Source: Proteromonas lacertae
Taxonomy: Eukaryota
Direction of reading: 5' to 3'
Length of the DNA: 64,000 nt
Assembly (NCBI GenBank): GCA_002245135.1
Contig: NGBS01000304.1
Span: 124,001 to 188,000 of the forward strand
Shown: positions 1-64,000 of the stretch, in pieces
Layout of the letters: every line of letters begins with the position of its first letter
How positions within the stretch are numbered: the stretch's first letter is position 1
Program-made: the position numbers and the translations under genes
Notes under the pieces: model-generated
What the model was told of the DNA's origin: nothing
Seen by the model: only the letters and a program-made list of their open reading frames with translations
Database searches by the model: none

Positions 1-524
1 CTGAAAATACAAGTGGAGTTAGTAATGAATTATCCTCAAAATTAATGCAAGATACAATATCTGGTAAAATAAGAAGATATGGTTCATTTACAAGTGCTTC
101 AATCGAATATGATAGTCCTGTAACAATAAGTAAAGCCAAGAGTTCAAGTAGTGTAGGTGCAATAGTAGGTGGAGTAGTAGGTGGTTTAGCAGCTATCTTG
201 ATAATTGCTGCAGTTGTAGTGATTTATTCTCGAAATCGTACAGTAGTAGTAAGAAAACCGTCAGCTAAATCCACATCTACAACGAAAGGTAAGAAATCTG
301 CTGGAGTTCGAATTGGTAAAACTGAGAATTATTCAAATTTGGGAGATGATGATGAAGATGATGAAGGTGAAGATGGAAAGAAAGTAGAAGAAAAGAAAGA
401 TGAAAAAGCTGTAAGTAAAAAGAGTGATGATAAGAAGAATGAAAAAGCTTTAGCTGAGAAAGAAGAAAGTGATGATGATGAAGATGAAGAAGATGAAAGT
501 GATGATGAAGAAACTGCTCTTTAA
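1..524 (+). CDS. C-terminal part of a type I membrane/surface protein (5' end outside window)
   Basis: Frame open from base 3. Hydrophobic helix VGAIVGGVVGGLAAILIIAAVVVIY, then a basic and an acidic cytoplasmic tail; TAA at 522-524. Same layout as the gene at 61153-64000. Confidence 0.75.
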   Translation, partial: ENTSGVSNELSSKLMQDTISGKIRRYGSFTSASIEYDSPVTISKAKSSSSVGAIVGGVVGGLAAILIIAAVVVIYSRNRTVVVRKPSAKSTSTTKGKKSAGVRIGKTENYSNLGDDDEDDEGEDGKKVEEKKDEKAVSKKSDDKKNEKALAEKEESDDDEDEEDESDDEETAL

Positions 525-634
525 AAAGAAATCATTATTACTATTGAACTATAGACAAAATATATGAATTTGTTGTTTATTGGGTTTATGAAATAGAATG
601 TTTAAAAATAAAAGAAACATATTATTCTTATTCT

Positions 635-2400
635 CTAATTATTCTCATATATCTTTATTCCATGTTCTATAGCTGCAGCTATTCTATCTAATAAATCACT
701 CAATATCATTCTATGTTCTGGTGAAATTAAATTCTCATCTCTCATCATATTTACTTCTTTTTACACATAATTAAAGAATTATTTTTATCATCAAAAGATA
801 AAAAAGATATTTCTTTCTTCAATAGAGATTCATATAATGCTTTACCTCTAACTAAATTTGGACTAATTGCATTATTAGCACTCCAATAATATTTCAATGA
901 TTCATTTATACTTTCAATATAACTAATCAAATTACTGAGTATTTGGTTTGAATTATTTACTCTTTTATTGAAATTATTATTATTACTATTATTATTTGGT
1001 TTTTGTGGATAAAGATTGATTAATATCTGTAATGGATTTACCACTGATTCAAATGTGTTTGATAGATTTGGTTTGTAGTTATTTATTTGTTCAATAAATG
1101 ATTCAATTGTATATCTAATATAATAAATCAAATAATACATACATTTGTTTTGAAGTATTATTACTCTCATTAATATCATTTACTATATTCCTATTTGGTT
1201 GTATGATACCTATATTTATTGGTATTGTTTGTAGCTTTTCTTTAGGTATTAAATCATTCTCACAGTTTTCTAATCTTCGCTTCATTAATACATCTTTATG
1301 AGGTTCTTTTTCCATTCTTTCTAACGTATTATAACTTATTTTATTAATCTCTGAGATTGCTTTATAATACTTTTGTTTTTGATTTAATAATTCTCCTTGT
1401 TCTATATATATATATTAATAATTATATACTTATATTGGAAGGTAATTCTCTATTTTCCCATTCATTCATTGGATCTGTCAACGGTTCTTTAATAATTTCA
1501 TCATCTAATGTTGATACTAAATTCACATCTGATACTACATAATCATCTATTGTTAATAAATAATATCTAATAATAATAAATTATACTAATTTCACGTTTG
1601 GTATATTTCTTTGGTGGTTCTAATACTTCACTTGTTTCAACTCGATCTCTTTTTCTATAGAAATACATTCTTGCAATTTCTTCCCAAAATTCTTTTTCTG
1701 ATTTTAATATTCCTACTTCTTTATCATGTAAATTCTTTATTTTTGGAAACATCTGGAAGATTCGTAAGATGATATCTGATGTTATTTCTATTTTTAAATT
1801 TCCCTAATTTACAGATATTATTTTTTATTTATATACACTTTCATCTTCAGTAATAAATTCATTAAAGAAAGTTATTGTTCTTTTATCTGGATTTGTAAGT
1901 TCAGTTATTTCTTTTTCTTTTAATACATCTTGATGATTATACCACCATTCAACATACGATATACTCTTTGATAATACTTCTTCATTATAAAAACTCTCTA
2001 ATTCAATATCTTGCTTTAATATACCATCTGATTTGAATTTATCTGGAGGTTCTATTCTCTATTAATGTATTTAAATATACCAAATCCAGATTTTATTATT
2101 TTTATTATATTTACTATTCGTGTAATTAATTTTTCATTTGGAAAAGTGAATATGCACATCTGAGAAGAGGTTAGAACTAATCTCACCTTGTTACTTTTAT
2201 TTTGAGCTTCTATATATTATAAATTCATTATATATGCTTTCAATATCTGATTTCGGTATTATAGATACACCTACTGTGTTGTCATAAGGAACGAACTTCA
2301 AACCTGTAATATAAAAGTAAAGTTTCCCTTCATGTGCTTTATTTTCCTTATTTGCATATATTGTTTCTGTTTCAAGGATTATTTCATTTTCTATTGACAT
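635..2400 (-). CDS. GTF2H1: TFIIH core subunit p62/Tfb1 (PH-like domain, two BSD domains), 7 introns
   Basis: Spliced product has an N-terminal PH-like segment, BSD1 (ILKQDIELESFYNEEVLSKSISYVEWW), BSD2 (IILRIFQMFPKIKNLHDKEVGILKSEKEFW), LKYYWSA and a C-terminal helix LSDLLDRIAAAIEHG. Needs a GC-AG intron (2210-2237) and an AT-AA intron (761-810). Confidence 0.8.
761..810 (-). other. Putative U12-type intron with AT-AA termini (50 nt)
   Basis: ATATCTTTTTTATCTTTTGATGATAAAAATAATTCTTTAATTATGTGTAA. Removal joins LLKKE to KEVNMMRDE and restores the p62 C-terminal exon. Confidence 0.7.
2210..2237 (-). other. GC-AG intron (28 nt)
   Basis: GCATATATAATGAATTTATAATATATAG. Removal restores the frame (DIEKAQNKSNKVRL). 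Confidence 0.75.
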
Positions 2401-2474
2401 TAATTTCGATGAGAAAAGTTCAAGCCTATTCAAACATAATATTAAAATATATTCGTTTCGTTATACTTGTTTGG

Positions 2475-2916
2475 ATGTTTTTTCAGTCTATAAAGATGTA
2501 TATAGAATAAGAATAATACAGTTAGTTTAAAGAATACAAGCGTATTGAAAATAGCAAATACAAATCTTAAAAAGCGCTTGTTTTCTACAAATAATAACTC
2601 AGAGTGTGTAAAACTAGAAATTTGTCGAAATTTTGTAAAATTTATACTGTTTATTGGATGTATATGTGGTGTAAGTATTTTAGGGGTAATAATTTATGAA
2701 GAAGAGAGATATAAGTATATTCTTAAGTTTTATTCTTGAATTACTTGTTTTTATTGATAATAGAATAAACATAATAATCGAATATTTGATTTATTATCAG
2801 ATATTGTCAGTTGATCAACAAAATACCTCCAAAAAACAAATATATCCGTTTCTTCTTCTTTTTTCTTCTTCTTTCTTTACAGTACTCTTCTTTTAAGGAG
2901 TTATTTAATCAAATAA
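2475..2916 (+). CDS. Small membrane protein with a mitochondrial-type presequence; 3' end uncertain (2896 or 2916)
   Basis: Splicing two GT-AG introns gives MFFQSIKILKNTSVLKIANTNLKKRLFST... followed by a hydrophobic segment (FILFIGCICGVSILGVII) and links ORFs 2545-2739 and 2696-2896. Confidence 0.45.
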
Positions 2917-3055
2917 ACACCAAATATAACGTTATGGTTATGGATTAATATTAGCAAACTTTGTAATCAAGTTTATAGTTTACATTATTTTTCAAGTAAA
3001 TCTATCCCTCTATAATAGCCATAAATAAATAAAATAAAACGATTAATTAAGATTA

Positions 3056-4166
3056 TTATTTCTTCATTAACAATCCATTAAAAAAATCAAATCGATTTCC
3101 ATCAGGATATAACTCATGTTCAATACCATCATCACTGACACCAATTAAATAACCACTTTCACTAACTCCTTTTATCTTAATTTTCTCAGATTTATCATTA
3201 TCATATTTAATCTGCACTTCCTGTCCAGTATGCATCCAATATTGTAAATATTCAGGAATCAATGGACGAAATCCATTTATTTTATATTTTTCAAACATTT
3301 TATCAAACTCATTAAAAAACATTGCTAATATTTCTTCTCTAGTAACTTCAGGTTGAATTGATTGTGAAATATACTCTTCATTGATAAGATCTTGTATTGA
3401 AATTGTTGGTTTTTGATTACTTATATTAATTCCAAACCCACATGTTACATCAAATAGTAAATTACTATCATATTTTGATTGACATAATATTCCTCCAATT
3501 TTATATTTCCTTTTAGCATATATATCATTAGGCCATTTGATAGAAATGTCTAAATTCTTACAACAATCTATCTTTTGTAGAACTCTGATAAATGCGATTG
3601 ATATTAGATATTGAATTTGTGGTAGATATTCTGGTTTCTTTATTGATATTTTATAAGAGAAGGTTAAACATCCATAAGGATTCTCCCAACTGTTTCCACT
3701 CCTTCCTATACCACTTTGTTGATAATCACAAACGCAAATTACATTATCTATATTTTGAAAATATGTGTTTAACACAGTTTGAGTTCCTGGTAATATTGGA
3801 GCATAAATAATAGGACGTTTGATTGAAGGATCTAGTTTTTCATAGAATTTGATTATATCAAATGTTTTACCATTTAATGGATTTTCATTAGCATATTCTT
3901 GCCAATATGAAGATGCTACTTTTTTATATCTATTCTAGATATTGAAATAACTAATACTCCTGTAAAGTGAAATATTTTGGTATTTGTGTGAGTTTACATG
4001 CTATTAGAATTTATTATTCTATAGTATACTCTCAGAATTATCACAACATTCTTGCCATCTCTCTGATAGTGTGTCTTGAAGTGCTTTCTTCTCTATATTA
4101 TCATGTACAATCTATTATTATCTCAAATATGAATGTTTATACAAGAATAGAATCACGGACTGACAT
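3056..4166 (-). CDS. Biotin-protein ligase (holocarboxylase synthetase), 3 introns
   Basis: Motifs QQSGIGRSGNSWENPYGCL, IKWPNDIY, KIGGIL and the eukaryotic C-terminus LYPDGNRFDFFNGL. Upstream exons splice in frame from ATG 4166. Confidence 0.93.
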
Positions 4167-4285
4167 ATAAAATGATAAAACAAAATTAAGAATTTTCTTA
4201 GTATTTTCAAGAATAATCCTACAAAAAAACACATTTAAAAAAATAAGTTTTAAAAATTTAAAATAAATAATTAAGCTCATCCAAG

Positions 4286-5410
4286 TTAATCAATTTTATG
4301 GCTTTCAAGACATTTAGGATTTAAAGATTCATTATTCACTAAAAATGAAATAAATAACTGCAAAACTATCTGTATAAAGACAGCAATACATAATAAAACA
4401 ACCATACAATCCCAATAATTATTTCTAATCCATGTAAGGAAAAATAAAACAACAATCAAACAAATATACATCCATTTCACAATCATTTGAGTTTTCTTAT
4501 AAAACATAAACAAAAAATAAAATCCTTTTTGTAGACCATCATCAGGAACTATTTTATTATATTTACCAATTGATTTATAATATTCTCCATTATATTCAAC
4601 TATAATATCATTGTAATAGTTAGTATTTGCTTTCCATCTTTGTATATTATGATATTTTAATATTTTAGAAGATTCTTCTTTATTTATTAATTCCCAGCTT
4701 CCGCTACATTCTAATATTGGAATTAAATAATTGGAAGTTTCTAGAATCCATTTGTAAAAAGTAATTAATAATATTATTCCAGAGAGAAATATAATATTTA
4801 TAAGTGATTGAACTGTATCTACTAAAATATCATCTTCAGAAATAAAATATGAAAATATTATCCCTTCTGTTATACCGATTGATAATTGACAGATGAATTT
4901 GATTGTGTATAATTCGTTTGGTATTAATGGGTAATATAAATATATAATAAATCTAAATTAATAATAATTAATAAAAATATACATGATTGTGATGAATACA
5001 AATGCACCTCGTGATACAGTGGTATGTAATGAGATTGGACATAACGATATTGTTAGTAACATAAAGATGAAGGTTATATTAAACATCATTTTTTCATTTG
5101 ATCTGAAAAAGCTTCTAATAAATTGAAATATTGTCATTATGAAAATCCATGAAGATACTAAAATATATTTTCTAGAAAATATCTAGAGATTATAAATTTT
5201 ATGATAAGATATAGATACATCTAAATTGATAGAATAATATGATATAGCTAAGCAGCAACAAATTGTAAATGAGTAAAAGAACTCAAACCATTCCAAAGTA
5301 ACATTATCATACTGTAAGAACTCTTTTTCTTTGTATTTAATTCCACTAACGTTTTGATTTTCATCATGACTATGTATCTGAAAGCTCTTTTTGGTTGTAT
5401 GCCTCTTCAT
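4286..5410 (-). CDS. TMEM39-like multi-pass membrane protein, 2 introns
   Basis: Several hydrophobic helices plus the loop GSWELI...RWKANTNYYNDIIVEYNGEYYKSIGKYN...FYFLF, which resembles the conserved TMEM39 loop as recalled. Confidence 0.6.
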
Positions 5411-5529
5411 TATCAAGAAATAAAAAAATATAGAATCAAACCTTCAAGCTTGTATTATTATGTATTTTCTATTTCTTCACAAAAACATAATATACAATGT
5501 AAAATAATAAAGAACGATGAATTATATAC

Positions 5530-7303
5530 TCACTCTATATATGTTTTAAGAAAATCTAACAACTGTTTAATGTCTTTATAAGAAGATAAATAACCTAGTG
5601 ATATTCTAACAGCACCAGTAGCTTTATTCTCAATAATATCAGTTTCATCAGCACAAGATGTTCTTACTCTTGCCATTCTATTAATTAAATAGATTATATG
5701 AATAAATACCTTTTAAAAGTCTCATCAGTAACATTTAAATAATGTCTACAAGCACCAGGATTACAATTACAGCCAGTTCTAAAATGAATTTTTTGTTTTG
5801 CAGATTTCATTTGAATTCCATGATATCCTATATAAGATCCATTTTTATGTCTTAAATTCATGGCAATTATTCCACCTTGAATAGATGAGTCATTCTTATA
5901 ATGATTTCCATATATTTCACATAATGGTTTACCGTTTGAATGTTTTAATTCAATGAGTTTACTGTATAAATAGGATGTTAATGAGTAAACGTGTTTGGAG
6001 ATTTTATCAATTCCTAATTCGTTTAGTGATTGATAACCGTATCTTAATGCAGCGATATTTAAGAAATTGATTGTTCCATCTTCGAATTTGGAACATGGTT
6101 CAGCCTATATATGTATAATATAATTATAATAAAAAAGTAATAAAATAAAATAGTCAAAAATAGTGAAATAATATAATTAAAAAAGAAAAAGAAGAAAGAG
6201 TAAAATATAATAATAATAATAATAATGGATATATACATGAAACAAGCAAAACTGACTCTCTTCTGAAGCATACACTACAGTGCCACCACCAAAATATTTC
6301 TTTCTCATGAAATTGGTCATATCATTTCTCACTAATAAAGCACCTAAACCAGTAGGAAAACCAAACATTTTATAAAATGATAAAGTAACAAAATCTGGTT
6401 TGTATTTATGTAAATCTAATCTTTGAGTTGGAGCAAATGCAGCTGCATCTAATAACACTTTCCATTCATGATTCTATAGAAAATAAAAAAGATCAATACA
6501 ATTCCTCTTTCAAAATCACATTCTAACAATGTGTTATCATGTATTGCTTCAATCCATTCTAAGGGATATTTCACTCCTGCAAAATTTTCTTCTGCTGGAT
6601 AAGCAAATAAACTGTAGATTGTTGTGGTATTGAATGTTCTGTATGGATTTCGTTCCTTTTCTAGTAATTGACATTGTGATTTTGTTGGTAACATTTCTGG
6701 TGGTACACTTTTCCATTGAACACCGAATTCACTTGCAATTTCACGAATTCCTAAAACACTGTTGTGGTTTTCTCGTAAATAAAGATATCTACTTCTGTTA
6801 GTCCATGGAAATGAATCTCCTACTAACCTTAAAGCTGCTGTTGTACCACTTGTGAAAATTACTTGATATTCTGCTTGAGTTGTGTTAAAAAAATTTAGAA
6901 CTAAATCTCTTGCAGTATTTACCTATTTCATATGTATTAATACTATATAAATTAATACAGCATGACTTGTTCTTAAACTTGATGGATTTATACTATGAGT
7001 ATTACCATACAGATTATTTGATAACTCTCTCATCACAGAATCAAGCTGAGACTTACGATATACACCAGCTCCTGTGTAATCAAGATATGCATCATGCTTA
7101 GCTCTTTGAAGGTCCTTTTCCAATATTTCATCTAGTTTACCATCATACCCGTAATCTGGATAGTTTTTCATGAAATCGAAGAATTCAACATCTGTAACTT
7201 CATCGTCTGGTCTTAGAACATCTTTGATAAAGTCTTCATAGTCAAACCCCTCATCGTAACAAAACACAGATAAACATAAAAAGAAGATAACGATGAACTT
7301 CAT
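5530..7303 (-). CDS. Molybdenum cofactor sulfurase-like PLP enzyme (class V aminotransferase domain only) with N-terminal signal peptide, 4 introns
   Basis: YLDYTGAG, GNTHS, VIFTSGTTAALRLVGDSFPW, LLDAAA, SFYKMFGFPTGLGAL (PLP Lys), FEDGT, FRTGCNCNPGAC, GAVRISLG. TGA at 5530 leaves no MOSC domain. Confidence 0.88.
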
Positions 7304-7682
7304 AAATCAAGAAAAAGAGTAAGTGAAATTTTATTGGTCCAAATGTTGGATTTTTATTTAACAAAAAAAGAAAGGTTTTCACACTTGTGTTGTTTACAAT
7401 AAACAATATTTTTGTAAAATTTTATAGATAAGCTTTCAATCTAGCCATACAATATAAAAAATACTTTGCTGCTATCGTATAGCAGTATATTTATTAATTT
7501 TTAGAAGATCATATTGTTCTTATATTATATTATAAAATAATGATAGTAACAATAGAATTGTGATATAAGTGATGATGTAACGAAGAGTAATCAAGCATAA
7601 TGACGAGAAAATGCAAAGAATAACTTTGAAACGGATAAATGCACAAGCCGAGCTTTTCTACAAATCATTTTTTTCTTAAAAT

Positions 7683-8369
7683 ATGGATGATCTTGATGCA
7701 GAAACTTTAGATGCAGCTGGATTTGAGGCTATGGGTGAAGGATCATTTGATGATGCGATTAATTATTTCTCTCAAGCTATAGAAAAGAATCCAACTAATG
7801 GAGTGTATTATACAGATAGATGTGCTGGTTATCTAGGGAAACTCAATGTAGAGAAGGCAATAGAAGATGGCAAAAAGGGAGTTGAACTTTGTCCTGATAA
7901 TGCAAGATGTAACATGCAGTTAGGAGTGATTTATGATTTTCAGAAAGAATGGTCAAAAGGATTGGAGTGTTATGAAAAAGGATTAAAGCTTGAGCCAAAC
8001 AACGAAACAATATTAGCGTTAGTGAGGCATGATAAGACGAGACTAAGCAATAGAGGTGAAAATATATTAACAGGTGTAGAATTATTAGAATTTTTAGATT
8101 CAAAGGGCGAAGAAGTAGCATATTTAACAAGATCACCAGAATTGTATTATTTTATAGATGATATAAGTGAAGATTATCAGAATGCTATAAATTACGTTGG
8201 TGATCCAATAATGGATTTATTTATAGAGTATATGAAGAGTGACATAATTCCAGAAAAAGATAAACAAAAGTGGGAAGAAGCAATGAAAGAAATTGAAAGA
8301 AAAGTTGAAGAAGAAAAGAAAAAAGAAGAAGCAGAAGCTGAAGAAGATGATGATGAAGAAAATAATTAA
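7683..8369 (+). CDS. Sti1/HOP-like TPR protein (3 TPRs plus DP-like segment), paralog A, intronless
   Basis: TPR1-like pattern (AINYFSQAIEKNPTN..YYTDRC..AIEDGKKGVELCPD..YEKGLKLEPNN) and a DP-like segment PELYYFIDDI...GDPIMDLF. Confidence 0.75.
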   Translation: MDDLDAETLDAAGFEAMGEGSFDDAINYFSQAIEKNPTNGVYYTDRCAGYLGKLNVEKAIEDGKKGVELCPDNARCNMQLGVIYDFQKEWSKGLECYEKGLKLEPNNETILALVRHDKTRLSNRGENILTGVELLEFLDSKGEEVAYLTRSPELYYFIDDISEDYQNAINYVGDPIMDLFIEYMKSDIIPEKDKQKWEEAMKEIERKVEEEKKKEEAEAEEDDDEENN

Positions 8370-9010
8370 ACTATTTAAATAATAAACTAAATTATACAAA
8401 GTGGTATACTATATTCGTATATTATTACTTACATTAATTTTGTTAATTTTATGATTGATCAACAACATAAAGGATTATAGAAATGAAGAATAATAAACAA
8501 TGAAACGGATATTAATTTAATAATGAATTATTGACTGAATGTATGGTAGATGATGAATGGATTAGCCTATAAAAGAGCGCAAAGCAGTATAATTAATAAT
8601 ATTAGTGAATAGTCTATTTTTAGCCTGAAAGATGGTAATGAATTTACTAGCTTTAATGAAACCAAGATTTATCATTAATATAAAATTATTACTGTCATTA
8701 TATAGGTTGATCTATGTTTATATAATCATTTAAAACGAAAACAGAAATGATATTGTGTGGTGTGATATAATACATCCATATGTTATAAGCAGACTATTAT
8801 ATGAGTAATGTAATAATTGAAGTTTTTGTAGGATAAAAATGTTCTTTGAAATTACAATATGGTATATATTCTAGAAATACAATGATTCATACTCTAGAGT
8901 CTACAGACTTACTTTATATTGTATATTTCTTCACCAATTCTGAAGAATTGAGTGAAGTATCTTTACTGTAAAATTAAAAAATTATAAAAACAAGCCAAAC
9001 ATTCTTAATA

Positions 9011-9679
9011 ATGGACGATCTTGATGCTGAAATTATAGATCAACTTGGATATCAAGCTTTGAAAGCAGGAGCATTTAGTCAAGCTATTGCCTTATATACT
9101 AAAGCAATTGAAAAAGATCCTTCAAATGGTATTTATTACACTGACAGATGTGGTGCTTACCTTGGGAATGGTGAAACAGAGAAAGCAATGGAAGATGCTA
9201 AGAAAGGGGTTGAATTATCTCCAAATGATTCTCGATGTAACATGCAATTAGGTATTATATATGATGCTATGAAAGATTATGCAAAGGGGCTAGTATATCA
9301 TGAAAAAGCTTTACAACTAAATCCAAATGATGAAATGATATGGGGTTTAGTAAGACATGATAAAACAAGATTAATGAAAAGAGGTGAAGATGAATTAACG
9401 GGAGTAGAATTTCTAGAATTTCTTGATTCAAAAGGAGAAGAAGGCAAATTATTAACTAGATCACCAGCATTATATCACTTTATAGACGATATAAAGGAGA
9501 ATGTTCAACATGCAATTAACTATTTAGGTAATCCTATATTAGATTTATTCTCAGAGCATATGCTAGGAGGAATTATTCCTCCTGAAGTTGGAGCTAGAAG
9601 AGTTCCATGTGATGTAGCTAGAAGAGAATATGAAAAAACAAGAAGAGAACATCAAAAACAAGAAGATGGAAATAATTGA
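9011..9679 (+). CDS. Sti1/HOP-like TPR protein, paralog B, intronless
   Basis: Colinear with 7683-8369 (shared MDDLDAE, YYTDRC, RCNMQLG, LVRHDKTRL, EFLDSKGEE). Confidence 0.75.
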   Translation: MDDLDAEIIDQLGYQALKAGAFSQAIALYTKAIEKDPSNGIYYTDRCGAYLGNGETEKAMEDAKKGVELSPNDSRCNMQLGIIYDAMKDYAKGLVYHEKALQLNPNDEMIWGLVRHDKTRLMKRGEDELTGVEFLEFLDSKGEEGKLLTRSPALYHFIDDIKENVQHAINYLGNPILDLFSEHMLGGIIPPEVGARRVPCDVARREYEKTRREHQKQEDGNN

Positions 9680-9827
9680 TGTGTTTTTAATAAACAAAAA
9701 TATATATATTAAAAAATAAATTATTACTATATATATATTACATTCTACTTGTTTTTATTTTTAAATAAGAAGAATAAAAATGAGATTATTCACACATTCA
9801 TTCATATAACATATTATTTTTCTTTTT

Positions 9828-11236
9828 TTACACAGTTTCATCACTAAAATCTTGTAGCATAGGTAATGGTGTATATGTTCTTCTTTCACTAGAAGGAGTT
9901 GTTGTTCTACAAAAATCAGGAGTTTGTAATGAATAACCAACACAACTACCACAATTTCTATTATTATTGCTACTACTGGAAGGTGAAAATAAATTTGGAA
10001 GTGGGGTTTGTATAAGCGGCGAAAATTGTGGTGAACCAAATATTGTAAATGATGTAGTACTTCGTGTATAAGGAGTAGTAGTTGGACTAACTACCATATT
10101 GTCACAATTAAATGAATTATTATTATTATTATTATTACTATTACTATTCATAATAATAATTCGACTATTTGATCGTGTTGATGATGATGATATATCATTA
10201 TTAGAAGTACAACAACAGCTTTCTATTGAATCATCACTGCTAATTATAGATCGATTATTAATGGGTGTGCTATACATGTAACTGGGAGTCTCTGATAGTG
10301 AAGATATTATTGAATCTCTATGATGATTTCCACAAGGTGTAATAATGTTATTATTCTCAATTATTGGATTTGGTGATGTAAATGGATATTGAATTGGCTT
10401 TACTATAGATGAAGGAGGTGTAATATTACTTTGTTGTTGTTGTTGTAATTGAGGTGGCTGAATATTCTCTTTTTCTTCTTTTATAGAGTTATTATTATTA
10501 CTCAAGTTTGATACAGCAATAGTTGATGTTGGTGATATTGAATCTTTCTTTAATTTTGGTACTATTATAATGATATTAATATATAAATAATGTAATTATA
10601 CATTTATAAGTCTTTTTTAAATCTTTTCGTATATATTTTATCCACTCTTCACTGTCAATTTGCTGTGCTTTTAGTTTCATTACTTTCTTTCTTATACTAC
10701 TGTTCCAATGGTTTTTTATTGCATTATCCGTTCTTCCAGGTAACATTTTAGCGATTTCTGCCCATTTATTACCAAATATATCGTGATATTGTAATATTAT
10801 TTTATCTTCTTCAATTGACCAAGCTGATTTCACAACATCTGGACATAAGTGATTATGCCATCTTTCTCTGCATTGCTTACCTATCCTTCCTGGTAATTTA
10901 GAGGCTATTGACGTCCATTTTCTTGCTCCATTTTGTAGCACAAGCTTGGTTAGTAAATCATCTTCTTCTTTTGTCCAAGGTCCTTTGTGTAAATTTGGAT
11001 TTAATACTTTTTGCCATCTGTGTAGACATTGCACATCTGTTCTATTTGTAAAGTATTCGGCTATTTTCTTCCAATTCTTTCCGCTATGAATCTTTACAGC
11101 CATACGGAGACGTTCATCCTATCAATATAATAATAAATATGATAATATACTTCTTCTTTTGTCCATCTTATTCGTTGTTTAGTTGGTCTATAAAAATTAA
11201 ATGAGAGATTCTAGAATACGTTTCTGAATCTGACAT
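9828..11236 (-). CDS. Three-repeat (R1R2R3) MYB transcription factor, 3 introns
   Basis: RWTKEE|DERL...WKKIA...[53 protein letters not shown], then a low-complexity Ser/Pro/Asn tail. Confidence 0.93.
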
Positions 11237-11496
11237 GGTTAAGTTATTTCAGTGAGTTAATTATAATTATATAGTTTATTGTGATTTAAGAAACTATTCA
11301 ATTGATTTATTAGATAAATCAAATTTGAATTTTTGAAATTTAAATTTTCAAATAAAAATGACAGTTAAAAACACACAATTCCCTCCAAACATACCCAACA
11401 GCACATAAGTATAAATAAAGAATAAATAGATGACACTTAGATATACAAAAAGCTAAAGCTGATGATAAGTTCATACAATAATACTCTGATAATCTA

Positions 11497-12748
11497 TTAT
11501 GAAGTTGGATGAATTCTATTACCCTTCTTCCCATGCAATGACGGTAGTTTTGCAATTTCCCAAAAGAATTCAGGTTCAAATAAATCATCATCATCTTCAT
11601 TATCAGGATTACCATTACTCTTAGCCGCTGATAAATGCATAGATTTCATCTTTTGTATTTTCATACTCTTTGCTCTTTGCATACCACCTGGTTGAGTTGA
11701 TATCCTAATTATCCTATTTCTATTGTTATCCTTCCTCAAATTCTTCGGACAAACAGCTCCCTGCTTAAAGAATATTGGCTTAAACGCTGTAGGAGGTTTG
11801 TAACCGTAGCTCATTCGAAATAGAGCAGTTAAGCTTTCAATTGTCATAAATGGTGAAGGCTCAAAGTTATATAAATAAGGATTTGTATTCCTATTAAATA
11901 TACGTTTAATTCTTGATTTACAACCTTCAGGAGGCAATCGTTGGTTATGTTTCATTTGATATTCTTTTATACTATTTATATGTTTATATCGATATGTTAT
12001 TAAATGCACTCTTTCTTTACCTAATGCATAGGACACTACTTTCCTTCTTACATTCAAAATTGTACCAATGATTCGAGGATTTTGTGAAAAATATGAATAT
12101 ACTGTTGGAAGAGGAATAGAACCATCTATAGACTCTATTACTGATTCAATCCATGCATTTAAAGTGTCTAAGTGTTTTTCTCTTGAATCGACTAATTTAT
12201 AAAACTCCATTAACTCTATTGGAGAGATAGATGTGTCTACGTGAATTCCTGCTACGGATAGTAGACTTGGTATTAAATGGCTACCACTAGTTATTGTGAA
12301 TAGTAACACAAACTGTAGAAATATATCGAATGATATTTCATTATCTAAGTAAATTATAAAATAAGCGTTTCTAATACTATAAATTATAAAATATCTCTGC
12401 AAAATTGATGTTTGCTTTAGATGATAGCCTTTACATAAATTATCAAAACTTAAATATGTGTCAGCTTTATTATATCTAAACCAAAGCCTTAAATATTCGG
12501 TAGATATTAGATTTATTTCAAATACATTCACTAAATATAAAATTATTCTTAATTATACAACAAAAATAACTCACAAATTCTTTTGATATACTATTGAGTG
12601 GTAAATTAAGATGTTTATAGATATCGACATATTTAAAACGTATCGAGTTACTTCTTGAGTAAGCAGTCATCTATTTGATAGAAAAACAATTTATTCATAC
12701 CAATGCTTCTGGTAGTTGTTTATTTGTCACCTGATATATTTGTGCCAT
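11497..12748 (-). CDS. Hypothetical protein, possibly with degenerate EF-hand-like helices
   Basis: 344-aa ORF extended by two GT-AG introns to ATG 12748. No firm family motif recognised. Confidence 0.55.
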
Positions 12749-12925
12749 TTATTACTTTTAAAACATGTGTATAGAGAAATATAAAAGTGTAACGAAACAG
12801 ATTTGTTAATTCAAGCTTTTTTAAAACGATTATTTTATCTACTCTGATGTTGATCAATTCTTTTTCAAAAATTATAAATAGAACTAGCCAACACAAACAA
12901 TATCAATACATAAATAAATATTATG

Positions 12926-13673
12926 TTATGCAGAAATTTTGTTCAATATTTGTGAATGAGCAGGACTTGCTGAACTATGCTGTGATGACTGCTCTTCTGG
13001 TATTGCATATGTTGCAGTTCCAGTTTTTATATTCTGATAATAGCTCTTTCCTTTTTCATCATAATACTTAGAGTAGTTTTTATCCCCTATTTCTACTATT
13101 ATCTCCACCATAATAATTCTGATAATCCTTTTTAAAATCTTGTTTGTTATATTTCTCTTGACCATAACCATATTCACCGTAATTCCCCTTCTTATTGTCA
13201 TAATTATACCACTGATTCTGGTCAGCATAATACTGATTCCAATTATCACTGTATTTATACGGACTTACTGAACTAGTGTTGCTAATTCGACTACTTTGAT
13301 ATTCACTCTGATTATCACCATAACAAGTATCATAATCAACTTTTGCTTTAATAAAACTCTCTTTGGGTGGATAACCATAATCATCAACTGTACCAACATT
13401 TTCAAATGTTTTAGGATCATAATAATTGTTGTTTGTATAATCAAAATAATATCCAGATGATGGATCATAGAAGGATGTTTCAGTAGGACGACTTGCAACT
13501 ATTAAATACATAAATACAAAATATATATTTATATATATATACTTTGTTCTAATAATTCAGATGTTCTTCTAGGATGTGTTATTCTTGACACTCTTGAAAC
13601 TCTACTGACATTTGAATAACGATTAGGTGATGTGTTTTTAGGTGGTGGAGGTGGTAAACTATTAATAAATAAA

Positions 13674-13704
<31 letters not shown>

Positions 13705-16182
13705 TAATATATAGATACTTATCAGCACCAGTAATAAGTGCTCTTTCTTTACATCTTTTTTGTTGCAATAACACCATTTCTAAACGAATACGTCTTTCTG
13801 GATCAAATTTCTTTCTTTGCAACGATTCTCTATTAAAGAAATAATTAATATACATATATATATACGCTGCTTTTCTATCATTTTCTTCTTTATCCTTCAT
13901 CAATGCTTTAATATCTTTCATATATCTATCTTGTAATATTCTCTTCAATTCTAATTTATCTTTTCTCTTCTTTTCTTCTTCTTCTAATTTCAATCTTTCT
14001 TCTTCTTCTTTCTTTATTTGGGCTAATTTTTCTTCCTCTTTCTTTTGGGCTTCTCTTAATGCTTTTTCTTTTTCTTCTCTCTTCTTTCTCATTGCTTCAT
14101 CTTTTTCTTTTCGTTTTCTTAATATTTCTGCTTCTTCATATTGTCGTTTTTTATCTAATAAAGCTCTGTAATTATCTTCTTTCTCTTTTAATGCTTGTCT
14201 TCTTCTTCTCTCTTTCTCTAACAATTCTTTCTTCTTTTTATATTCAGATTTCTTTCTTACACAATAAAATTAAAGAAAAAAATGTCAATATAACAATCAA
14301 AAAGATATTTTCTTCTTCTAAAAATTTAATTCTTTCAATTTCTCTCTGATTTCTTTTCAGTACATATACTCTTCTACACACAAACATTTTATAAGTGGCT
14401 TGAATCTTACTAGCTGCACGATGAAATACTCTTTCTTTCCATTGAGATACTCTATCCCAGTGAAATGATAAGAAAGTCCATTTCTTCTCATTATTTTGTT
14501 TTTTAGTTGTAATTAATGGAAATCCTCTGTATATTGGACATGTTTTTGGCCTTTTCATTGTTCTTACTTGTTCAAATTCTTCTTTTTCTTTATCTATTTC
14601 TTCTTTTATTTCTTCATATTCAAATTCTAATTTTGCAGCTTCTGAAGCAGCTTGTAAACGTTCTGAAAGATCATTGGTTGAATTGAAACGTAATTTATCT
14701 GTTCTTTTCATATCTTTCGTTAATTTCTAATACAATAATAATAATAAAGTAAAATACATACTTTTTCTTTATAACTAAGTGATATTCTATGTTTATATTC
14801 TCTTTTAATACATTCCAATAGTTGATTCTGTGCTTCAATATCGTCATCTTTATATAAATGTTTAATCCTCCAATCTTCTCTTTCTACAGTCGATAAAGTG
14901 CCTAAAGTGACATGAATTCTTCTCTCAACTCTTTCAAAATCATTTTTCTCAAAATAACTCAAAGTTCCTATTGATATTAAATGTGTAACATATCTTGGAG
15001 TTAATATATCACCAACTAAACCTCTGAAGGCTTGAGGATAGGAGGAATTAGTGTCGACTATTTCAAAGATAGTAAAACGGTTGAAGCCTTTTGGTTGAAC
15101 AGGTACTATTAATAGGAAATGAGAAAATAAATGAAGAAAATAAGAAGAAAATGAAAAAAATTAACAATAAACATAAAAAAGAATTAGAAAAAGATAAAAA
15201 CAAAATATAATAGTGAGTAGAAAATAATGAAAAAAGTAGAAGAAAATATAAAAACATTATAATATATATACAGATATGACCAGTTATTAATAGAGAATCT
15301 AAACCACCTTGTAATATAAACTGTTTTAAAATATAAGGTTTCTTCACACAATGTTCAGCCAATGAAGATAATGCAATTGTACATGATAACTGTAATGCAT
15401 AATCACTTTCTGGATGATTCCAAACCTCTTCCGAGCTTAACGGAATTATTTCATTTGAGTTGATAATTCCAGCATATATACTTAATACTTCTACAACACC
15501 ATTTAAACATAGTACATCAATTGATTTTTCATCGAAACATAAATTTATCAATATATACACATATCCAGCTTTCATCCTTTCTTCTGTACTTTCATAAAAT
15601 AATTTCACAATTAATTGAAGTAAAGGACTATTGGATATTTCATTTCTTAATCGTTTTTGTGTTGATAGTTGTATTAAGTCACATATGGATGGATAGACTG
15701 AATCTACATTTTTTAACTCACTGACCATTAATTCATAATATCTGTGTGGAATTTCAAATTTTGAATAATCTACATTTGGAGGAGGTGGTGCATTGTATAA
15801 TGATCGTTTTAATGCGTTTTGTCTTACTGTTCTATTGATAAATGTTCTAGAAGCTGGTAATCTTTCTGATTCTTTTCTTTTTAAGATTAATCTTGCAGAT
15901 CTATTTTTTAATACTTTTGCTTCACGAATTTCATCTTCTCTATCTCTTTTAGTTGGAATTTGACATTGCTAAAACAATAAAAGATAATAATTAAACTGGA
16001 TCAACAATGCAACAATAACTGTTTTCAAATTTATAAGTATAAAATCGACTCTTTGGACCAACAGATTCTAAATCAATGAATAATACTATTTTCATACCCA
16101 TGCACATCTGATCAATCAATATTCTCTCCCATCGATATATTTGTCTCATAAATAAAGATCTACATGAACGAACTACTGACAT
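12926..16182 (-). CDS. Multi-exon protein: ARM-like repeats, IQ motif, charged coiled coil, OCRE-like and WW-like domains
   Basis: Exons splice in frame from ATG 16182. IQ motif AASKIQATYKMFVCRR; OCRE-like FYDPSSGYYFDYTNNNYYDPKT; WW-like YSKYYDEKGKSYYQNIKTGTATYAIP lies in the +1 frame after 13080. Confidence 0.65.
14257..14308 (-). other. Putative U12-type intron with AT-AA termini (52 nt)
   Basis: ATATCTTTTTGATTGTTATATTGACATTTTTTTCTTTAATTTTATTGTGTAA. Removal gives FLEEE-RKKSEYKKKKELL in frame. Confidence 0.65.
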
Positions 16183-16204
16183 ACAATCAAAACGAAAATA
16201 AAAT

Positions 16205-16215
16205 GAAACGAATAT
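16205..16215. promoter_or_regulatory. Recurrent upstream motif GAAACGAAT(AT)
   Basis: Same 11-mer at 2449-2459 (reverse complement) and 21106-21116, 9-mer at 54040-54048 (reverse complement). All lie within about 90 nt upstream of an ATG. Confidence 0.4.
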
Positions 16216-16395
16216 ATTTTTTTATAAGTAATGGAAATTCATAGTAGAATGATAATATTTAACTAAATTACATTCTTCAACTTTAAATTCATCGAAACAA
16301 GTTGATCAACATTTTCCAATTGGATTAATTATTAATTACACAAAAAAAAAAAGAAAAACATAAATTAAAACAATAAATATAAATCTAACACTTTT

Positions 16396-17051
16396 TTATA
16401 CCTTTGATTCTTCTTCACTTTCCTTCTTCTCTCCTAAATTATATTCTTCTAATTTTTTAATCATTGGAACATCACCTCCACTCCATGATGTATTGGTAAC
16501 TTCAATTCTTTCAGACATCTTATCTAACACTGCTTTCAACATTTCTCCAAATTCATTTGTCATTTGTTCCATTCTAATCTTCATTTGTACGATTTCTTGT
16601 TCTCTTTGTGATATTATTTTATTTTTTTCTTCTTTAGTCTTTTTAAGTGTTTCTTTGGCTATTTCTAACTGATTTTGTAATTCTGTTATTGTGTTTTTTA
16701 AACCTGTTATTTGAACTATTAGAGATTCTCTTACTGCTGTGTATTCTGAAGACATATTCACTGCTATTTCTTCACACTTTTTATGAGCTTTTTCGTATTT
16801 TTTATTATATTCTTCTATTTTTTCTCGTAAATATGCATTTCTGGTTTCTGCTTCACCTGCATCGCATCCATGACTTACTATAACAATTAAACGATTTATA
16901 ATACTCATTTGTTGAAATATTACTTTGGTTGTGTTTTCTTGGATCTTAGTTAAGTCTTCTACTGAAGGACCTTCATCCTCCTCTATATATTTATAAAGCA
17001 TATGTCCTATTAATAAGTAATACTCTTTCGTGGTTTGAATTTCTTTGACAT
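16396..17051 (-). CDS. CCDC153/DRC12-like coiled-coil protein
   Basis: C-terminal EIVQMKIRMEQMTNEFGEMLKAVLDKMSERIEVTNTSW resembles protist CCDC153 as recalled. First exon MSKKFKPRK is joined by a GT-AG intron. Confidence 0.55.
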
Positions 17052-17151
17052 ATCTAGAGAAAAACTAATAACAAAAATAAAACGATTATTTGACTCGAGT
17101 TTAGGCTTGTGAAAGTCATTTTCATCTTTGATTTAATTTCATTTTTTCTCA

Positions 17152-19806
17152 ATGAATTATAACTTTCAAAGACCAGAAAATGCAATAACTAGAGCTAATG
17201 GTATATATCTATTGCATTTTAATATTCTTTTGATAGAACTCTTAAAAGTTGGTGAAGTTCACAATGCAGCAGTTGCTCTTTATTCAATTTTTACTTCTGG
17301 AAGACACAAGAACTGGACTCCAACTCATGAAGTAATAATGAAAAAGTTATTGGGAATTTGTTTTGATTTGAGAGATGACAATATGGTTAAAGAAGCAATA
17401 ACACAATATCGTAATATTTGTCAAAATTCTGTATATATAATATAATATAATTTATTAATAACTAGAACACTCCTTCTTCAATGTTAACTGTAATTAACGA
17501 ATTTATAGAAGAAATCTACAAGAAGATAGAAAAGTTACAAAATCAAGCTTTACCAAGTAATGATATAGATAGTTGGATATTGTTTTTATATGAAACATTA
17601 CGAAATACTTTAGAAAGTCTAAAGAACAATGGTCCAATGTCATCATTATATCATTCATTCTGTCGAGAAGCATTCAATTTCTGTAAAAAGTTCAATCGAC
17701 CAAAAGAATTCCGAAGATTATATGATTTAATCACAGCTCATTTAAAACTGATAATTCAAAGATCAAGTACTCCAAGTGAACAAGCTTATACTGAAAAATA
17801 CCGAGTTTATTGGAATTTTTCAACAGCTGAAGAACATTTAGAAACTCGATTTGAATTATTAGATATTGCATTAGAATTAAAATGTTATGAAGTTTGCTTT
17901 ATGGTAATTCAAGATATCCATAATATAATGGATGAGATGGATCAAAAATTAATAAAAGAAGATAGTCGTTTCAATAAGCAGAATTATACTTTGCAAGTAT
18001 TAAAACCATCAGTAATTTCTCGATATTATGAAAAATTGAGTGAAATCTTTTGGGTATCTAAAAACTACTTATATCATGCATTTTCTCGATTAAAATACTT
18101 TTCTCTTTATAAATCCCTCTACAAGAAGTTTAATGAAAAGAAAGAAGAAGTAAGTTCAATCGTATTACTATCTGCTATTTGTATTCCATTAATAAATCGA
18201 AATGATGGAAATGATTATCAATACAGTAGTCTACTTAACTTGAAAGAAACAATTCCAACTCGTGAAAGTTTATTTAAAGAAATTACTTCAATCAAAATCC
18301 ATAAAGATGCGATCAGTGAATTTAAAAAGTTATACGAATTATTGGAAGTTGAATTACATCCTTTAACGTTAGTGAAACAATCATTGAAAGCCTTAGAAAT
18401 GATTCGAAATAGTGATATCTACAGTCAATATGAAACTCCAATCAAAATTGTAATATTACAAAAGATCTTGAATCAATTATCAACAATCTATACAACAATG
18501 AAAATAGATCATTTCTTCAAATTGGTAAAAGATTTAAATTTAAGTGAATTTACAATTGAAAGAATCATAATCGCTAGTATAAAAAGTGACCATATTCATG
18601 TTCGAATTGATCATAAAAATGGTTGTTTATTATTCAACAACAGTGATAGTTTAGAATCAAATGATATGAAAACTCAATTACAAGTATTATGTAATAGATT
18701 AGAAAGTGTAGTAAATCACTTATATAATAATAATAATAATAATAATAATATTCGAAATAATAATAATAATAATATCGATATAAGTGAAATTCGAAAGAAT
18801 TTAGATAAAGAATATAAAGAAGCGATAGAGAGAAAGAATTTAATCGAAAAGCGAAAACAAGAAGCTGAAAATAATGAGATGGAGAGAAGAAAGAAATTAG
18901 AAGAGAAATTGAAGAAAGAAGAAGAAGAAAGATTAGAAAAAGAACGAATTCGAATGATAGAAGAACAGAGAAAACGAGAGATCGAAAAGAAAGAGAAAAT
19001 GGAGAAAGAAGCGAAGTTGAAACAAGCTCAGACAGCTGCTAAAAGACTTGGTAAAGTTGGTCCATACAGTGCAAATGATTTAGATGATGAAAAATATCGA
19101 AAATTGATCGAAGAAAGTGAAGAGAAAGATCGAAAATTGATGATTGAAATTGTATTTTATATTATTATGTTTTATTTATTTTGAATAGCAAAAACGAATG
19201 AAAGATAATGCAAAAAGATTAGATTATATAACTCGAGCAATTCGTGAAACTGAAGCTCCATTAATATCTGAACAAATCAAGAAAGATAAAGAAGAAGCCT
19301 ATAAATACATTGAAGAAGAATATAATATATATAAAGAAAAAGCTGAGAATTATATAAAGAATGTGTCAATCTGGAAAGAGATTTTACCGATAGTAGAACC
19401 TGAAATCGAAAATTATGAAGATAAAATAATCTCATTAAGATGTTCAGAGATAAAAGAAGAATTAGAGAGTCGTCAAAATGAATATTTGAAAGCTAAAGCT
19501 GAAGAAGAAGAAAAACGAAGAGTAGAAGAAGAAGAGAGACGAAAAGAACAATTAAGAATTGAACAAGAGAATAAAGCAAAGAATACCTATGTTATACCTG
19601 GCAAACGAGGAATGAGTGTAGATAATAGTAATACTGGTTTTAGTGATAGAAGATATGATAGAAATAATGCTTCTAATATGATGAGAAACTCTGGATCTTC
19701 CAGATCTTCAGGTTTAGTTGGTGAATCTTCTTCTTCTTCAAGTGGTTTAGGTGGTAGTAGTGGTAGTGGAGGTAAATATGTTCCTCCAAATCTAAGAAGA
19801 AAATAA
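17152..19806 (+). CDS. EIF3A: Translation initiation factor 3 subunit A, 3 introns
   Basis: FQRPENAITRA, WILFLYETLRNTLESLKNN, EFRRL, LETRF, a PCI domain, KRLDYITRAIRETEAPL and the C-terminal GKYVPP. Confidence 0.95.
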
Positions 19807-19892
19807 ATATGTTAATTATTATTATATTGTTTGAAAGTATTGTATATTGTTTAACAAACACAAATATTACATTTTTCATAAAAATAATGCAA

Positions 19893-20915
19893 TTAAAATT
19901 GATCAATTTCTAAACTTTTATTTGGATGTTTATCTTTCATTCTTTTTTTAAAATCATCATAATTTGATATTTTGTTTTCTACCATCCATAATGACTTTAA
20001 TTCTTTACATTTATGAAGATTGTTTATCAATATTTCTCCTCTTTTATCTCCAATTTCATTATCATGCAAATCAAATATTTGTAACTTTTGTATTCCACTA
20101 ATATTTTCACACAAATATTCAACTCCTCTATCACCTATATTATTATTTATTCATTATTATCACCATTACATATATACTATTCAAGCATAATCTTTCTAAA
20201 TTTGGAATGTCCTTAGAATGTGAACTTAAATACTTCATATCTTCATCTACCAATTCACAACCTATTTAATAATTATGATGAAATTAATACCTACAAATAG
20301 AATATTTCTTATTTTTGGAATGAAATGAAGGTTTTCTGAAAAGAATTATTATCAAACTTATTAAAATTTAACCATATTAGCTCCAAATTTGGAAAGAATT
20401 TAAAACATTCTGAGAATATATTTAATCCACTTGAAGTTAAATCATTATCTATAAATATTATTATTCAATAATTATACACTCAATATTTATTTTTGTGATA
20501 TTATTAATTCTTGTAAGTTTTGAATATAAATATTTCATTCCTTCATCTTTCATATTAACTAATTATTATATATTTTAATATTATATTATACATACAACAA
20601 GACAAATTCAATTCATTTCCATTTCCTTTTTTACATTTATCAATTTCATCATCAATTTCATTTTCTAGTTTAAAATATATTTATATTATTTATACTCAAT
20701 CTATCATCAATCTTTATTACATCTTCTTCAAATGGAATTACTGGAAGTTCTGCTTCATTTAATTCTATTTTATTACATAACCCAGAAAATGAATTCATTT
20801 ATTTTAATCACCAATTACCTCTACAACAGTAATAAACTACAATTAAAAATATCAAACTTTTTAAACTTTTCTCTTAATTTCAATCAACTGAATTATAAAA
20901 AGAATAGCAAATAAC
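19893..20915 (-). pseudogene. Decayed ribonuclease-inhibitor-type leucine-rich repeat gene
   Basis: LRR exons separated by phase-1 introns (NDLTSSGLNIFSECFKFFPNLELIWL; NEIGDKRGEILINNL). There is an in-frame TAA near 20488, a frameshift near 20340 and an acceptor apparently changed to AA near 20148. Confidence 0.6.
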
Positions 20916-21161
20916 ATCTCTGTTAAATGTTTTATATTACAAACACTTATAAAATAGTTTTAAATTAAACAAGATGATAATTGATTTCATAATTATTGAA
21001 CATGTAATATAATATATCTAAGTAAAATAATTCACTATGTCTTAATCCATATGTAGAATGGAGATATTGTTGATTATTCTCATGAATTCTGAGATTGAAA
21101 ATATCGAAACGAATATTTTTTATTAATATTTTGGACATCATTTAAGGGAATAATCAAACAA

Positions 21162-22036
21162 ATGTTAAAACAACCATTGAAATATTATAAAAAAGTAACA
21201 TTAATAACAGGTGGTTCTAAAGGAATAGGAGCTGGATGTGGTATAACATTTTTATATATTCTTAGTGAAAGAATTTATAAAAGCAGGATCAAATGTTATA
21301 TTTTGTGCACGAGAGCAGGAAATAGGAGAATTATTAGTACCGACTTATGTAATTATGAGAATAGGTAGAAAAAGTAAACAAAATAGGTCCAGGTAATGCA
21401 AAATTTATAAAATGTGATGTATCAAATAAAAAAGACCTTCAAAAGCTAGTAAACTTCACGGTAGATGAGTATGGAAGAATAGATTGTTTAATTAATAATG
21501 CAGGATGGCATCCACCACCTACATCATTTTTAGATACAAAAGTAGAAGATTTTGAAAGTCTACTCAATCTGAATTTAGTTTCATATTTTTATTTAACAAA
21601 GTATAATATCTATTTTTTTAATGAATTTAGAATATGTATTCCACATATGATAAAAACTAAAGGAAATATAATAAATATGTCAAGTCTAGTAGGCCATATA
21701 GGCCAATCAAATGCAGTCGCATATTGTGCAACAAAAGGAGCAATCCATTCAATGACAAAAGCAATAGCAATTGATATAGCAAAATATGAAATCAGATGTA
21801 ATTCAATTTCACCAGGCAATATAAGAACTCCATTATTCGATGATTGGTTGAATGGAACTGATGATGCTTCAAAGACATTAACGGAACAGAATAACGTGCA
21901 ACATTTACATCGTTTAGGAACAATTGAAGAATGTGGAAAATTAGCTTTGTATATTGCAAGTGATGCTACATTTACTACTGGAGCTGATTTTATAATAAGT
22001 GGTGGAGCTGAATTGGGGTATGGATCGAAGTTTTAA
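21162..22036 (+). CDS. HSD17B14: Short-chain dehydrogenase, HSD17B14/DHRS10 type (L-fucose dehydrogenase-like), 3 introns
   Basis: TGGSKGIG, LINNAGWHPPP, NMSSLVG, YCATKG, ISPGNIRTPL and the C-terminal GGAELGYG. Introns at 21241-21265, 21337-21364 and 21601-21630. Confidence 0.85.
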
Positions 22037-22189
22037 TTGTTATATGTTTAAATAATAAAGATTAATTCATTTGGTATATTAAACCAAAAAACAATTGACA
22101 AAACAACATAATTTTTATTAATTATTACATAAAAAAAAAAAACTTTTTCTAAAAAAATTGTGTGTATGTTACGTTTGAAAGAATTTGAT

Positions 22190-23138
22190 TTATTCTTCTG
22201 TTTCTTCAACATTCTCTTCATCTCTCTCCTCATCACCATTATCACTACTATCTCTCTTTCGTTTCAAACCTTTCATCTTTCTTGTCTGTAAATGATCGAA
22301 ATTTTGTCTATCCATATGAATAGTACCAATCTTATCCCCAAACACTGAATGTGATATATTCTTCACTTTCTTAACCATATTCTGTTTAGGTATACGACAT
22401 GCCTGCTTTCTAACATCCTCATCTGCAAATAGTGTTCTTCTTATAACCATATCAAAATTTGGACCTTGAGGAATTAAGTCTATTTTTGGATACTTTGTTC
22501 CTGTTGGAGTGGTAGTACAACAATATGTTCTAAAGTAGATTTTGTCGTCTAATACACTACAGGAGATGATTAGATCTACTCCTTCTTGGTCTATTTCTTT
22601 TTCATCTTTTATATGGAAAAAATCAATTATTAAATTCTTTATATTTTTGTATTTATCATCATTTTCAAATTCAGCTCCTTGAAAAATGAAACTTGGCTTG
22701 TGTCCAAATGGTGCTTTTAAACCTTTAATCTCAGTCATTGATACAAAATTCTCTATTCCGAATTCTACAAGGTCTAATATGTGTGAATCAAATAATCTTC
22801 CCATAACAATATTGTCTGGTCGCTTTTTTGAATTTGTTGCAAATAAAAACAGACTACAGTCATTCTTTTCTGATAAAAATTCAAAAGGTGATGGATCTTC
22901 AAAAGGTAAGTATTCATTGTTCTTTTGAAGTCTAACAACATATGGGTCTTTTAGACGTGCCTATTAGAAATAACAATAAGCAATTTTTATAACATACAAG
23001 TTCTTTTAACACATCTTTTGTAACTTGTGAAGGTTTTGTACCTTTTATTATCAAAGCTTTCTTTGGATTCTCATTGATTTTTGGTTCTCTATCTTTTAAT
23101 ATCCTCTCAATACGCGCTCTCTTGCTTTTCTTTGGCAT
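22190..23138 (-). CDS. RPF2: Ribosome production factor 2 (Brix domain), 1 intron
   Basis: REPKINENPK, PFED, KKRPDNIVMGRLFDSHILDLVEFG, GPNFDMVIRR, LQTRKMKGLK. Confidence 0.93.
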
Positions 23139-23227
23139 TTAAATGCAATTTGATAAAATACTTCTAACTATTGTTCGATGTCGATATTTGTTTGAGGTTT
23201 GAGAAATCTTTCTTTTTAGATTTAAAT

Positions 23228-25722
23228 ATGTCAGATCAGCCAGATAATAATAATACAGAGAACAATGCTTTGTTTGAAGATATTTTCTCAGGATTAGTTA
23301 CTCCATTTTCTTCGTCAACAACAGATTCTGCTTTTATACCAATGTCTAGTTTAAATACATTTGATTATCCTTCATTTGATGCAACTTCGTCATCAGGTTT
23401 GTCATCGAGTAATGATTATCCTTCAATGGTATTTTTATATGTTATATTTCACTAAAATATATTATAGTGTCCTACTTCACCTCCTCAAACATACAACGAT
23501 CCATTTGCACAACCGACAATGTCACCAGCACAATCGTTGAATAAAACACCAAATGTTATGTCACCTTCTTCCACACCTACTCAATCTGCCAAAAACTCAG
23601 CCGAAAACTTTTTCCTTCCCACCATCTTATCACCACCCAAAGAACAACCCATAAACTTCGATGATTTACCTAATCCTCCAAATCAAGACGATATATTCCC
23701 ACCAACTGAACCAGTACTCTCTGAAGAAGAAATCCTACGCCAAGAAGAAGAAAAACGTCTATTAGAAGAACAGAAACAACGAGAAGAAGAAGAAAGAATA
23801 AGAAAAGAAGAAGAGTATAAACAACAACAACAGGAGTTGAAAGAACTTGAAGATGGATCAGCAGCAGCTTTAGGATCATGGGAAATGTCATTAATATGTA
23901 ATATGAAATGGAAATTAACAGATTTATCCAATTATCATATCGCAATATCCTCATATGGAGGTCCAATCGCAATAATTCCACATGAAATTACAATTGGTTC
24001 AAGATTAGAAGTATATGGATCGAATGGTGTATTAATATGGAGTAGAAGTTGTCCAACGGAATCTAAAATTATTAATATTGGTTGGACAGATAGTGAAGAA
24101 TTATGTATAATTCCTGAGGATGGAAAAATTGTGATATATACGATGAATATTGAGGAAAATATAAAAGAGATTTTACCTGAGGATAATACTGAAGAGAAAG
24201 TAATTTCTGGATTTGTTAGTGGTAAAGGTGTAGCTGTTTTAACACAAAATAATTCAATTTATGCGATAGAAAATATAGAAATTAAAGATATGGCAACTTC
24301 AAAATATCCATCTATTACTTCAATATCAAGTAATATTCACTTATCTTTATTAACCGTTTTACCATCTTATCTAAATAAAACTAAAAGGATAAGACCATTA
24401 TTAACTCCTACAACAGGAGATGATATTGGAACAATATATATGGTGAGTTATAATGATATAGAAAGTAATAATATATTAAATATAAAGAATAATGTTGTTT
24501 GTGTATCTCAGCATATAACAGGAGCTTTATTAGCTATTTTATATCAAAATGGACAGCTAGTAATGGCTGATAGTGATTTAAAGAGTAAAATGATTATTAT
24601 CGATTGTGGATTTGTATTTGAAACAATTCCAATCACTATAGAATGGGCAGGAAATGATGAAAATTGTGTATGTGGATTATTAATTAAAAATCAACCTTGG
24701 AATCATCAAGATGAAAATATTTATGGGATATTGTATGTTGGTTTATATGGAGGTTATAAACGACAAGATTTTAATGAATCTCCTATACTAAAATGTGAAA
24801 TAGATGGTTTAAGGATAATTACAACAAAAACTAATAGTTTATATCGAGGACATCCCCAGACTTTGGATATAATAAATAGTGAGAATTCAAATGAATATAA
24901 ATTATTGCATATTTATGAATTGATACAAAATAAAGATCCAAATTTAAGTGAAGTGTTAAAATCAGTGAAAGAAATCCCAAGTTATGATTTGAATCAAGCC
25001 ACCTCGAACCTAATAAAAGCGTCTTTAGATAGTACAGAATGGAATCAGAAATTAGCATGTATAAAAGCTGCTAGTTATGGTAAGAAGATAGTAAGCAGTG
25101 TTATACCGAAAGTTATTAATGAATTTGTAAATTCTTGTAAAATCTTAAAGATACTGTATAATGTATCACATGGTAAATGTAATAGAACTATTACATATAA
25201 TGAGTTCACTCATTTATCACCACTTGTATTGGTTTCTAGATTGACAAAACAAGGAAGGTTTTTAGAAGCTTTATCATTGAGTAAAGAGTTGCAATTGGGA
25301 GAGAATTTTGATGAAGCAATATTGATTGATTGGACTAGAGAACAAGTATATATATATATTTACTCTATTTTTTTTCTCTTTTTCTCTTTTTCTCTTTTTC
25401 TCTTTTTCTCTTTTTCTCTTCTTCTTTATTTCTTCTTCTTATTATCTAGTTGGATGAACATGATGATATGGAAGATGACGAATTAGAAAAACTATTAATT
25501 AAAACCCTCTCTAGATATGAAGTATCTTATCCAGAAATCGCTAAAATTGTTTATTCAGAAAGACCAGAAATAGCTCATAATATATTACAATTAGAAACTG
25601 ATCCAACTAAGAAAGTATTGGTGTTATTACAGATGGAAAGATATGAAGAAGCTTTAGAAATAGCATCTAAAACATATGATACTGATTTAATATTTGTAGT
25701 GATAAAAAAACTAGAAGAAGAG

Positions 25723-25753
<31 letters not shown>

Positions 25754-26609
25754 TATTGTTTATTATTATTTATAGTTGTGATGATGATGATGATGATTTA
25801 TTCGACAGACTCAAAAACAATTTCGTTGCTAGGAACACATTATTAAAATATTACAGTGTAACTGACAAAGCTAAATATATGAAAGCTTTAAGAACATTTG
25901 GCAAGCCAAAACAGAGTGTGATGCTGTTTTATGATGAAAGTTTTATTGATGAAGAGCATTTAGAGAAGAAACAAGACTTGATACAAATGATTAAAATGAT
26001 AAATGGAATACCAGAATATGAATTTGAAAAATTAGTATAATTTTAGTTATAATTAATAGATATGTCAAATATATGCACAATGTTTAGATTTACAAAATCA
26101 AGCCAGTACCAAGCTTATAGGATTATCCTTACAAAAAACAATGGAAAATTTAATCAGTAGAAATTCACAAGATTCATTAGCTTATGTTGAAAAGTATAAT
26201 TTTAATTTTATTATATAATAATTATTTTTTTTATTAGGTTAAAAACGTTAGGTTTAGTAAGTGATAAACGATATTTAATAATTAGAATATTTAGTTATTT
26301 ACATTATGGTATGGTTGACAATCTCCGTAAATTAGCCAATGATTTTAATAGAACATTAGGTTTCGAGCCTTTTATTGAGGCTTGTATGAAATGTGGAAAA
26401 AGAAATGAAGCATTATTTTACATCAACCAATTAAAAGATCAGAATTTAGCCAATAGTTATAAACAGCAATTAGGTGTAAATCAAAAACATCCATTGAAAG
26501 AGTTCTTTAAAGAAACATTTGGATTTGAAATAAATGGAAATAATAGTGATTACAGTTATAGAAAACCTGAGAATATATTTGGTAGGAGTGATGTAGAAAT
26601 GGCTGAAAA

Positions 26610-26642
<33 letters not shown>

Positions 26643-27141
26643 AGTAGAAGAAGAAGAAGAAGTAGAAGAATCTAATCCATTTGGTAATGATGATAATGAT
26701 AATGATAATCCATTTGGTGATTCATCATCTTTATCTTCTAATAAATCATATTTAAAACCACCACCACAATCATCATCATTCAATCAGAAATCTCTTTCTT
26801 CTATTGGTGAAGTAGAAACACCATTTTCATCAAGTAATGGAAGTGTTGAAGTTAATCCATTTGGAAGTGATGATAATATTGTCAATAAAAAACAAAGTAT
26901 TGATACAAGTAATCCATTTGGCAGAGAAAGCAATGCTTCAGAAGGTAATCCATTTGGCAGGGAGAGTGTTGCATCGGAAGGTAATCCATTTGGATCAGAT
27001 TCTATTGATGAAGGTAATCCATTTGCAAAGAGGCCTTCTGTTGATACTAATCCATTTGGTGGAGGTAGTAGTGGGGGAAGAGATAGAAGATCTTCTGTAG
27101 GTAATCCGTTTGGAGGATCTTTTGGAGATTGGTTTGATTAG
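23228..27141 (+). CDS. VPS16: Vps16-family (HOPS/CORVET) protein with Pro-rich N-terminal extension and NPF-repeat C-terminal tail, 5 introns
   Basis: MKWKLTDLSNYHIAISSYGGPIAII, KAASYGK, RTITYNEF...LVSRL, VSYPEIA, DTDLIFVV, VSDKRY, LGFEPFIEAC. Confidence 0.85.
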
Positions 27142-27289
27142 AGAAAGGTAAATTTCTTTTATCTTTAAATATATAATATATATTCCTTTTTTTGATTGTT
27201 ATTTTGCTTGTTTTACTTTTGTTGAATCAGTTAAAATACAAATGTTTAATCACTAAAATTGGGGAATTTAACAAAAAATCAAGTAATAA

Positions 27290-29074
27290 ATGTCATTATT
27301 TACATGTGGTATAGATTTAGGAACTACTTACTCATGTATTTCCTCTAGTAGAGACGGTTTAGTTGAGGTTATTCCTCAAGATTCAGGAAAGAGGACCATT
27401 CCATCGTATGTGTCATACACTGATGAAAGAATAATAGTTGGCGAAGCAGCGAAGAATAACATTTATAAGAACGTAGAAAATACTATATATGATGCTAAAA
27501 GAATGATTGGTCACAAATTTACAGAAGCAGAAATACAAGAGGATATAAAACATTGGGGATTTAAAGTTCTTCCTGACAAGAATAATGATTGCTTAATAGA
27601 GGTTAAATACAAGAAAGTATTAAATCATCTTCATCCGCAGAATATACAAAGTCAAGTGTTAGCTTGCTTAGTAGAATCTGCTAGAAGAAGACTTGGTGAA
27701 GGAGAAGATAAGATTTGCCATGTTGTTATCACTGTTCCTGCGTATTTCAACGATAATCAAAGAAGAGCAACAATTGAAGCAGGTGAATTAGCTGGTTTGA
27801 ATGTTTTACAGATAATAAATGAGCCAACAGCAGCTGCTATTGCATATGGATATAAATACTATAAAGGAAAAGAAGATCGAACAATCTTAGTATATGATTT
27901 TGGAGGTGGAACATTTGATGTTTCAATAATCGAAATCAAAAATCAAAAGATAACTGTAAAAGCAACCGGTGGTGATACTCATTTAGGAGGTGAAGATATT
28001 AATAGAAATATAATGAATTACTATAAATTACAATTATTAAATGAAGCAGATTACGATATAGATAATAACAAGAAAAAGAAATATAGATTATTAAATGCAA
28101 TTGAAGAAGCAAAAATAAAACTAAATATTCTTACTGAAGTAGATATTGAATGTGATGTATTAGATGATAATGCAGTAAATAACAGTCTTTCAAGATCATT
28201 TTTTAATAAATTAAATGAACAAATTTTTCAAAAGACTATTACTATTGTTAAAAATGTTTTAGCTGAAAGTGAATTAAATGTAAATGATATTGATGATATT
28301 GTATTAGTTGGAGGAAGTAGTAGAATTCCTAGAGTTCAAGAATTATTATCAGAATTTTTCAATGGCAAAGAATTGAATAAAGATATTAATCCAGATGAAG
28401 CAGTTTCATTTGGTGCAGCAATTTTAGCTGAAGATATATTACAAGGAGTAAAAGAAAGAAGGAGGAAAGATGGAATAATTGAATTGATTGATACTCAAAC
28501 TGATCAAGTATTAAATCCAAATGATTCAAAAATGAAATCATATAAATGCTCAAATAGTAAAATATTATTATTATCAAAATCAATATTTAAACCAGATAGT
28601 GTAGTTGACAAAATATCATCTCCTGAATTATTACTGCCTTTATGTAAAAGCAATAATATTGTGTCTTTTAGTGAAGGAGGAAGAAAAATTCCAGTTGAAA
28701 GGAGTAAAAATAGAAAATTAATAGTTAATGATGTTTTATCGATTAGTATTGGAAAAGAGGATGCTGGAGATGTAATGTCAGTTATATTGGAGAAACAAAC
28801 ACCAATACCAGCACAAAATACGAAACTGTATTGTACAACTGAAGATAATCAATCTGAAATTGAATTAGTATTTTATCAAGGAAATAAGAAGAAAGCATCA
28901 ATGAATAAGATGTTAGATCGATATGTTATTAAAAATATTCCTAAAAGGAAGGCAGGAATGGTAGAATTAGCTGTAAATATGGATATAAATGAGAACGGAA
29001 TATTGACTATTAATGTAATACCTGTAAATAGTGATGATTTTAAGTTAGTTAAATTAACAATTCAAATTAATTAG
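27290..29074 (+). CDS. Divergent Hsp70, paralog A (no lid, no EEVD), intronless
   Basis: GIDLGTTYS, VITVPAYFN, INEPTAAAIAYG, DFGGGTFDVS, LVGGSSRIP, NPDEAV. Ends just after the substrate-binding beta domain. Confidence 0.92.
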   Translation: MSLFTCGIDLGTTYSCISSSRDGLVEVIPQDSGKRTIPSYVSYTDERIIVGEAAKNNIYKNVENTIYDAKRMIGHKFTEAEIQEDIKHWGFKVLPDKNNDCLIEVKYKKVLNHLHPQNIQSQVLACLVESARRRLGEGEDKICHVVITVPAYFNDNQRRATIEAGELAGLNVLQIINEPTAAAIAYGYKYYKGKEDRTILVYDFGGGTFDVSIIEIKNQKITVKATGGDTHLGGEDINRNIMNYYKLQLLNEADYDIDNNKKKKYRLLNAIEEAKIKLNILTEVDIECDVLDDNAVNNSLSRSFFNKLNEQIFQKTITIVKNVLAESELNVNDIDDIVLVGGSSRIPRVQELLSEFFNGKELNKDINPDEAVSFGAAILAEDILQGVKERRRKDGIIELIDTQTDQVLNPNDSKMKSYKCSNSKILLLSKSIFKPDSVVDKISSPELLLPLCKSNNIVSFSEGGRKIPVERSKNRKLIVNDVLSISIGKEDAGDVMSVILEKQTPIPAQNTKLYCTTEDNQSEIELVFYQGNKKKASMNKMLDRYVIKNIPKRKAGMVELAVNMDINENGILTINVIPVNSDDFKLVKLTIQIN

Positions 29075-29136
29075 TGTAAAGCAACATTTTTTAGTGTAAA
29101 ATGGGGTATGAAAATTTACATACACCTAATTTTAAA

Positions 29137-30888
29137 ATGTCTCTATTTACATGTGGAATTGATCTAGGTACTACATATACATGTGTATCACATAAAAAAG
29201 GGGATAAAATTGAGTTTATCGATTTTGATAATGATAAAAGAAACTTCCCATCATATGTAGCTTTTAAAGATGAAGAAATAGTAGTAGGTGAAGTTGCTAA
29301 AAATCAAATATCTAGTAATCTAAAAAATACCATATATGATGCTAAAAGAATGATTGGTCATAAATTCAACGAAGAAGGGATTCAAGAAGATATAAAACAT
29401 TGGGGATTTGCTGTGGAAGAAGACAAAAATGATGGTGGCTGTTTAATTAGAGTAGAATATAAAGGCGAAGAATATAAAGCAAAACCTCAAGAAATATCAA
29501 GTCATGTATTATCAGCTGTATCAAAAAGGTTAATCAATCGTTATGCTATAGAAGAAGGTAAAACAATTCATGCTGTAATAACTGTTCCTGCTTATTTTAA
29601 TAATGAACAAAGAAAAGCAACAATTGAAGCAGGTGAATTAGCTGGTTTGAATGTATTACAGATAATAAATGAACCAACAGCAGCTGCTATTGCATATGGA
29701 TATAAATACTATAAAGGAAAAGAAGATCGAACAATCTTAGTATATGATTTTGGAGGTGGAACATTTGATGTTTCAATAATCGAAATCAAAAATCAAAAGA
29801 TAACTGTAAAAGCAACCGGTGGTGATACTCATTTAGGAGGTGAAGATATTAATCAAAACATTTTTAATTTCATTGTTAAAAGGATAAAAGATGCTAATGT
29901 AGATGTAGATATTACTTTAAATAGAAAGACAGAGTTAATGAAAGCAATAGAAGATACAAAAATTAAATTAAGTAAATATGATGAGAGTGATATATCATCC
30001 AGCATTTTGGAAGATTATGATATAGATCAGGAATTAAGTAGAGAAGATTTTAATCAAATAAATAAAGATATATTTGAAAAGACTATGAAAACAGTCGAAA
30101 AAGTATTAAATGAAAGTGGCTTAAGAAAAAATGATGTTGATGATGCTGTTCTAATTGGAGGAAGTAGTAGAATTCCTAAAATTCATGAATTGATGGAAGA
30201 TTTTTTCAATGGAAAAGTATTAAATCAAGATATAAATCCAGATGAAGCTGTAGCTTATGGTGCAGCAGTCTTAGCTGAAGATATTTTGAATGGAGTTCGA
30301 GAAGAAAAAGACAAAGATGGAAAAATCATATTAATAGACATGAAAACTAACAAAATATTAAATCCAAAAGATAGGATGCTTAAGTGTGTTGACCCTAAAG
30401 AAATAAACTCATGTAGTAGAAAAATGATAATACCAAATCAAAGTAGTGGAAGAAAGATTTTAGTTAGTGAAGGTCTTAAAGAACCAATAGAAGAAAGTAG
30501 TCAAAGAAAACTAATAATTGAAGAAATATTAACTCATAATATTGGTATTGATGTTATTAATAATGAATTTTCACCTATTCTAAAACATGGTAATAGAATT
30601 CCATATACCAACACTGAAAACTATACAACACCTTATGATAATATGAAAGTTGTGTCCATAAAATTCAACGAGGAAATTGATTCACAAGAAAAGAAATATG
30701 TATATATATTTAAGTATTTGTTGAAAATTAAACCACTTCCTGCTGGAGAAGTAAAATGTGATATAAAAATGACTCTGAATAAGAATGGTATACTTAATGT
30801 TGAAATAATACCGAAAAATTCTAATCATTTTGAAAAATGTGATTTAGAATTTGGAAGATGTGACGGAAACATTGTTATAAGAAAATAA
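29137..30888 (+). CDS. Divergent Hsp70, paralog B (no lid, no EEVD), intronless
   Basis: Same motifs as paralog A. Start placed at MSLFTCG (29137) by homology with A. Confidence 0.92.
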   Translation: MSLFTCGIDLGTTYTCVSHKKGDKIEFIDFDNDKRNFPSYVAFKDEEIVVGEVAKNQISSNLKNTIYDAKRMIGHKFNEEGIQEDIKHWGFAVEEDKNDGGCLIRVEYKGEEYKAKPQEISSHVLSAVSKRLINRYAIEEGKTIHAVITVPAYFNNEQRKATIEAGELAGLNVLQIINEPTAAAIAYGYKYYKGKEDRTILVYDFGGGTFDVSIIEIKNQKITVKATGGDTHLGGEDINQNIFNFIVKRIKDANVDVDITLNRKTELMKAIEDTKIKLSKYDESDISSSILEDYDIDQELSREDFNQINKDIFEKTMKTVEKVLNESGLRKNDVDDAVLIGGSSRIPKIHELMEDFFNGKVLNQDINPDEAVAYGAAVLAEDILNGVREEKDKDGKIILIDMKTNKILNPKDRMLKCVDPKEINSCSRKMIIPNQSSGRKILVSEGLKEPIEESSQRKLIIEEILTHNIGIDVINNEFSPILKHGNRIPYTNTENYTTPYDNMKVVSIKFNEEIDSQEKKYVYIFKYLLKIKPLPAGEVKCDIKMTLNKNGILNVEIIPKNSNHFEKCDLEFGRCDGNIVIRK

Positions 30889-30908
30889 ATCTAATTAATT
30901 TCTAAGTA

Positions 30909-33900
30909 TTATTTACAATTATTACAAAATGCTTCATTATTCTCTAAATCAACAATGCCACAATTATCGCAGAATATTTTCTTACATCTTGAACAATTCT
31001 ATTAAATAATAGTAAAACAAAAATATACAATAGGTAAAGAGAATTTCTCTAATTCTATATCCTTTTTACACACAACACATTTGAAAGATTTCTTTTTAGT
31101 TGGTGATGATTCTACAACACTTTCTGAAGCAGAGTTTTCCATTCTCATTACACGACTAATTTTCTATTAAAACATATATAAACAATATATTATACATCAA
31201 ATAAACTATCAATTTTCTTTACATCTTCTTTATTGTTTAATACCTTTTCTTTTGCTGTTACTGTTACTTTGGATACTTTATGAGTTATTTTCTTAGGCGA
31301 TTCAATTGGAGGTAAAGATGACAATGAGTATGAACTGTTTGGTTTGACATTACTATTTTCAATTTCATATTCTGCAGATATTGTTAGAGGAGATATAGGA
31401 ATTGAATCGTTTGAATATCTTTCATTATATAAAGTTGACTTCAATTTGTTAATTTCTTCATTAAGTAGGGTTATTTCATTATCTTTATGTTTTAGTATTT
31501 CATTTAATTTATCCACATCGTCTTTGCATTTACTTTCATTATATGCAATTATTCCCTCTAATTCCATTAATCTTGATTCAAACACACCATTATCACCTTC
31601 ATTTTCTATAATTTTTGACTTTTCTTTATTCTTATTTTCTGAGTTATTAATGCTATTGATCTGTAGCTTATTTCTTAATTCTGCATTCTCTTCCATTAAA
31701 TCTTCGTTTTCTTTCATCAAGTGTTGATTATCATCCAATAGTATACTTATCTTTTCGTCTTTTTCATTATCTTCTTCATTATTTTTTTTCTCATTTACTT
31801 CGACATTTTCTACTTTCACTTTATTTATCATCTTAAGTTCTTCATTCTCTTCTTCTTTTTTCAACAACTCATCTTTTAATTTGGATATCTCTTCATTCAA
31901 TCTTTCTTTCTCTTCTTTATTTATCATTTCTAATTCTTCTTTTAATGATTCAAACTCTTTTAATTTCTTATTTTTTATTTCATTCTCGATTTTCATTTTT
32001 TCTATTTCTTCTATTTTATGTTTTAGTTCTTCTTTTAATTTATCCATCTCTTCTTTATGAATACCTTCCATAACTGTCATCTCACCTTCTAATGCGATTA
32101 ATTTTGATTCTAATATACTATTATCACCTTCATTCTCTATATCTTTTGACATTTCTTTTTTTCGTTTATCTTCTTCTCTCATTGATTCATTATTGTTTTT
32201 CATTATTTCTAATTCATTTCGTAATTCTTTTATCTCTTCTAATAATTCTTCTTTTTCTTTAATTATTTCCGATAACTTGGATTTATCAGCATCTATCACT
32301 TCTTCTTCATATACTTTATTCTCACATGATTCTACTTTCTCTACTTTCACTTTATTCATCATCTTAAGTTCTTCATTTTCTTCCTCTTTCTTCATTAACT
32401 CTTCTTTCAATTTATACATCTCTTCACTCAATCTTTCATTTTCTTCTTTATTTTTTATATCATTTTTTATATCTATTTCTTTTTTCTTTAAATACATTAA
32501 CTCATTCTCTAATTCATTCTTTTCTTTTATTAATTCTTCATTATATAATCTTTCATTCTTATTTTCTTCTTTCAGTTTTTCTATTTCATCAATCATATCA
32601 ACATTTTTATCTCTCATTTCATTCAACTCTTTCTCGATTGATTCTCTCTTATTAAATTCATTTCGAATCAATTCATTATTCTTAACGATTCGTAATTTTT
32701 CTTTTTCTTTCATATCATTCATTTCTTTTAATAATAGATTTATCTCTTTCTCATTATCACATTTATCTTCAGATATATCTTCTTTTTTATTATTTATATT
32801 ACACTTTTCGACATCTTCTAACTTTTTACATAATTCAACTATATCATCTCGTAATCTATCATTCTCATGATTTAATCTCATTAATTCAGTATTTTCTTCT
32901 TTTAATTTCTTCTTATTATCTTTTAATTCTTTTTCTAAACGATTATTCTTATTACGAATCTCATTCATCTTATTAACACTTTCTCTTATTTCACTTTCTT
33001 TTACATTCAAGTTCTTTTTCAATATTTCCATCTCTTTTAATAATCTTTCATTTTCATTCTTTAATAACAATTTTTCTTTTTCTTTTTCTTTTAATTCGTC
33101 AATCTCTTTACTCTTCACTTCTAATTCATTCTTGTAATCTTTCATATCTTTTAACTCATTACTCAATTTCTTATTCTTTTCTAACATATTATACATTATC
33201 TCTTTGTATTTTAAACATTTATTTTCATTTTCTTTCTTGTCATTCACATTCTTTTCTTTCAATTCACATATTTCATTCTTTAATTCTTTCTCTCTATTCA
33301 TATCTTCTTCTCTCATTTCTTTTAATAATCTATCTTTCTCTTCTCTCATTATAATCATTTCAGCTTTTTCAGTCTTTAATCTTTCATTCTCTTTCTTATA
33401 TTTATTTAATCGATTATTTATCTCACACTCATTTTCTTCTTCTAATATCTTCTTTTGTTTCTTTAATTTTTCATTTGATACTCTCATTTGCTTTAATTCT
33501 TTTTCAAATATTTCATTACTCTTTTCCATCTTCATAGTTAAATTATTTATTTCATTTATATATTTTTCATTTTCATTCGTTTTATCTTTCACTTTATTTA
33601 TCTCATCTTTTAATAACTCTTCTAATTTATTCAATCTATTCTTCAATTTATTATTCTTATTTTCCATTTCTTTTAATCTATCATTCAATTTCACATTCTC
33701 TTTATTAACATCATTATCTTCATACATTTTTAGTTTTTCTTCTTTTAACTTATTCTCACTATTCAGCTTTCGTAATAATTCATTAAATTTTTCACTCTTA
33801 TTCTTATTTTCAACTTTCATCTCTTCCAACATTTTCTCTAATTCATTTACTTTAGCATCATCTTCATTTTCTTCTTTACATTTCAATATTTTATGAAGAT

Positions 33901-36900
33901 TTTCGATTTCTTTTCGTAAATTATCATTCTCTTTCATCATTACATTATATTTTTCTTCATATTCATCATCATCTTGTCTTAATAATTCACTATTTTCATT
34001 TAAATTATTATTCATTTTTAATATATCTTCTTCGTTTCTATCATCATTCTCATTTATTTCACTTAAACCAAGTATATCTCCTTTATAGATTACATTCTCT
34101 TCCACTTTCTCTTCTTTTCTTATCTTATTTATCTCATCTTCATATTTCAATATTTCTTTATCTAAGTCTTCTATCTCTTTACTCATTTCTTTGTTTTCTT
34201 TTAATAATTTATCTATTTCTTCTTTATATTCACTTTCTTTACTTTCTTTATTTTCACTTGTCTCATTTAATTTATCACAAAGACTAGAATTCATTCTCAT
34301 CATTTCAAGTAATCCATTGTCTTTGTTATTCAATTCTTTTTCTAATTCTTTATTTTCTTTGACTTTTTTAGCTAAATCATCTTTTAATATCTTTACATCA
34401 TTATTCAGTTTATCAACTTCTTCATTCAACTTCAACTTTGATTCTTCATTTTCTTTATTTATCTTTTCGAATTCTTCTTTTAATGAGTAGAATTCTTTCA
34501 ATTTTTCATCTTTTTCTTTCAGTTTTTCAGATAGATTTAATAGAATTTCTTTTGATTTATTATTTTTCATTTCTTCTTTATTTCTCATTTCTTCTATTAC
34601 ATTTTCTAATTCTTTTATCTTTTCATCTTTATTATCTACTCTTTCATTAGTATCTTCATTTTCTTCTTCATCTAGGACTATATTACTCTCATTATTGTTT
34701 TTCATTATTTCTAATTCATTTCGTAATTCTTTTATCTCTTCTAATAATTCTTCTTTTTCTTTAATTATTTCCGATAACTTGGATTTATCAGCATCTATCA
34801 CTTCTTCTTCATATACTTTATTCTCACATGATTCTACTTTCTCTACTTTCACTTTATTCATCATCTTAAGTTCTTCATTCTCTTCCTCTTTCTTCATTAA
34901 CTCTTCTTTCAATTTATACATCTCTTCACTCAATCTTTCATTTTCTTCTTTATTTTTTATATCATTTTTTATATCTATTTCTTTTTTCTTTAAATACATT
35001 AACTCATTCTCTAATTCATTCTTTTCTTTTATTAATTCTTCATTATATAATCTTTCATTCTTATTTTCTTCTTTCAGTTTTTCTATTTCATCAATCATAT
35101 CAACATTTTTATCTCTCATTTCATTCAACTCTTTCTCGATTGATTCTCTCTTATTAAATTCATTTCGAATCAATTCATTATTCTTAACGATTCGTAATTT
35201 TTCTTTTTCTTTCATATCATTCATTTCTTTTAATAATAGATTTATCTCTTTCTCATTATCACATTTATCTTCAGATATATCTTCTTTTTTATTATTTATA
35301 TTACACTTTTCGACATCTTCTAACTTTTTACATAATTCAACTATATCATCTCGTAATCTATCATTCTCATGATTTAATCTCATTAATTCAGTATTTTCTT
35401 CTTTTAATTTCTTCTTATTATCTTTTAATTCTTTTTCTAAACGATTATTCTTATTACGAATCTCATTCATCTTATTAACACTTTCTCTTATTTCACTTTC
35501 TTTTACATTCAAGTTCTTTTTCAATATTTCCATCTCTTTTAATAATCTTTCATTTTCATTCTTTAATAACAATTTTTCTTTTTCTTTTTCTTTTAATTCG
35601 TCAATCTCTTTACTCTTCACTTCTAATTCATTCTTGTAATCTTTCATATCTTTTAACTCATTACTCAATTTCTTATTCTTTTCTAACATATTATACATTA
35701 TCTCTTTGTATTTTAAACATTTATTTTCATTTTCTTTCTTGTCATTCACATTCTTTTCTTTCAATTCACATATTTCATTCTTTAATTCTTTCTCTCTATT
35801 CATATCTTCTTCTCTCATTTCTTTTAATAATCTATCTTTCTCTTCTCTCATTATAATCATTTCAGCTTTTTCAGTCTTTAATCTTTCATTCTCTTTCTTA
35901 TATTTATTTAATCGATTATTTATCTCACACTCATTTTCTTCTTCTAATATCTTCTTTTGTTTCTTTAATTTTTCATTTGATACTCTCATTTGCTTTAATT
36001 CTTTTTCAAATATTTCATTACTCTTTTCCATCTTCATAGTTAAATTATTTATTTCATTTATATATTTTTCATTTTCATTCGTTTTATCTTTCACTTTATT
36101 TATCTCATCTTTTAATAACTCTTCTAATTTATTCAATCTATTCTTCAATTTATTATTCTTATTTTCCATTTCTTTTAATCTATCATTCAATTTCACATTC
36201 TCTTTATTAACATCATTATCTTCATACATTTTTAGTTTTTCTTCTTTTAACTTATTCTCACTATTCAGCTTTCGTAATAATTCATTAAATTTTTCACTCT
36301 TATTCTTATTTTCAACTTTCATCTCTTCCAACATTTTCTCTAATTCATTTACTTTAGCATCATCTTCATTTTCTTCTTTACATTTCAATTTTATGAAGAT
36401 TTTCGATTTCTTTTCGTAAATTATCATTCTCTTTCATCATTACATTATATTTTTTCATATTCATCATCATCTTGTCTTAATAATTCACTATTTTCATTTA
36501 AATTATTATTCATTTTTAATATATCTTCTTCGTTTCTATCATCATTCTCATTTATTTCACTTAAACCAAGTATATCTCCTTTATAGATTACATTCTCTTC
36601 CACTTTCTCTTCTTTTCTTATCTTATTTATCTCATCTTCATATTTCAATATTTCTTTATCTAAGTCTTCTATCTCTTTACTCATTTCTTTGTTTCTTTTA
36701 ATAATTTATCTATTTCTTCTTTATATTCACTTTCTTTACTTTCTTTATTTTCACTTGTCTCATTTAATTTATCACAAAGACTAGAATTCATTCTCATCAT
36801 TTCAAGTAATCCATTGTCTTTGTTATTCAATTCTTTTTCTAATTCTTTATTTTCTTTGACTTTTTTAGCTAAATCATCTTTTAATATCTTTACATCATTA

Positions 36901-39900
36901 TTCAGTTTATCAACTTCTTCATTCAACTTCAACTTTGATTCTTCATTTTCTTTATTTATCTTTCGAATTCTTCTTTTAATGAGTAGAATTCTTTCATTTT
37001 TCATCTTTTTCTTTCAGTTTTTCAGATAGATTTAATAGAATTTCTTTTGATTTATTATTTTTCATTTCTTCTTTATTTCTCATTTCTTCTATTACATTTC
37101 TAATTCTTTTATCTTTTCATCTTTATTATCTACTCTTTCATTAGTATCTTCATTTTCTTCTTCATCTAGGACTATATTACTCTCATTATTGTTTTTCATT
37201 ATTTCTAATTCATTTCGTAATTCTTTTATCTCTTCTATAATTCTTCTTTTTCTTTAATTATTTCCGATAACTTGGATTTATCAGCATCTATCACTTCTTC
37301 TTCATATACTTTATTCTCACATGATTCTACTTTCTCTACTTTCACTTTATTCATCATCTTAAGTTCTTCATTCTCTTCCTCTTTCTTCATTAACTCTTCT
37401 TTCAATTTATACATCTCTTCACTCAATCTTTCATTTTCTTCTTTATTTTTTATATCATTTTTTATATCTATTTCTTTTTTCTTTAAATACATTAACTCAT
37501 TCTCTAATTCATTCTTTTCTTTTATTAATTCTTCATTATATAATCTTTCATTCTTATTTTCTTCTTTCAGTTTTTCTATTTCATCAATCATATCAACATT
37601 TTTATCTCTCATTTCATTCAACTCTTTCTCGATTGATTCTCTCTTATTAAATTCATTTCGAATCAATTCATTATTCTTAACGATTCGTAATTTTTTCTTT
37701 TTCTTTCATATCATTCATTTCTTTTAATAATAGATTTATCTCTTTCTCATTATCACATTTATCTTCAGATATATCTTCTTTTTTATTATTTATATTACAC
37801 TTTTCGACATCTTCTAACTTTTTACATAATTCAACTATATCATCTCGTAATCTATCATTCTCATGATTTAATCTCATTAATTCAGTATTTTCTTCTTTTA
37901 ATTTCTTCTTATTATCTTTTAATTCTTTTTCTAAACGATTATTCTTATTACGAATCTCATTCATCTTATTAACACTTTCTCTTATTTCACTTTCTTTTAC
38001 ATTCAAGTTCTTTTTCAATATTTCCATCTCTTTTAATAATCTTTCATTTTCATTCTTTAATAACAATTTTTCTTTTTCTTTTTCTTTTAATTCGTCAATC
38101 TCTTTACTCTTCACTTCTAATTCATTCTTGTAATCTTTCATATCTTTTAACTCATTACTCAATTTCTTATTCTTTTCTAACATATTATACATTATCTCTT
38201 TGTATTTTAAACATTTATTTTCATTTTCTTTCTTGTCATTCACATTCTTTTCTTTCAATTCACATATTTCATTCTTTAATTCTTTCTCTCTATTCATATC
38301 TTCTTCTCTCATTTCTTTTAATAATCTATCTTTCTCTTCTCTCATTATAATCATTTCAGCTTTTTCAGTCTTTAATCTTTCATTCTCTTTCTTATATTTA
38401 TTTAATCGATTATTTATCTCACACTCATTTTCTTCTTCTAATATCTTCTTTTGTTTCTTTAATTTTTCATTTGATACTCTCATTTGCTTTAATTCTTTTC
38501 AAATATTTCATTACTCTTTTCCATCTTCATAGTTAAATTATTTATTTCATTTATATATTTTTCATTTTCATTCGTTTTATCTTTCACTTTATTTATCTCA
38601 TCTTTTAATAACTCTTCTAATTTATTCAATCTATTCTTCAATTTATTATTCTTATTTTCCATTTCTTTTAATCTATCATTCAATTTCACATTCTCTTTAT
38701 TAACATCATTATCTTCATACATTTTTAGTTTTTCTTCTTTTAACTTATTCTCACTATTCAGCTTTCGTAATAATTCATTAAATTTTTCACTCTTATTCTT
38801 ATTTTCAACTTTCATCTCTTCCAACATTTTCTCTAATTCATTTACTTTAGCATCATCTTCATTTTCTTCTTTACATTTCAATATTTTATGAAGATTTTCG
38901 ATTTCTTTTCGTAAATTATCATTCTCTTTCATCATTACATTATATTTTTCTTCATATTCATCATCATCTTGTCTTAATAATTCACTATTTTCATTTAAAT
39001 TATTATTCATTTTTAATATATCTTCTTCGTTTCTATCATCATTCTCATTTATTTCACTTAAACCAAGTATATCTCCTTTATAGATTACATTCTCTTCCAC
39101 TTTCTCTTCTTTTCTTAGTTTATTCAATTCATTTTCATATTTCAATATTTCATTATGTAATTCCTCATTCTCTTTCTTCAATTCTTTTAATTTGTTTTTC
39201 TTTTCACTACTAAACTGACTAACATTATTCTTTAATTTTTCAAATATATTACTATTTTCTTCAGTACTTTCAATTATCAATGGAAGATTAACAGAACCTC
39301 TTCTTGAGAAAAAATTATTATTATTATTATTAGTTTGTTGTTTCTGTAATTTTACATTTGCTATATCAGTTTTCATCTTTTCTATTTCCTTCAAATTGTC
39401 TTTATAACTACAAATTAACGAATTAATTATATTATCTTCTTTAGATAACTTATAAATCAAATCAATGACCTCATTACTTGGATTTGAATGAGATGCGAAA
39501 TATTCTGAAATATATATAGGTAGTATATTTTCCGACTGAATTATTGGAATTCCAAGTATTTCTATATCATTAGATATGAATTCAAAATGATTTCTATGAA
39601 GTTGTAAGATTGATGAGATATTCATTTCTGTTTCTTTCATTATTTCATATTGACTTTTAAGCTTTGCTTGTAGTTCATCATTCTCAGCTTCTAACTTCAT
39701 CATTTTTTCAATAGATTCATCCAACGCATTAGATAAATATAATACTTGATCACTATCTGCTGTTGATATTAATTCATTTTCACTGGCAGACAAATGAGAT
39801 ACACTTTCAAAGACTATTATGTCAAAATTTATCAATTCATTTGTTTGAATGGTTTTATTACTTTCATTAGTAATTTGAATATTATTAATTTGTGATCTTA

Positions 39901-42900
39901 AATCATCTATTTCTCTTTCAAATTGATTGTTTTCTTCAATCATTTTTGTTATTCTATTGTTCAATAATTCTTCATTTTTCTCTTTTTCATTCTTTATTCA
40001 TTCAATTGATTCTCTAATTCAGTAATTTTCTTTTTATTATCTTCTTCCATTTCTTTTACTTTGGTTGTATATTCATTTTCATTATCTTTTAGTATCTTTT
40101 CAACATCATTTAATTTTATTACCATATAACTCAAATTCTCCTCAAGATCTTTCTTTTCATTCTTCAAAGCAGAAATAATTATATTTTGTTTATCAATTTT
40201 TGCTTTATTATAGTCTTTTAATTTATTATATTCAATTTCTCTATCATCTTTTTCTTGGATTAAGTTTTTATTTGTTTCTTTAATACTTTCTAATTCAGTC
40301 TTTATACTTCTTATTTTCATTTCATTTTCATCATTAATATCCACTAGCATTTTTGATTTTTCATTCAATTCTTCATTTATATTCTCCAATTTTGATATTC
40401 TACTCATTAGACTATCAACTTTATTCTTCATAAACTCATATTCAACCTTTATATTACACATCTGTTGGTTCAAATCTTCAATATACATTAGACTTTTCTC
40501 CTTTTCACATTTAATATATTCAACTTTTTCTTCCATTACTTCAAATGAATTATCTAACTTACTTTCTTCTACCATACTATTATCATTACTACAACTTTCT
40601 TCAATTTTACTATTATCAAATGATTTTATAAGATTTTTGATTCTTCTATTATCTTTCTTCAATAATGAAATCGAATTGTTTTTCTTTTCAATCTCATCTT
40701 TTGATTCTGAAATAATATACCTAAATTCTGTAATATCTATTGCTAGTTTTTCATTACTATTATTCAGTTCTTCCAATTCACAATTTAATTCGTTTATTGT
40801 AAACATATTATCGTTTGAAAGAGCTTCAAATTCTTTTTCCATATTTATCTTCTTCTTTTCTAATTCATCTTTAGAGACTTTTATTTCTTCTATTTCCTTT
40901 GTTAAATTGCTTATTTCTAAATTTTTATTTTCTATTATTTCTTCTTTCTGTTTCAATATAACTTCATCATTACTCTTTATTTCATTTTTAATCTTTATTA
41001 ATTCATACTTTTCATACCTCAATGTGTCTATTTCTTCTTCTTTCATAACTATTTCTTCATTTATTATTTGTAACTCATTTTTATTCTTATCTAATAATTC
41101 ATTTAACTCAATCATTATTCTTTCATTATTATTTATTTCTGTTTCTTTAGATTGTAATATAATGTTAAGGTTATTAATACTTTCATTGATTTGTATATTT
41201 TCTTCTTCAACTTCTTTCATTCTACCTTCAATTTATTAAATGTCTCTCTCATCATATCATTTTCTTTCTTTACTTGATCTATTTCATTTGCAAATTTGTA
41301 TTATTATCACTCAACTTTGTAATTTGATTTTTCAATTCGTTATTTTCAAATTTCAAAATATTATTATATTCCATTAAAGATGTAACATCACTTGTTAACT
41401 TTTCTATATTTTCACTGAATTCTTTATTACTAATTTCTAATGCTTCTTTATCATTTTTAATTCTCACATAATCATCTTCAATACAAGCTTTATCTAAGTA
41501 TAATTTCGCAAGCTCTTCTTTAATTTCAATTATTTTTTCAGATAATATTTTGAATTATACACTTCATCATCATAGTTTTTGGTTATTCTATTTAACACAT
41601 CATTTTTACAACTAAGTTCATAATTAAGACTAGATATAACTTCATTCAATCTTCGTAATTCATCTTTCAATTTATTTAACTCATCTTCATTTATTTCAAC
41701 TTTTTCTTTTACTTTCATTTCTTCTAATTCAACTTCATTTTTTACATCTTTTACTTTACTCATTTCTTCACTTTCTTTATTCTCACTTTCTAACTTATAT
41801 CGACTTAATTCTTCTTTCAATTCTTCATTCTCTTTCAATAAATCTTCTAATCGATCAGCATCTAACACTTTTATACTTTCTTTAACTTCTTCTTTATTAC
41901 TTTCTTTATCTTTTAGTTCATCATAGTATTTCTTTTCATTCTTTACACTCTCGTTTAATAACATCTCTAATCGATTGTTTTCTTCATTCAATCTTCGTAA
42001 TTCATCTTTCAATTTATTTAACTCATCTTCATTTACTTCAACTTTTTCTTTTACTTTCATTTCTTCGAATTCAACTTCATTTTTTACATCTTTTACTTTA
42101 CTCATTTCTTCACTTTCTTTATTCTCACTTTCTAACTTATATCGACTTAATTCTTCTTTCAATTCTTCATTCTCTTTCAATAAATCTTCTAATCGATCAG
42201 CATCTAACACTTTTATACTTTCTTTAACTTCTTCTTTATTATTTTCTTTATCTTTTAGTTCATCATAGTATTTCTTTTCATTCTTTACACTCTCGTTTAA
42301 TAACATCTCTAATCGATTGTTTTCTTCATTCAATCTTCGTAATTCATCTTTCAATTTATTTAACTCATCTTCATTTACTTCAACTTTTTCTTTTACTTTC
42401 ATTTCTTCGAATTCAACTTCATTTTTTACATCTTTTACTTTACTCATTTCTTCACTTTCTTTATTCTCACTTTCTAACTTATATCGACTTAATTCTTCTT
42501 TCAATTCTTCATTCTCTTTCAATAAATCTTCTAATCGATCAGCATCTAACACTTTTATACTTTCTTTAACTTCTTCTTTATTATTTTCTTTATCTTTTAG
42601 TTCATCATAGTATTTCTTTTCATTCTTTACACTCTCGTTTAATAACATCTCTAATCGATTGTTTTCTTCATTCAATCTTCGTAATTCATCTTTCAATTTA
42701 TTTAACTCATCTTCATTTACTTCAACTTTTTCTTTTACTTTCATTTCTTCGAATTCAACTTCATTTTTTACATCTTTTACTTTACTCATTTCTTCACTTT
42801 CTTTATTCTCACTTTCTAACTTATATCGACTTAATTCTTCTTTCAATTCTTCATTCTCTTTCAATAAATCTTCTAAATCGATCAGCATCTAACACTTTTA

Positions 42901-45900
42901 TACTTTCTTTAACTTCTTCTTTATTATTTTCTTTATCTTTTAGTTCATCATAGTATTTCTTTTCATTCTTTACACTCTCGTTTAATAACATCTCTAATCG
43001 ATTGTTTTCTTCATTCAATCTTCGTAATTCATCTTTCAATTTATTTAACTCATCTTCATTTACTTCAACTTTTTCTTTTACTTTCATTTCATCAAGTTCT
43101 TTCTTCATTCTTCATTTTCTTTCAATACATTACCACTTCTTCTCGAATCTTTTCTATATCTTCTTCACTTTCATATATTTTTCTTCTATATCTTCATTCA
43201 TATTCTATCATTTCCAACATTTCTTTGTTTAATCGTAACTCTTCTTCTTCATTCAATTTTCTTTTCTATTTCATTACAAAACCAAGTTTTTCACTTTTAT
43301 AGATAAACTATATTATTCTTCTTTATTACTTTGCATTTTCATTTTCTTTAATCTTTCTTTCAATTTTCATTCTCTTTCAATAATCTTCTATCGTCAGCAT
43401 CTAACTTTTTATCTTTCTTTTATTCTTCTTTATTTATTTTCTTTATCTTTTAGTTCATCATAGTATTCTTTTCATTCTTTACACTCTCGTTTAATAACAT
43501 CTCTAATCGATTGTTTTCTTCATTCAATCTTCGTAATTCATCTTTCAATTTATTTAACTCATCTTCATTTACTTCAACTTTTCTTTTACTTTCATTTCTT
43601 CGAATTCAACTTCATTTTTTACATCTTTTACTTTACTCATTTCTTCACTTTCTTTATTCTCACTTTCTAACTTATATCGACTTAATTCTTCTTTCAATTC
43701 TTCATTCTCTTTCAATAAAATCTTCTAATCGATCAGCATCTAACACTTTTTATACTTTCTTTAACTTCTTCTTTATTATTTTCTTTATCTTTTAGTTCAT
43801 CATAGTATTCTTTTCATTCTTTTACACTCTCGTTTAATAACATCTCTAATCGATTGTTTTCTTCATTCAATCTTCGTAATTCATCTTTCAATTTATTTAA
43901 CTCATCTTCATTTACTTCACTTTTTCTTTTACTTTCATTTCTTCGAATTCAACTTCATTTTTTACATCTTTTACTTACTCATTTCTTCACTTTCTTTATT
44001 CTCACTTTCTAACTTATATCGACTTAATTCTTCTTTCAATTCTTCATTCTCTTTCAATAAATCTTCTAATCGATCAGCATCTAACACTTTTATACTTTCT
44101 TTAACTTCTTCTTTATTATTTTCTTTATCTTTTAGTTCATCATAGTATTTCTTTTCATTTTTACACTCTCGTTTAATAACATCTCTAATCGATTGTTTTC
44201 TTCATTCAATCTTCGTATTCATCTTTCAATTTATTTAACTCATCTTCATTTACTTCAACTTTTTCTACTTTTTTCATCTTTTTTCTTCATTTTCTTTCAA
44301 TAACATTACCACTTCTTCTCGAATCTTTCTATATTTCTTCACTTTCATATATTTCTTCTTCTATTCTTCATTCATTCTATCATTTCAACATTTCTTTGTT
44401 TATCTACTTTCTTTCATTCATTCTTCACTTTCTATTTCATTACTCAATTCTTCACTTTATAATCTATTATTCTTCTATTACTTTGCATTTCATTTCTTAA
44501 TCTTCTTCAATCTCATTCTCTTTCAATAAATCTTCTAATCGATCAGCATCTAACACTTTTATACTTTCTTTAACTTCTTCTTTATTATTTTCTTTATCTT
44601 TTAGTTCATCATAGTATTTCTTTTCATTCTTTACACTCTCGTTTAATAACATCTCTAATCGATTGTTTTCTTCATTCAATCTTCGTAATTCATCTTTCAA
44701 TTTATTTAACTCATCTTCATTTACTTCAACTTTTTCTTTTACTTTCATTTCTTCGAATTCAACTTCATTTTTTACATCTTTTACTTTACTCATTTCTTCA
44801 CTTTCTTTATTCTCACTTTCTAACTTATATCGACTTAATTCTTCTTTCAATTCTTCATTCTCTTTCAATAAATCTTCTAATCGATCAGCATCTAACACTT
44901 TTATACTTTCTTTAACTTCTTCTTTATTATTTTCTTTATCTTTTAGTTCATCATAGTATTTCTTTTCATTCTTTACACTCTCGTTTAATAACATCTCTAA
45001 TCGATTGTTTTCTTCATTCAATCTTCGTAATTCATCTTTCAATTTATTTAACTCATCTTCATTTACTTCAACTTTTTCTTTTACTTTCATTTCTTCGAAT
45101 TCAACTTCATTTTTTACATCTTTTACTTTACTCATTTCTTCACTTTCTTTATTCTCACTTTCTAACTTATATCGACTTAATTCTTCTTTCAATTCTTCAT
45201 TCTCTTTCAATAAATCTTCTAATCGATCAGCATCTAACACTTTTATACTTTCTTTAACTTCTTCTTTATTATTTTCTTTATCTTTTAGTTCATCATAGTA
45301 TTTCTTTTCATTCTTTACACTCTCGTTTAATAACATCTCTAATCGATTGTTTTCTTCATTCAATCTTCGTAATTCATCTTTCAATTTATTTAACTCATCT
45401 TCATTTACTTCAACTTTTTCTTTTACTTTCATTTCTTCGAATTCAACTTCATTTTTTACATCTTTTACTTTACTCATTTCTTCACTTTCTTTATTCTCAC
45501 TTTCTAACTTATATCGACTTAATTCTTCTTTCAATTCTTCATTCTCTTTCAATAAATCTTCTAATCGATCAGCATCTAACACTTTTATACTTTCTTTAAC
45601 TTCTTCTTTATTATTTTCTTTATCTTTTAGTTCATCATAGTATTTCTTTTCATTCTTTACACTCTCGTTTAATAACATCTCTAATCGATTGTTTTCTTCA
45701 TTCAATCTTCGTAATTCATCTTTCAATTTATTTAACTCATCTTCATTTACTTCAACTTTTTCTTTTACTTTCATTTCTTCGAATTCAACTTCATTTTTTA
45801 CATCTTTTACTTTACTCATTTCTTCACTTTCTTTATTCTCACTTTCTAACTTATATCGACTTAATTCTTCTTTCAATTCTTCATTCTCTTTCAATAAAAT

Positions 45901-48900
45901 CTTCTAATCGATCAGCATCTAACACTTTTATACTTTCTTTAACTTCTTCTTTATTATTTTCTTTATCTTTTAGTTCATCATAGTATTTCTTTTCATTCTT
46001 TACACTCTCGTTTAATAACATCTCTAATCGATTGTTTTCTTCATTCAATCTTCGTAATTCATCTTTCAATTTATTTAACTCATCTTCATTTACTTCAACT
46101 TTTTCTTTTACTTTCATTTCTTCGAATTCAACTTCATTTTTTACATCTTTTACTTTACTCATTTCTTCACTTTCTTTATTCTCACTTTCTAACTTATATC
46201 GACTTAATTCTTCTTTCAATTCTTCATTCTCTTTCAATAAATCTTCTAATCGATCAGCATCTAACACTTTTATACTTTCTTTAACTTCTTCTTTATTATT
46301 TTCTTTATCTTTTAGTTCATCATAGTATTTCTTTTCATTCTTTACACTCTCGTTTAATAACATCTCTAATCGATTGTTTTCTTCATTCAATCTTCGTAAT
46401 TCATCTTTCAATTTATTTAACTCATCTTCATTTACTTCAACTTTTTCTTTTACTTTCATTTCTTCGAATTCAACTTCATTTTTTACATCTTTTACTTTAC
46501 TCATTTCTTCACTTTCTTTATTCTCACTTTCTAACTTATATCGACTTAATTCTTCTTTCAATTCTTCATTCTCTTTCAATAAATCTTCTAATCGATCAGC
46601 ATCTAACACTTTTATACTTTCTTTAACTTCTTCTTTATTATTTTCTTTATCTTTTAGTTCATCATAGTATTTCTTTTCATTCTTTACACTCTCGTTTAAT
46701 AACATCTCTAATCGATTGTTTTCTTCATTCAATCTTCGTAATTCATCTTTCAATTTATTTAACTCATCTTCATTTACTTCAACTTTTTCTTTTACTTTCA
46801 TTTCTTCGAATTCAACTTCATTTTTTACATCTTTTACTTTACTCATTTCTTCACTTTCTTTATTCTCACTTTCTAACTTATATCGACTTAATTCTTCTTT
46901 CAATTCTTCATTCTCTTTCAATAAATCTTCTAATCGATCAGCATCTAACACTTTTATACTTTCTTTAACTTCTTCTTTATTATTTTCTTTATCTTTTAGT
47001 TCATCATAGTATTTCTTTTCATTCTTTACACTCTCGTTTAATAACATCTCTAATCGATTGTTTTCTTCATTCAATCTTCGTAATTCATCTTTCAATTTAT
47101 TTAACTCATCTTCATTTACTTCAACTTTTTCTTTTACTTTCATTTCTTCGAATTCAACTTCATTTTTTACATCTTTTACTTTACTCATTTCTTCACTTTC
47201 TTTATTCTCACTTTCTAACTTATATCGACTTAATTCTTCTTTCAATTCTTCATTCTCTTTCAATAAATCTTCTAATCGATCAGCATCTAACACTTTTATA
47301 CTTTCTTTAACTTCTTCTTTATTATTTTCTTTATCTTTTAGTTCATCATAGTATTTCTTTTCATTCTTTACACTCTCGTTTAATAACATCTCTAATCGAT
47401 TGTTTTCTTCATTCAATCTTCGTAATTCATCTTTCAATTTATTTAACTCATCTTCATTTACTTCAACTTTTTCTTTTACTTTCATTTCTTCTAATTCAAC
47501 TTCATTTTTTACATCTTTTACTTTACTCATTTCTTCACTTTCTTTATTCTCACTTTCTAACTTATATCGACTTAATTCTTCTTTCAATTCTTCATTCTCT
47601 TTCAATAAATCTTCTAATCGATCAGCATCTAACACTTTTATACTTTCTTTAACTTCTTCTTTATTATTTTCTTTATCTTTTAGTTCATCATAGTATTTCT
47701 TTTCATTCTTTACACTCTCGTTTAATAACATCTCTAATCGATTGTTTTCTTCATTCAATCTTCGTAATTCATCTTTCAATTTATTTAACTCATCTTCATT
47801 TACTTCAACTTTTTCTTTTACTTTCATTTCTTCGAATTCAACTTCATTTTTTACATCTTTTACTTTACTCATTTCTTCACTTTCTTTATTCTCACTTTCT
47901 AACTTATATCGACTTAATTCTTCTTTCAATTCTTCATTCTCTTTCAATAAATCTTCTAATCGATCAGCATCTAACACTTTTATACTTTCTTTAACTTCTT
48001 CTTTATTATTTTCTTTATCTTTTAGTTCATCATAGTATTTCTTTTCATTCTTTACACTCTCGTTTAATAACATCTCTAATCGATTGTTTTCTTCATTCAA
48101 TCTTCGTAATTCATCTTTCAATTTATTTAACTCATCTTCATTTACTTCAACTTTTTCTTTTACTTTCATTTCTTCGAATTCAACTTCATTTTTTACATCT
48201 TTTACTTTACTCATTTCTTCACTTTCTTTATTCTCACTTTCTAACTTATATCGACTTAATTCTTCTTTCAATTCTTCATTCTCTTTCAATAAATCTTCTA
48301 ATCGATCAGCATCTAACACTTTTATACTTTCTTTAACTTCTTCTTTATTATTTTCTTTATCTTTTAGTTCATCATAGTATTTCTTTTCATTCTTTACACT
48401 CTCGTTTAATAACATCTCTAATCGATTGTTTTCTTCATTCAATCTTCGTAATTCATCTTTCAATTTATTTAACTCATCTTCATTTACTTCAACTTTTTCT
48501 TTTACTTTCATTTCTTCGAATTCAACTTCATTTTTTACATCTTTTACTTTACTCATTTCTTCACTTTCTTTATTCTCACTTTCTAACTTATATCGACTTA
48601 ATTCTTCTTTCAATTCTTCATTCTCTTTCAATAAATCTTCTAATCGATCAGCATCTAACACTTTTATACTTTCTTTAACTTCTTCTTTATTATTTTCTTT
48701 ATCTTTTAGTTCATCATAGTATTTCTTTTCATTCTTTACACTCTCGTTTAATAACATCTCTAATCGATTGTTTTCTTCATTCAATCTTCGTAATTCATCT
48801 TTCAATTTATTTAACTCATCTTCATTTACTTCAACTTTTTCTTTTACTTTCATTTCTTCGAATTCAACTTCATTTTTTACATCTTTTACTTTACTCATTT

Positions 48901-51900
48901 CTTCACTTTCTTTATTCTCACTTTCTAACTTATATCGACTTAATTCTTCTTTCAATTCTTCATTCTCTTTCAATAAATCTTCTAATCGATCAGCATCTAA
49001 CACTTTTATACTTTCTTTAACTTCTTCTTTATTATTTTCTTTATCTTTTAGTTCATCATAGTATTTCTTTTCATTCTTTACACTCTCGTTTAATAACATC
49101 TCTAATCGATTGTTTTCTTCATTCAATCTTCGTAATTCATCTTTCAATTTATTTAACTCATCTTCATTTACTTCAACTTTTTCTTTTACTTTCATTTCAT
49201 CAAGTTCTTTCTTCATTTCTTCATTTTCTTTCAATAACATTACCACTTCTTCTCGAATCTTTTCTATATCTTCTTCACTTTCATATATTTCTTCTTCTAT
49301 ATCTTCATTCATATTCTCATCATTTCCAAACATTTCTTTGTTTAATCGTAACTCTTCTTCTTCATTCAATTCTTCATTTCTATTTCATTACACAAACCAA
49401 GTTTTTCACTTTTATAGATAACTATATTATTCTTCTTTATTACTTTGGCATTTTCCATTTTCTTTAATCTTTCTTTCAATTCTTCATTCTCTTTCAATAA
49501 ATCTTCTAATCGATCAGCATCTAACACTTTTATACTTTCTTTAACTTCTTCTTTATTATTTTCTTTATCTTTTAGTTCATCATAGTATTTCTTTTCATTC
49601 TTTACACTCTCGTTTAATAACATCTCTAATCGATTGTTTTCTTCATTCAATCTTCGTAATTCATCTTTCAATTTATTTAACTCATCTTCATTTACTTCAA
49701 CTTTTTCTTTTACTTTCATTTCTTCGAATTCAACTTCATTTTTTACATCTTTTACTTTACTCATTTCTTCACTTTCTTTATTCTCACTTTCTAACTTATA
49801 TCGACTTAATTCTTCTTTCAATTCTTCATTCTCTTTCAATAAATCTTCTAATCGATCAGCATCTAACACTTTTATACTTTCTTTAACTTCTTCTTTATTA
49901 TTTTCTTTATCTTTTAGTTCATCATAGTATTTCTTTTCATTCTTTACACTCTCGTTTAATAACATCTCTAATCGATTGTTTTCTTCATTCAATCTTCGTA
50001 ATTCATCTTTCAATTTATTTAACTCATCTTCATTTACTTCAACTTTTTCTTTTACTTTCATTTCTTCGAATTCAACTTCATTTTTTACATCTTTTACTTT
50101 ACTCATTTCTTCACTTTCTTTATTCTCACTTTCTAACTTATATCGACTTAATTCTTCTTTCAATTCTTCATTCTCTTTCAATAAATCTTCTAATCGATCA
50201 GCATCTAACACTTTTATACTTTCTTTAACTTCTTCTTTATTATTTTCTTTATCTTTTAGTTCATCATAGTATTTCTTTTCATTCTTTACACTCTCGTTTA
50301 ATAACATCTCTAATCGATTGTTTTCTTCATTCAATCTTCGTAATTCATCTTTCAATTTATTTAACTCATCTTCATTTACTTCAACTTTTTCTTTTACTTT
50401 CATTTCTTCGAATTCAACTTCATTTTTTACATCTTTTACTTTACTCATTTCTTCACTTTCTTTATTCTCACTTTCTAACTTATATCGACTTAATTCTTCT
50501 TTCAATTCTTCATTCTCTTTCAATAAATCTTCTAATCGATCAGCATCTAACACTTTTATACTTTCTTTAACTTCTTCTTTATTATTTTCTTTATCTTTTA
50601 GTTCATCATAGTATTTCTTTTCATTCTTTACACTCTCGTTTAATAACATCTCTAATCGATTGTTTTCTTCATTCAATCTTCGTAATTCATCTTTCAATTT
50701 ATTTAACTCATCTTCATTTACTTCAACTTTTTCTTTTACTTTCATTTCTTCGAATTCAACTTCATTTTTTACATCTTTTACTTTACTCATTTCTTCACTT
50801 TCTTTATTCTCACTTTCTAACTTATATCGACTTAATTCTTCTTTCAATTCTTCATTCTCTTTCAATAAATCTTCTAATCGATCAGCATCTAACACTTTTA
50901 TACTTTCTTTAACTTCTTCTTTATTATTTTCTTTATCTTTTAGTTCATCATAGTATTTCTTTTCATTCTTTACACTCTCGTTTAATAACATCTCTAATCG
51001 ATTGTTTTCTTCATTCAATCTTCGTAATTCATCTTTCAATTTATTTAACTCATCTTCATTTACTTCAACTTTTTCTTTTACTTTCATTTCTTCGAATTCA
51101 ACTTCATTTTTTACATCTTTTACTTTACTCATTTCTTCACTTTCTTTATTCTCACTTTCTAACTTATATCGACTTAATTCTTCTTTCAATTCTTCATTCT
51201 CTTTCAATAAATCTTCTAATCGATCAGCATCTAACACTTTTATACTTTCTTTAACTTCTTCTTTATTATTTTCTTTATCTTTTAGTTCATCATAGTATTT
51301 CTTTTCATTCTTTACACTCTCGTTTAATAACATCTCTAATCGATTGTTTTCTTCATTCAATCTTCGTAATTCATCTTTCAATTTATTTAACTCATCTTCA
51401 TTTACTTCAACTTTTTCTTTTACTTTCATTTCATCAAGTTCTTTCTTCATTTCTTCATTTTCTTTCAATAACATTACCACTTCTTCTCGAATCTTTTCTA
51501 TATCTTCTTCACTTTCATATATTTCTTCTTCTATATCTTCATTCATATTCTCATCATTTCCAAACATTTCTTTGTTTAATCGTAACTCTTCTTCTTCATT
51601 CAATTCTTCATTTTCTATTTCATTACACAAACCAAGTTTTTCACTTTTATAGATAACTATATTATTCTTCTTTATTACTTTGGCATTTTCCATTTTCTTT
51701 AATCTTTCTTTCAATTCTTCATTCTCTTTCAATAAATCTTCTAATCGATCATTATCATCATCGACAGTAAGTTCATTTTCACTCAATTTGTTCTTCAATA
51801 ATTCAATTTCTTCTTCCAAGTTACACTTATCTTCATTCAATTCATTGATTTCATTCTCTAAGTTTTTAATCTTTTCATTATCTATCACTATATCTCCATT

Positions 51901-53958
51901 ACTGTTATTATCCTTCATTTTCTTTTCTGTTTCTTTTTTATTAAACATCTCCTTTAACTCAACAAGTGTTGGAAGTTTCAATTTATTTTCACTTTTATTT
52001 TCATCTTTTTTCATTTTCAATAAACTATTCTCTTTCGCTAATTCATGATTATTTTTAGCCAAATCATTTATTTCTCTTTCTTTCTTTTCTATAATGTTAT
52101 TTAGATCATCAATTTTATATTCTAATTCTTTTAATTCTTTCCCATTGTTATTACTGTTGAAAAATACATTTTCTTCTTTTATTTTTTTGTCATTCATCTT
52201 TTCATCATCTAACTTCTTCTTTAACTCAATAATTGTTTTATTCAACTCGATAACTCTGTTATTTAAACTATCATTATCATCTTCTAACATTTCATTAAGT
52301 TCTTTCATTTCTTGTAGATCTTTTTCTAGTTGCTTTACTCTATCTTCTTTTTCTTCTATTTCTGTGTTATTATTATTATTTTGTTGCTTATTTTCATTTT
52401 CTAATTTAACTTTCTTTTCTTCTTCATCATCATCGTCTAATAAAATCTCTTCTTCTTCTGAATCATCACTTGAATTGCTTTGATTTTTATTCTTTTCTAC
52501 CGTTTCTTCTTCATTTTCTAATGGAATTTCTTCTTCATCATCGCTTGAATTATCATTTTCTTCTTCTATTTTTGCTACTTCTTTTTCTAATGTAGTTTCA
52601 TTAACATTCTTCATCTCTTCACTCTCTTTATTCTCTTTTTCCACTTTCAACATGTTTAGCTCTTCTTTTAAATCTTCATTCTCTGATTTTAATGTCTTTA
52701 TTTCTTCCTTTAATTCATTCATTAATTTTTCATAATTATCATCTTTATTTTCTTCTTTCATAATATCACTTTCACTGTTCAATTCATTCATCATCTCATC
52801 ACTATTTTCATTAACTATTCTCAACTTTTCTTCTAATTCACTATTAGATGGCATATTTTCAGCTTGAACACTTTCAAGCCTATGTAATTTCTCTTTCAAT
52901 TTCTTACAATTCAAACATTCATCTTCATTATCTGTTTTGTCATTATCTTCTTCATTTGAAATATAGACATCTTCATTTGTCATTTCATAATTTTCTCTGT
53001 ATTGTGACATTTTATTTTTCATATTCTCTAACTCAGTGTATAACATATGTACTACAGATTTAGACACTGTTTTCATTGTACTAAACTGTTTATCATATTG
53101 AGAATATATTAAATTCTCCTTCAATTCATACTGATGCTTATATAAATCAAATTGAAGTTGTACTTTATAGTTATCCATCTTCAATGATTCATTCTCTTTT
53201 GATATATAAGACAATTTCTTTTCATAACTACTAATAGTTTCATTAATTGTCTTTTCGTGATCTTTTATAGTCTTTTCTGATAATTTCTCTGTTTCTTTAA
53301 ATTTTGAGATAATTTCATTCAATCTTTTTATCTCACTCTCTTTATTTAACGATTCAAGTTCTAAAGCTCGAATATCGGCTTGAAGCTTTTTCACTTTTTC
53401 ATCTTTTTCTTTACATAAATCACAAGCATATGGTAAACTTTTATCATAAGTGATGGTGAATTGTAAATGATTAGCTTTATCATTCATTACTTTAACAATT
53501 GAGTCAAGGTTTGCTGTTGATATTTTCGATGGAATTTGATTCAATTCTTTCTTGTATTCTTCTAGACTTTTCTTTGTTACATCAACTTCTCCAATTCGTC
53601 CTGAAATGAAAGATAACAAGTTATCCACTTCAATAGTTTCACCTGTGTATGTAAGATCAGAATATTTGTTTGAAATAACCTCATTGTATTTCTCTTCATA
53701 AAGTTGTTTTTCTGACTCTAGACGCTTGATTGTTCTAAGGAACTTTCGTTTTTCTTGTTCGAACTGTCTTGTAACTTTTTTTAATTCCTCAGTTTGTTGA
53801 ACAACCACTAATTTGTATTGCTGTGTTTGTAAATATGGATCAGTGATGTCTGGTGATATGTATTTCACATAATCAGGAATGGCTCCAAATCCCTATAATT
53901 AAAGATAAAAAAAAATAAATACTGTATCCAGGCTAGACTTTGTCTGCTGATCACTCAT
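30909..53958 (-). CDS. Giant (about 7,600 aa) Glu/Lys/Asn-rich coiled-coil protein with two tandem-repeat arrays and a C-terminal FYVE-like zinc finger; broken by probable assembly frameshifts
   Basis: ATG at 53958, intron 53893-53922. Consecutive same-strand ORFs abut at single-base homopolymer indels, which are absent from intact repeat copies where comparison is possible. Introns 31164-31195 and 30999-31028 add an 8-Cys domain; TAA at 30909. Confidence 0.75.
32190..39120. repeat. Tandem array of a 2502-nt (834-aa) unit, about 2.8 copies
   Basis: Identical antisense ORFs at 32193/34695 and 33204/35706 (offset 2502). Third copy at about 37190-39120. Confidence 0.93.
41640..51750. repeat. 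Tandem array of a 342-nt (114-aa) unit, about 27 near-identical copies in four blocks, each preceded (in coding direction) by a repeated spacer of about 280 nt
   Basis: Identical antisense ORFs recur every 342 nt. Spacers at about 43090-43370, 44270-44510, 49200-49480 and 51430-51715. Confidence 0.95.
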
Positions 53959-54203
53959 TTTGATTATATATTTGTATTAAAACACTCACTTACTAAGATT
54001 CAAATGAAATGAGATTTTATTACAAATCAAGCCTAATTAATTCGTTTCATTTCTTTTTTTCTATTTTTCTCATACTGCATTGTAATAATCAACATTATTT
54101 TGTGTTTATGGTTAATAACTAACTTAAATAAATATAAAAATATTTAAAAATAAAGCATAATGAGAATTATCAATAATTTTCATAATGATATAAATTCTAA
54201 TAA

Positions 54204-55176
54204 TTACTTTGAAAATAATAAAGCATCTAATGAATCAGTTAGATCTTCACAATTCTTACCTTCCTCAGGAGTTTCTCTCTCTAAATCTCTAACAGTCTTC
54301 AATATCTCAGTAAATTCAGGTCGAGCATCAGGATTGTAATTCCAGCACTACAAAAATATATAAGTTTCTACTTATACTCTTTGAATTAACAAACTCAATT
54401 CTACAGGGCAGCCATGCAATTTCTTAGTGTCAGGATGTGATCCTTCGTTTAATAATTCCTTAATTCTCTTTGGATCAATACCTTCGAATGGGATTTGTCT
54501 TGCAAATATTTCCCACATAAATAATCCATAAGCGTATACATCTACTTTGTGATTGAATGGTTTTTCATTTAGTAATTCAGGTGCCATATAGCATGGAGTA
54601 CCAATCAAAGCATTAGGATTATTACATAAACCAAAATCACATAATTTCAAATGCCAATCATCTGTTAATAAGACATTTCTTGTTTTTAAATCACGATGAA
54701 TAATCTTTGGTGAAAATGAATGGAGGTACTGAAATGCTGATGCAATATCTACACAGAAATTCAATAATAATTTGGTTGAAAGTTTATCGTTGTTTGTGTA
54801 TAATATATCATATAAACTACAGTTTAACAGTTCCATTACATAACACATTTTTGGTGGTTTGATATGTGCTCCAATCAAAGAAATGCAATTAGGGTTACGT
54901 AGACGAGCCATTACATATAACTCATCTAAAAACTCCTTTTTTGCTTCTTCTGAAACCTATTACATTGTTACAAAGAGAAAATACGTGAGGATCAAAAATC
55001 AACTTGACAGCGACTGGCTTTCCTTTATATTTGCCTTCATGAACAATAGCATAACCTCCACCTCCGATTTGTTGGTTGATTTCCAACTCATTTAAATCTA
55101 TTTCAGCCCAGTTGTCTATACCATTCTATATATTTTTTAAAATACCTCCCATTGCATTCTTTGAATCGTATGACAT
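54204..55176 (-). CDS. TKL-group protein kinase, 3 introns
   Basis: IGGGGYAIV, VAVK, HRDLKTRN, DFG, GTPCYMAPE, DVYAYG, CWNYNPDARPEF. Confidence 0.93.
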
Positions 55177-55274
55177 CTTTTATTGACAATTTAATAAAAT
55201 TGATTTTTGAAATTGAAATTTGAAACTGATCGAACTTTAGCAGATCGTGAACTTACTTTTATTTTTCGTAAAAA

Positions 55275-55760
55275 ATGGTTAGTATATTGAGTCATTTAAA
55301 ATCTTATTCTACCACAAAGATATTAACTGTGAAAAATACTAAGATTGTATGGTTATTATCCATTTTTGATGTAGGGATGGCTACATATCTTTTTTCAGCT
55401 TGCTGTCTTTGCATATATCATTGTATGGCAAGTAATCATATCGAAAGGATATCAGAGAAGAGAAGAATTTCATGGTATATGTCTAAATTACTGAAATAGG
55501 TTCCTCTGATATAAAGGTAAAGGGAAACTCACTTAATCGACAAGGTGAGCTTTATGATACTTATGAAATTGTGAATCCACCATTCGTATAACAAATTGAA
55601 ATATTACTGTTAAATAGGAAATAAACGGAGCATTTATAACAACCAACTTTATAAAAACCGGCCCACAGAGAAAAGGTGTATGTTTTGGTAATGAGACGGT
55701 ATTAGCACCTCCAGCAGAAGTAAGTGAAGCATGTATAGATCATAAATGTGAAAAAGGAAA

Positions 55761-55798
<38 letters not shown>

Positions 55799-56756
55799 AA
55801 ATAAATAAATAGAATAACAACACATGGAATAACTACAGGAATTTGTAATACAACAGAATGGGGAAATGAAATGTGTGAAATAAGAGCTTGGTGTCCTTTA
55901 GAACCACCAGAACCAAGTGGGGAAAATATATTGGATAATGTATAATATATTATAATATTATTAAAATAGACAGCTAATTTCACCTTATTAATCAGAGTAG
56001 ATGGTGTATTTCCATCCTATCCAGAACATCCAGTAAGTAATGGTGAAAGTTCAGATTTAAGATGGAATTATAATTTATTTTATCTCAGTGATTTAGTTGC
56101 TGCAGCTTGTCAACCAAATGTGAAATTAAGTCCATCTGTTCCTATTAGTTCTCAACCAAAAAGATTACCTTTGTCTTATCATAGAGATATATTGAATAAA
56201 GGAATTGTACTGTTGTTAGATGTGAATTATGATTGTAATTTAGATAGAAGATGGTCAAAGTATTATATTTAATTATTTATTTATTTAATAGATGTTTACC
56301 AACATTTGATGTGAATAGAATTGATGTTGAAGATGGTATTTCTAGTGGATTTATATCTTTTTTTTAATCATTTTATTTTTTCTTAATTTTATTTCTTTCT
56401 GTACAATTATCGATATACTAGTTATTATTATCAGAATGATACGAGAGTGAGGGATTTATTCAAACTGTTTGGAGTTCATGTATTAGTGAATATTGCTGGA
56501 GTTGGTAGACAGTATAGGTTTATTTATCCATTCATATAGTTTTGATTTAGTACAGACTATGATTACTATCAGCACAGGTGTTGGATTACTTTCTATTGCA
56601 GTAATCTTGACTGATTTTATATTGGAATATTTCCATAGTAAGAAAGATGTGTTTGAGAAACATAAATATGATTATTTAGATTATGCAGGAAATGAGTTAG
56701 AGAATAAGAAGAATAATCGTAAAAATTTGATAGAAGATGATGAAGGATATATATAA
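55275..56756 (+). CDS. P2X ATP-gated ion channel, about 8 introns including one AT-AC
   Basis: YSTTK, TM1, KGYQ, IKVKG, CEIRAWCP, SSGF|NYRY, RDLFKLFG and TM2 (FDLVQTMITISTGVGLLSIAVILTDFIL). Confidence 0.9.
56353..56404 (+). other. U12-type AT-AC intron (52 nt)
   Basis: ATATCTTT...TTTCTTAAT...CTGTAC. Removal restores the conserved P2X motif SSGFNYRY. Confidence 0.9.
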
Positions 56757-57468
56757 TCTTTCATTTATAATACATATTATATTGAGTTAATAATCGATAA
56801 ATATTATTATATTGTGATTTTATAGGGTTTTTAATTATTTGGTTTTTCTAAACTTTTGACAAAATAACCCCAAATATTTAAAATTCTTTTTTTGTTTCAT
56901 GTATCACTTATTTTATAGTGCATATTATTCTCAAAATATTATGTTATTTATAGAATTTTATTAATGGTTTTACAGGAGATTTTGAGAAGATAATCAAATT
57001 ACATTGTTGTAGATTAAATTGCATTTGTGTATTTAAATACATATAGATACAATAAAATTAACTATTAATTTACAATGTAATAAACATTATATACACATCA
57101 AAATCCTCAATTATTCGAATCTATTTTGGAAAGTAACAAGTCAAAATAGATATAAAATTTACACTACTCATTATTATGCGAATAAAGCAATTATATTATC
57201 ATATTTAGTGTTTTTAATGGTGTACAACTCAGAATGAAGGGATATGAGGGTTTTGGGTCATTTTGTTGTAGAGTGATAATAGTGTGATAATATGTGGAGA
57301 GTAGATACTTATAAAATATGTTGATATAATATTTGTGGTTAAAATCTTTGTAATACATCTGTAACACCCTTAACTGAGAGAATATATAAAAATGTCGTTA
57401 TTTTGTAAAGCATTTTTATTGGATGATTTTCATAATTTCAGTTGATCACAATAAAAATTTCACAAAAT

Positions 57469-59860
57469 ATGAAAACAATATTTTTGAGTATATTAGTGAA
57501 TATTTTGTACTGCAATAGTTTTGCTTATTGTTTTGAGCGTTAGTGGAAGTAGTTCAAACCATTTGAGTTTTGTTTTATAAGATTTATTTATTTTAGGAAG
57601 ATTAGCAACAACAGAAGCAGTTCCAACAGGAACTGTAATTAAGTTTACTTCAACTGATAGTAAAAGTGCAAAAACTACATATTTAGTAAGTGATGATGTA
57701 GTTGTAGCTCAAGTAGGAAGTGTAGATAAATACATTGTTTATACAGTATCTAAGAAAGATTCAACAACAAATCCAACAAAAGGAAGTGTTTATACTTTAG
57801 CATTAGAAAAAACATTAAGTGGAGAATGTAGTGGTTCTAGTAATTCCAAAACATTAAAGAAATGTAGTGATATGACTACTCCAACACATTGTCCAACTGG
57901 AAATTCAGATACTGGTATATAACATATGATTATAATAATGAATAGTAAAAACTATAACAATTATTTATACTCCACCAACATCGGCAGTAGCAAGAGATAG
58001 TATATTATCTACAACTGCAGGCATAGTAGAAGTAACAGGTGAATATGTTGATAAAACTGATAATGTATTTGTTGTTGATTCAGATAGTGCAGTAGAATTA
58101 GTTGATGATGGTATTGATAAAATATTATTAATATTTAAATAGTAAAAACAACAACAAATGCTGAATTAGTAAAATATCAAAAAGGTACTTTTTGTGAAAT
58201 AACACCACCAACAAAGCCAGTTCCAGAAGGAGCAATAATTCAGTTCAAAGTAGGAAGTGCAGGAAATGAATATACCTATTATATAAGTGACAATTCCTTA
58301 TTGATTAAGAAAGATGAAAATAATTATATTGTTTATACAGCTAGTAAAAGTGAATTAACAGATAAAACTGGAAGTAGTTATAGTTTGAAGTTAGAAAAAG
58401 AAAAGAGTGGAACATGTACAGCTGAAAAGACATTAACAGCATGTAGTTTAATAACTAAATCTCCTGATTTCTGTCCAGCTACAGGTAGTGAATGTATAAT
58501 ATATAAATAATATATAATATAAATAGTAACAAAAATCGAAGTAAAATATACAGCTGGTGCTGATGCTGCAGCTGCAGGTACAGTAGAAATAACATTTACA
58601 CCTGCTGTTTCTTTAATTGCAGATGTAAAAACAGTTACTTTAAAATCATCATCTGATGGATATACTACTTTAAAAGAGATGATAAGTAAATATGTTGATG
58701 GTAGTTACTGTAAACCAGCAACACCAACTACAACAGTAGTTCCAGAAGGAGCAATAATTCAGTTCAAAGTAGGAAGTGCAGGAAATGAATATACCTATTA
58801 TATAAGTGACAATTCCTTATTGATTAAGAAAGATGAAAATAATTATATTGTTTATACAGCTAGTAAAAGTGAATTAACAGATAAAACTGGAAGTAGTTAT
58901 AGTTTGAAGTTAGAAAAAGAAAAGAGTGGAACATGTACAGCTGAAAAGACATTAACAGCATGTAGTTTAATAACTAAATCTCCTGATTTCTGTCCAGCTA
59001 CAGGTAGTGAATGTATAATATATAAATAATATATAATATAAATAGTAACAAAAATCGAAGTAAAATATACAGCTGGTGCTGATGCTGCAGCTGCAGGTAC
59101 AGTAGAAATAACATTTACACCTGCTGTTTCTTTAATTGCAGATGTAAAAACAGTTACTTTAAAATCATCATCTGATGGATATACTACTTTAAAAGAGATG
59201 ATAAGTAAATATGTTGATGGTAGTTACTGTAAACCAGCAACACCAACTACAACTATAACTCCATCGGTTATTCCATCTGATAAAATTGTAAAAGAGAATG
59301 TAACTCTGACATCATCAACAGCTACTCATCTATTTGCTTCTGATAGAATATATGTACTAGCTGGAAATCTTCAATTGGTTGTTGAATGTGAGAGAGAAAA
59401 TAGTATAATTCTTTGAATATATTATATAATATATATAGAAGATAATAATTATACTGTTTATAAAGTTAAAAAGAATGCAGATGATAAAGTTGTAATAGAT
59501 GCAGGAAAGTCAGGTGCAATTGATGGAAGTAAATTAGCAAATGAAGAATTTGCTTGTCAATTGCCAGTTAAGTTTGTTTCATTAACTTATATTACAAGCC
59601 ATTGTGAAAGTCAAGAAGCTCAGAATGTCACTAATGATTTGAATGAAATGATTGATGATTTCTTGAAAGAAACTCAATATTCATTTACTAAAGATACAGA
59701 AACAAATGATGTGTATTTCTATAATGATAAGACAGTTGGTGATAAATATGGTGTAGTTGTTAGTGAATCTGAATCTGGAATTCATAAGCTGGAAGATGGA
59801 TCAATCAGATCAGTTCCAATTGTTATTGCTTTATTAGCAGTTATTTTACCGTTAATTTAG
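57469..59860 (+). CDS. Secreted/surface protein with signal peptide, repeated Cys-containing Thr/Val-rich domains and hydrophobic C-terminus (possible GPI signal), about 7 introns
   Basis: Spliced MKTIFLILLIVLSVSG...HLRRLA. Ends SVPIVIALLAVILPLI-stop. Confidence 0.7.
58219..59253 (+). repeat. 519-nt intragenic tandem duplication including an intron
   Basis: 58219-58734 matches 58738-59253 by eye, including the intron GTATAATATATAAATAATATATAATATAAATAG. Confidence 0.92.
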
Positions 59861-60030
59861 ACAGTATGAGATTTATTACTCTCAATCTACAAATTTATCT
59901 ATCTGTTTTGGGTTGAAATAAACTAAATAATTCATCCATACATAATATAATAAGCAATATTCATTATAAATATACTTATTTAGCTATACTTAATATTTCA
60001 GTTGATTGATGTTATTGTGATAAGCAAAAT

Positions 60031-61086
60031 ATGCCATCAAGATCTTTACTCACTAGAAAAGAAGAAAAATTATTTCATTATATCAAAAGGGGTAATTATG
60101 AAAAATTTACGCATTTATTATCGGAAAGACAAAATTTAGATATATTATCAATAGTAAAAAAGTATAATACCTATTTATGGCGTAGACATGGTAATACCTT
60201 ACTGCATTACAGTTGTAAGTATAATTCATCACCAATTCTGCTCTACTTACTTAAAAGAGTTAAAGATATAGATATAAAAAATGATAAAGGTGAAAATGCT
60301 CTTCAAATAGCAACTAAATATAAAAATGTGGAATTATGTAAGATTCTTTTATCCAAAGGGGCAGATTTTCGAATAACAAATAAAGAAGGTAAATGTGCTT
60401 TAGATTATGGATTAGATAAGATTGTTGGTATTTTATTTTTGTATAATTGTTAGATTTATCTCCATATTTACCACATGAAGAAAGTATTGATGAAGAATAC
60501 AATCCTTTTATATATGATAGTGATGAAGAAGGTAATGAAAACTCAGATTGGTTTTTTGAAGAAAATTATGATAGTTATAATACATGTAGAAATAAAAACG
60601 AATTTAAAAGGAAAATATTAACGGAATGGGAAGAAGAAATGAGGAGAATAGAAGAAGAAAAGAGAGAAAGAAAGATAATAGAAAAGATAAAATATAATAA
60701 TGAAAGTAAAGCAATAAATGATACTATGAATATATACAAGAATATACAAAAGAATAATGAAATGAGATGGTTGAAATTCATTAATTCTAGTCCAAAATAT
60801 TTAAGAATAGAGAATATTCCATTTCCTAGAGGTGTATCAAGTGATGAAAAGAATATATTAGGAATAAGTAAGGTAATGAATAGAAAAGAAATAAAGAAAA
60901 TAGTATTTATTGGTTTATTATTTATTTCATTAATAGATATATGAAAATCAAATAAGATGGCATCCTGATAAGTTTGAAAGAAGATTTAATGATTTATTGA
61001 ATGAAGAGAATAGAGAAGAAATAATGAATAAAGTAAAAGAAACTTCACAAATAATAAATAAACTAAAAAGTGATTATTTAAAATAA
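60031..61086 (+). CDS. NFKBIL1-like ankyrin-repeat protein
   Basis: Ankyrin repeats (GNTLLHYSC, GENALQIAT), then IPFP and a spliced last exon with IRWHPDKFERRF. Confidence 0.8.
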
Positions 61087-61152
61087 TATTTCCTTTTTTC
61101 TTTTTTTCTGTAAAAACAAAAATAAACAATAATCATGTAATTAAATATAATT

Positions 61153-64000
61153 TTAATCTTTTTTAATTTCATTTTCATGAACTTCTATTTTACTAGATTC
61201 TTCATTGTCTTGTTTTGAAGTTTCATTTTCTTTCTTTGGTTTGTCATCTTCTTTAACTTCTTCATCTTTCTTTGCACTTTCATTTTTATTCTCTTCTTCA
61301 TTTTCTTTCACTTCTTCTTTATTGGAAGTTTCATTATTATCATTTTCTTGCTTTCTATTCTCATCCTCTTTCACCTCTTCCTTCTCTTCTTCTTCTTTCT
61401 TTGGAGTAGTTTCATTTTTATTATCCTCAATTTTAGAATTATCATTCTCATTATCTTTTTCTTTCAGTTTTTCAACAGAATCATTACTATTCTCTTTCAC
61501 TAAATCATTATCTTTTACTACTTCAGATTTTTTATCATTATTATCATCATCATCTTCTTCTTCTTTATCATCATTATCTTTTGGATTAATCTTCTTCAAC
61601 TTCTTTGGAATTGGTTTAATAGGTTTAATAACTACATGTGATGGTTTTTTATTCATATTTTTATTCAGTAACAATAAAACTATTACAACTATCAAAACAA
61701 CACCAACAATCACTCCAACTATTATTCCAAATATTTCACCACCATTTAGTCCATCATTTTCACTGTTATTCTTACTATCACTTTTGTCAAATTTACCTTC
61801 ATTATTATTTTCTAATAACTTATTCTCATTCAATATTTTAATTGCTTCTGAACCAACTTCTATATCTGATACCTTATAAACATCAGTATATGGATTATTG
61901 ATCAATATTTCTTTAAACATATTCTCTTTTAACTTCAATTCAGCTTCTATTGATGATTTTATTTCTTCATTAGAATATATATAAGTATACACTCCAATAA
62001 TATCACTATTGCTACTTTTACTTTGAATATTTCTAAATCTCAAATTATTATTGATGAAATAATTAACATTTGGTGGTTTTGAATCAACAATAACAGTTAA
62101 ATTCTTATCTTTATTTTTATTAATCACTTCATTCACTGTATATAAAATACTTTTATACGTATTTAAATCATTTATATCAAAACTTTTCTTCAAGTTATAA
62201 ATCATTATTGGATAGACAGTTAAAGATACTTTCTCAATATCATTTGTTATTGAAGGAGGAATAAAATCTTCATTTATATCTAAACTTATTCTTTCACAAT
62301 AATTAATAGTTTTATTATCCCATTCACCATAATATTCCTTTTGATTATTATTCTCTATTACTTTCAATATACATTTTCTAGATATATAATATTTGTAATT
62401 CTTTGGACAACTAATGATTGATTCACTATTTACTTCAGTTTCTTCCCATATACCATCTTCTGGACAATTGATTTTGTTGACTGTTATTTCTATCTTTTCT
62501 ATATTACTTTTACCTACTTCATTTATTCCATATATTTCATAAACATGTGATGATAATATTTCTTTTCCTATACCACTAATTATTCCTGTTTTTTCATCAA
62601 ATTCTAATCCATTTGGTAACTTTGTTGGATTAATCACATATTTATCAATTTTGCCACTCACTTTATATGGTTTTATCTCTAAATTAGTAATATTCACATA
62701 TAAATTATAATATTTATCTAAGTATTGAATGGTTGGTATTTTCATTTCACATTTACCCATTACTTCACTAAAAACAGGATTAGAAACATAAGGACAATCT
62801 CTTAACACAGTTCCTTCATAATCATCAGATTTCATATAAACAGAACAATCTAAAATCGATTGAAATCCAATTGCAACACTTTCAAAGCCATCTTCAGTCT
62901 GTTTACAATATAATATATTCACTGTAAACTTCAATTCGATTATATCACTACCAAAACTACCACTAAATGCTTGTATTTTTACTGATTTTGGTTTAGAGGT
63001 TGAACTGTAGGGATTTCCTGATATTTCACCAGTTTCTTCATCCAATTCTAAACCTAATGGTAAACTACCATCAACAATCATGAATTTATCAATTTTAATA
63101 TTTCCATTTTCACTGCTAATGGATGGACTTATTGTTTCAATATCTAAATTACAACCAAATACATATTCTTTAGGATTATAATCAATTATTGGTTTTGGAG
63201 GAATACAATTCTCTTCATTTATATATTCATCCCATTTTGGCTCAATTCCATAACCACATAATCTATAAGCATAACCTTTATAACCACTTTGACATTGTAC
63301 TTTGTATTTTGTTCCTTCATTTACTTCAGGAAATCCTAAAATTGGATCTTCTGGACATTTTGGTTGAATTATTTTGATTGAGAATTTAAATGTCTTTATT
63401 ATATCATCTTTTGCTTCAATTTCTATAACAATTGATGTTGTTTGATTTGTTAATGGATCTATTGTGATTTTAGTTGGATTTCCTGATAATATTCCAGTAT
63501 TACTATCTAAAGAAAGACCATAAGATTTCAAAGATTCACTTTCATGTTTAACAGTAAAAACAGTATGAGTTAATCTTCCTTCAAACTCAGGAATAATCTC
63601 CAAATTATGACCAATATATAAGTTAAATAAAGAAGAATTATATTCAAATTTGATTGGATTAGGGAATCTACAATCATTAACCATATTTTCCCATTGAGGA
63701 GTAATTTTATCATTAGAACATTTTATATATTTATCACCAACTTGACCTTCTATTTCACATCCATAACTTATCTTTTGACCTGCATATTTCTTTGGCAAAT
63801 TATCAGTCGGTAAACAGTAAGGCATTTCTATTTGAATATTCACTTTTGTTGAGATTGAATTGAATGAATAATAGCCATAAACAGTGAATTCTATTATTTC
63901 TTTATTCAAATATTTTTCTGTATCAACTATACCATAGATTGTACCAGTTATTCTATCAAATTTTAATCCATTTATTACTGTTTCAATATTTGGTTGAATA
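61153..64000 (-). CDS. Large type I surface protein with alternating putative-Ig (He_PIG-like) and Cys-rich modules (5' end outside window)
   Basis: Repeated LP.GL..D..TG.ISG and C..DG.W..T......CP......R.C...W modules, TM helix GEIFGIIVGVIVGVVLIVVIVLLLL and a charged tail. Confidence 0.85.
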   Translation of the reverse strand, partial: IQPNIETVINGLKFDRITGTIYGIVDTEKYLNKEIIEFTVYGYYSFNSISTKVNIQIEMPYCLPTDNLPKKYAGQKISYGCEIEGQVGDKYIKCSNDKITPQWENMVNDCRFPNPIKFEYNSSLFNLYIGHNLEIIPEFEGRLTHTVFTVKHESESLKSYGLSLDSNTGILSGNPTKITIDPLTNQTTSIVIEIEAKDDIIKTFKFSIKIIQPKCPEDPILGFPEVNEGTKYKVQCQSGYKGYAYRLCGYGIEPKWDEYINEENCIPPKPIIDYNPKEYVFGCNLDIETISPSISSENGNIKIDKFMIVDGSLPLGLELDEETGEISGNPYSSTSKPKSVKIQAFSGSFGSDIIELKFTVNILYCKQTEDGFESVAIGFQSILDCSVYMKSDDYEGTVLRDCPYVSNPVFSEVMGKCEMKIPTIQYLDKYYNLYVNITNLEIKPYKVSGKIDKYVINPTKLPNGLEFDEKTGIISGIGKEILSSHVYEIYGINEVGKSNIEKIEITVNKINCPEDGIWEETEVNSESIISCPKNYKYYISRKCILKVIENNNQKEYYGEWDNKTINYCERISLDINEDFIPPSITNDIEKVSLTVYPIMIYNLKKSFDINDLNTYKSILYTVNEVINKNKDKNLTVIVDSKPPNVNYFINNNLRFRNIQSKSSNSDIIGVYTYIYSNEEIKSSIEAELKLKENMFKEILINNPYTDVYKVSDIEVGSEAIKILNENKLLENNNEGKFDKSDSKNNSENDGLNGGEIFGIIVGVIVGVVLIVVIVLLLLNKNMNKKPSHVVIKPIKPIPKKLKKINPKDNDDKEEEDDDDNNDKKSEVVKDNDLVKENSNDSVEKLKEKDNENDNSKIEDNKNETTPKKEEEEKEEVKEDENRKQENDNNETSNKEEVKENEEENKNESAKKDEEVKEDDKPKKENETSKQDNEESSKIEVHENEIKKD

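Follow-up and report, generated by a model that had tools for sequence, protein, structure and literature searches.

The TFIIH p62 gene on the minus strand of the 64-kb window (the whole stretch of DNA analysed) was split by a 50-nt segment, 810->761, that is very probably an AT-AA minor-type intron, with a donor, a branch motif and an AA end that appear to be conserved in relatives. The segment is likely to be removed by a minor (U12-type) spliceosome for which A is an acceptable final base. This was considered the best reading because the p62 frame was broken, because near the branch it could be repaired only by AA cuts, because conservation ended at the donor and because two further introns shared the signals. 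The initial annotation had described a 50-nt segment with a branch-like motif 10-11 nt from its end and a TGTGTAA finish. This description was confirmed and assigned to the minus strand: the segment started with ATATCTTTTT, carried TTCTTTAAT at 778-770 and ended in TGTGTAA, with 10 nt remaining between the putative branch A at 771 and the 3' end. The features are listed in Table 1.

Table 1. Coordinates of the predicted introns, their signals and the p62 gene model in the window.
Feature	Position	Strand	Remarks
TFIIH p62 (GTF2H1/Tfb1) gene model	635..2400	-	8 exons, 509 aa with AT-AA intron removed
Last exon of p62	635..760	-	41 codons + stop
AT-AA minor-type intron (candidate)	761..810	-	50 nt, phase 0; final intron of the p62 gene
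3' end TGTGTAA of p62 intron	761..767	-	cut after 761 preferred; candidates 758 and 755 also AA
Putative branch site TTCTTTAAT of p62 intron	770..778	-	probable branch A at 771
5' splice site ATATCTTTTT of p62 intron	801..810	-	+6 = T, textbook C
Penultimate exon of p62	811..1114	-	3' part kept in relatives up to donor
Predicted GC-AG major intron	2210..2237	-	28 nt, first p62 intron; frame logic only
Second AT-AA minor-type intron (candidate)	14257..14308	-	52 nt, phase 1; frame + relatives
AT-AC minor-type intron (candidate)	56353..56404	+	52 nt, phase 0, P2X receptor-like gene, TTCTTAAT, end CTGTAC

The identity of the gene was established from its BSD exon (1803-1587 or 1803-1570), which matched residues 184-238 of human GTF2H1 with E values of 4.4e-5 to 6.7e-5; the Pfam BSD score of this exon (E 0.0054) was below the cut-off. 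The initial annotation had spoken of a p62-like last exon. The assignment of the gene to p62 stood (E 4.4e-5), but the last exon itself (635-760) had no p62 match and no database match or ortholog of its own. When the PDB was queried with the two final exons and with profile A1, no p62 match came up, and the exons for the N-terminal PH domain and the C-terminal helical bundle, which we presume from resemblance, had no match in Pfam or PDB. A single-exon AlphaFold model made from a single sequence was helical, with a pLDDT of 51. When full-length p62 was sought with the BSD exon, it was found in none of 67 candidates, and a comparison of the p62 exon with metagenome contigs gave 591 pattern matches, none of them confirmed. 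Upstream of the AT-AA intron, the gene model contained six introns of 28-40 nt, one of them GC-AG. If this predicted 28-nt intron is counted, three intron end types occur in the p62 gene.

With the segment 810-761 retained, p62 comprised 487 aa, compared with 509 aa after splicing, and the unspliced product would be without the 41-residue tail. It had been claimed that only AA-ending cuts from this donor restore the frame. This was true within 11 nt of 761, where the frame-restoring cuts were 761, 758 and 755 (all AA) and the AG ends at 757 and 754 left the frame broken, but farther downstream AT cuts at 749, 737 and 731 and an AG cut at 734 restored it as well. These more distant cuts, 22-40 nt from the branch, cost 4-10 residues. 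Our home-made gene finder preferred 758 over 761 as the acceptor. The claim that sliding the junction yields neither GT-AG nor AT-AC held: slides of -1 to +2, which give the same mRNA, produced TA-AA, AA-TA or AA-GT, none of them canonical.

A HMMER search of the whole library with the penultimate p62 exon as query returned three matches, of which two were true relatives; P0069 (E 6.5e-4) was repetitive and was dropped. Together with cluster members, nine p62-relative proteins were collected, 46-63% identical over the alignment, and all were gene calls running into the intron. In all nine the exon (R-G-K-x-L-Y...E) was kept up to the same donor, after which the proteins diverged or stopped, their stop codons lying 5, 13, 15 or 21 codons past the donor. 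The segment 810-761 is therefore non-coding. The donor was conserved down to 46% protein identity, its read-through, E-I-S-F, being invariant (9/9).

The DNA of the relatives was deduced from these read-through proteins on the assumption that alleles share the 3' end, and two of their reading frames together gave TCTYTRAT as the p62 branch. One protein, P0072 (one contig, separate assembly), read the whole intron in the frame of the window; the intron was 56 nt long there, with a one-base shift relative to its cluster mates, and the protein ended S-L-I-L-I-C-K-R-K-stop where the window gave S-L-I-M-C-K-K-K-stop. Since Cys-Lys is encoded by TGY AAR, P0072 has AA and not AC in that register. A C at 761 would have made the intron AT-AC, and the relative had Lys (AAR) rather than Thr (ACN) at the intron end; this AA end among relatives was read from one protein on one contig. 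An in-frame AG was possible 3 nt downstream in P0072 (48/144 codon paths), and the p62 intron could be AT-AG there; the window had no such AG. The read-through of P0067 and P0075 ended F-L-W-F-stop and that of five cluster mates F-L-stop; the P0067 and P0075 endings imply a different sequence at the branch.

Two other frame breaks in the window appeared to be caused by introns of the same build. The host gene of 14308-14257 (model about 16101-13080) encoded ARM-like repeats, an IQ-like motif and a coiled coil, and a cut after TGTGTAA united two long open frames. Ten relatives of this gene (78-90%) were near-identical up to the donor and then diverged in all three frames, and the donor read-through was conserved in 9/10. 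Two of them ended C-K-E-E-I-stop (6 contigs), compared with C-K-K-E-I-stop in the window, three ended V-stop (14 contigs) and four stopped in the branch; P0077 had an early stop and an A at donor +6. When three alleles were fitted jointly, assuming that they share the same end, one of 49 offset pairs was consistent with all of them, giving the end TGTGTAA and the branch TCTTTGAT 13 nt upstream, a spacing equal to that in the window. The third intron lay in a P2X receptor-like gene at about 55470-56756 (+) with weak PDB matches to P2X1, 2, 4 and 7. A cut after TGTAC placed the first residue of the next exon on N292 of P2X7 (E 0.01-0.4, 14 P2X chains), and the AT-AC cut is therefore favoured over its neighbours. 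The short exon before the junction gave no match in the PDB search.

U12 introns have an RTATCCTT donor and a TCCTTRAY branch about 10-20 nt before the 3' end. The p62 donor and branch deviated from this textbook consensus. The donor ATATCTTT, with T at +6, was present in all three minor introns of the window, which shared ATATCTTTTT, TYYTTAAT and TGTA(A/C). Their branch motifs were TCTTTAAT, TCTTTAAT and TTCTTAAT, with 10, 13 and 18 nt after the presumed branch A. The putative branches are thus of the TCCTTRAY type and within 10-20 nt of the 3' end, the extended 5' splice sites can be read as a +6 T variant of RTATCCTT like that of Physarum, and the ends assigned from frame logic and relatives (AT-AA twice, AT-AC once) would fit those of U12-type introns. 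Only three places in the window fitted a generic pattern (ATATCYTT, TYYTTRAY, A[A/C]), and at every one of them the frame of a gene was broken. The pattern gave nine overlapping matches against a mean of 1.67 in shuffled sequence, and two of 100 shuffles reached nine. With TGTA[A/C], which was added post hoc, three matches remained, where shuffled sequence gave 0.04 on average. Minor introns with a GT start were not found in the window.

Several candidates were rejected. Loose minor-intron calls at 12624, 15277, 17205 and 21606 proved to be GT-AG introns a few bases off in three cases and an in-frame read-through in one. A motif scan of metagenome contigs gave at least 118 loci that look like chance matches in non-eukaryotic DNA; among the matches listed, the GTAT...TAG intron-like motif was absent in 114/118, and the best candidate (L039) straddled a stop and an intergenic gap. 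Separately, just upstream of the start of the second of two TPR-like genes, GTATCTTT and a branch-like TTCTTAAT (8957, about 9002) were followed by no evident acceptor.

The window was eukaryotic and gene-dense, with short introns. Outside the repeat block 31200-52400, a gene finder that had six p62 introns as its seed gave 56 predicted major introns, with a median length of 32 nt; 51/56 started with GTAT, 55/56 ended in TAG and none contained the branch motif (0/56). The p62 segment 810-761 had neither the GTAT start nor the TAG end of the organism's major introns. Three further major introns were added by hand, and the minor introns accounted for 3 of about 62 (4.8%, 95% interval 1-13%). Their GC content was 13-15%, that of the window about 25%.

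Other features were also recorded. The repeat block, at about 31200-52500 (-), consisted of about 21 kb of tandem E/K/N-rich coiled-coil coding repeats with extreme strand skew and near-exact units, and open frames of 1,747 and 1,508 aa lay at its ends. In intron-rich surroundings at 27290-30888 (+) lay a tandem pair of divergent Hsp70-like genes without introns, which were recognised by eye from their translations, and the two tandem TPR-like paralogs at 7683-9679 (+) were intronless too. Within a gene at 57469-59860 (+), a stretch of about 519 nt was duplicated almost exactly, and both copies carried an identical 33-nt intron (58494 and 59013). The gene at 64000-61153 (-) encoded a membrane protein in which He_PIG (putative Ig) repeats occurred along with cysteine-rich spacers. 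We take this gene, like the 30-base introns, to recall Blastocystis. A coiled-coil protein at 17051-16396 (-) bore a resemblance to DRC12 of the dynein regulatory complex that is no more than a lead (atlas score 0.82), and this DRC12-like gene hints at flagella. Blastocystis is without flagella according to the available part of PMC10690189. The closest Rpf2 proteins were 92, 89 and 68% identical, and in a tree made by a quick method, which included no named stramenopile or amoebozoan, the window grouped with three proteins outside the animal and fungal rows.

It is unlikely that the AT-AA introns are real but occur in a lineage that has no minor spliceosome, the major spliceosome removing former minor introns. 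Donor and branch were off consensus, genes for U11, U12, U4atac and U6atac had no Rfam match in the 64-kb window, and AT-AC introns of the major spliceosome exist, as the accessible text of PMC8280824 states. However, the extended donor and the branch motif, so distinct from the major introns (0/56), were kept in relatives as pairing with U11 and U12 would maintain them, and the major introns of the window were strictly GTAT...TAG. Quite improbable, too, is a minor donor and branch combined with an acceptor elsewhere, either AT at 749 or AG at 734, which would give an AT-AT or AT-AG intron. Both cuts restore the frame, AT-AG ends made up 32/90 of the sampled Blastocystis ST1 minor introns, and an in-frame AG at +3 is possible in P0072; yet the distance to the branch A is 22 nt for 749 and 37 nt for 734, with a loss of 4 or 9 residues, the junction of the P2X intron, which is fixed by homology, lay directly after TGTAC, and the second intron had no in-frame AG end among the cuts examined.

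There is very little likelihood that a GT-AG major intron of 89 nt (845-757) or 92 nt (845-754) is used instead, even though its ends are canonical and it restores the frame to give 496/495 aa. The 89-nt intron, which the initial annotation had set out as the alternative, would remove 12 codons that were conserved in 9/9 relatives; the deleted stretch, G-K-A-L-Y...E, includes G, K, L, Y, L, L and E, invariant in 10/10 aligned sequences. Its GTAAAG/AAG ends were foreign to the major introns (GTAA start 0/56, AAG end 1/56, a count that leans that way because the model was seeded on GTAT-type introns), and it leaves the conserved ATATCTTT donor and the branch unexplained. We find it just as hard to believe that there is no intron, with either one A missing from the run 762-758 through an assembly error or the protein ending at the in-frame stop. 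One extra A would open the frame through 810-761, and the read-through is free of stops for 19 codons; against this, in 9/9 relatives the read-through diverged and met its stop at one of four lengths, P0072, which comes from a separate assembly, had the same stop in the same register, alleles differed by one base in length and the same build recurred at two other frame breaks. An origin of the three segments from a mobile, Introner-like intron family with odd ends, instead of from old minor introns, as their similar length (50-52 nt) and identical end motifs might suggest, can practically be dismissed, since their interiors shared only AT-richness by eye, their positions were common to relatives down to 46% protein identity and their conserved parts were the U12 signals alone. 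The reading of 810-761 as an AT-AA minor-type intron was thus supported by frame logic, by the relatives and by the two further introns of the same build.

Taken by itself, the p62 intron adds one more example to a rare type that is already known. The initial annotation had stressed the rarity of AT-AA ends; the type is indeed rare, but the surprise was partly overstated, since in animals and plants AT-AA is the most frequent of the non-canonical ends, which together make up about 4% of conserved minor introns there (PMC10639083, in the text available). An older count gave three AT-AA minor introns in human (PMC1557818, available portion), and the last base of minor introns is free to vary, forming an AT-AN class (PMC8280824, as far as its accessible text goes). 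The introns of the window resembled the A-type U12 introns of animals and plants in the AT start, the extended ATATCYTT donor, a branch 10-20 nt from the end and the last A, whereas they differed in that two of three were AT-AA, that position +6 of the donor was T and that a TGTA motif stood ahead of the final base. The expectation that human GTF2H1 has a minor intron did not hold: the gene was absent from the human and mouse minor-intron gene tables (0 in 8 files), in which GTF2H3 is present (PMC6717393), so that, as far as these tables go, no deep positional conservation backs the class assignment. Positions shared with minor introns of distant eukaryotes are common for U12-type introns, but they are no requirement.

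Among 90 sampled of 339 ATATC-starting introns of Blastocystis ST1, the ends were AC in 53, AG in 32, AT in 3 and AA in 2; the donor was ATATCC in 89/90, minor introns were about 1% (346/35,412), and no TGTA end appears in the available part of that source (PMC5608401). As far as this partial text allows a comparison, Blastocystis ST1 and the window have in common a compact genome, major introns of about 30 nt, longer AT-starting minor introns with a variable last base and no GT-type minor introns found, but minor introns were about 5% in the window, with its GC content of 25%, against about 1% in Blastocystis. In Physarum polycephalum, AT-AA made up 27% of 1,014 non-canonical minor introns and a compensatory change in U12 snRNA was shown, according to the accessible text of bioRxiv 10.1101/2020.10.12.336362. 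From the same portion of the source, Physarum and the window share ATATCTTT (+6T) donors, many non-canonical ends and a raised density of minor introns, and a TTTGA-type branch like that of Physarum occurred in relatives of the second intron; in contrast, AT-AA is a small share of all minor introns in Physarum, where GT-AG minor introns dominate. Ciliates and Archamoebae have been reported to be without a minor spliceosome.

If the established biology of U12 introns applies, U11 and U6atac would read the ATATCTTT donor and U12 would pair with the TCTTTRAT branch. The 3' end would be chosen by branch distance (10, 13 or 18 nt) with the help of the TGTA motif, and the last base could be C or A; judging from the three introns and the relatives, TGTA before the last base may be an added acceptor signal. 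Strong AT pressure, which fits the low GC content of these introns, may have shifted position +6 of the donor, the branch and the final base towards A/T, and the snRNAs would carry matching changes, as for Physarum U12. The drift to T at +6 and in the branch has its parallel in Physarum.

Whether these features extend to the whole lineage was considered separately. We regard as tentative, and as somewhat less than an even bet, a rewired, intron-rich minor system in which AT-AA would be a standard end at least as frequent as AT-AC, the signals would be ATATCTTTTT, TCTTTRAT and TGTA(A/C), minor introns would make up several percent and the snRNAs would have co-evolved. The window had been chosen for its AT-AA intron, and the fair test was provided by the other two minor introns. 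The chance of at least one AA among them was 0.04 at the Blastocystis share, and that of finding two more minor introns was 0.12 at the Blastocystis density and 0.015 at a density of 0.3%. These probabilities favour a lineage-wide use of AT-AA; they are suggestive and not proof. What may be new is a lineage in which two of three minor introns, at about 5% of introns, are AA-ended behind TGTA, a share that three introns cannot establish genome-wide. The literature covered, outside whose scope lay most subscription papers, bioRxiv supplements and the intron tables of Proteromonas and tortoise Blastocystis, yielded no account of a lineage whose minor introns are mostly AT-AA.

AT-AA has been a tolerated exception wherever it was counted. 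If the three introns are unrepresentative, the p62 intron is a well-supported yet ordinary rare intron. If AT-AA is routine and conserved, it would provide a natural test of two questions: how the minor spliceosome chooses its 3' site (branch distance, TGTA, pairing of the first and last bases), and whether splice signals and snRNAs are driven jointly by AT-biased mutation. In these genomes, p62 and all such genes would come out truncated from standard gene finders.

Follow-up and report, generated by a model that had tools for sequence, protein, structure and literature searches.

The window (the whole stretch of DNA that was analysed, 64 kb in length) is gene-dense eukaryotic DNA with a GC content of about 26% and short introns. 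On its minus strand it carries a predicted gene of about 830 codons (the host gene), which combines an ARM-like N-terminus, an IQ-like motif, a charged helix and an OCRE-like plus WW-like end. The match of the ARM-like N-terminus to KAP3 is weak (E 0.31), and the IQ-like motif falls just short of the Pfam cut-off (E 0.0007). The C-terminal segment (13099-12929, minus strand), which we take to be WW-like, had no Pfam match; it extends the host gene in a different frame directly after a GGGG run near 13078, reflecting either a one-base assembly error or a real frameshift. The coding region of this gene is interrupted at 14308-14257, and two further segments with the same donor are found in other genes of the window:

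12929-15968, minus strand: host gene, predicted extent
14309-14726, minus strand: upstream exon of the host gene, with the IQ-like motif
14257-14308, minus strand: putative minor-type (U12-like) AT-AA intron, 52 nt, phase 1, splitting an Arg codon (from reading frame and relatives)
14301-14308, minus strand: its 5' splice site, ATATCTTT (compatible with 9/10 relatives)
14269-14277, minus strand: its branch-site-like box, TTCTTTAAT (9/10 relatives compatible)
14257-14263, minus strand: its 3' end, TGTGTAA (from sequence and relatives)
13866-14256, minus strand: downstream exon, an E/K/R-rich predicted coiled coil, open in frame after the AA cut
761-810, minus strand: sister minor-type AT-AA intron, 50 nt, phase 0, in a BSD-domain gene (from motifs and relatives)
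56353-56404, plus strand: third minor-type intron, AT-AC, 52 nt, phase 0, ending CTGTAC (from P2X homology)

The remainder of the window holds a varied set of genes. DRC12/CCDC153, a flagellar dynein-regulatory protein, has a homologue at 16396-17051 on the minus strand (E 1.4e-11 to 8th8_S), and the nearest named proteins to the eIF3a of the window are 25-33% identical. Two tandem intronless divergent Hsp70 genes (27290-30888, plus strand) precede a giant coiled-coil gene (31190-53900, minus strand) made of near-identical repeats of 342 nt and about 2.5 kb, which looks to be split into several frames by homopolymer indels. A class-V aminotransferase (5530-7303, minus strand), presumably molybdenum-cofactor sulfurase-like, begins with a signal-peptide-like segment and shows no clear MOSC part at its C-terminus. 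A membrane protein that lacks introns and carries He_PIG Ig-like repeats (Pfam E 1.5e-16) occupies 61201-63990 on the minus strand and runs off the window end. Two tandem intronless TPR genes are located at 7680-9679; shortly upstream of where a TPR gene starts, GTATCTTT occurs at 8957 (plus strand) with TTCTTAAT 46 nt on, a pair that is either a possible minor intron of the GT type within a 5' leader or a chance occurrence.

A sequence-only reading of this DNA had described a 52-nt segment with a donor, a branch box and a TGTGTAA end, and we located this segment on the minus strand at 14308-14257. An extended 5' splice site of the RTATCCTT type is the U12-type consensus. A donor of this type, with one C-to-T difference from the consensus, is present as ATATCTTT in all three introns, together with a branch box of the TTCCTTAAC type, which reads TTCTTTAAT in the 14308-14257 and 810-761 introns and TTTCTTAAT in the 56353-56404 intron. 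The distance from branch to end is 13 (counted from the second A of the box to the AA end), 10 and 18 nt, respectively, and an excerpt of PMC3584512 gives 11-13 nt as the optimum branch-to-3'-end distance for U12-type introns.

The reading frame constrains where this segment could be cut. Without splicing at 14308 a stop follows after 21 codons, and the frame is open only with the 52-nt segment removed; since the frame needs this removal, we read 14308-14257 as a non-coding interruption. Cutting after AA yields FLEEERKKSEYKKKK in open frame, restoring the continuous charged helix that had been described, with an expected exon junction of ...GAAGAAA + GAAAGAAATC. The accompanying claim that the two AG ends reachable from this donor lead to stops holds for the two nearest ones (53 nt and 57 nt), but in-frame AG ends are also found at 82, 91 and 97 nt, far beyond the usual branch-to-end distance. 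An additional in-frame AA end lies at 55 nt, 3 nt past the 52-nt end, and all in-frame ends 10-18 nt after the branch A are either AA or TG.

A protein search with the open frame of the exon recovered ten relatives from two Logan clusters, about 78-90% identical. These proteins were predicted on unspliced DNA and therefore read through into the intron; they were compared as translations only. They are not independent of one another, the two clusters amounting to six distinct tails at the 14308-14257 intron; the relatives at the site in the BSD-domain gene amount to four distinct tails. Over the final 30 exon residues, 27-29 are identical in all ten relatives, right up to the donor, and the N-I codons spanning the donor are common to all ten; tails of 11-22 codons then diverge, with frameshifting indels. 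Each tail was tested for the DNA motifs that its residues permit. The ATATCTTT donor is permitted by nine of the ten tails, and TCTTTRA is permitted at intron position 32-35 in 9/10, across three reading frames, the tail of P0076 being incompatible with both. Five relatives reach the 3' end and AC is excluded in every one of them: C-K at this position forces AA in P0079 and P0085, while V-stop in P0077, P0078 and P0082 allows AG as well as AA. The register from the AA end into the long downstream frame was compared in the relatives over five codons. Among the 825 candidates of a weak search, none was a longer, spliced homologue of the exon with the IQ-like motif, homologue searches found no distant orthologues of either AT-AA exon, and the exon alignment, searched against JGI metagenomes, gave 183 pattern matches, none of them confirmed.

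The sister intron (810-761) interrupts a BSD-domain gene that we take to be TFIIH p62-like. In nine relatives, one of them with only 46% identity, E-I-S-F is retained over the donor at 810 before the sequences diverge. The donor is compatible with all nine, and the branch box is permitted in six, P0087 ending too early and P0086 and P0093 having no box. In the latter two, the TAA of the branch-like box is replaced by TGG, a common allele represented on 11 contigs, and a second TTTTAA just downstream may act as a substitute box in them. P0090 is the only one of the nine to reach the 3' end; it keeps the branch box and AA is forced, with an in-frame AG 3 nt beyond the AA end. In the window, three consecutive in-frame AA ends occur at 50, 53 and 56 nt, and a cut at the closest AG ends leads directly to stops, so the predicted subtype is AT-AA, with the end placed at one of these three positions. 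PDB searches gave no placement for the last exon of this gene. The same gene contains a 28-nt GC-AG intron (GCAT...TAG, 2237-2210, minus strand), the sole GC donor among the 38 major introns kept.

Preservation of AA bears on the quality of the assembly as well. Homopolymer indels are present elsewhere in it, and the sequence-only reading had argued against sequencing error from an identical 7-nt 3' end in two genes. A base error in the window is indeed unlikely, as the contigs of the relatives come from other sequencing runs and keep AA at both AT-AA sites, but the end shared by the minor-type introns, with the third one below included, is TGTA plus one base rather than a 7-mer.

The third intron (56353-56404) was found by a donor-plus-branch scan that did not require any particular end. 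It lies in a P2X receptor gene spanning about 55370-56760 (plus strand), which has six GTAT-TAG introns besides this one, and the first residues of the exon following AC (56404) are precisely the NFRY motif of P2X receptors (P2X7 residue 292; Pfam P2X positions 280-317). As P2X homology fixes the AT-AC ends, the organism also possesses AT-AC introns that use this donor. All three minor-type introns, out of about 47 introns seen in the window, end in TGTA(A/C), the third in TCTGTAC. The lineage-specific TGTA(A/C) acceptor consensus proposed earlier is thus matched by an AT-AC intron as well (3/3), but three cases are too few for a consensus across the genome. TG is found at -5/-4 in 3/3 minor-type introns versus 1/38 major introns kept by hand, of which 36 start with GTAT and all 38 end with TAG. 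Compared by eye as possible introners, the three share their ends and have unrelated low-complexity interiors.

The set of major introns derives from a spliced-ORF model with 56 picks: 36 major introns were kept, two were added by eye and 18 were dropped for mis-set gene ends or an unresolved gene (8/18 with GTT donors). We rejected the picks of this model as evidence; it chose both AT-AA introns, but also a 169-nt AT-AA intron replacing a plain GTAT-TAG intron (15271-15106). The composite donor-branch-TGTA pattern occurs twice in the window in its strict form (mean of 0.00 in 100 shuffles) and three times in its loose form (mean of 0.04), both forms having been written after the sites were seen, which makes these odds flattering. 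A scan of this kind had been suggested as a way of tabulating terminal dinucleotides; run on the 64-kb window, it recovered three loose matches, with AA ends in two of them but AC in the other. In metagenome contigs the motif scan gave at least 120 loci, most of them inside or antisense to long open frames, and the base after TGTA among the matches listed was T in 45, A in 41, G in 19 and C in 15. These metagenome matches are chance occurrences and the motif alone is no evidence; likewise, ATATCTTT is also found within coding sequence at 55385 and 6788, so that the donor alone occurs by chance.

Several other accounts of the 14308-14257 site have to be weighed against an AT-AA intron. The sequence-only reading had itself pointed to a 43-nt GT-AG alternative (GTTATA...AAGAAAG), an ordinary intron at 14252-14294 (minus strand) that would make NIFLI coding and that does restore the frame in the window. 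The residues of the relatives speak against it: a GT at intron position 15 is impossible in all ten, P0080 and P0083 permit no GT before intron position 38, and frameshifting indels fall in what would be coding residues. Its GTTA donor and AAG acceptor are also unlike the 38 hand-kept major introns (36 GTAT, 38 TAG, a tally biased by curation), and GT or GC donors further upstream would cost at least 18 conserved residues. With a conserved GT donor permitted in 0/10 relatives this candidate was rejected, and we give it next to no credence. It is somewhat easier to imagine, though still unlikely, that the donor is the same and that the main acceptor is either an AG shifted by one base (53 nt, AT-AG), its frame hidden by an assembly indel in the A-runs just downstream (14256-14227), or the next in-frame AA (55 nt). 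Blastocystis ST1 often has AT-AG in its short minor introns (44 of 150 rows counted), homopolymer indels do occur in the tandem-repeat gene of the window, and when P0079 is back-translated as closely as possible AG is found at +1 as well. The 53-nt end would nevertheless require one extra assembly error, and it would make a K-to-R replacement out of the one difference that P0079 shows right after the end, a difference that is synonymous with a cut at the first AA; at the p62-like site the nearest AG ends run straight into stops. As for the 55-nt end, AA in the window is replaced by GA in P0079.

A different kind of explanation would retain the intron and change the machinery, the minor spliceosome having been lost or merged and AT-AN introns being removed by a relaxed major spliceosome. 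Rfam gave no matches of any kind within the one 64-kb window, U11, U12, U4atac and U6atac genes included, and major AT-AC introns exist in humans according to part of PMC8280824. Against this, the three AT introns are set apart by their 8-nt donor and branch box, both of which fit minor-intron motifs, the box being found in 1/38 hand-kept major introns, and we consider a relaxed major spliceosome very improbable. The reading of 14308-14257 as an AT-AA intron is the best one, with AA conserved in related assemblies at both sites, and we put at roughly 85% the probability that this is a minor (U12-type) intron removed by the minor spliceosome at AT...AA.

The AT-AA subtype is already known from animals, plants, Physarum and Blastocystis ST1. 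In animals and plants it is the commonest non-canonical minor terminus, all such termini together accounting for about 4% of minor introns (PMC10639083), and a section of PMC1557818 tabulates eight cases from human, mouse and Arabidopsis. Such introns resemble those of the window in their AT start, extended donor, branch box near the end and AA end, whereas the window stands apart in its share of AA (2/3), in the small size of its introns (only 50-52 nt) and in its T-shifted signals. Blastocystis ST1, with 346 short minor introns (PMC5608401), is similar in being a protist with major introns of about 30 nt, AT-starting minor introns of 37-50 nt and a loose last base. Its donors are nearly all ATATCC (ATATCT in 3/339), unlike ATATCTTT in the window, its branch box (CCTTCAC/CTTAAC) differs from that of the window introns and lies about 5-9 nt from the end, and its introns mostly end in CAC or CAG, with about 5% AA, rather than in TGTA(A/C). 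Among the first 150 of 339 rows starting with ATATC, counted by hand in supplementary file 32 of that paper, 96 end in AC, 44 in AG, 7 in AA and 3 in AT; one row of the table has ATATCTTTT with an AA end. At a rate of 7/150, two AA ends out of three would give p = 0.006, a value to be read in light of the window having been flagged for that very trait, and an enrichment of AA over Blastocystis ST1 is suggested.

Physarum polycephalum has ATATCTTT donors, and AT-AA makes up 27% of its non-canonical minor introns (bioRxiv 10.1101/2020.10.12.336362). It further resembles the window in its altered branch motif (TTTGA), codons compatible with TTCTTTGAT being present in three of the relatives, and differs in a massive expansion with transposon-like ends; neither such ends nor shared interiors are evident by eye in the three window introns. 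Alveolates, ochrophytes and Discoba have been reported to be without minor introns. Within literature excluding subscription papers and bioRxiv supplements, searches brought up no account of minor introns dominated by AA, none of Proteromonas having minor introns, and no paper pairing GTF2H1 with 'minor intron'. What may be new here is the share of AA (2/3) and the TG before the end.

The motifs, the frame requirement, the point at the donor where conservation ends, and AA in the relatives are properties of the sequences themselves; recognition of 14308-14257 by the minor spliceosome is likely in light of established knowledge. U11, and then U6atac, would read ATATCTTT, and U12 would pair with TTCTTTAAT; the minor snRNAs would then be expected to match ATATCTTT and TCTTTAAT by complementarity. 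How far the 3' cut lies from the branch A (13 nt at 14308-14257) would be the main factor in placing it, at a TGTA-N end, and the last intron base would be under little selection, so that A would be tolerated. We infer that an AT-rich mutation bias would favour T over C within the donor and the branch box, and A over C as the final base. Non-canonical termini do work in minor splicing, often less efficiently (PMC3584512, in part), and human AT-AN introns need CENATAC, as stated in an extract of PMC8280824.

The comparative DNA evidence argues that these AT-AA ends are real and conserved between related genomes, in a protist without an annotated close relative. Nearly all flagellar genes have been lost from Blastocystis (PMC12129017, in part), and the presence of DRC12/CCDC153 in the window thus argues against Blastocystis itself and points to a flagellated cell. 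A flagellated relative of Blastocystis is a speculative placement that would suit the low GC content, the very small introns and the AT-starting minor introns. A probable new minor-intron-bearing lineage is added to the thin protist record, and standard annotation will misread genes with AT-AA introns. More tentatively, this could be a flagellated AT-rich protist lineage with dense, tiny minor introns, in which AA is the main 3' end and TG at -5/-4 replaces the last base as the acceptor signal, a possibility for which we would give rather less than even odds by a wide measure. If true, it would be the first genome in which AT-AA is the rule and a natural test of acceptor choice by the minor spliceosome, and gene finders that rely on GT-AG would mis-model hundreds of its genes. 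A genome-wide dominance of AA would bear on how the minor spliceosome chooses a 3' site without a fixed last base.

Follow-up and report, generated by a model that had tools for sequence, protein, structure and literature searches.

Whether some 23 kb on the minus strand of Proteromonas lacertae contig NGBS01000304.1 hold a single gene for a giant coiled-coil protein is the question raised by this locus, which lies within the 64,000-nt stretch of DNA that was analysed (the window). As assembled, it consists of nine ORFs of 150 aa or more on the minus strand, which adjoin or overlap one another in shifted frames. The best frameshift-aware reading path runs from an ATG at 53958 to a TAA stop at 30911-30909 and comprises 7,671 codons, or 7,681 with the clean copies of the repeats. 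Together with a GC skew of -0.3 to -0.8 across 31-53 kb of the window, these values bear out the limits, the single strand and the approximately 7,600 codons given in a first-pass annotation of this DNA. An open frame across these 23 kb is absent, since the path changes frame 45 times (32 times in array 1, four times in the unique spacer and nine times in array 2), and the assembled sequence translated from the same ATG gives a product that stops at 1,520 aa. Judged from its sequence, the locus would be best read as one repeat-expanded gene of approx. 23 kb in an AT-rich protist genome, encoding an extended coiled-coil protein, with the following parts:

53923-53958, minus strand: exon 1 with the start ATG, 12 codons; an in-frame TAA lies 21 nt upstream of the ATG
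53893-53922, minus strand: putative intron 1, 30 nt, phase 0, GTAT...ATAG
51752-53892, minus strand: unique head, approx. 714 aa, helical, without frame breaks
41640-51751, minus strand: array 1, approx. 3,390 aa, no proline
42877-44513, minus strand: error-dense zone with 60 of the 62 indels of array 1
39188-41639, minus strand: unique central spacer, approx. 818 aa, with the highest heptad cover (92%)
32186-39187, minus strand: array 2, approx. 2.8 copies of a 2,502-nt (834-aa) unit
31196-32185, minus strand: unique tail, a degenerate repeat-derived coiled coil followed by a Ser/Pro-rich linker, without frame breaks
31164-31195, minus strand: putative intron 2, 32 nt, GTAT...ATAG
31029-31163, minus strand: exon 3, 45 codons, carrying a short basic patch and, at 31079, the first CxxC of a zinc finger
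30999-31028, minus strand: putative intron 3, 30 nt, phase 0, within the zinc finger, GTAT...ATAG
30909-30998, minus strand: exon 4, three further CxxC pairs and the stop

Comparison with the clean copies of both arrays revealed 71 indel events, 63 of them deletions (89%; p 1e-11), against nine substitution sites, a ratio of about 8:1; only three of the 71 preserve the frame, so that the rest, if real, would kill the gene. The 60 indels of the error-dense zone lie within 1,637 nt, where the maximum in 20,000 uniform draws was 26, and in linker copy 3 some 30 small deletions within 250 nt, accompanied by three substitutions, have removed approx. 57 nt. This excess and clustering of indels point to long-read consensus error, which from the pattern of the breaks is the likely source of the assembled frameshifts. 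If the breaks were real, the locus could be a null allele or pseudogene of recent origin, or yield a truncated product of 1,520 aa, after slippage in the arrays. The 45 frame changes themselves speak for this possibility, as do the four breaks in the 2,452 nt of the unique spacer as opposed to a single break called across 15 flanking genes totalling 21,723 nt (p 5e-4), a set selected by ORF limits and thereby favouring few breaks; two indels found at matching unit positions in two copies (45899/43720 and 43809/43467) would fit either systematic error or real inherited variants. Apart from the indel signature, the intact head, tail, splice sites and eight cysteines and the absence of any substitution that creates a stop in the path argue against it, and we consider real breaks improbable. 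Some substitutions are found again in sister copies (47492/41725 and 37373/34880) and so behave as real variants would. Real stops splitting the locus had been named at the outset as grounds for abandoning the single gene; the 45 breaks, which the first-pass annotation did not mention, are indeed present, and it is the error signature that would allow them to be discounted.

Three other readings of the breaks were rejected. Stop read-through or another genetic code does not apply, since the breaks are frame changes and the flanking genes use the standard code; tiny introns do not, since identical letters stand in frame in sister copies; and programmed frameshifting would involve 45 sites that are not common to the copies.

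Array 1 contains 24 full units of 342 nt (114 aa), three partial copies of 204 nt and one 78-nt stub, as well as four linkers of 321 nt (107 aa) each, and 18 of its 25 anchor-to-anchor units are letter-identical. The copies of array 2 differ by nine indel events and one substitution site, and an older periodicity of approx. 177 aa is present within this array and the tail. These two near-identical arrays make up approx. 74% of the chain, and its non-redundant content is 3,003 aa. The true copy number is uncertain, because the worst-damaged zone falls within array 1. This non-redundant content, the 10.1 kb of near-identical units in array 1, and the eroded linker copies 3 and 4, which look as if register-shifted reads had polished a weakly supported join, would all suit a real gene with mis-assembled arrays, whose true protein would be much shorter (down to approx. 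3,000 aa, 0.45 µm), longer, or variable between alleles. However, assemblers collapse repeats more often than they inflate them, each array is bordered by unique DNA on both sides, and the copies can be told apart by copy-specific substitutions and by the irregular placing of the linkers, after 5, 13 and 2 full units. We regard mis-assembly on this scale as quite unlikely, even with the precedent of FAZ10 from Trypanosoma brucei, which ran at approx. 2,000 kDa versus the 502 kDa annotated and for which the authors raised a possible mis-assembly (PMC5358337, in its available text).

The central spacer is unique DNA, where polishing should be easier, yet it shows four single-base frame breaks, near 41547, 41290, 41225 and 39996, with no sister copy for comparison; it also includes one short proline-containing, non-coiled stretch (approx. 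39550-39280). Three of the breaks and a stop cluster around 41530-41220, the sole candidate place for a gene boundary, and an ATG follows near 41220, as would be expected of two adjacent genes split within the spacer. However, these 310 nt have a coding-like composition (A 48.9, T 28.6%, in contrast with A 42.3, T 39.9% in upstream intergenic DNA), lack a T-rich intergenic stretch and include the region's two most extended heptad runs, of 94 and 87 aa, and a split here appears extremely unlikely.

As for the ends of the gene, the earlier proposal of only three introns, all close to the ends, stands, at 30, 32 and 30 nt as deduced from the sequence; the giant gene would be spliced at these sites, and 12 similar putative introns, of 25-104 nt, occur in the flanking genes. 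The head has CxxC motifs at two places, 53424 and 52917, as well as a low-complexity stretch of acidic character. The first-pass annotation noted neither these two motifs nor the 8-Cys finger at the C-terminus nor the nested history of the repeats.

The predicted protein, of approx. 920 kDa if the gene is intact, has a pI of 4.76 and is rich in E (22.8%), K (16.8%), N (11.9%) and L (11.7%) and very poor in P (0.3%), a composition common to head, spacer and tail, which favours one gene; its longest proline-free runs reach 4,157 and 2,632 aa. No membrane helix was found in the chain, the best hydropathy window being 1.26. According to a simple in-house heptad score, which is not COILS, 84% of the residues lie in heptads versus 19-25% in three shuffles, and there are 205 single-register runs with a median of 37 aa, the longest being 94 aa. 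AlphaFold in single-sequence mode, which readily yields helices for E/K-rich chains, placed helices at residues 3-53, 69-167, 182-282 and 296-341 (pTM 0.22), with pLDDT below 50 at one fixed place of every 114-aa unit; on this model, the unit is predicted to be a helix of approx. 100 aa plus a hinge. The head model was weak, with a mean pLDDT of 57.5. The continuous coiled coil of the first-pass annotation is thus replaced by a segmented rod, given the single registers of at most 94 aa and the modelled hinge in every 114-aa unit, and its giant single gene, coding for an extended coiled-coil protein, is retained as the best reading. Likewise, its estimate of about 1 micrometre is a fair upper bound, although not for an unbroken coil: at 0.1485 nm per residue, the extended length is 1,139 nm for all residues and 957 nm for those covered by heptads, and a jointed rod of 0.45-1.1 µm is predicted, depending on the true copy number. 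That length is set by repeat number is trivially so for the chain itself. The net charge of the chain, -683, could disfavour its pairing.

The chain ends in a finger with eight Cys and no His, whose spacing of 2-14-2-4-2-11-2 gives eight zinc ligands as CxxC pairs in a FYVE-type arrangement. Besides the Cys spacing used for this comparison, WxxD and RVC are motifs of FYVE domains. The PI3P signature of FYVE/EEA1 is R(R/K)HHCR (PMC12943756), and a search of the finger for these three motifs found all of them missing. The FYVE profile (PF01363) gave no match at E up to 5, with a query that retained a 10-codon intron, lowering the scores. FYVE_2, the profile of Rab-effector fingers such as those of rabphilin and RIM (E 1.5, 9.5 bits, cut-off 27.2), and the RIM2 finger (E 4.6) remained below threshold, scores as good or better came from Siva (E 0.0028; 17.8 bits, where the cut-off is 26.2) and from a RING protein (E 0.11), and none of the profile families compared with the finger exceeded its cut-off. 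It does not appear to be a canonical PI3P-binding FYVE finger.

Hinged rods suit tethers, and an intact giant rod could act as a long-range membrane tether of the EEA1 or golgin kind, with the finger binding a small GTPase or a lipid and the head catching another membrane. EEA1, with 1,411 aa and approx. 200 nm, bears zinc-binding motifs at either end and finishes in a FYVE finger (PMC12943756), a layout resembled here by the long coiled coil, the motifs near the N-terminus and the terminal 8-Cys finger, to which the faint likeness to FYVE_2 and RIM2 may be added. On the other hand, the giant chain lacks the FYVE motifs, the His and a PF01363 match, the Siva and RING scores are as good or better, and if intact it is approx. 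5 times longer than EEA1 and built of near-identical arrays, which from the published descriptions are typical of NUP-1 and FAZ10. A membrane tether is held to be unlikely.

Homologue searches took in the head and part of the spacer, with the repeat units compared with Pfam only. The head had no match among 1.84 billion representatives at E 0.001, nor among 6,071 candidates from proteins of 581-2,000 aa; part of the spacer had none among 4,517 candidates from proteins of 467-2,000 aa; and none of the 110 pattern matches of the head in metagenome contigs was confirmed. An ESM Atlas look-up gave unnamed clusters only, with low recognition, and no paper on this protein was found in literature coverage that excludes subscription journals. 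Pfam matches on the repeats (DUF6026, SOGA and DUF3658) were discarded, because their scores add up from weak coiled-coil matches and the passing stretches were short or absent. A neighbouring gene has a match (E 1.8e-11) to CCDC153/DRC12, part of the flagellar N-DRC, which makes it likely that the host has flagella and flagellar root fibres.

Known systems offer parallels of design. The nuclear lamina protein NUP-1 of T. brucei has a pI of 5.07, 17 repeats of 144 aa and a length of approx. 400 nm, calculated at 0.15 nm per residue (PMC3313915, in its available text). Like NUP-1, the giant chain is acidic, nearly all coiled coil and restricted to its lineage, with central near-perfect repeats (here 24 of 114 aa); unlike it, the chain is, if intact, about twice as long, with two arrays around a spacer and a C-terminal 8-Cys finger. 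The likeness is one of design; as for a nuclear location, the giant chain shows just a short basic patch near its end. FAZ10, from the flagellum attachment zone, has 52 copies of a 35-aa repeat, and its central region is a parallel dimer (PMC5358337; bioRxiv 10.64898/2026.05.05.722045). It shares with the giant chain a head, two repeat-filled coiled-coil blocks with a unique centre between them, a tail, the absence of a membrane helix, a true size made uncertain by repeats, and a flagellated host, as is likely here; it differs in its lineage and in its 35-aa units, as opposed to 114 and 834 aa, and the available text on FAZ10 mentions no zinc finger. Rootletin and the proteins of protist root fibres, likewise from flagellated cells, also form long, parallel coiled-coil fibres; however, the rootletin family had no match in six large pieces of the locus, and the SF-assemblin or centrin of which protist rootlets are built, according to a review (PMC8435291, available text), have no domains here. 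Mostly coiled coil by prediction, above 400 kDa, without a membrane helix, lineage-restricted and with near-identical internal repeats between unique ends, the giant chain likely belongs with NUP-1 and FAZ10 in a class of repeat-expanded giant coiled-coil proteins of protists, a class of design and not a homology family.

The explanation that we favour, at roughly even confidence, is one intact gene whose breaks are likely consensus errors, encoding a jointed coiled-coil fibre that would likely serve, anchored at its two ends, as a strut of the cytoskeleton or one linking organelles. Its helical segments, of 40-100 residues, would pair as two-stranded coiled coils, presumably in a parallel dimer, split by short hinges. 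The C-terminal finger, and perhaps the N-terminal CxxC motifs too, would bind partner proteins and not PI3P, anchoring the ends, and the middle of the chain would be a passive spacer. This spacer may have been enlarged by unequal crossing-over, starting with the approx. 177-aa unit and followed later by the 834-aa and 114/175-aa units; the same process would also keep the repeats homogeneous. A bolder version, in which the approx. 0.9-MDa chain, nearly all of it coiled coil, spans about 1 micrometre between two organelles of a flagellated protist (e.g., basal body and nucleus) through a lineage-specific finger anchor, as a ruler whose length unequal crossing-over would readjust in units of 114 and 834 residues, seems to us distinctly improbable, and a role of repeat number in setting a cellular distance is speculative.

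Giant repetitive coiled-coil genes of AT-rich protists are a class already described, and this would be a fibre of the trypanosome kind, only longer. The locus also exposes a blind spot, given that consensus errors cut such genes into many ORFs and protein databases hold no trace of them. If intact, it would let nature itself show whether a cell can fix a distance on the micron scale by the number of repeats in a single coiled-coil protein, since any alleles or relatives that differ in copy number would amount to an experiment for free.

Composition sets the minus-strand stretch 53958-30909 apart: measured per kb between 31 and 53 kb, its GC skew is -0.3 to -0.8. It holds nine open reading frames of at least 150 residues, the largest of 1,747, 1,508 and 1,167 residues; when pieces of at least 45 residues are considered, 19 are found in three frames, overlapping or abutting. 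A best path that allows for frameshifts and introns, scored with a codon model learned from clean open reading frames of this locus, runs for 7,671 codons without a stop; applied to 15 flanking genes, the method gave 12 similar introns, 25-104 nt long. The size of about 7,600 codons and the three introns proposed in the first-pass annotation were thus recovered, but not the open frame, since the path requires 45 frame changes; translation of the sequence as assembled stops after 1,520 residues. The locus is a genuine coiled-coil gene of very large size, expanded by repeats, with the following parts.

Head, minus strand: 726 aa, unique, two CxxC motifs
51751-41640, minus strand: array 1, composed of 342-nt units, 24 full and three partial, together with four 321-nt linkers and a stub
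41639-39188, minus strand: spacer, about 818 aa, unique
39187-32186, minus strand: array 2, a 2,502-nt unit present about 2.8 times
Tail, minus strand: 404 aa, ending in eight cysteines spaced 2-14-2-4-2-11-2
53922-53893 (30 nt), 31195-31164 (32 nt) and 31028-30999 (30 nt), minus strand: introns inferred from the best path

Compared with clean sister copies, array 1 carries 62 indel events (55 deletions and 7 insertions) and eight substitution calls, and array 2 nine indel events (eight deletions) and one substitution site; the deletion bias among array indels has a p value of 1e-11. Sixty of the 62 array-1 indels fall within 42877-44513, where uniform placement gave at most 26 in 20,000 draws, and the third linker copy has lost about 57 nt through some 30 small deletions, with three substitutions. 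Gene decay in nature proceeds mostly by substitutions. The pattern seen here resembles what a poorly polished long-read consensus would leave in repeats. Two observations count against this explanation: the unique spacer shows four single-base breaks, whereas 21,723 nt of flanking genes yielded one call (p 5e-4, with a biased choice of flanks), and two array-1 indels each recur at one unit position in two copies. Nevertheless, the breaks are probably sequencing or assembly errors, and the organism itself likely carries an intact gene that became damaged during assembly. The array copy numbers given here are those of the assembled sequence and may differ in the organism.

Between anchors, 18 of 25 array-1 units are letter-identical. 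Array 2 and the tail preserve an older 177-aa period: 33 trimers match at it, versus 7-11 in five shuffles. This suggests that the gene expanded through repeated internal duplication; counting each unit a single time still leaves a protein of 3,003 residues. No homologue of the head was detected at E 0.001 among 1.84 billion representatives or among 6,071 candidates of 581-2,000 aa, and none of its 110 pattern matches in metagenome contigs was confirmed; likewise, part of the spacer found none among 4,517 candidates of 467-2,000 aa. An ESM Atlas look-up returned only unnamed clusters with low recognition.

The chain (23% Glu, 17% Lys, 12% Asn, 12% Leu and 0.3% Pro) has a net charge of -683, a mass of about 920 kDa and a pI of 4.76. 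By a simple a/d score, heptads cover 84% of residues versus 19-25% in three local shuffles, and dimer formation is assumed from them; single-register runs reach 94 aa at most, with a median of 37. AlphaFold, without an alignment, modelled three 114-aa units as helices of about 100 residues (mean pLDDT 74.9, pTM 0.22), each unit having its low-confidence hinge at the equivalent position, and the head as helices and low-confidence loops with no globular domain (mean pLDDT 57.5). Because of the short heptad runs and the recurrent hinge, a jointed rod is predicted. With 0.1485 nm allotted to each residue, its contour would reach at most 1,139 nm; counting heptad-covered residues alone gives 957 nm, and collapsing the arrays to one copy gives 446 nm. 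Hence, the continuous coiled coil of about 1 micrometre envisaged earlier survives as a maximum length, but its continuity does not; the end-to-end length in the cell would be shorter than the contour.

The cysteine spacing of the C-terminal finger resembles that of FYVE-type fingers. In these, an R(R/K)HHCR motif binds PI3P (PMC12943756); this motif is absent from the finger sequence. Family scans, run with an intron still in the query, were all sub-threshold (Siva, E 0.0028; RNF125, E 0.11; FYVE_2, E 1.5; RIM2, E 4.6). The finger is best called a two-zinc finger with no family assignment, and is likely a protein-binding anchor. The protein is alike in layout to EEA1 but fails FYVE membership, and hydropathy revealed no membrane helix in the chain. 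A structural strut with a zinc-finger anchor is the most likely reading, held at about even confidence; a membrane tether comes next but is improbable, and a ruler is more doubtful still.

Neighbouring genes are of ordinary eukaryotic kinds, encoding Vps16, eIF3a, Brix/RPF2, Myb, two HSP70-like proteins, a kinase and a He_PIG protein, and no functional link with the giant gene is evident. Several of them, and other genes nearby, have features of their own.

7680-8369 and 8978-9679, plus strand: a tandem pair of TPR paralogues with 71.5% similarity over 565 nt
23468-27141, plus strand: Vps16 homologue with a Pro-rich start, extended at the C-terminus by NPF repeats (Pfam NPF sub-threshold at E 0.0039)
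27290-29074 and 29095-30888, plus strand: two divergent HSP70-like genes without introns, in tandem 20 nt apart and with 74.6% similarity over 1,252 nt; another 20 nt separate the end of the second from the stop of the giant gene, which lies on the opposite strand
55140-55120, minus strand: sole flanking-gene frame change, within the kinase gene; the stretch concerned, about 20 nt bounded by GT and AG and under the 25-nt intron limit, may be a very short intron
58201-59253, plus strand: about 519 nt duplicated in tandem, the copies being 98.9% identical without gaps, in a Thr/Ser/Cys-rich gene with a hydrophobic tail and no Pfam family
61153-64000, minus strand: repeat protein of the He_PIG (putative Ig) type, acidic at its tail and with a single predicted membrane helix; its gene is still open where the window ends

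GC per kb across the window is 21-33%, introns are short and the code is standard; intron size and AT content are reminiscent of the Blastocystis/Proteromonas group. The RPF2 neighbour is closest to three proteins without names, at 92, 89 and 68%, and its named matches lie at 47% or less. The open reading frame at 16396-17064 (minus strand) gives a match to CCDC153/DRC12, part of the flagellar N-DRC (E 1.8e-11 to PDB 8th8_S; ESM Atlas lead 0.80), and because of this match the host likely has motile flagella. This flagellar dynein-regulatory gene helps to place the host: Blastocystis is described as having lost nearly all flagellar genes (PMC12129017), so the match points away from it.

In design, the giant protein is similar to trypanosome NUP-1, described as acidic and almost all coiled coil, with 17 near-perfect 144-aa repeats and about 400 nm long (PMC3313915), and to FAZ10, in which two repeat-filled coiled-coil blocks flank a central region and whose size was under-annotated (PMC5358337); a 2026 preprint describes a parallel dimer for the central region of FAZ10 (bioRxiv 10.64898/2026.05.05.722045). 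Rootletin-type fibres (PMC8435291) are a looser analogue. By analogy, the protein may work in the manner of NUP-1 and FAZ10, and it joins an already known design class of giant coiled-coil proteins.

Follow-up and report, generated by a model that had tools for sequence, protein, structure and literature searches.

Within the 64,000-nucleotide stretch of DNA analysed here (the window; GC 26.0%, stop codons genomic), three AT-ended stretches are best explained, with a probability of about two-thirds, as U12-type introns that are removed by an essentially ordinary minor spliceosome and whose donors, pushed by AT pressure, would have come to carry T in place of C at position +6, a base that a G·U wobble would accommodate. 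Each putative intron opens with ATATC and a T-run, has a TTCTT(T)AA box that lies 11-19 nt before its end, and closes on A-N, and its excision would restore the reading frame. One of them, a 52-nt AT-AC intron in a P2X purinoceptor gene, is a well-supported prediction of a genuine intron, with the following features.

55275..56756, + strand: P2X purinoceptor gene, predicted 400 aa, 8 introns
56353..56404, + strand: predicted U12-type AT-AC intron, 52 nt, phase 0, seventh of the gene's eight predicted introns
56353..56365, + strand: donor, ATATC plus T-run, with T replacing C at +6 (sequence)
56380..56387, + strand: predicted U12 branch site TTCTTAAT, branch A at 56386 (-19)

The P2X intron starts with ATATCTTTTTTTT, contains TTCTTAAT and ends in TGTAC. 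As the earlier note had proposed, its excision restores the P2X sequence SSGF|NYRY in frame: the joined flanks read CLPTFDVNRIDVEDGISSGF|NYRYTSYYYQND, giving the protein ...DGISSGF|NYRYTSYY.... The exon 3' of the intron has the P2X N-F/Y-R motif at its very start (Pfam PF00864 from position 280), and the two flanking exons match this family at E 0.0055 and 3e-5 (the latter being the 3' exon), both under the curated cut-off. The gene's exons also match PDB chains of P2X4 and P2X7/1/2, with the N of the N-F/Y-R motif equivalent to N292 of P2X7. All nearby donor/acceptor pairs were then scored against seven longer homologs, yielding 1904 open in-frame junctions. Only four of these are GT/GC-AG, and all four delete NYR (scores 342-414 vs 653 for AT-AC). 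Five junctions outscore AT-AC, all of them 64-nt deletions with no known termini, imitating a loop that is shorter in distant homologs, and two 1-nt slides of the AT-AC junction encode the identical protein, again with termini of no known type. With the large P2X exon, a word-index search gave no match among longer proteins, a HMMER search gave 13 hits, and a metagenome contig scan with the P2X exon returned 453 pattern matches, of which none was confirmed.

Relatives carry an intron at the same place. At the SSGF|NYR position, the read-through tails of P0057, P0077 and P0078 are solvable only as a 34-nt GT-AG intron and those of P0067, P0079 and P0084 only as a 31-nt GT-AG intron, with N-Y/F-R resuming after the inferred introns in both clusters. 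Because the tails of two clusters resolve as GT-AG, the junction appears to be an intron position in three lineages, minor here and major in two, and a conversion between the two types, perhaps from minor to major, is likely. Six of the eight possible 11-nt prefixes of the P0067-type GT-AG intron, searched in the ST1/ST4/ST7 intron table, returned at least 12 rows, none fitting among those listed.

The two remaining cases are AT-AA and share their donors (ATATCTTTTT), branch sequence and TGTAA ends.

14257..14308, - strand: predicted U12-type AT-AA intron, 52 nt, phase 1; branch TTCTTTAAT, A at 14270 (-14)
12926..16182, - strand: host gene of this 14.3 kb intron, encoding an ARM-like, IQ-like, coiled-coil protein; start uncertain, Pfam hits below cut-off
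761..810, - strand: candidate U12-type AT-AA intron, 50 nt, phase 0; branch TTCTTTAAT, A at 771 (-11); from motif and coding potential only
635..2400, - strand: TFIIH p62 (GTF2H1/Tfb1) gene, host of the 810-761 candidate; BSD exon vs human p62, E 3e-5

The exon upstream of 14308-14257 is 81-90% identical to relatives until FLEE(E/Q)N-I and diverges exactly at the donor. Beyond it, the tails of nine cluster members end in three different frames, as expected of the frame-changing length variants that T-run indels in a non-coding stretch would give. A three-frame reconstruction for the relatives yielded TTTTCTTTGATTTT[CT]TTGTGTAA, in which donor positions +1 to +4, the branch box with its A at -14 and the TGTAA end are conserved while the middle carries frame-changing indels; the reconstructed box, TTCTTTGAT, varies between purines as the U12 branch consensus does. 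With the ATATC donor, the 14.3 kb intron has no frame-keeping AG acceptor. This genome does have an internal GT-AG alternative that keeps the frame (14294-14252), although in P0100 and P0103 the tails leave no room for a G ahead of the branch box. The p62 case is a candidate inferred from its motif and a 41-codon open frame; GT-AG alternatives exist (for example, 845-757), and its acceptor is ambiguous, as lengths of 50, 53 or 56 nt each preserve the frame. The Pfam BSD match in this gene lies below the cut-off, its last exon matched no p62 structure and an ESM Atlas query with the p62 exon gave no usable hit. A possible 28-nt GC-AG intron in the same gene (2237-2210, - strand) is a parser call only.

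These data bear on whether the unusual features might be artefacts, with the T at +6 arising from long reads that collapsed a CC homopolymer to C, and/or with frameshifts, retained sequence or other-ended GT-AG introns behind the AT-AA cases. Indel errors do occur in the assembly, in its 31-52 kb repeat, bases inside an intron are unconstrained by frame, and the p62 gene could stop at the read-through stop or use GT-AG 845-757. However, independent relatives require T or A at +6 and retain the TGTAA end: in ten read-through tails from two clusters, a comparison covering the 14.3 kb intron only, +6 is T in nine, A in one (a single contig) and C in none, which disfavours homopolymer error. Moreover, splicing from GT donors upstream of the 14.3 kb intron would cost the protein 18-40 residues from a part conserved right up to the donor, and no GT/GC-AG option keeps the NYR of P2X. 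The artefact reading might at most concern p62, and we regard it as very unlikely as an account of the whole.

An intron census, covering the window except for the 31-52 kb repeat gene and the last 3 kb, was made with our own parser, which predicted 85 introns in 23 regions; 18 were dropped by eye and 67 kept. It is not a blind test, since the parser permitted ATATC donors and favoured GTAT and TAG. The kept introns comprise 64 major and 3 minor-type ones (4.5%, CI 0.9-12.5%), in agreement with the earlier note, which had counted three among roughly 70. The size difference it described, 50-52 nt for minor introns and mostly 25-36 nt for major ones, was likewise recovered: the minor-type introns measure 52, 52 and 50 nt and are longer than the major introns (Mann-Whitney P=0.008), which have a median of 31.5 nt, with 48/64 at 25-36 nt and 6/64 at 50 nt or more. 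The same is true of the TGTA(A/C) ends, with TGTAC in P2X (56400-56404), TGTAA at 14.3 kb (14261-14257) and TGTAA in p62 (765-761); this puts G at -4 in all three, as against 2/64 major introns, and the end is conserved in relatives of the 14.3 kb intron. C at +5 and a TCTT(T)RA box are each present in all three minor-type introns and each in 2/64 major introns, and the branch A lies at -19, -14 and -11. The major introns are strongly stereotyped (A+3 in 61/64, T+4 in 63/64, TAG in 64/64), a regularity that is partly circular, as the parser favoured these features.

It is very unlikely, given these differences, that the three stretches are relics spliced by the major spliceosome or by a hybrid pathway, that is, U2-type AT-AC/AT-AA introns, with the major GTAT donors corresponding to the minor donor at +2 to +4. 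Such a pathway would agree with the A+3 and T+4 of major donors, parser preference included, and with the major-type intron at the P2X position in two other lineages, but it is at odds with the C+5, the TCTT(T)RA box and the greater length of the minor-type introns, as well as with the minor-specific proteins listed for the low-GC Blastocystis genomes, the likely lineage.

Chance occurrence was assessed with 200 local dinucleotide shuffles of the window. Neither the donor 8-mer (24 observed vs 27.3 in shuffles) nor the combination of donor, branch and any A-N end (4 observed vs 3.1) was enriched. The pattern with a TGTA(A/C) end, which was chosen post hoc, was found three times against 0.05 in shuffles, none of the 200 shuffles reaching three. 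As only this post hoc pattern is rare, the case for minor introns is built on frame and homology instead of motif counts. The earlier note had also spoken of a possibly dense minor-intron class, which did not hold up: compared with a baseline of ~1% in Blastocystis ST1, 3/67 gives P=0.03 unconditioned and P=0.14 when corrected for selection of the window by one such intron, and the minor-intron density in the window is indistinguishable from 1%. A fourth AT-type call (AT-AT, 5604-5570) had been dropped, being at a region edge, without a branch box and interrupting apparently coding sequence, and a fourth loose motif hit at 28386 (- strand), antisense within HSP70, was taken as chance. Ciliate-type genetic codes were unnecessary, the long frames being open under the standard code.

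Blastocystis ST1 already offers much of what is seen here. Gentekaki 2017 (PMC5608401) reports 346 U12 introns among 35,412 (~1%), all four snRNAs and seven specific proteins, and Larue and Roy 2023 (PMC10639083) report 253 minor introns, 77% of them AT-AC, with a median of 39 nt, the shortest in their data; the minor introns of ST1 are the shortest known and show an unexplained AT-AC excess. The intron table of PMC5608401 has at least 336 rows starting with ATATCC and at least three with ATATCT. Among the 68 ATATCC rows of 336 that we tallied, 41 end in AC, 24 in AG, 2 in AT and 1 in AA (40% non-AC), 60 measure 37-42 nt (median 39 vs a 30-nt major mode) and 2 reach 50 nt; G stands at -4 in 19 of the first 38 ST1 AT-introns by our own count. 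The window introns resemble ST1 U12 introns in their AT start, shortness, size mode above the major mode and mixed ends, and one of the three ATATCT rows listed is itself AT-AA. Most of the claimed novelty is therefore not new: a distinct size mode and a relaxed last base, which the earlier note had put forward as marks of a modified minor spliceosome, are present in the window, but both, as well as the ~1% density, are already known from ST1.

What appears new against the short minor introns of ST1 is the donor +6 shift, the AT-AA ends and the greater length, with density and spliceosome rewiring unproven. Where ST1 fixes C+6 and relaxes +7/+8 (183/336 rows read ATATCCTT), the window has T at +6 and on through +10. 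Its minor introns are 50-52 nt long as opposed to mostly 37-42 nt, and their branch A lies at -11 to -19 compared with about -5 to -7 in most ST1 rows (by eye). AT-AA ends make up 2/3 in the window, one of these being the inferred p62 candidate, vs 1/68 ST1 rows (P=0.004).

Similar features occur farther afield. Excerpts of a study of Physarum polycephalum (bioRxiv 2020.10.12.336362) describe a 'U12-like +6T' donor class and many AT-AA ends (27% AT-AA among non-canonical U12 introns). Unlike the window, which has a near-canonical branch box and no expansion shown, Physarum has minor introns numbering >20,000, and its branch motif has become TTTGA, with a corresponding change in U12. Among the non-canonical minor termini of animals and plants, AT-AA is reported as the most frequent (PMC10639083); about 4% of minor introns there are given as non-canonical, whereas AT-AA is apparently common in the window. 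With canonical AT-AC introns of animals, plants and oomycetes, the window introns share the ATATC core, a TTCCTTRAC-like branch 11-19 nt from the end and a dispensable AG (PMC3584512, in part); they differ in being much shorter and in their C-to-T changes at +6 and in the branch box. In the openly searchable literature on Blastocystis and Proteromonas we found no account of minor introns of this lineage, and neither 'minor' nor 'U12' occurs in PMC12129017 or its preprint. As far as the available part of its InterPro table extends, that paper lists U11/U12-25K in three, PDCD7 in two and RBM41/RNPC3 in three of three low-GC, tortoise-associated Blastocystis genomes.

The decisive feature is donor position +6. 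All three minor-type introns read ATATCTTT and have T at +6, as the earlier note had observed, with T continuing through +10. T or A takes position +6 in all ten relatives' tails, in contrast to ST1 (+6 T in 3/3 here vs 3/339 among the ST1 table rows listed, Fisher P=3e-6). However, T is also the background base inside the minor-type introns (55%) and stands at +6 in 33/64 major introns, a frequency at which three out of three would be T with P=0.14. According to the parts of the papers available, one of C+5/C+6 may be T in U12 donors (PMC2846911, citing a personal communication), and all three introns follow the corresponding donor rule (RTATCCTT with one such T). C+5/C+6 pair with G6/G7 of U11 and G14/G15 of U6atac (PMC4980772), U11-48K recognises +1 to +3, and distance from the branch largely determines the acceptor, AG not being required (PMC3584512). 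In duplex models with the U6atac stretch, the canonical donor reached -6.8 and the window donor -4.1 kcal/mol, a difference of 2.7 kcal/mol; pairing the window donor with a G14A U6atac gave -4.4 kcal/mol, a gain of only 0.3. Duplexes of the branch boxes with the U12 stretch ranged from -4.7 to -5.8 kcal/mol (-5.6 for P2X), compared with -8.5 for the consensus.

These values also bear on a co-evolved minor spliceosome, in which G6 of U11 and/or G14 of U6atac would have mutated to A, or the pairing would have shifted its register within the T-run, so that ATATCTTT would be a new Watson-Crick consensus. The near-uniform T in the window and in nine of ten relatives' tails, set beside its rarity among the ST1 rows listed, would fit this, as would the 2.7 kcal/mol cost of the wobble and the snRNA-intron precedent at the Physarum branch site (in the accessible part of bioRxiv 2020.10.12.336362). 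Furthermore, C+6 is probably under selection in ST1, because 336/339 of the rows listed keep it, which counts against drift. Against co-evolution stand the gain of merely 0.3 kcal/mol, the T-rich background, and the relative with +6 A, which no single compensation would fit. A scan of metagenome contigs for a G14A U6atac core gave 102 matches, none in a U6atac context by eye and 0/20 tested positive with Rfam, but this is weak evidence because close relatives of the organism seem absent from that collection. Since +6 T is on record as a tolerated variant and compensation in U6atac would gain so little, drift is likelier than a rewired spliceosome, and we consider co-evolution unlikely. The compensatory U11 or U6atac change predicted in the earlier note is thus unneeded, as U already gives a wobble. 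A search of the 64-kb window with Rfam found nothing above gathering and hence no minor snRNA, as expected for 64 kb. A still broader proposal, in which the whole lineage had been rewired, with C+6 replaced genome-wide alongside a matching U11/U6atac change, AT-AA as the main terminus, a TGTA acceptor signature and minor introns at 2-4%, a density second only to Physarum, is distinctly improbable.

Under the preferred reading of drift within an ordinary minor spliceosome, U11-48K would read +1 to +3, G6/G7 of U11 and G14/G15 of U6atac would pair with C+5 and the base at +6, and U12 would pair with the branch box. The acceptor would be placed mainly by branch distance, which would permit AC, AA, AG or AT alike. 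We infer that every departure from the consensus is a C-to-T change opposite an snRNA G, so that wobble pairing and a longer T-run could maintain recognition with the snRNAs unchanged; the T-run through +10 may add further A-U pairs. The 50-52 nt length may stem from the U11/U12 di-snRNP, whose larger footprint would set a higher minimum; the same would hold in ST1 (37-42 vs 30 nt), where the introns would have shrunk further.

If drift alone operates, the finding adds only modestly to known biology. A deeper-branching relative of ST1 whose minor introns are longer, end in AT-AA and are relaxed at another donor position would show how the minor splicing code drifts inside a single genus, and the window introns make wobble tolerance and snRNA co-evolution a testable alternative. 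For annotation, AT-AA/+6T introns are likely to escape both standard gene finders and intronIC at its default scoring, leaving broken P2X and TFIIH p62 models in low-GC protists.

Several other features of the window were recorded, including two on the - strand.

4289..4957, - strand: TMEM39 exon
61153..63999, - strand: He_PIG (putative Ig) repeat membrane protein

The available part of the PMC12129017 table places TMEM39 only in the three low-GC Blastocystis genomes and not in Proteromonas, lists 72-95 cadherin-like proteins per low-GC genome, and has the P2X domain 14 times in Proteromonas, once in each low-GC Blastocystis and in none of five human-subtype genomes. The same source gives a genome GC of 21.5-23.1% for low-GC Blastocystis and 27% for Proteromonas. 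Judged by gene content, the window would probably derive from the deep-branching, low-GC Blastocystis lineage, as TMEM39 and a single P2X domain coincide in no other columns of that table and the window has both, together with the He_PIG protein and GTAT...TAG introns near 30 nt. Proteromonas would be the less likely source, although the 26.0% GC of the window exceeds the low-GC range and is closer to its 27%. The RPF2 of the window has three matches at 68-92%, the remaining ones being at or below 47%. The Blastocystis downstream motif TGTTTGTT was sought in the 70 nt after 20 predicted stops, with no control set, and was exact at one and within one mismatch at five.

Repeats and duplications are frequent. 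A giant gene for a K/E-rich coiled-coil protein (31190-53958, - strand) is built from a 342-nt tandem unit and larger duplications and has many frameshifts resembling long-read indel errors. Two tandem, divergent HSP70-like genes (27290-30888) are apparently intronless in intron-rich surroundings and share an identical central block, and two tandem TPR paralogs (7683-8369 and 9011-9679) are intronless as well. A class-V aminotransferase gene (5560-7303, - strand) has a signal-peptide-like start, and its product presumably resembles the N-terminal half of molybdenum cofactor sulfurase. Finally, the gene for a predicted secreted protein (58207-59250) contains a 519-nt internal duplication with an identical 33-nt intron in each copy (58494 and 59013).
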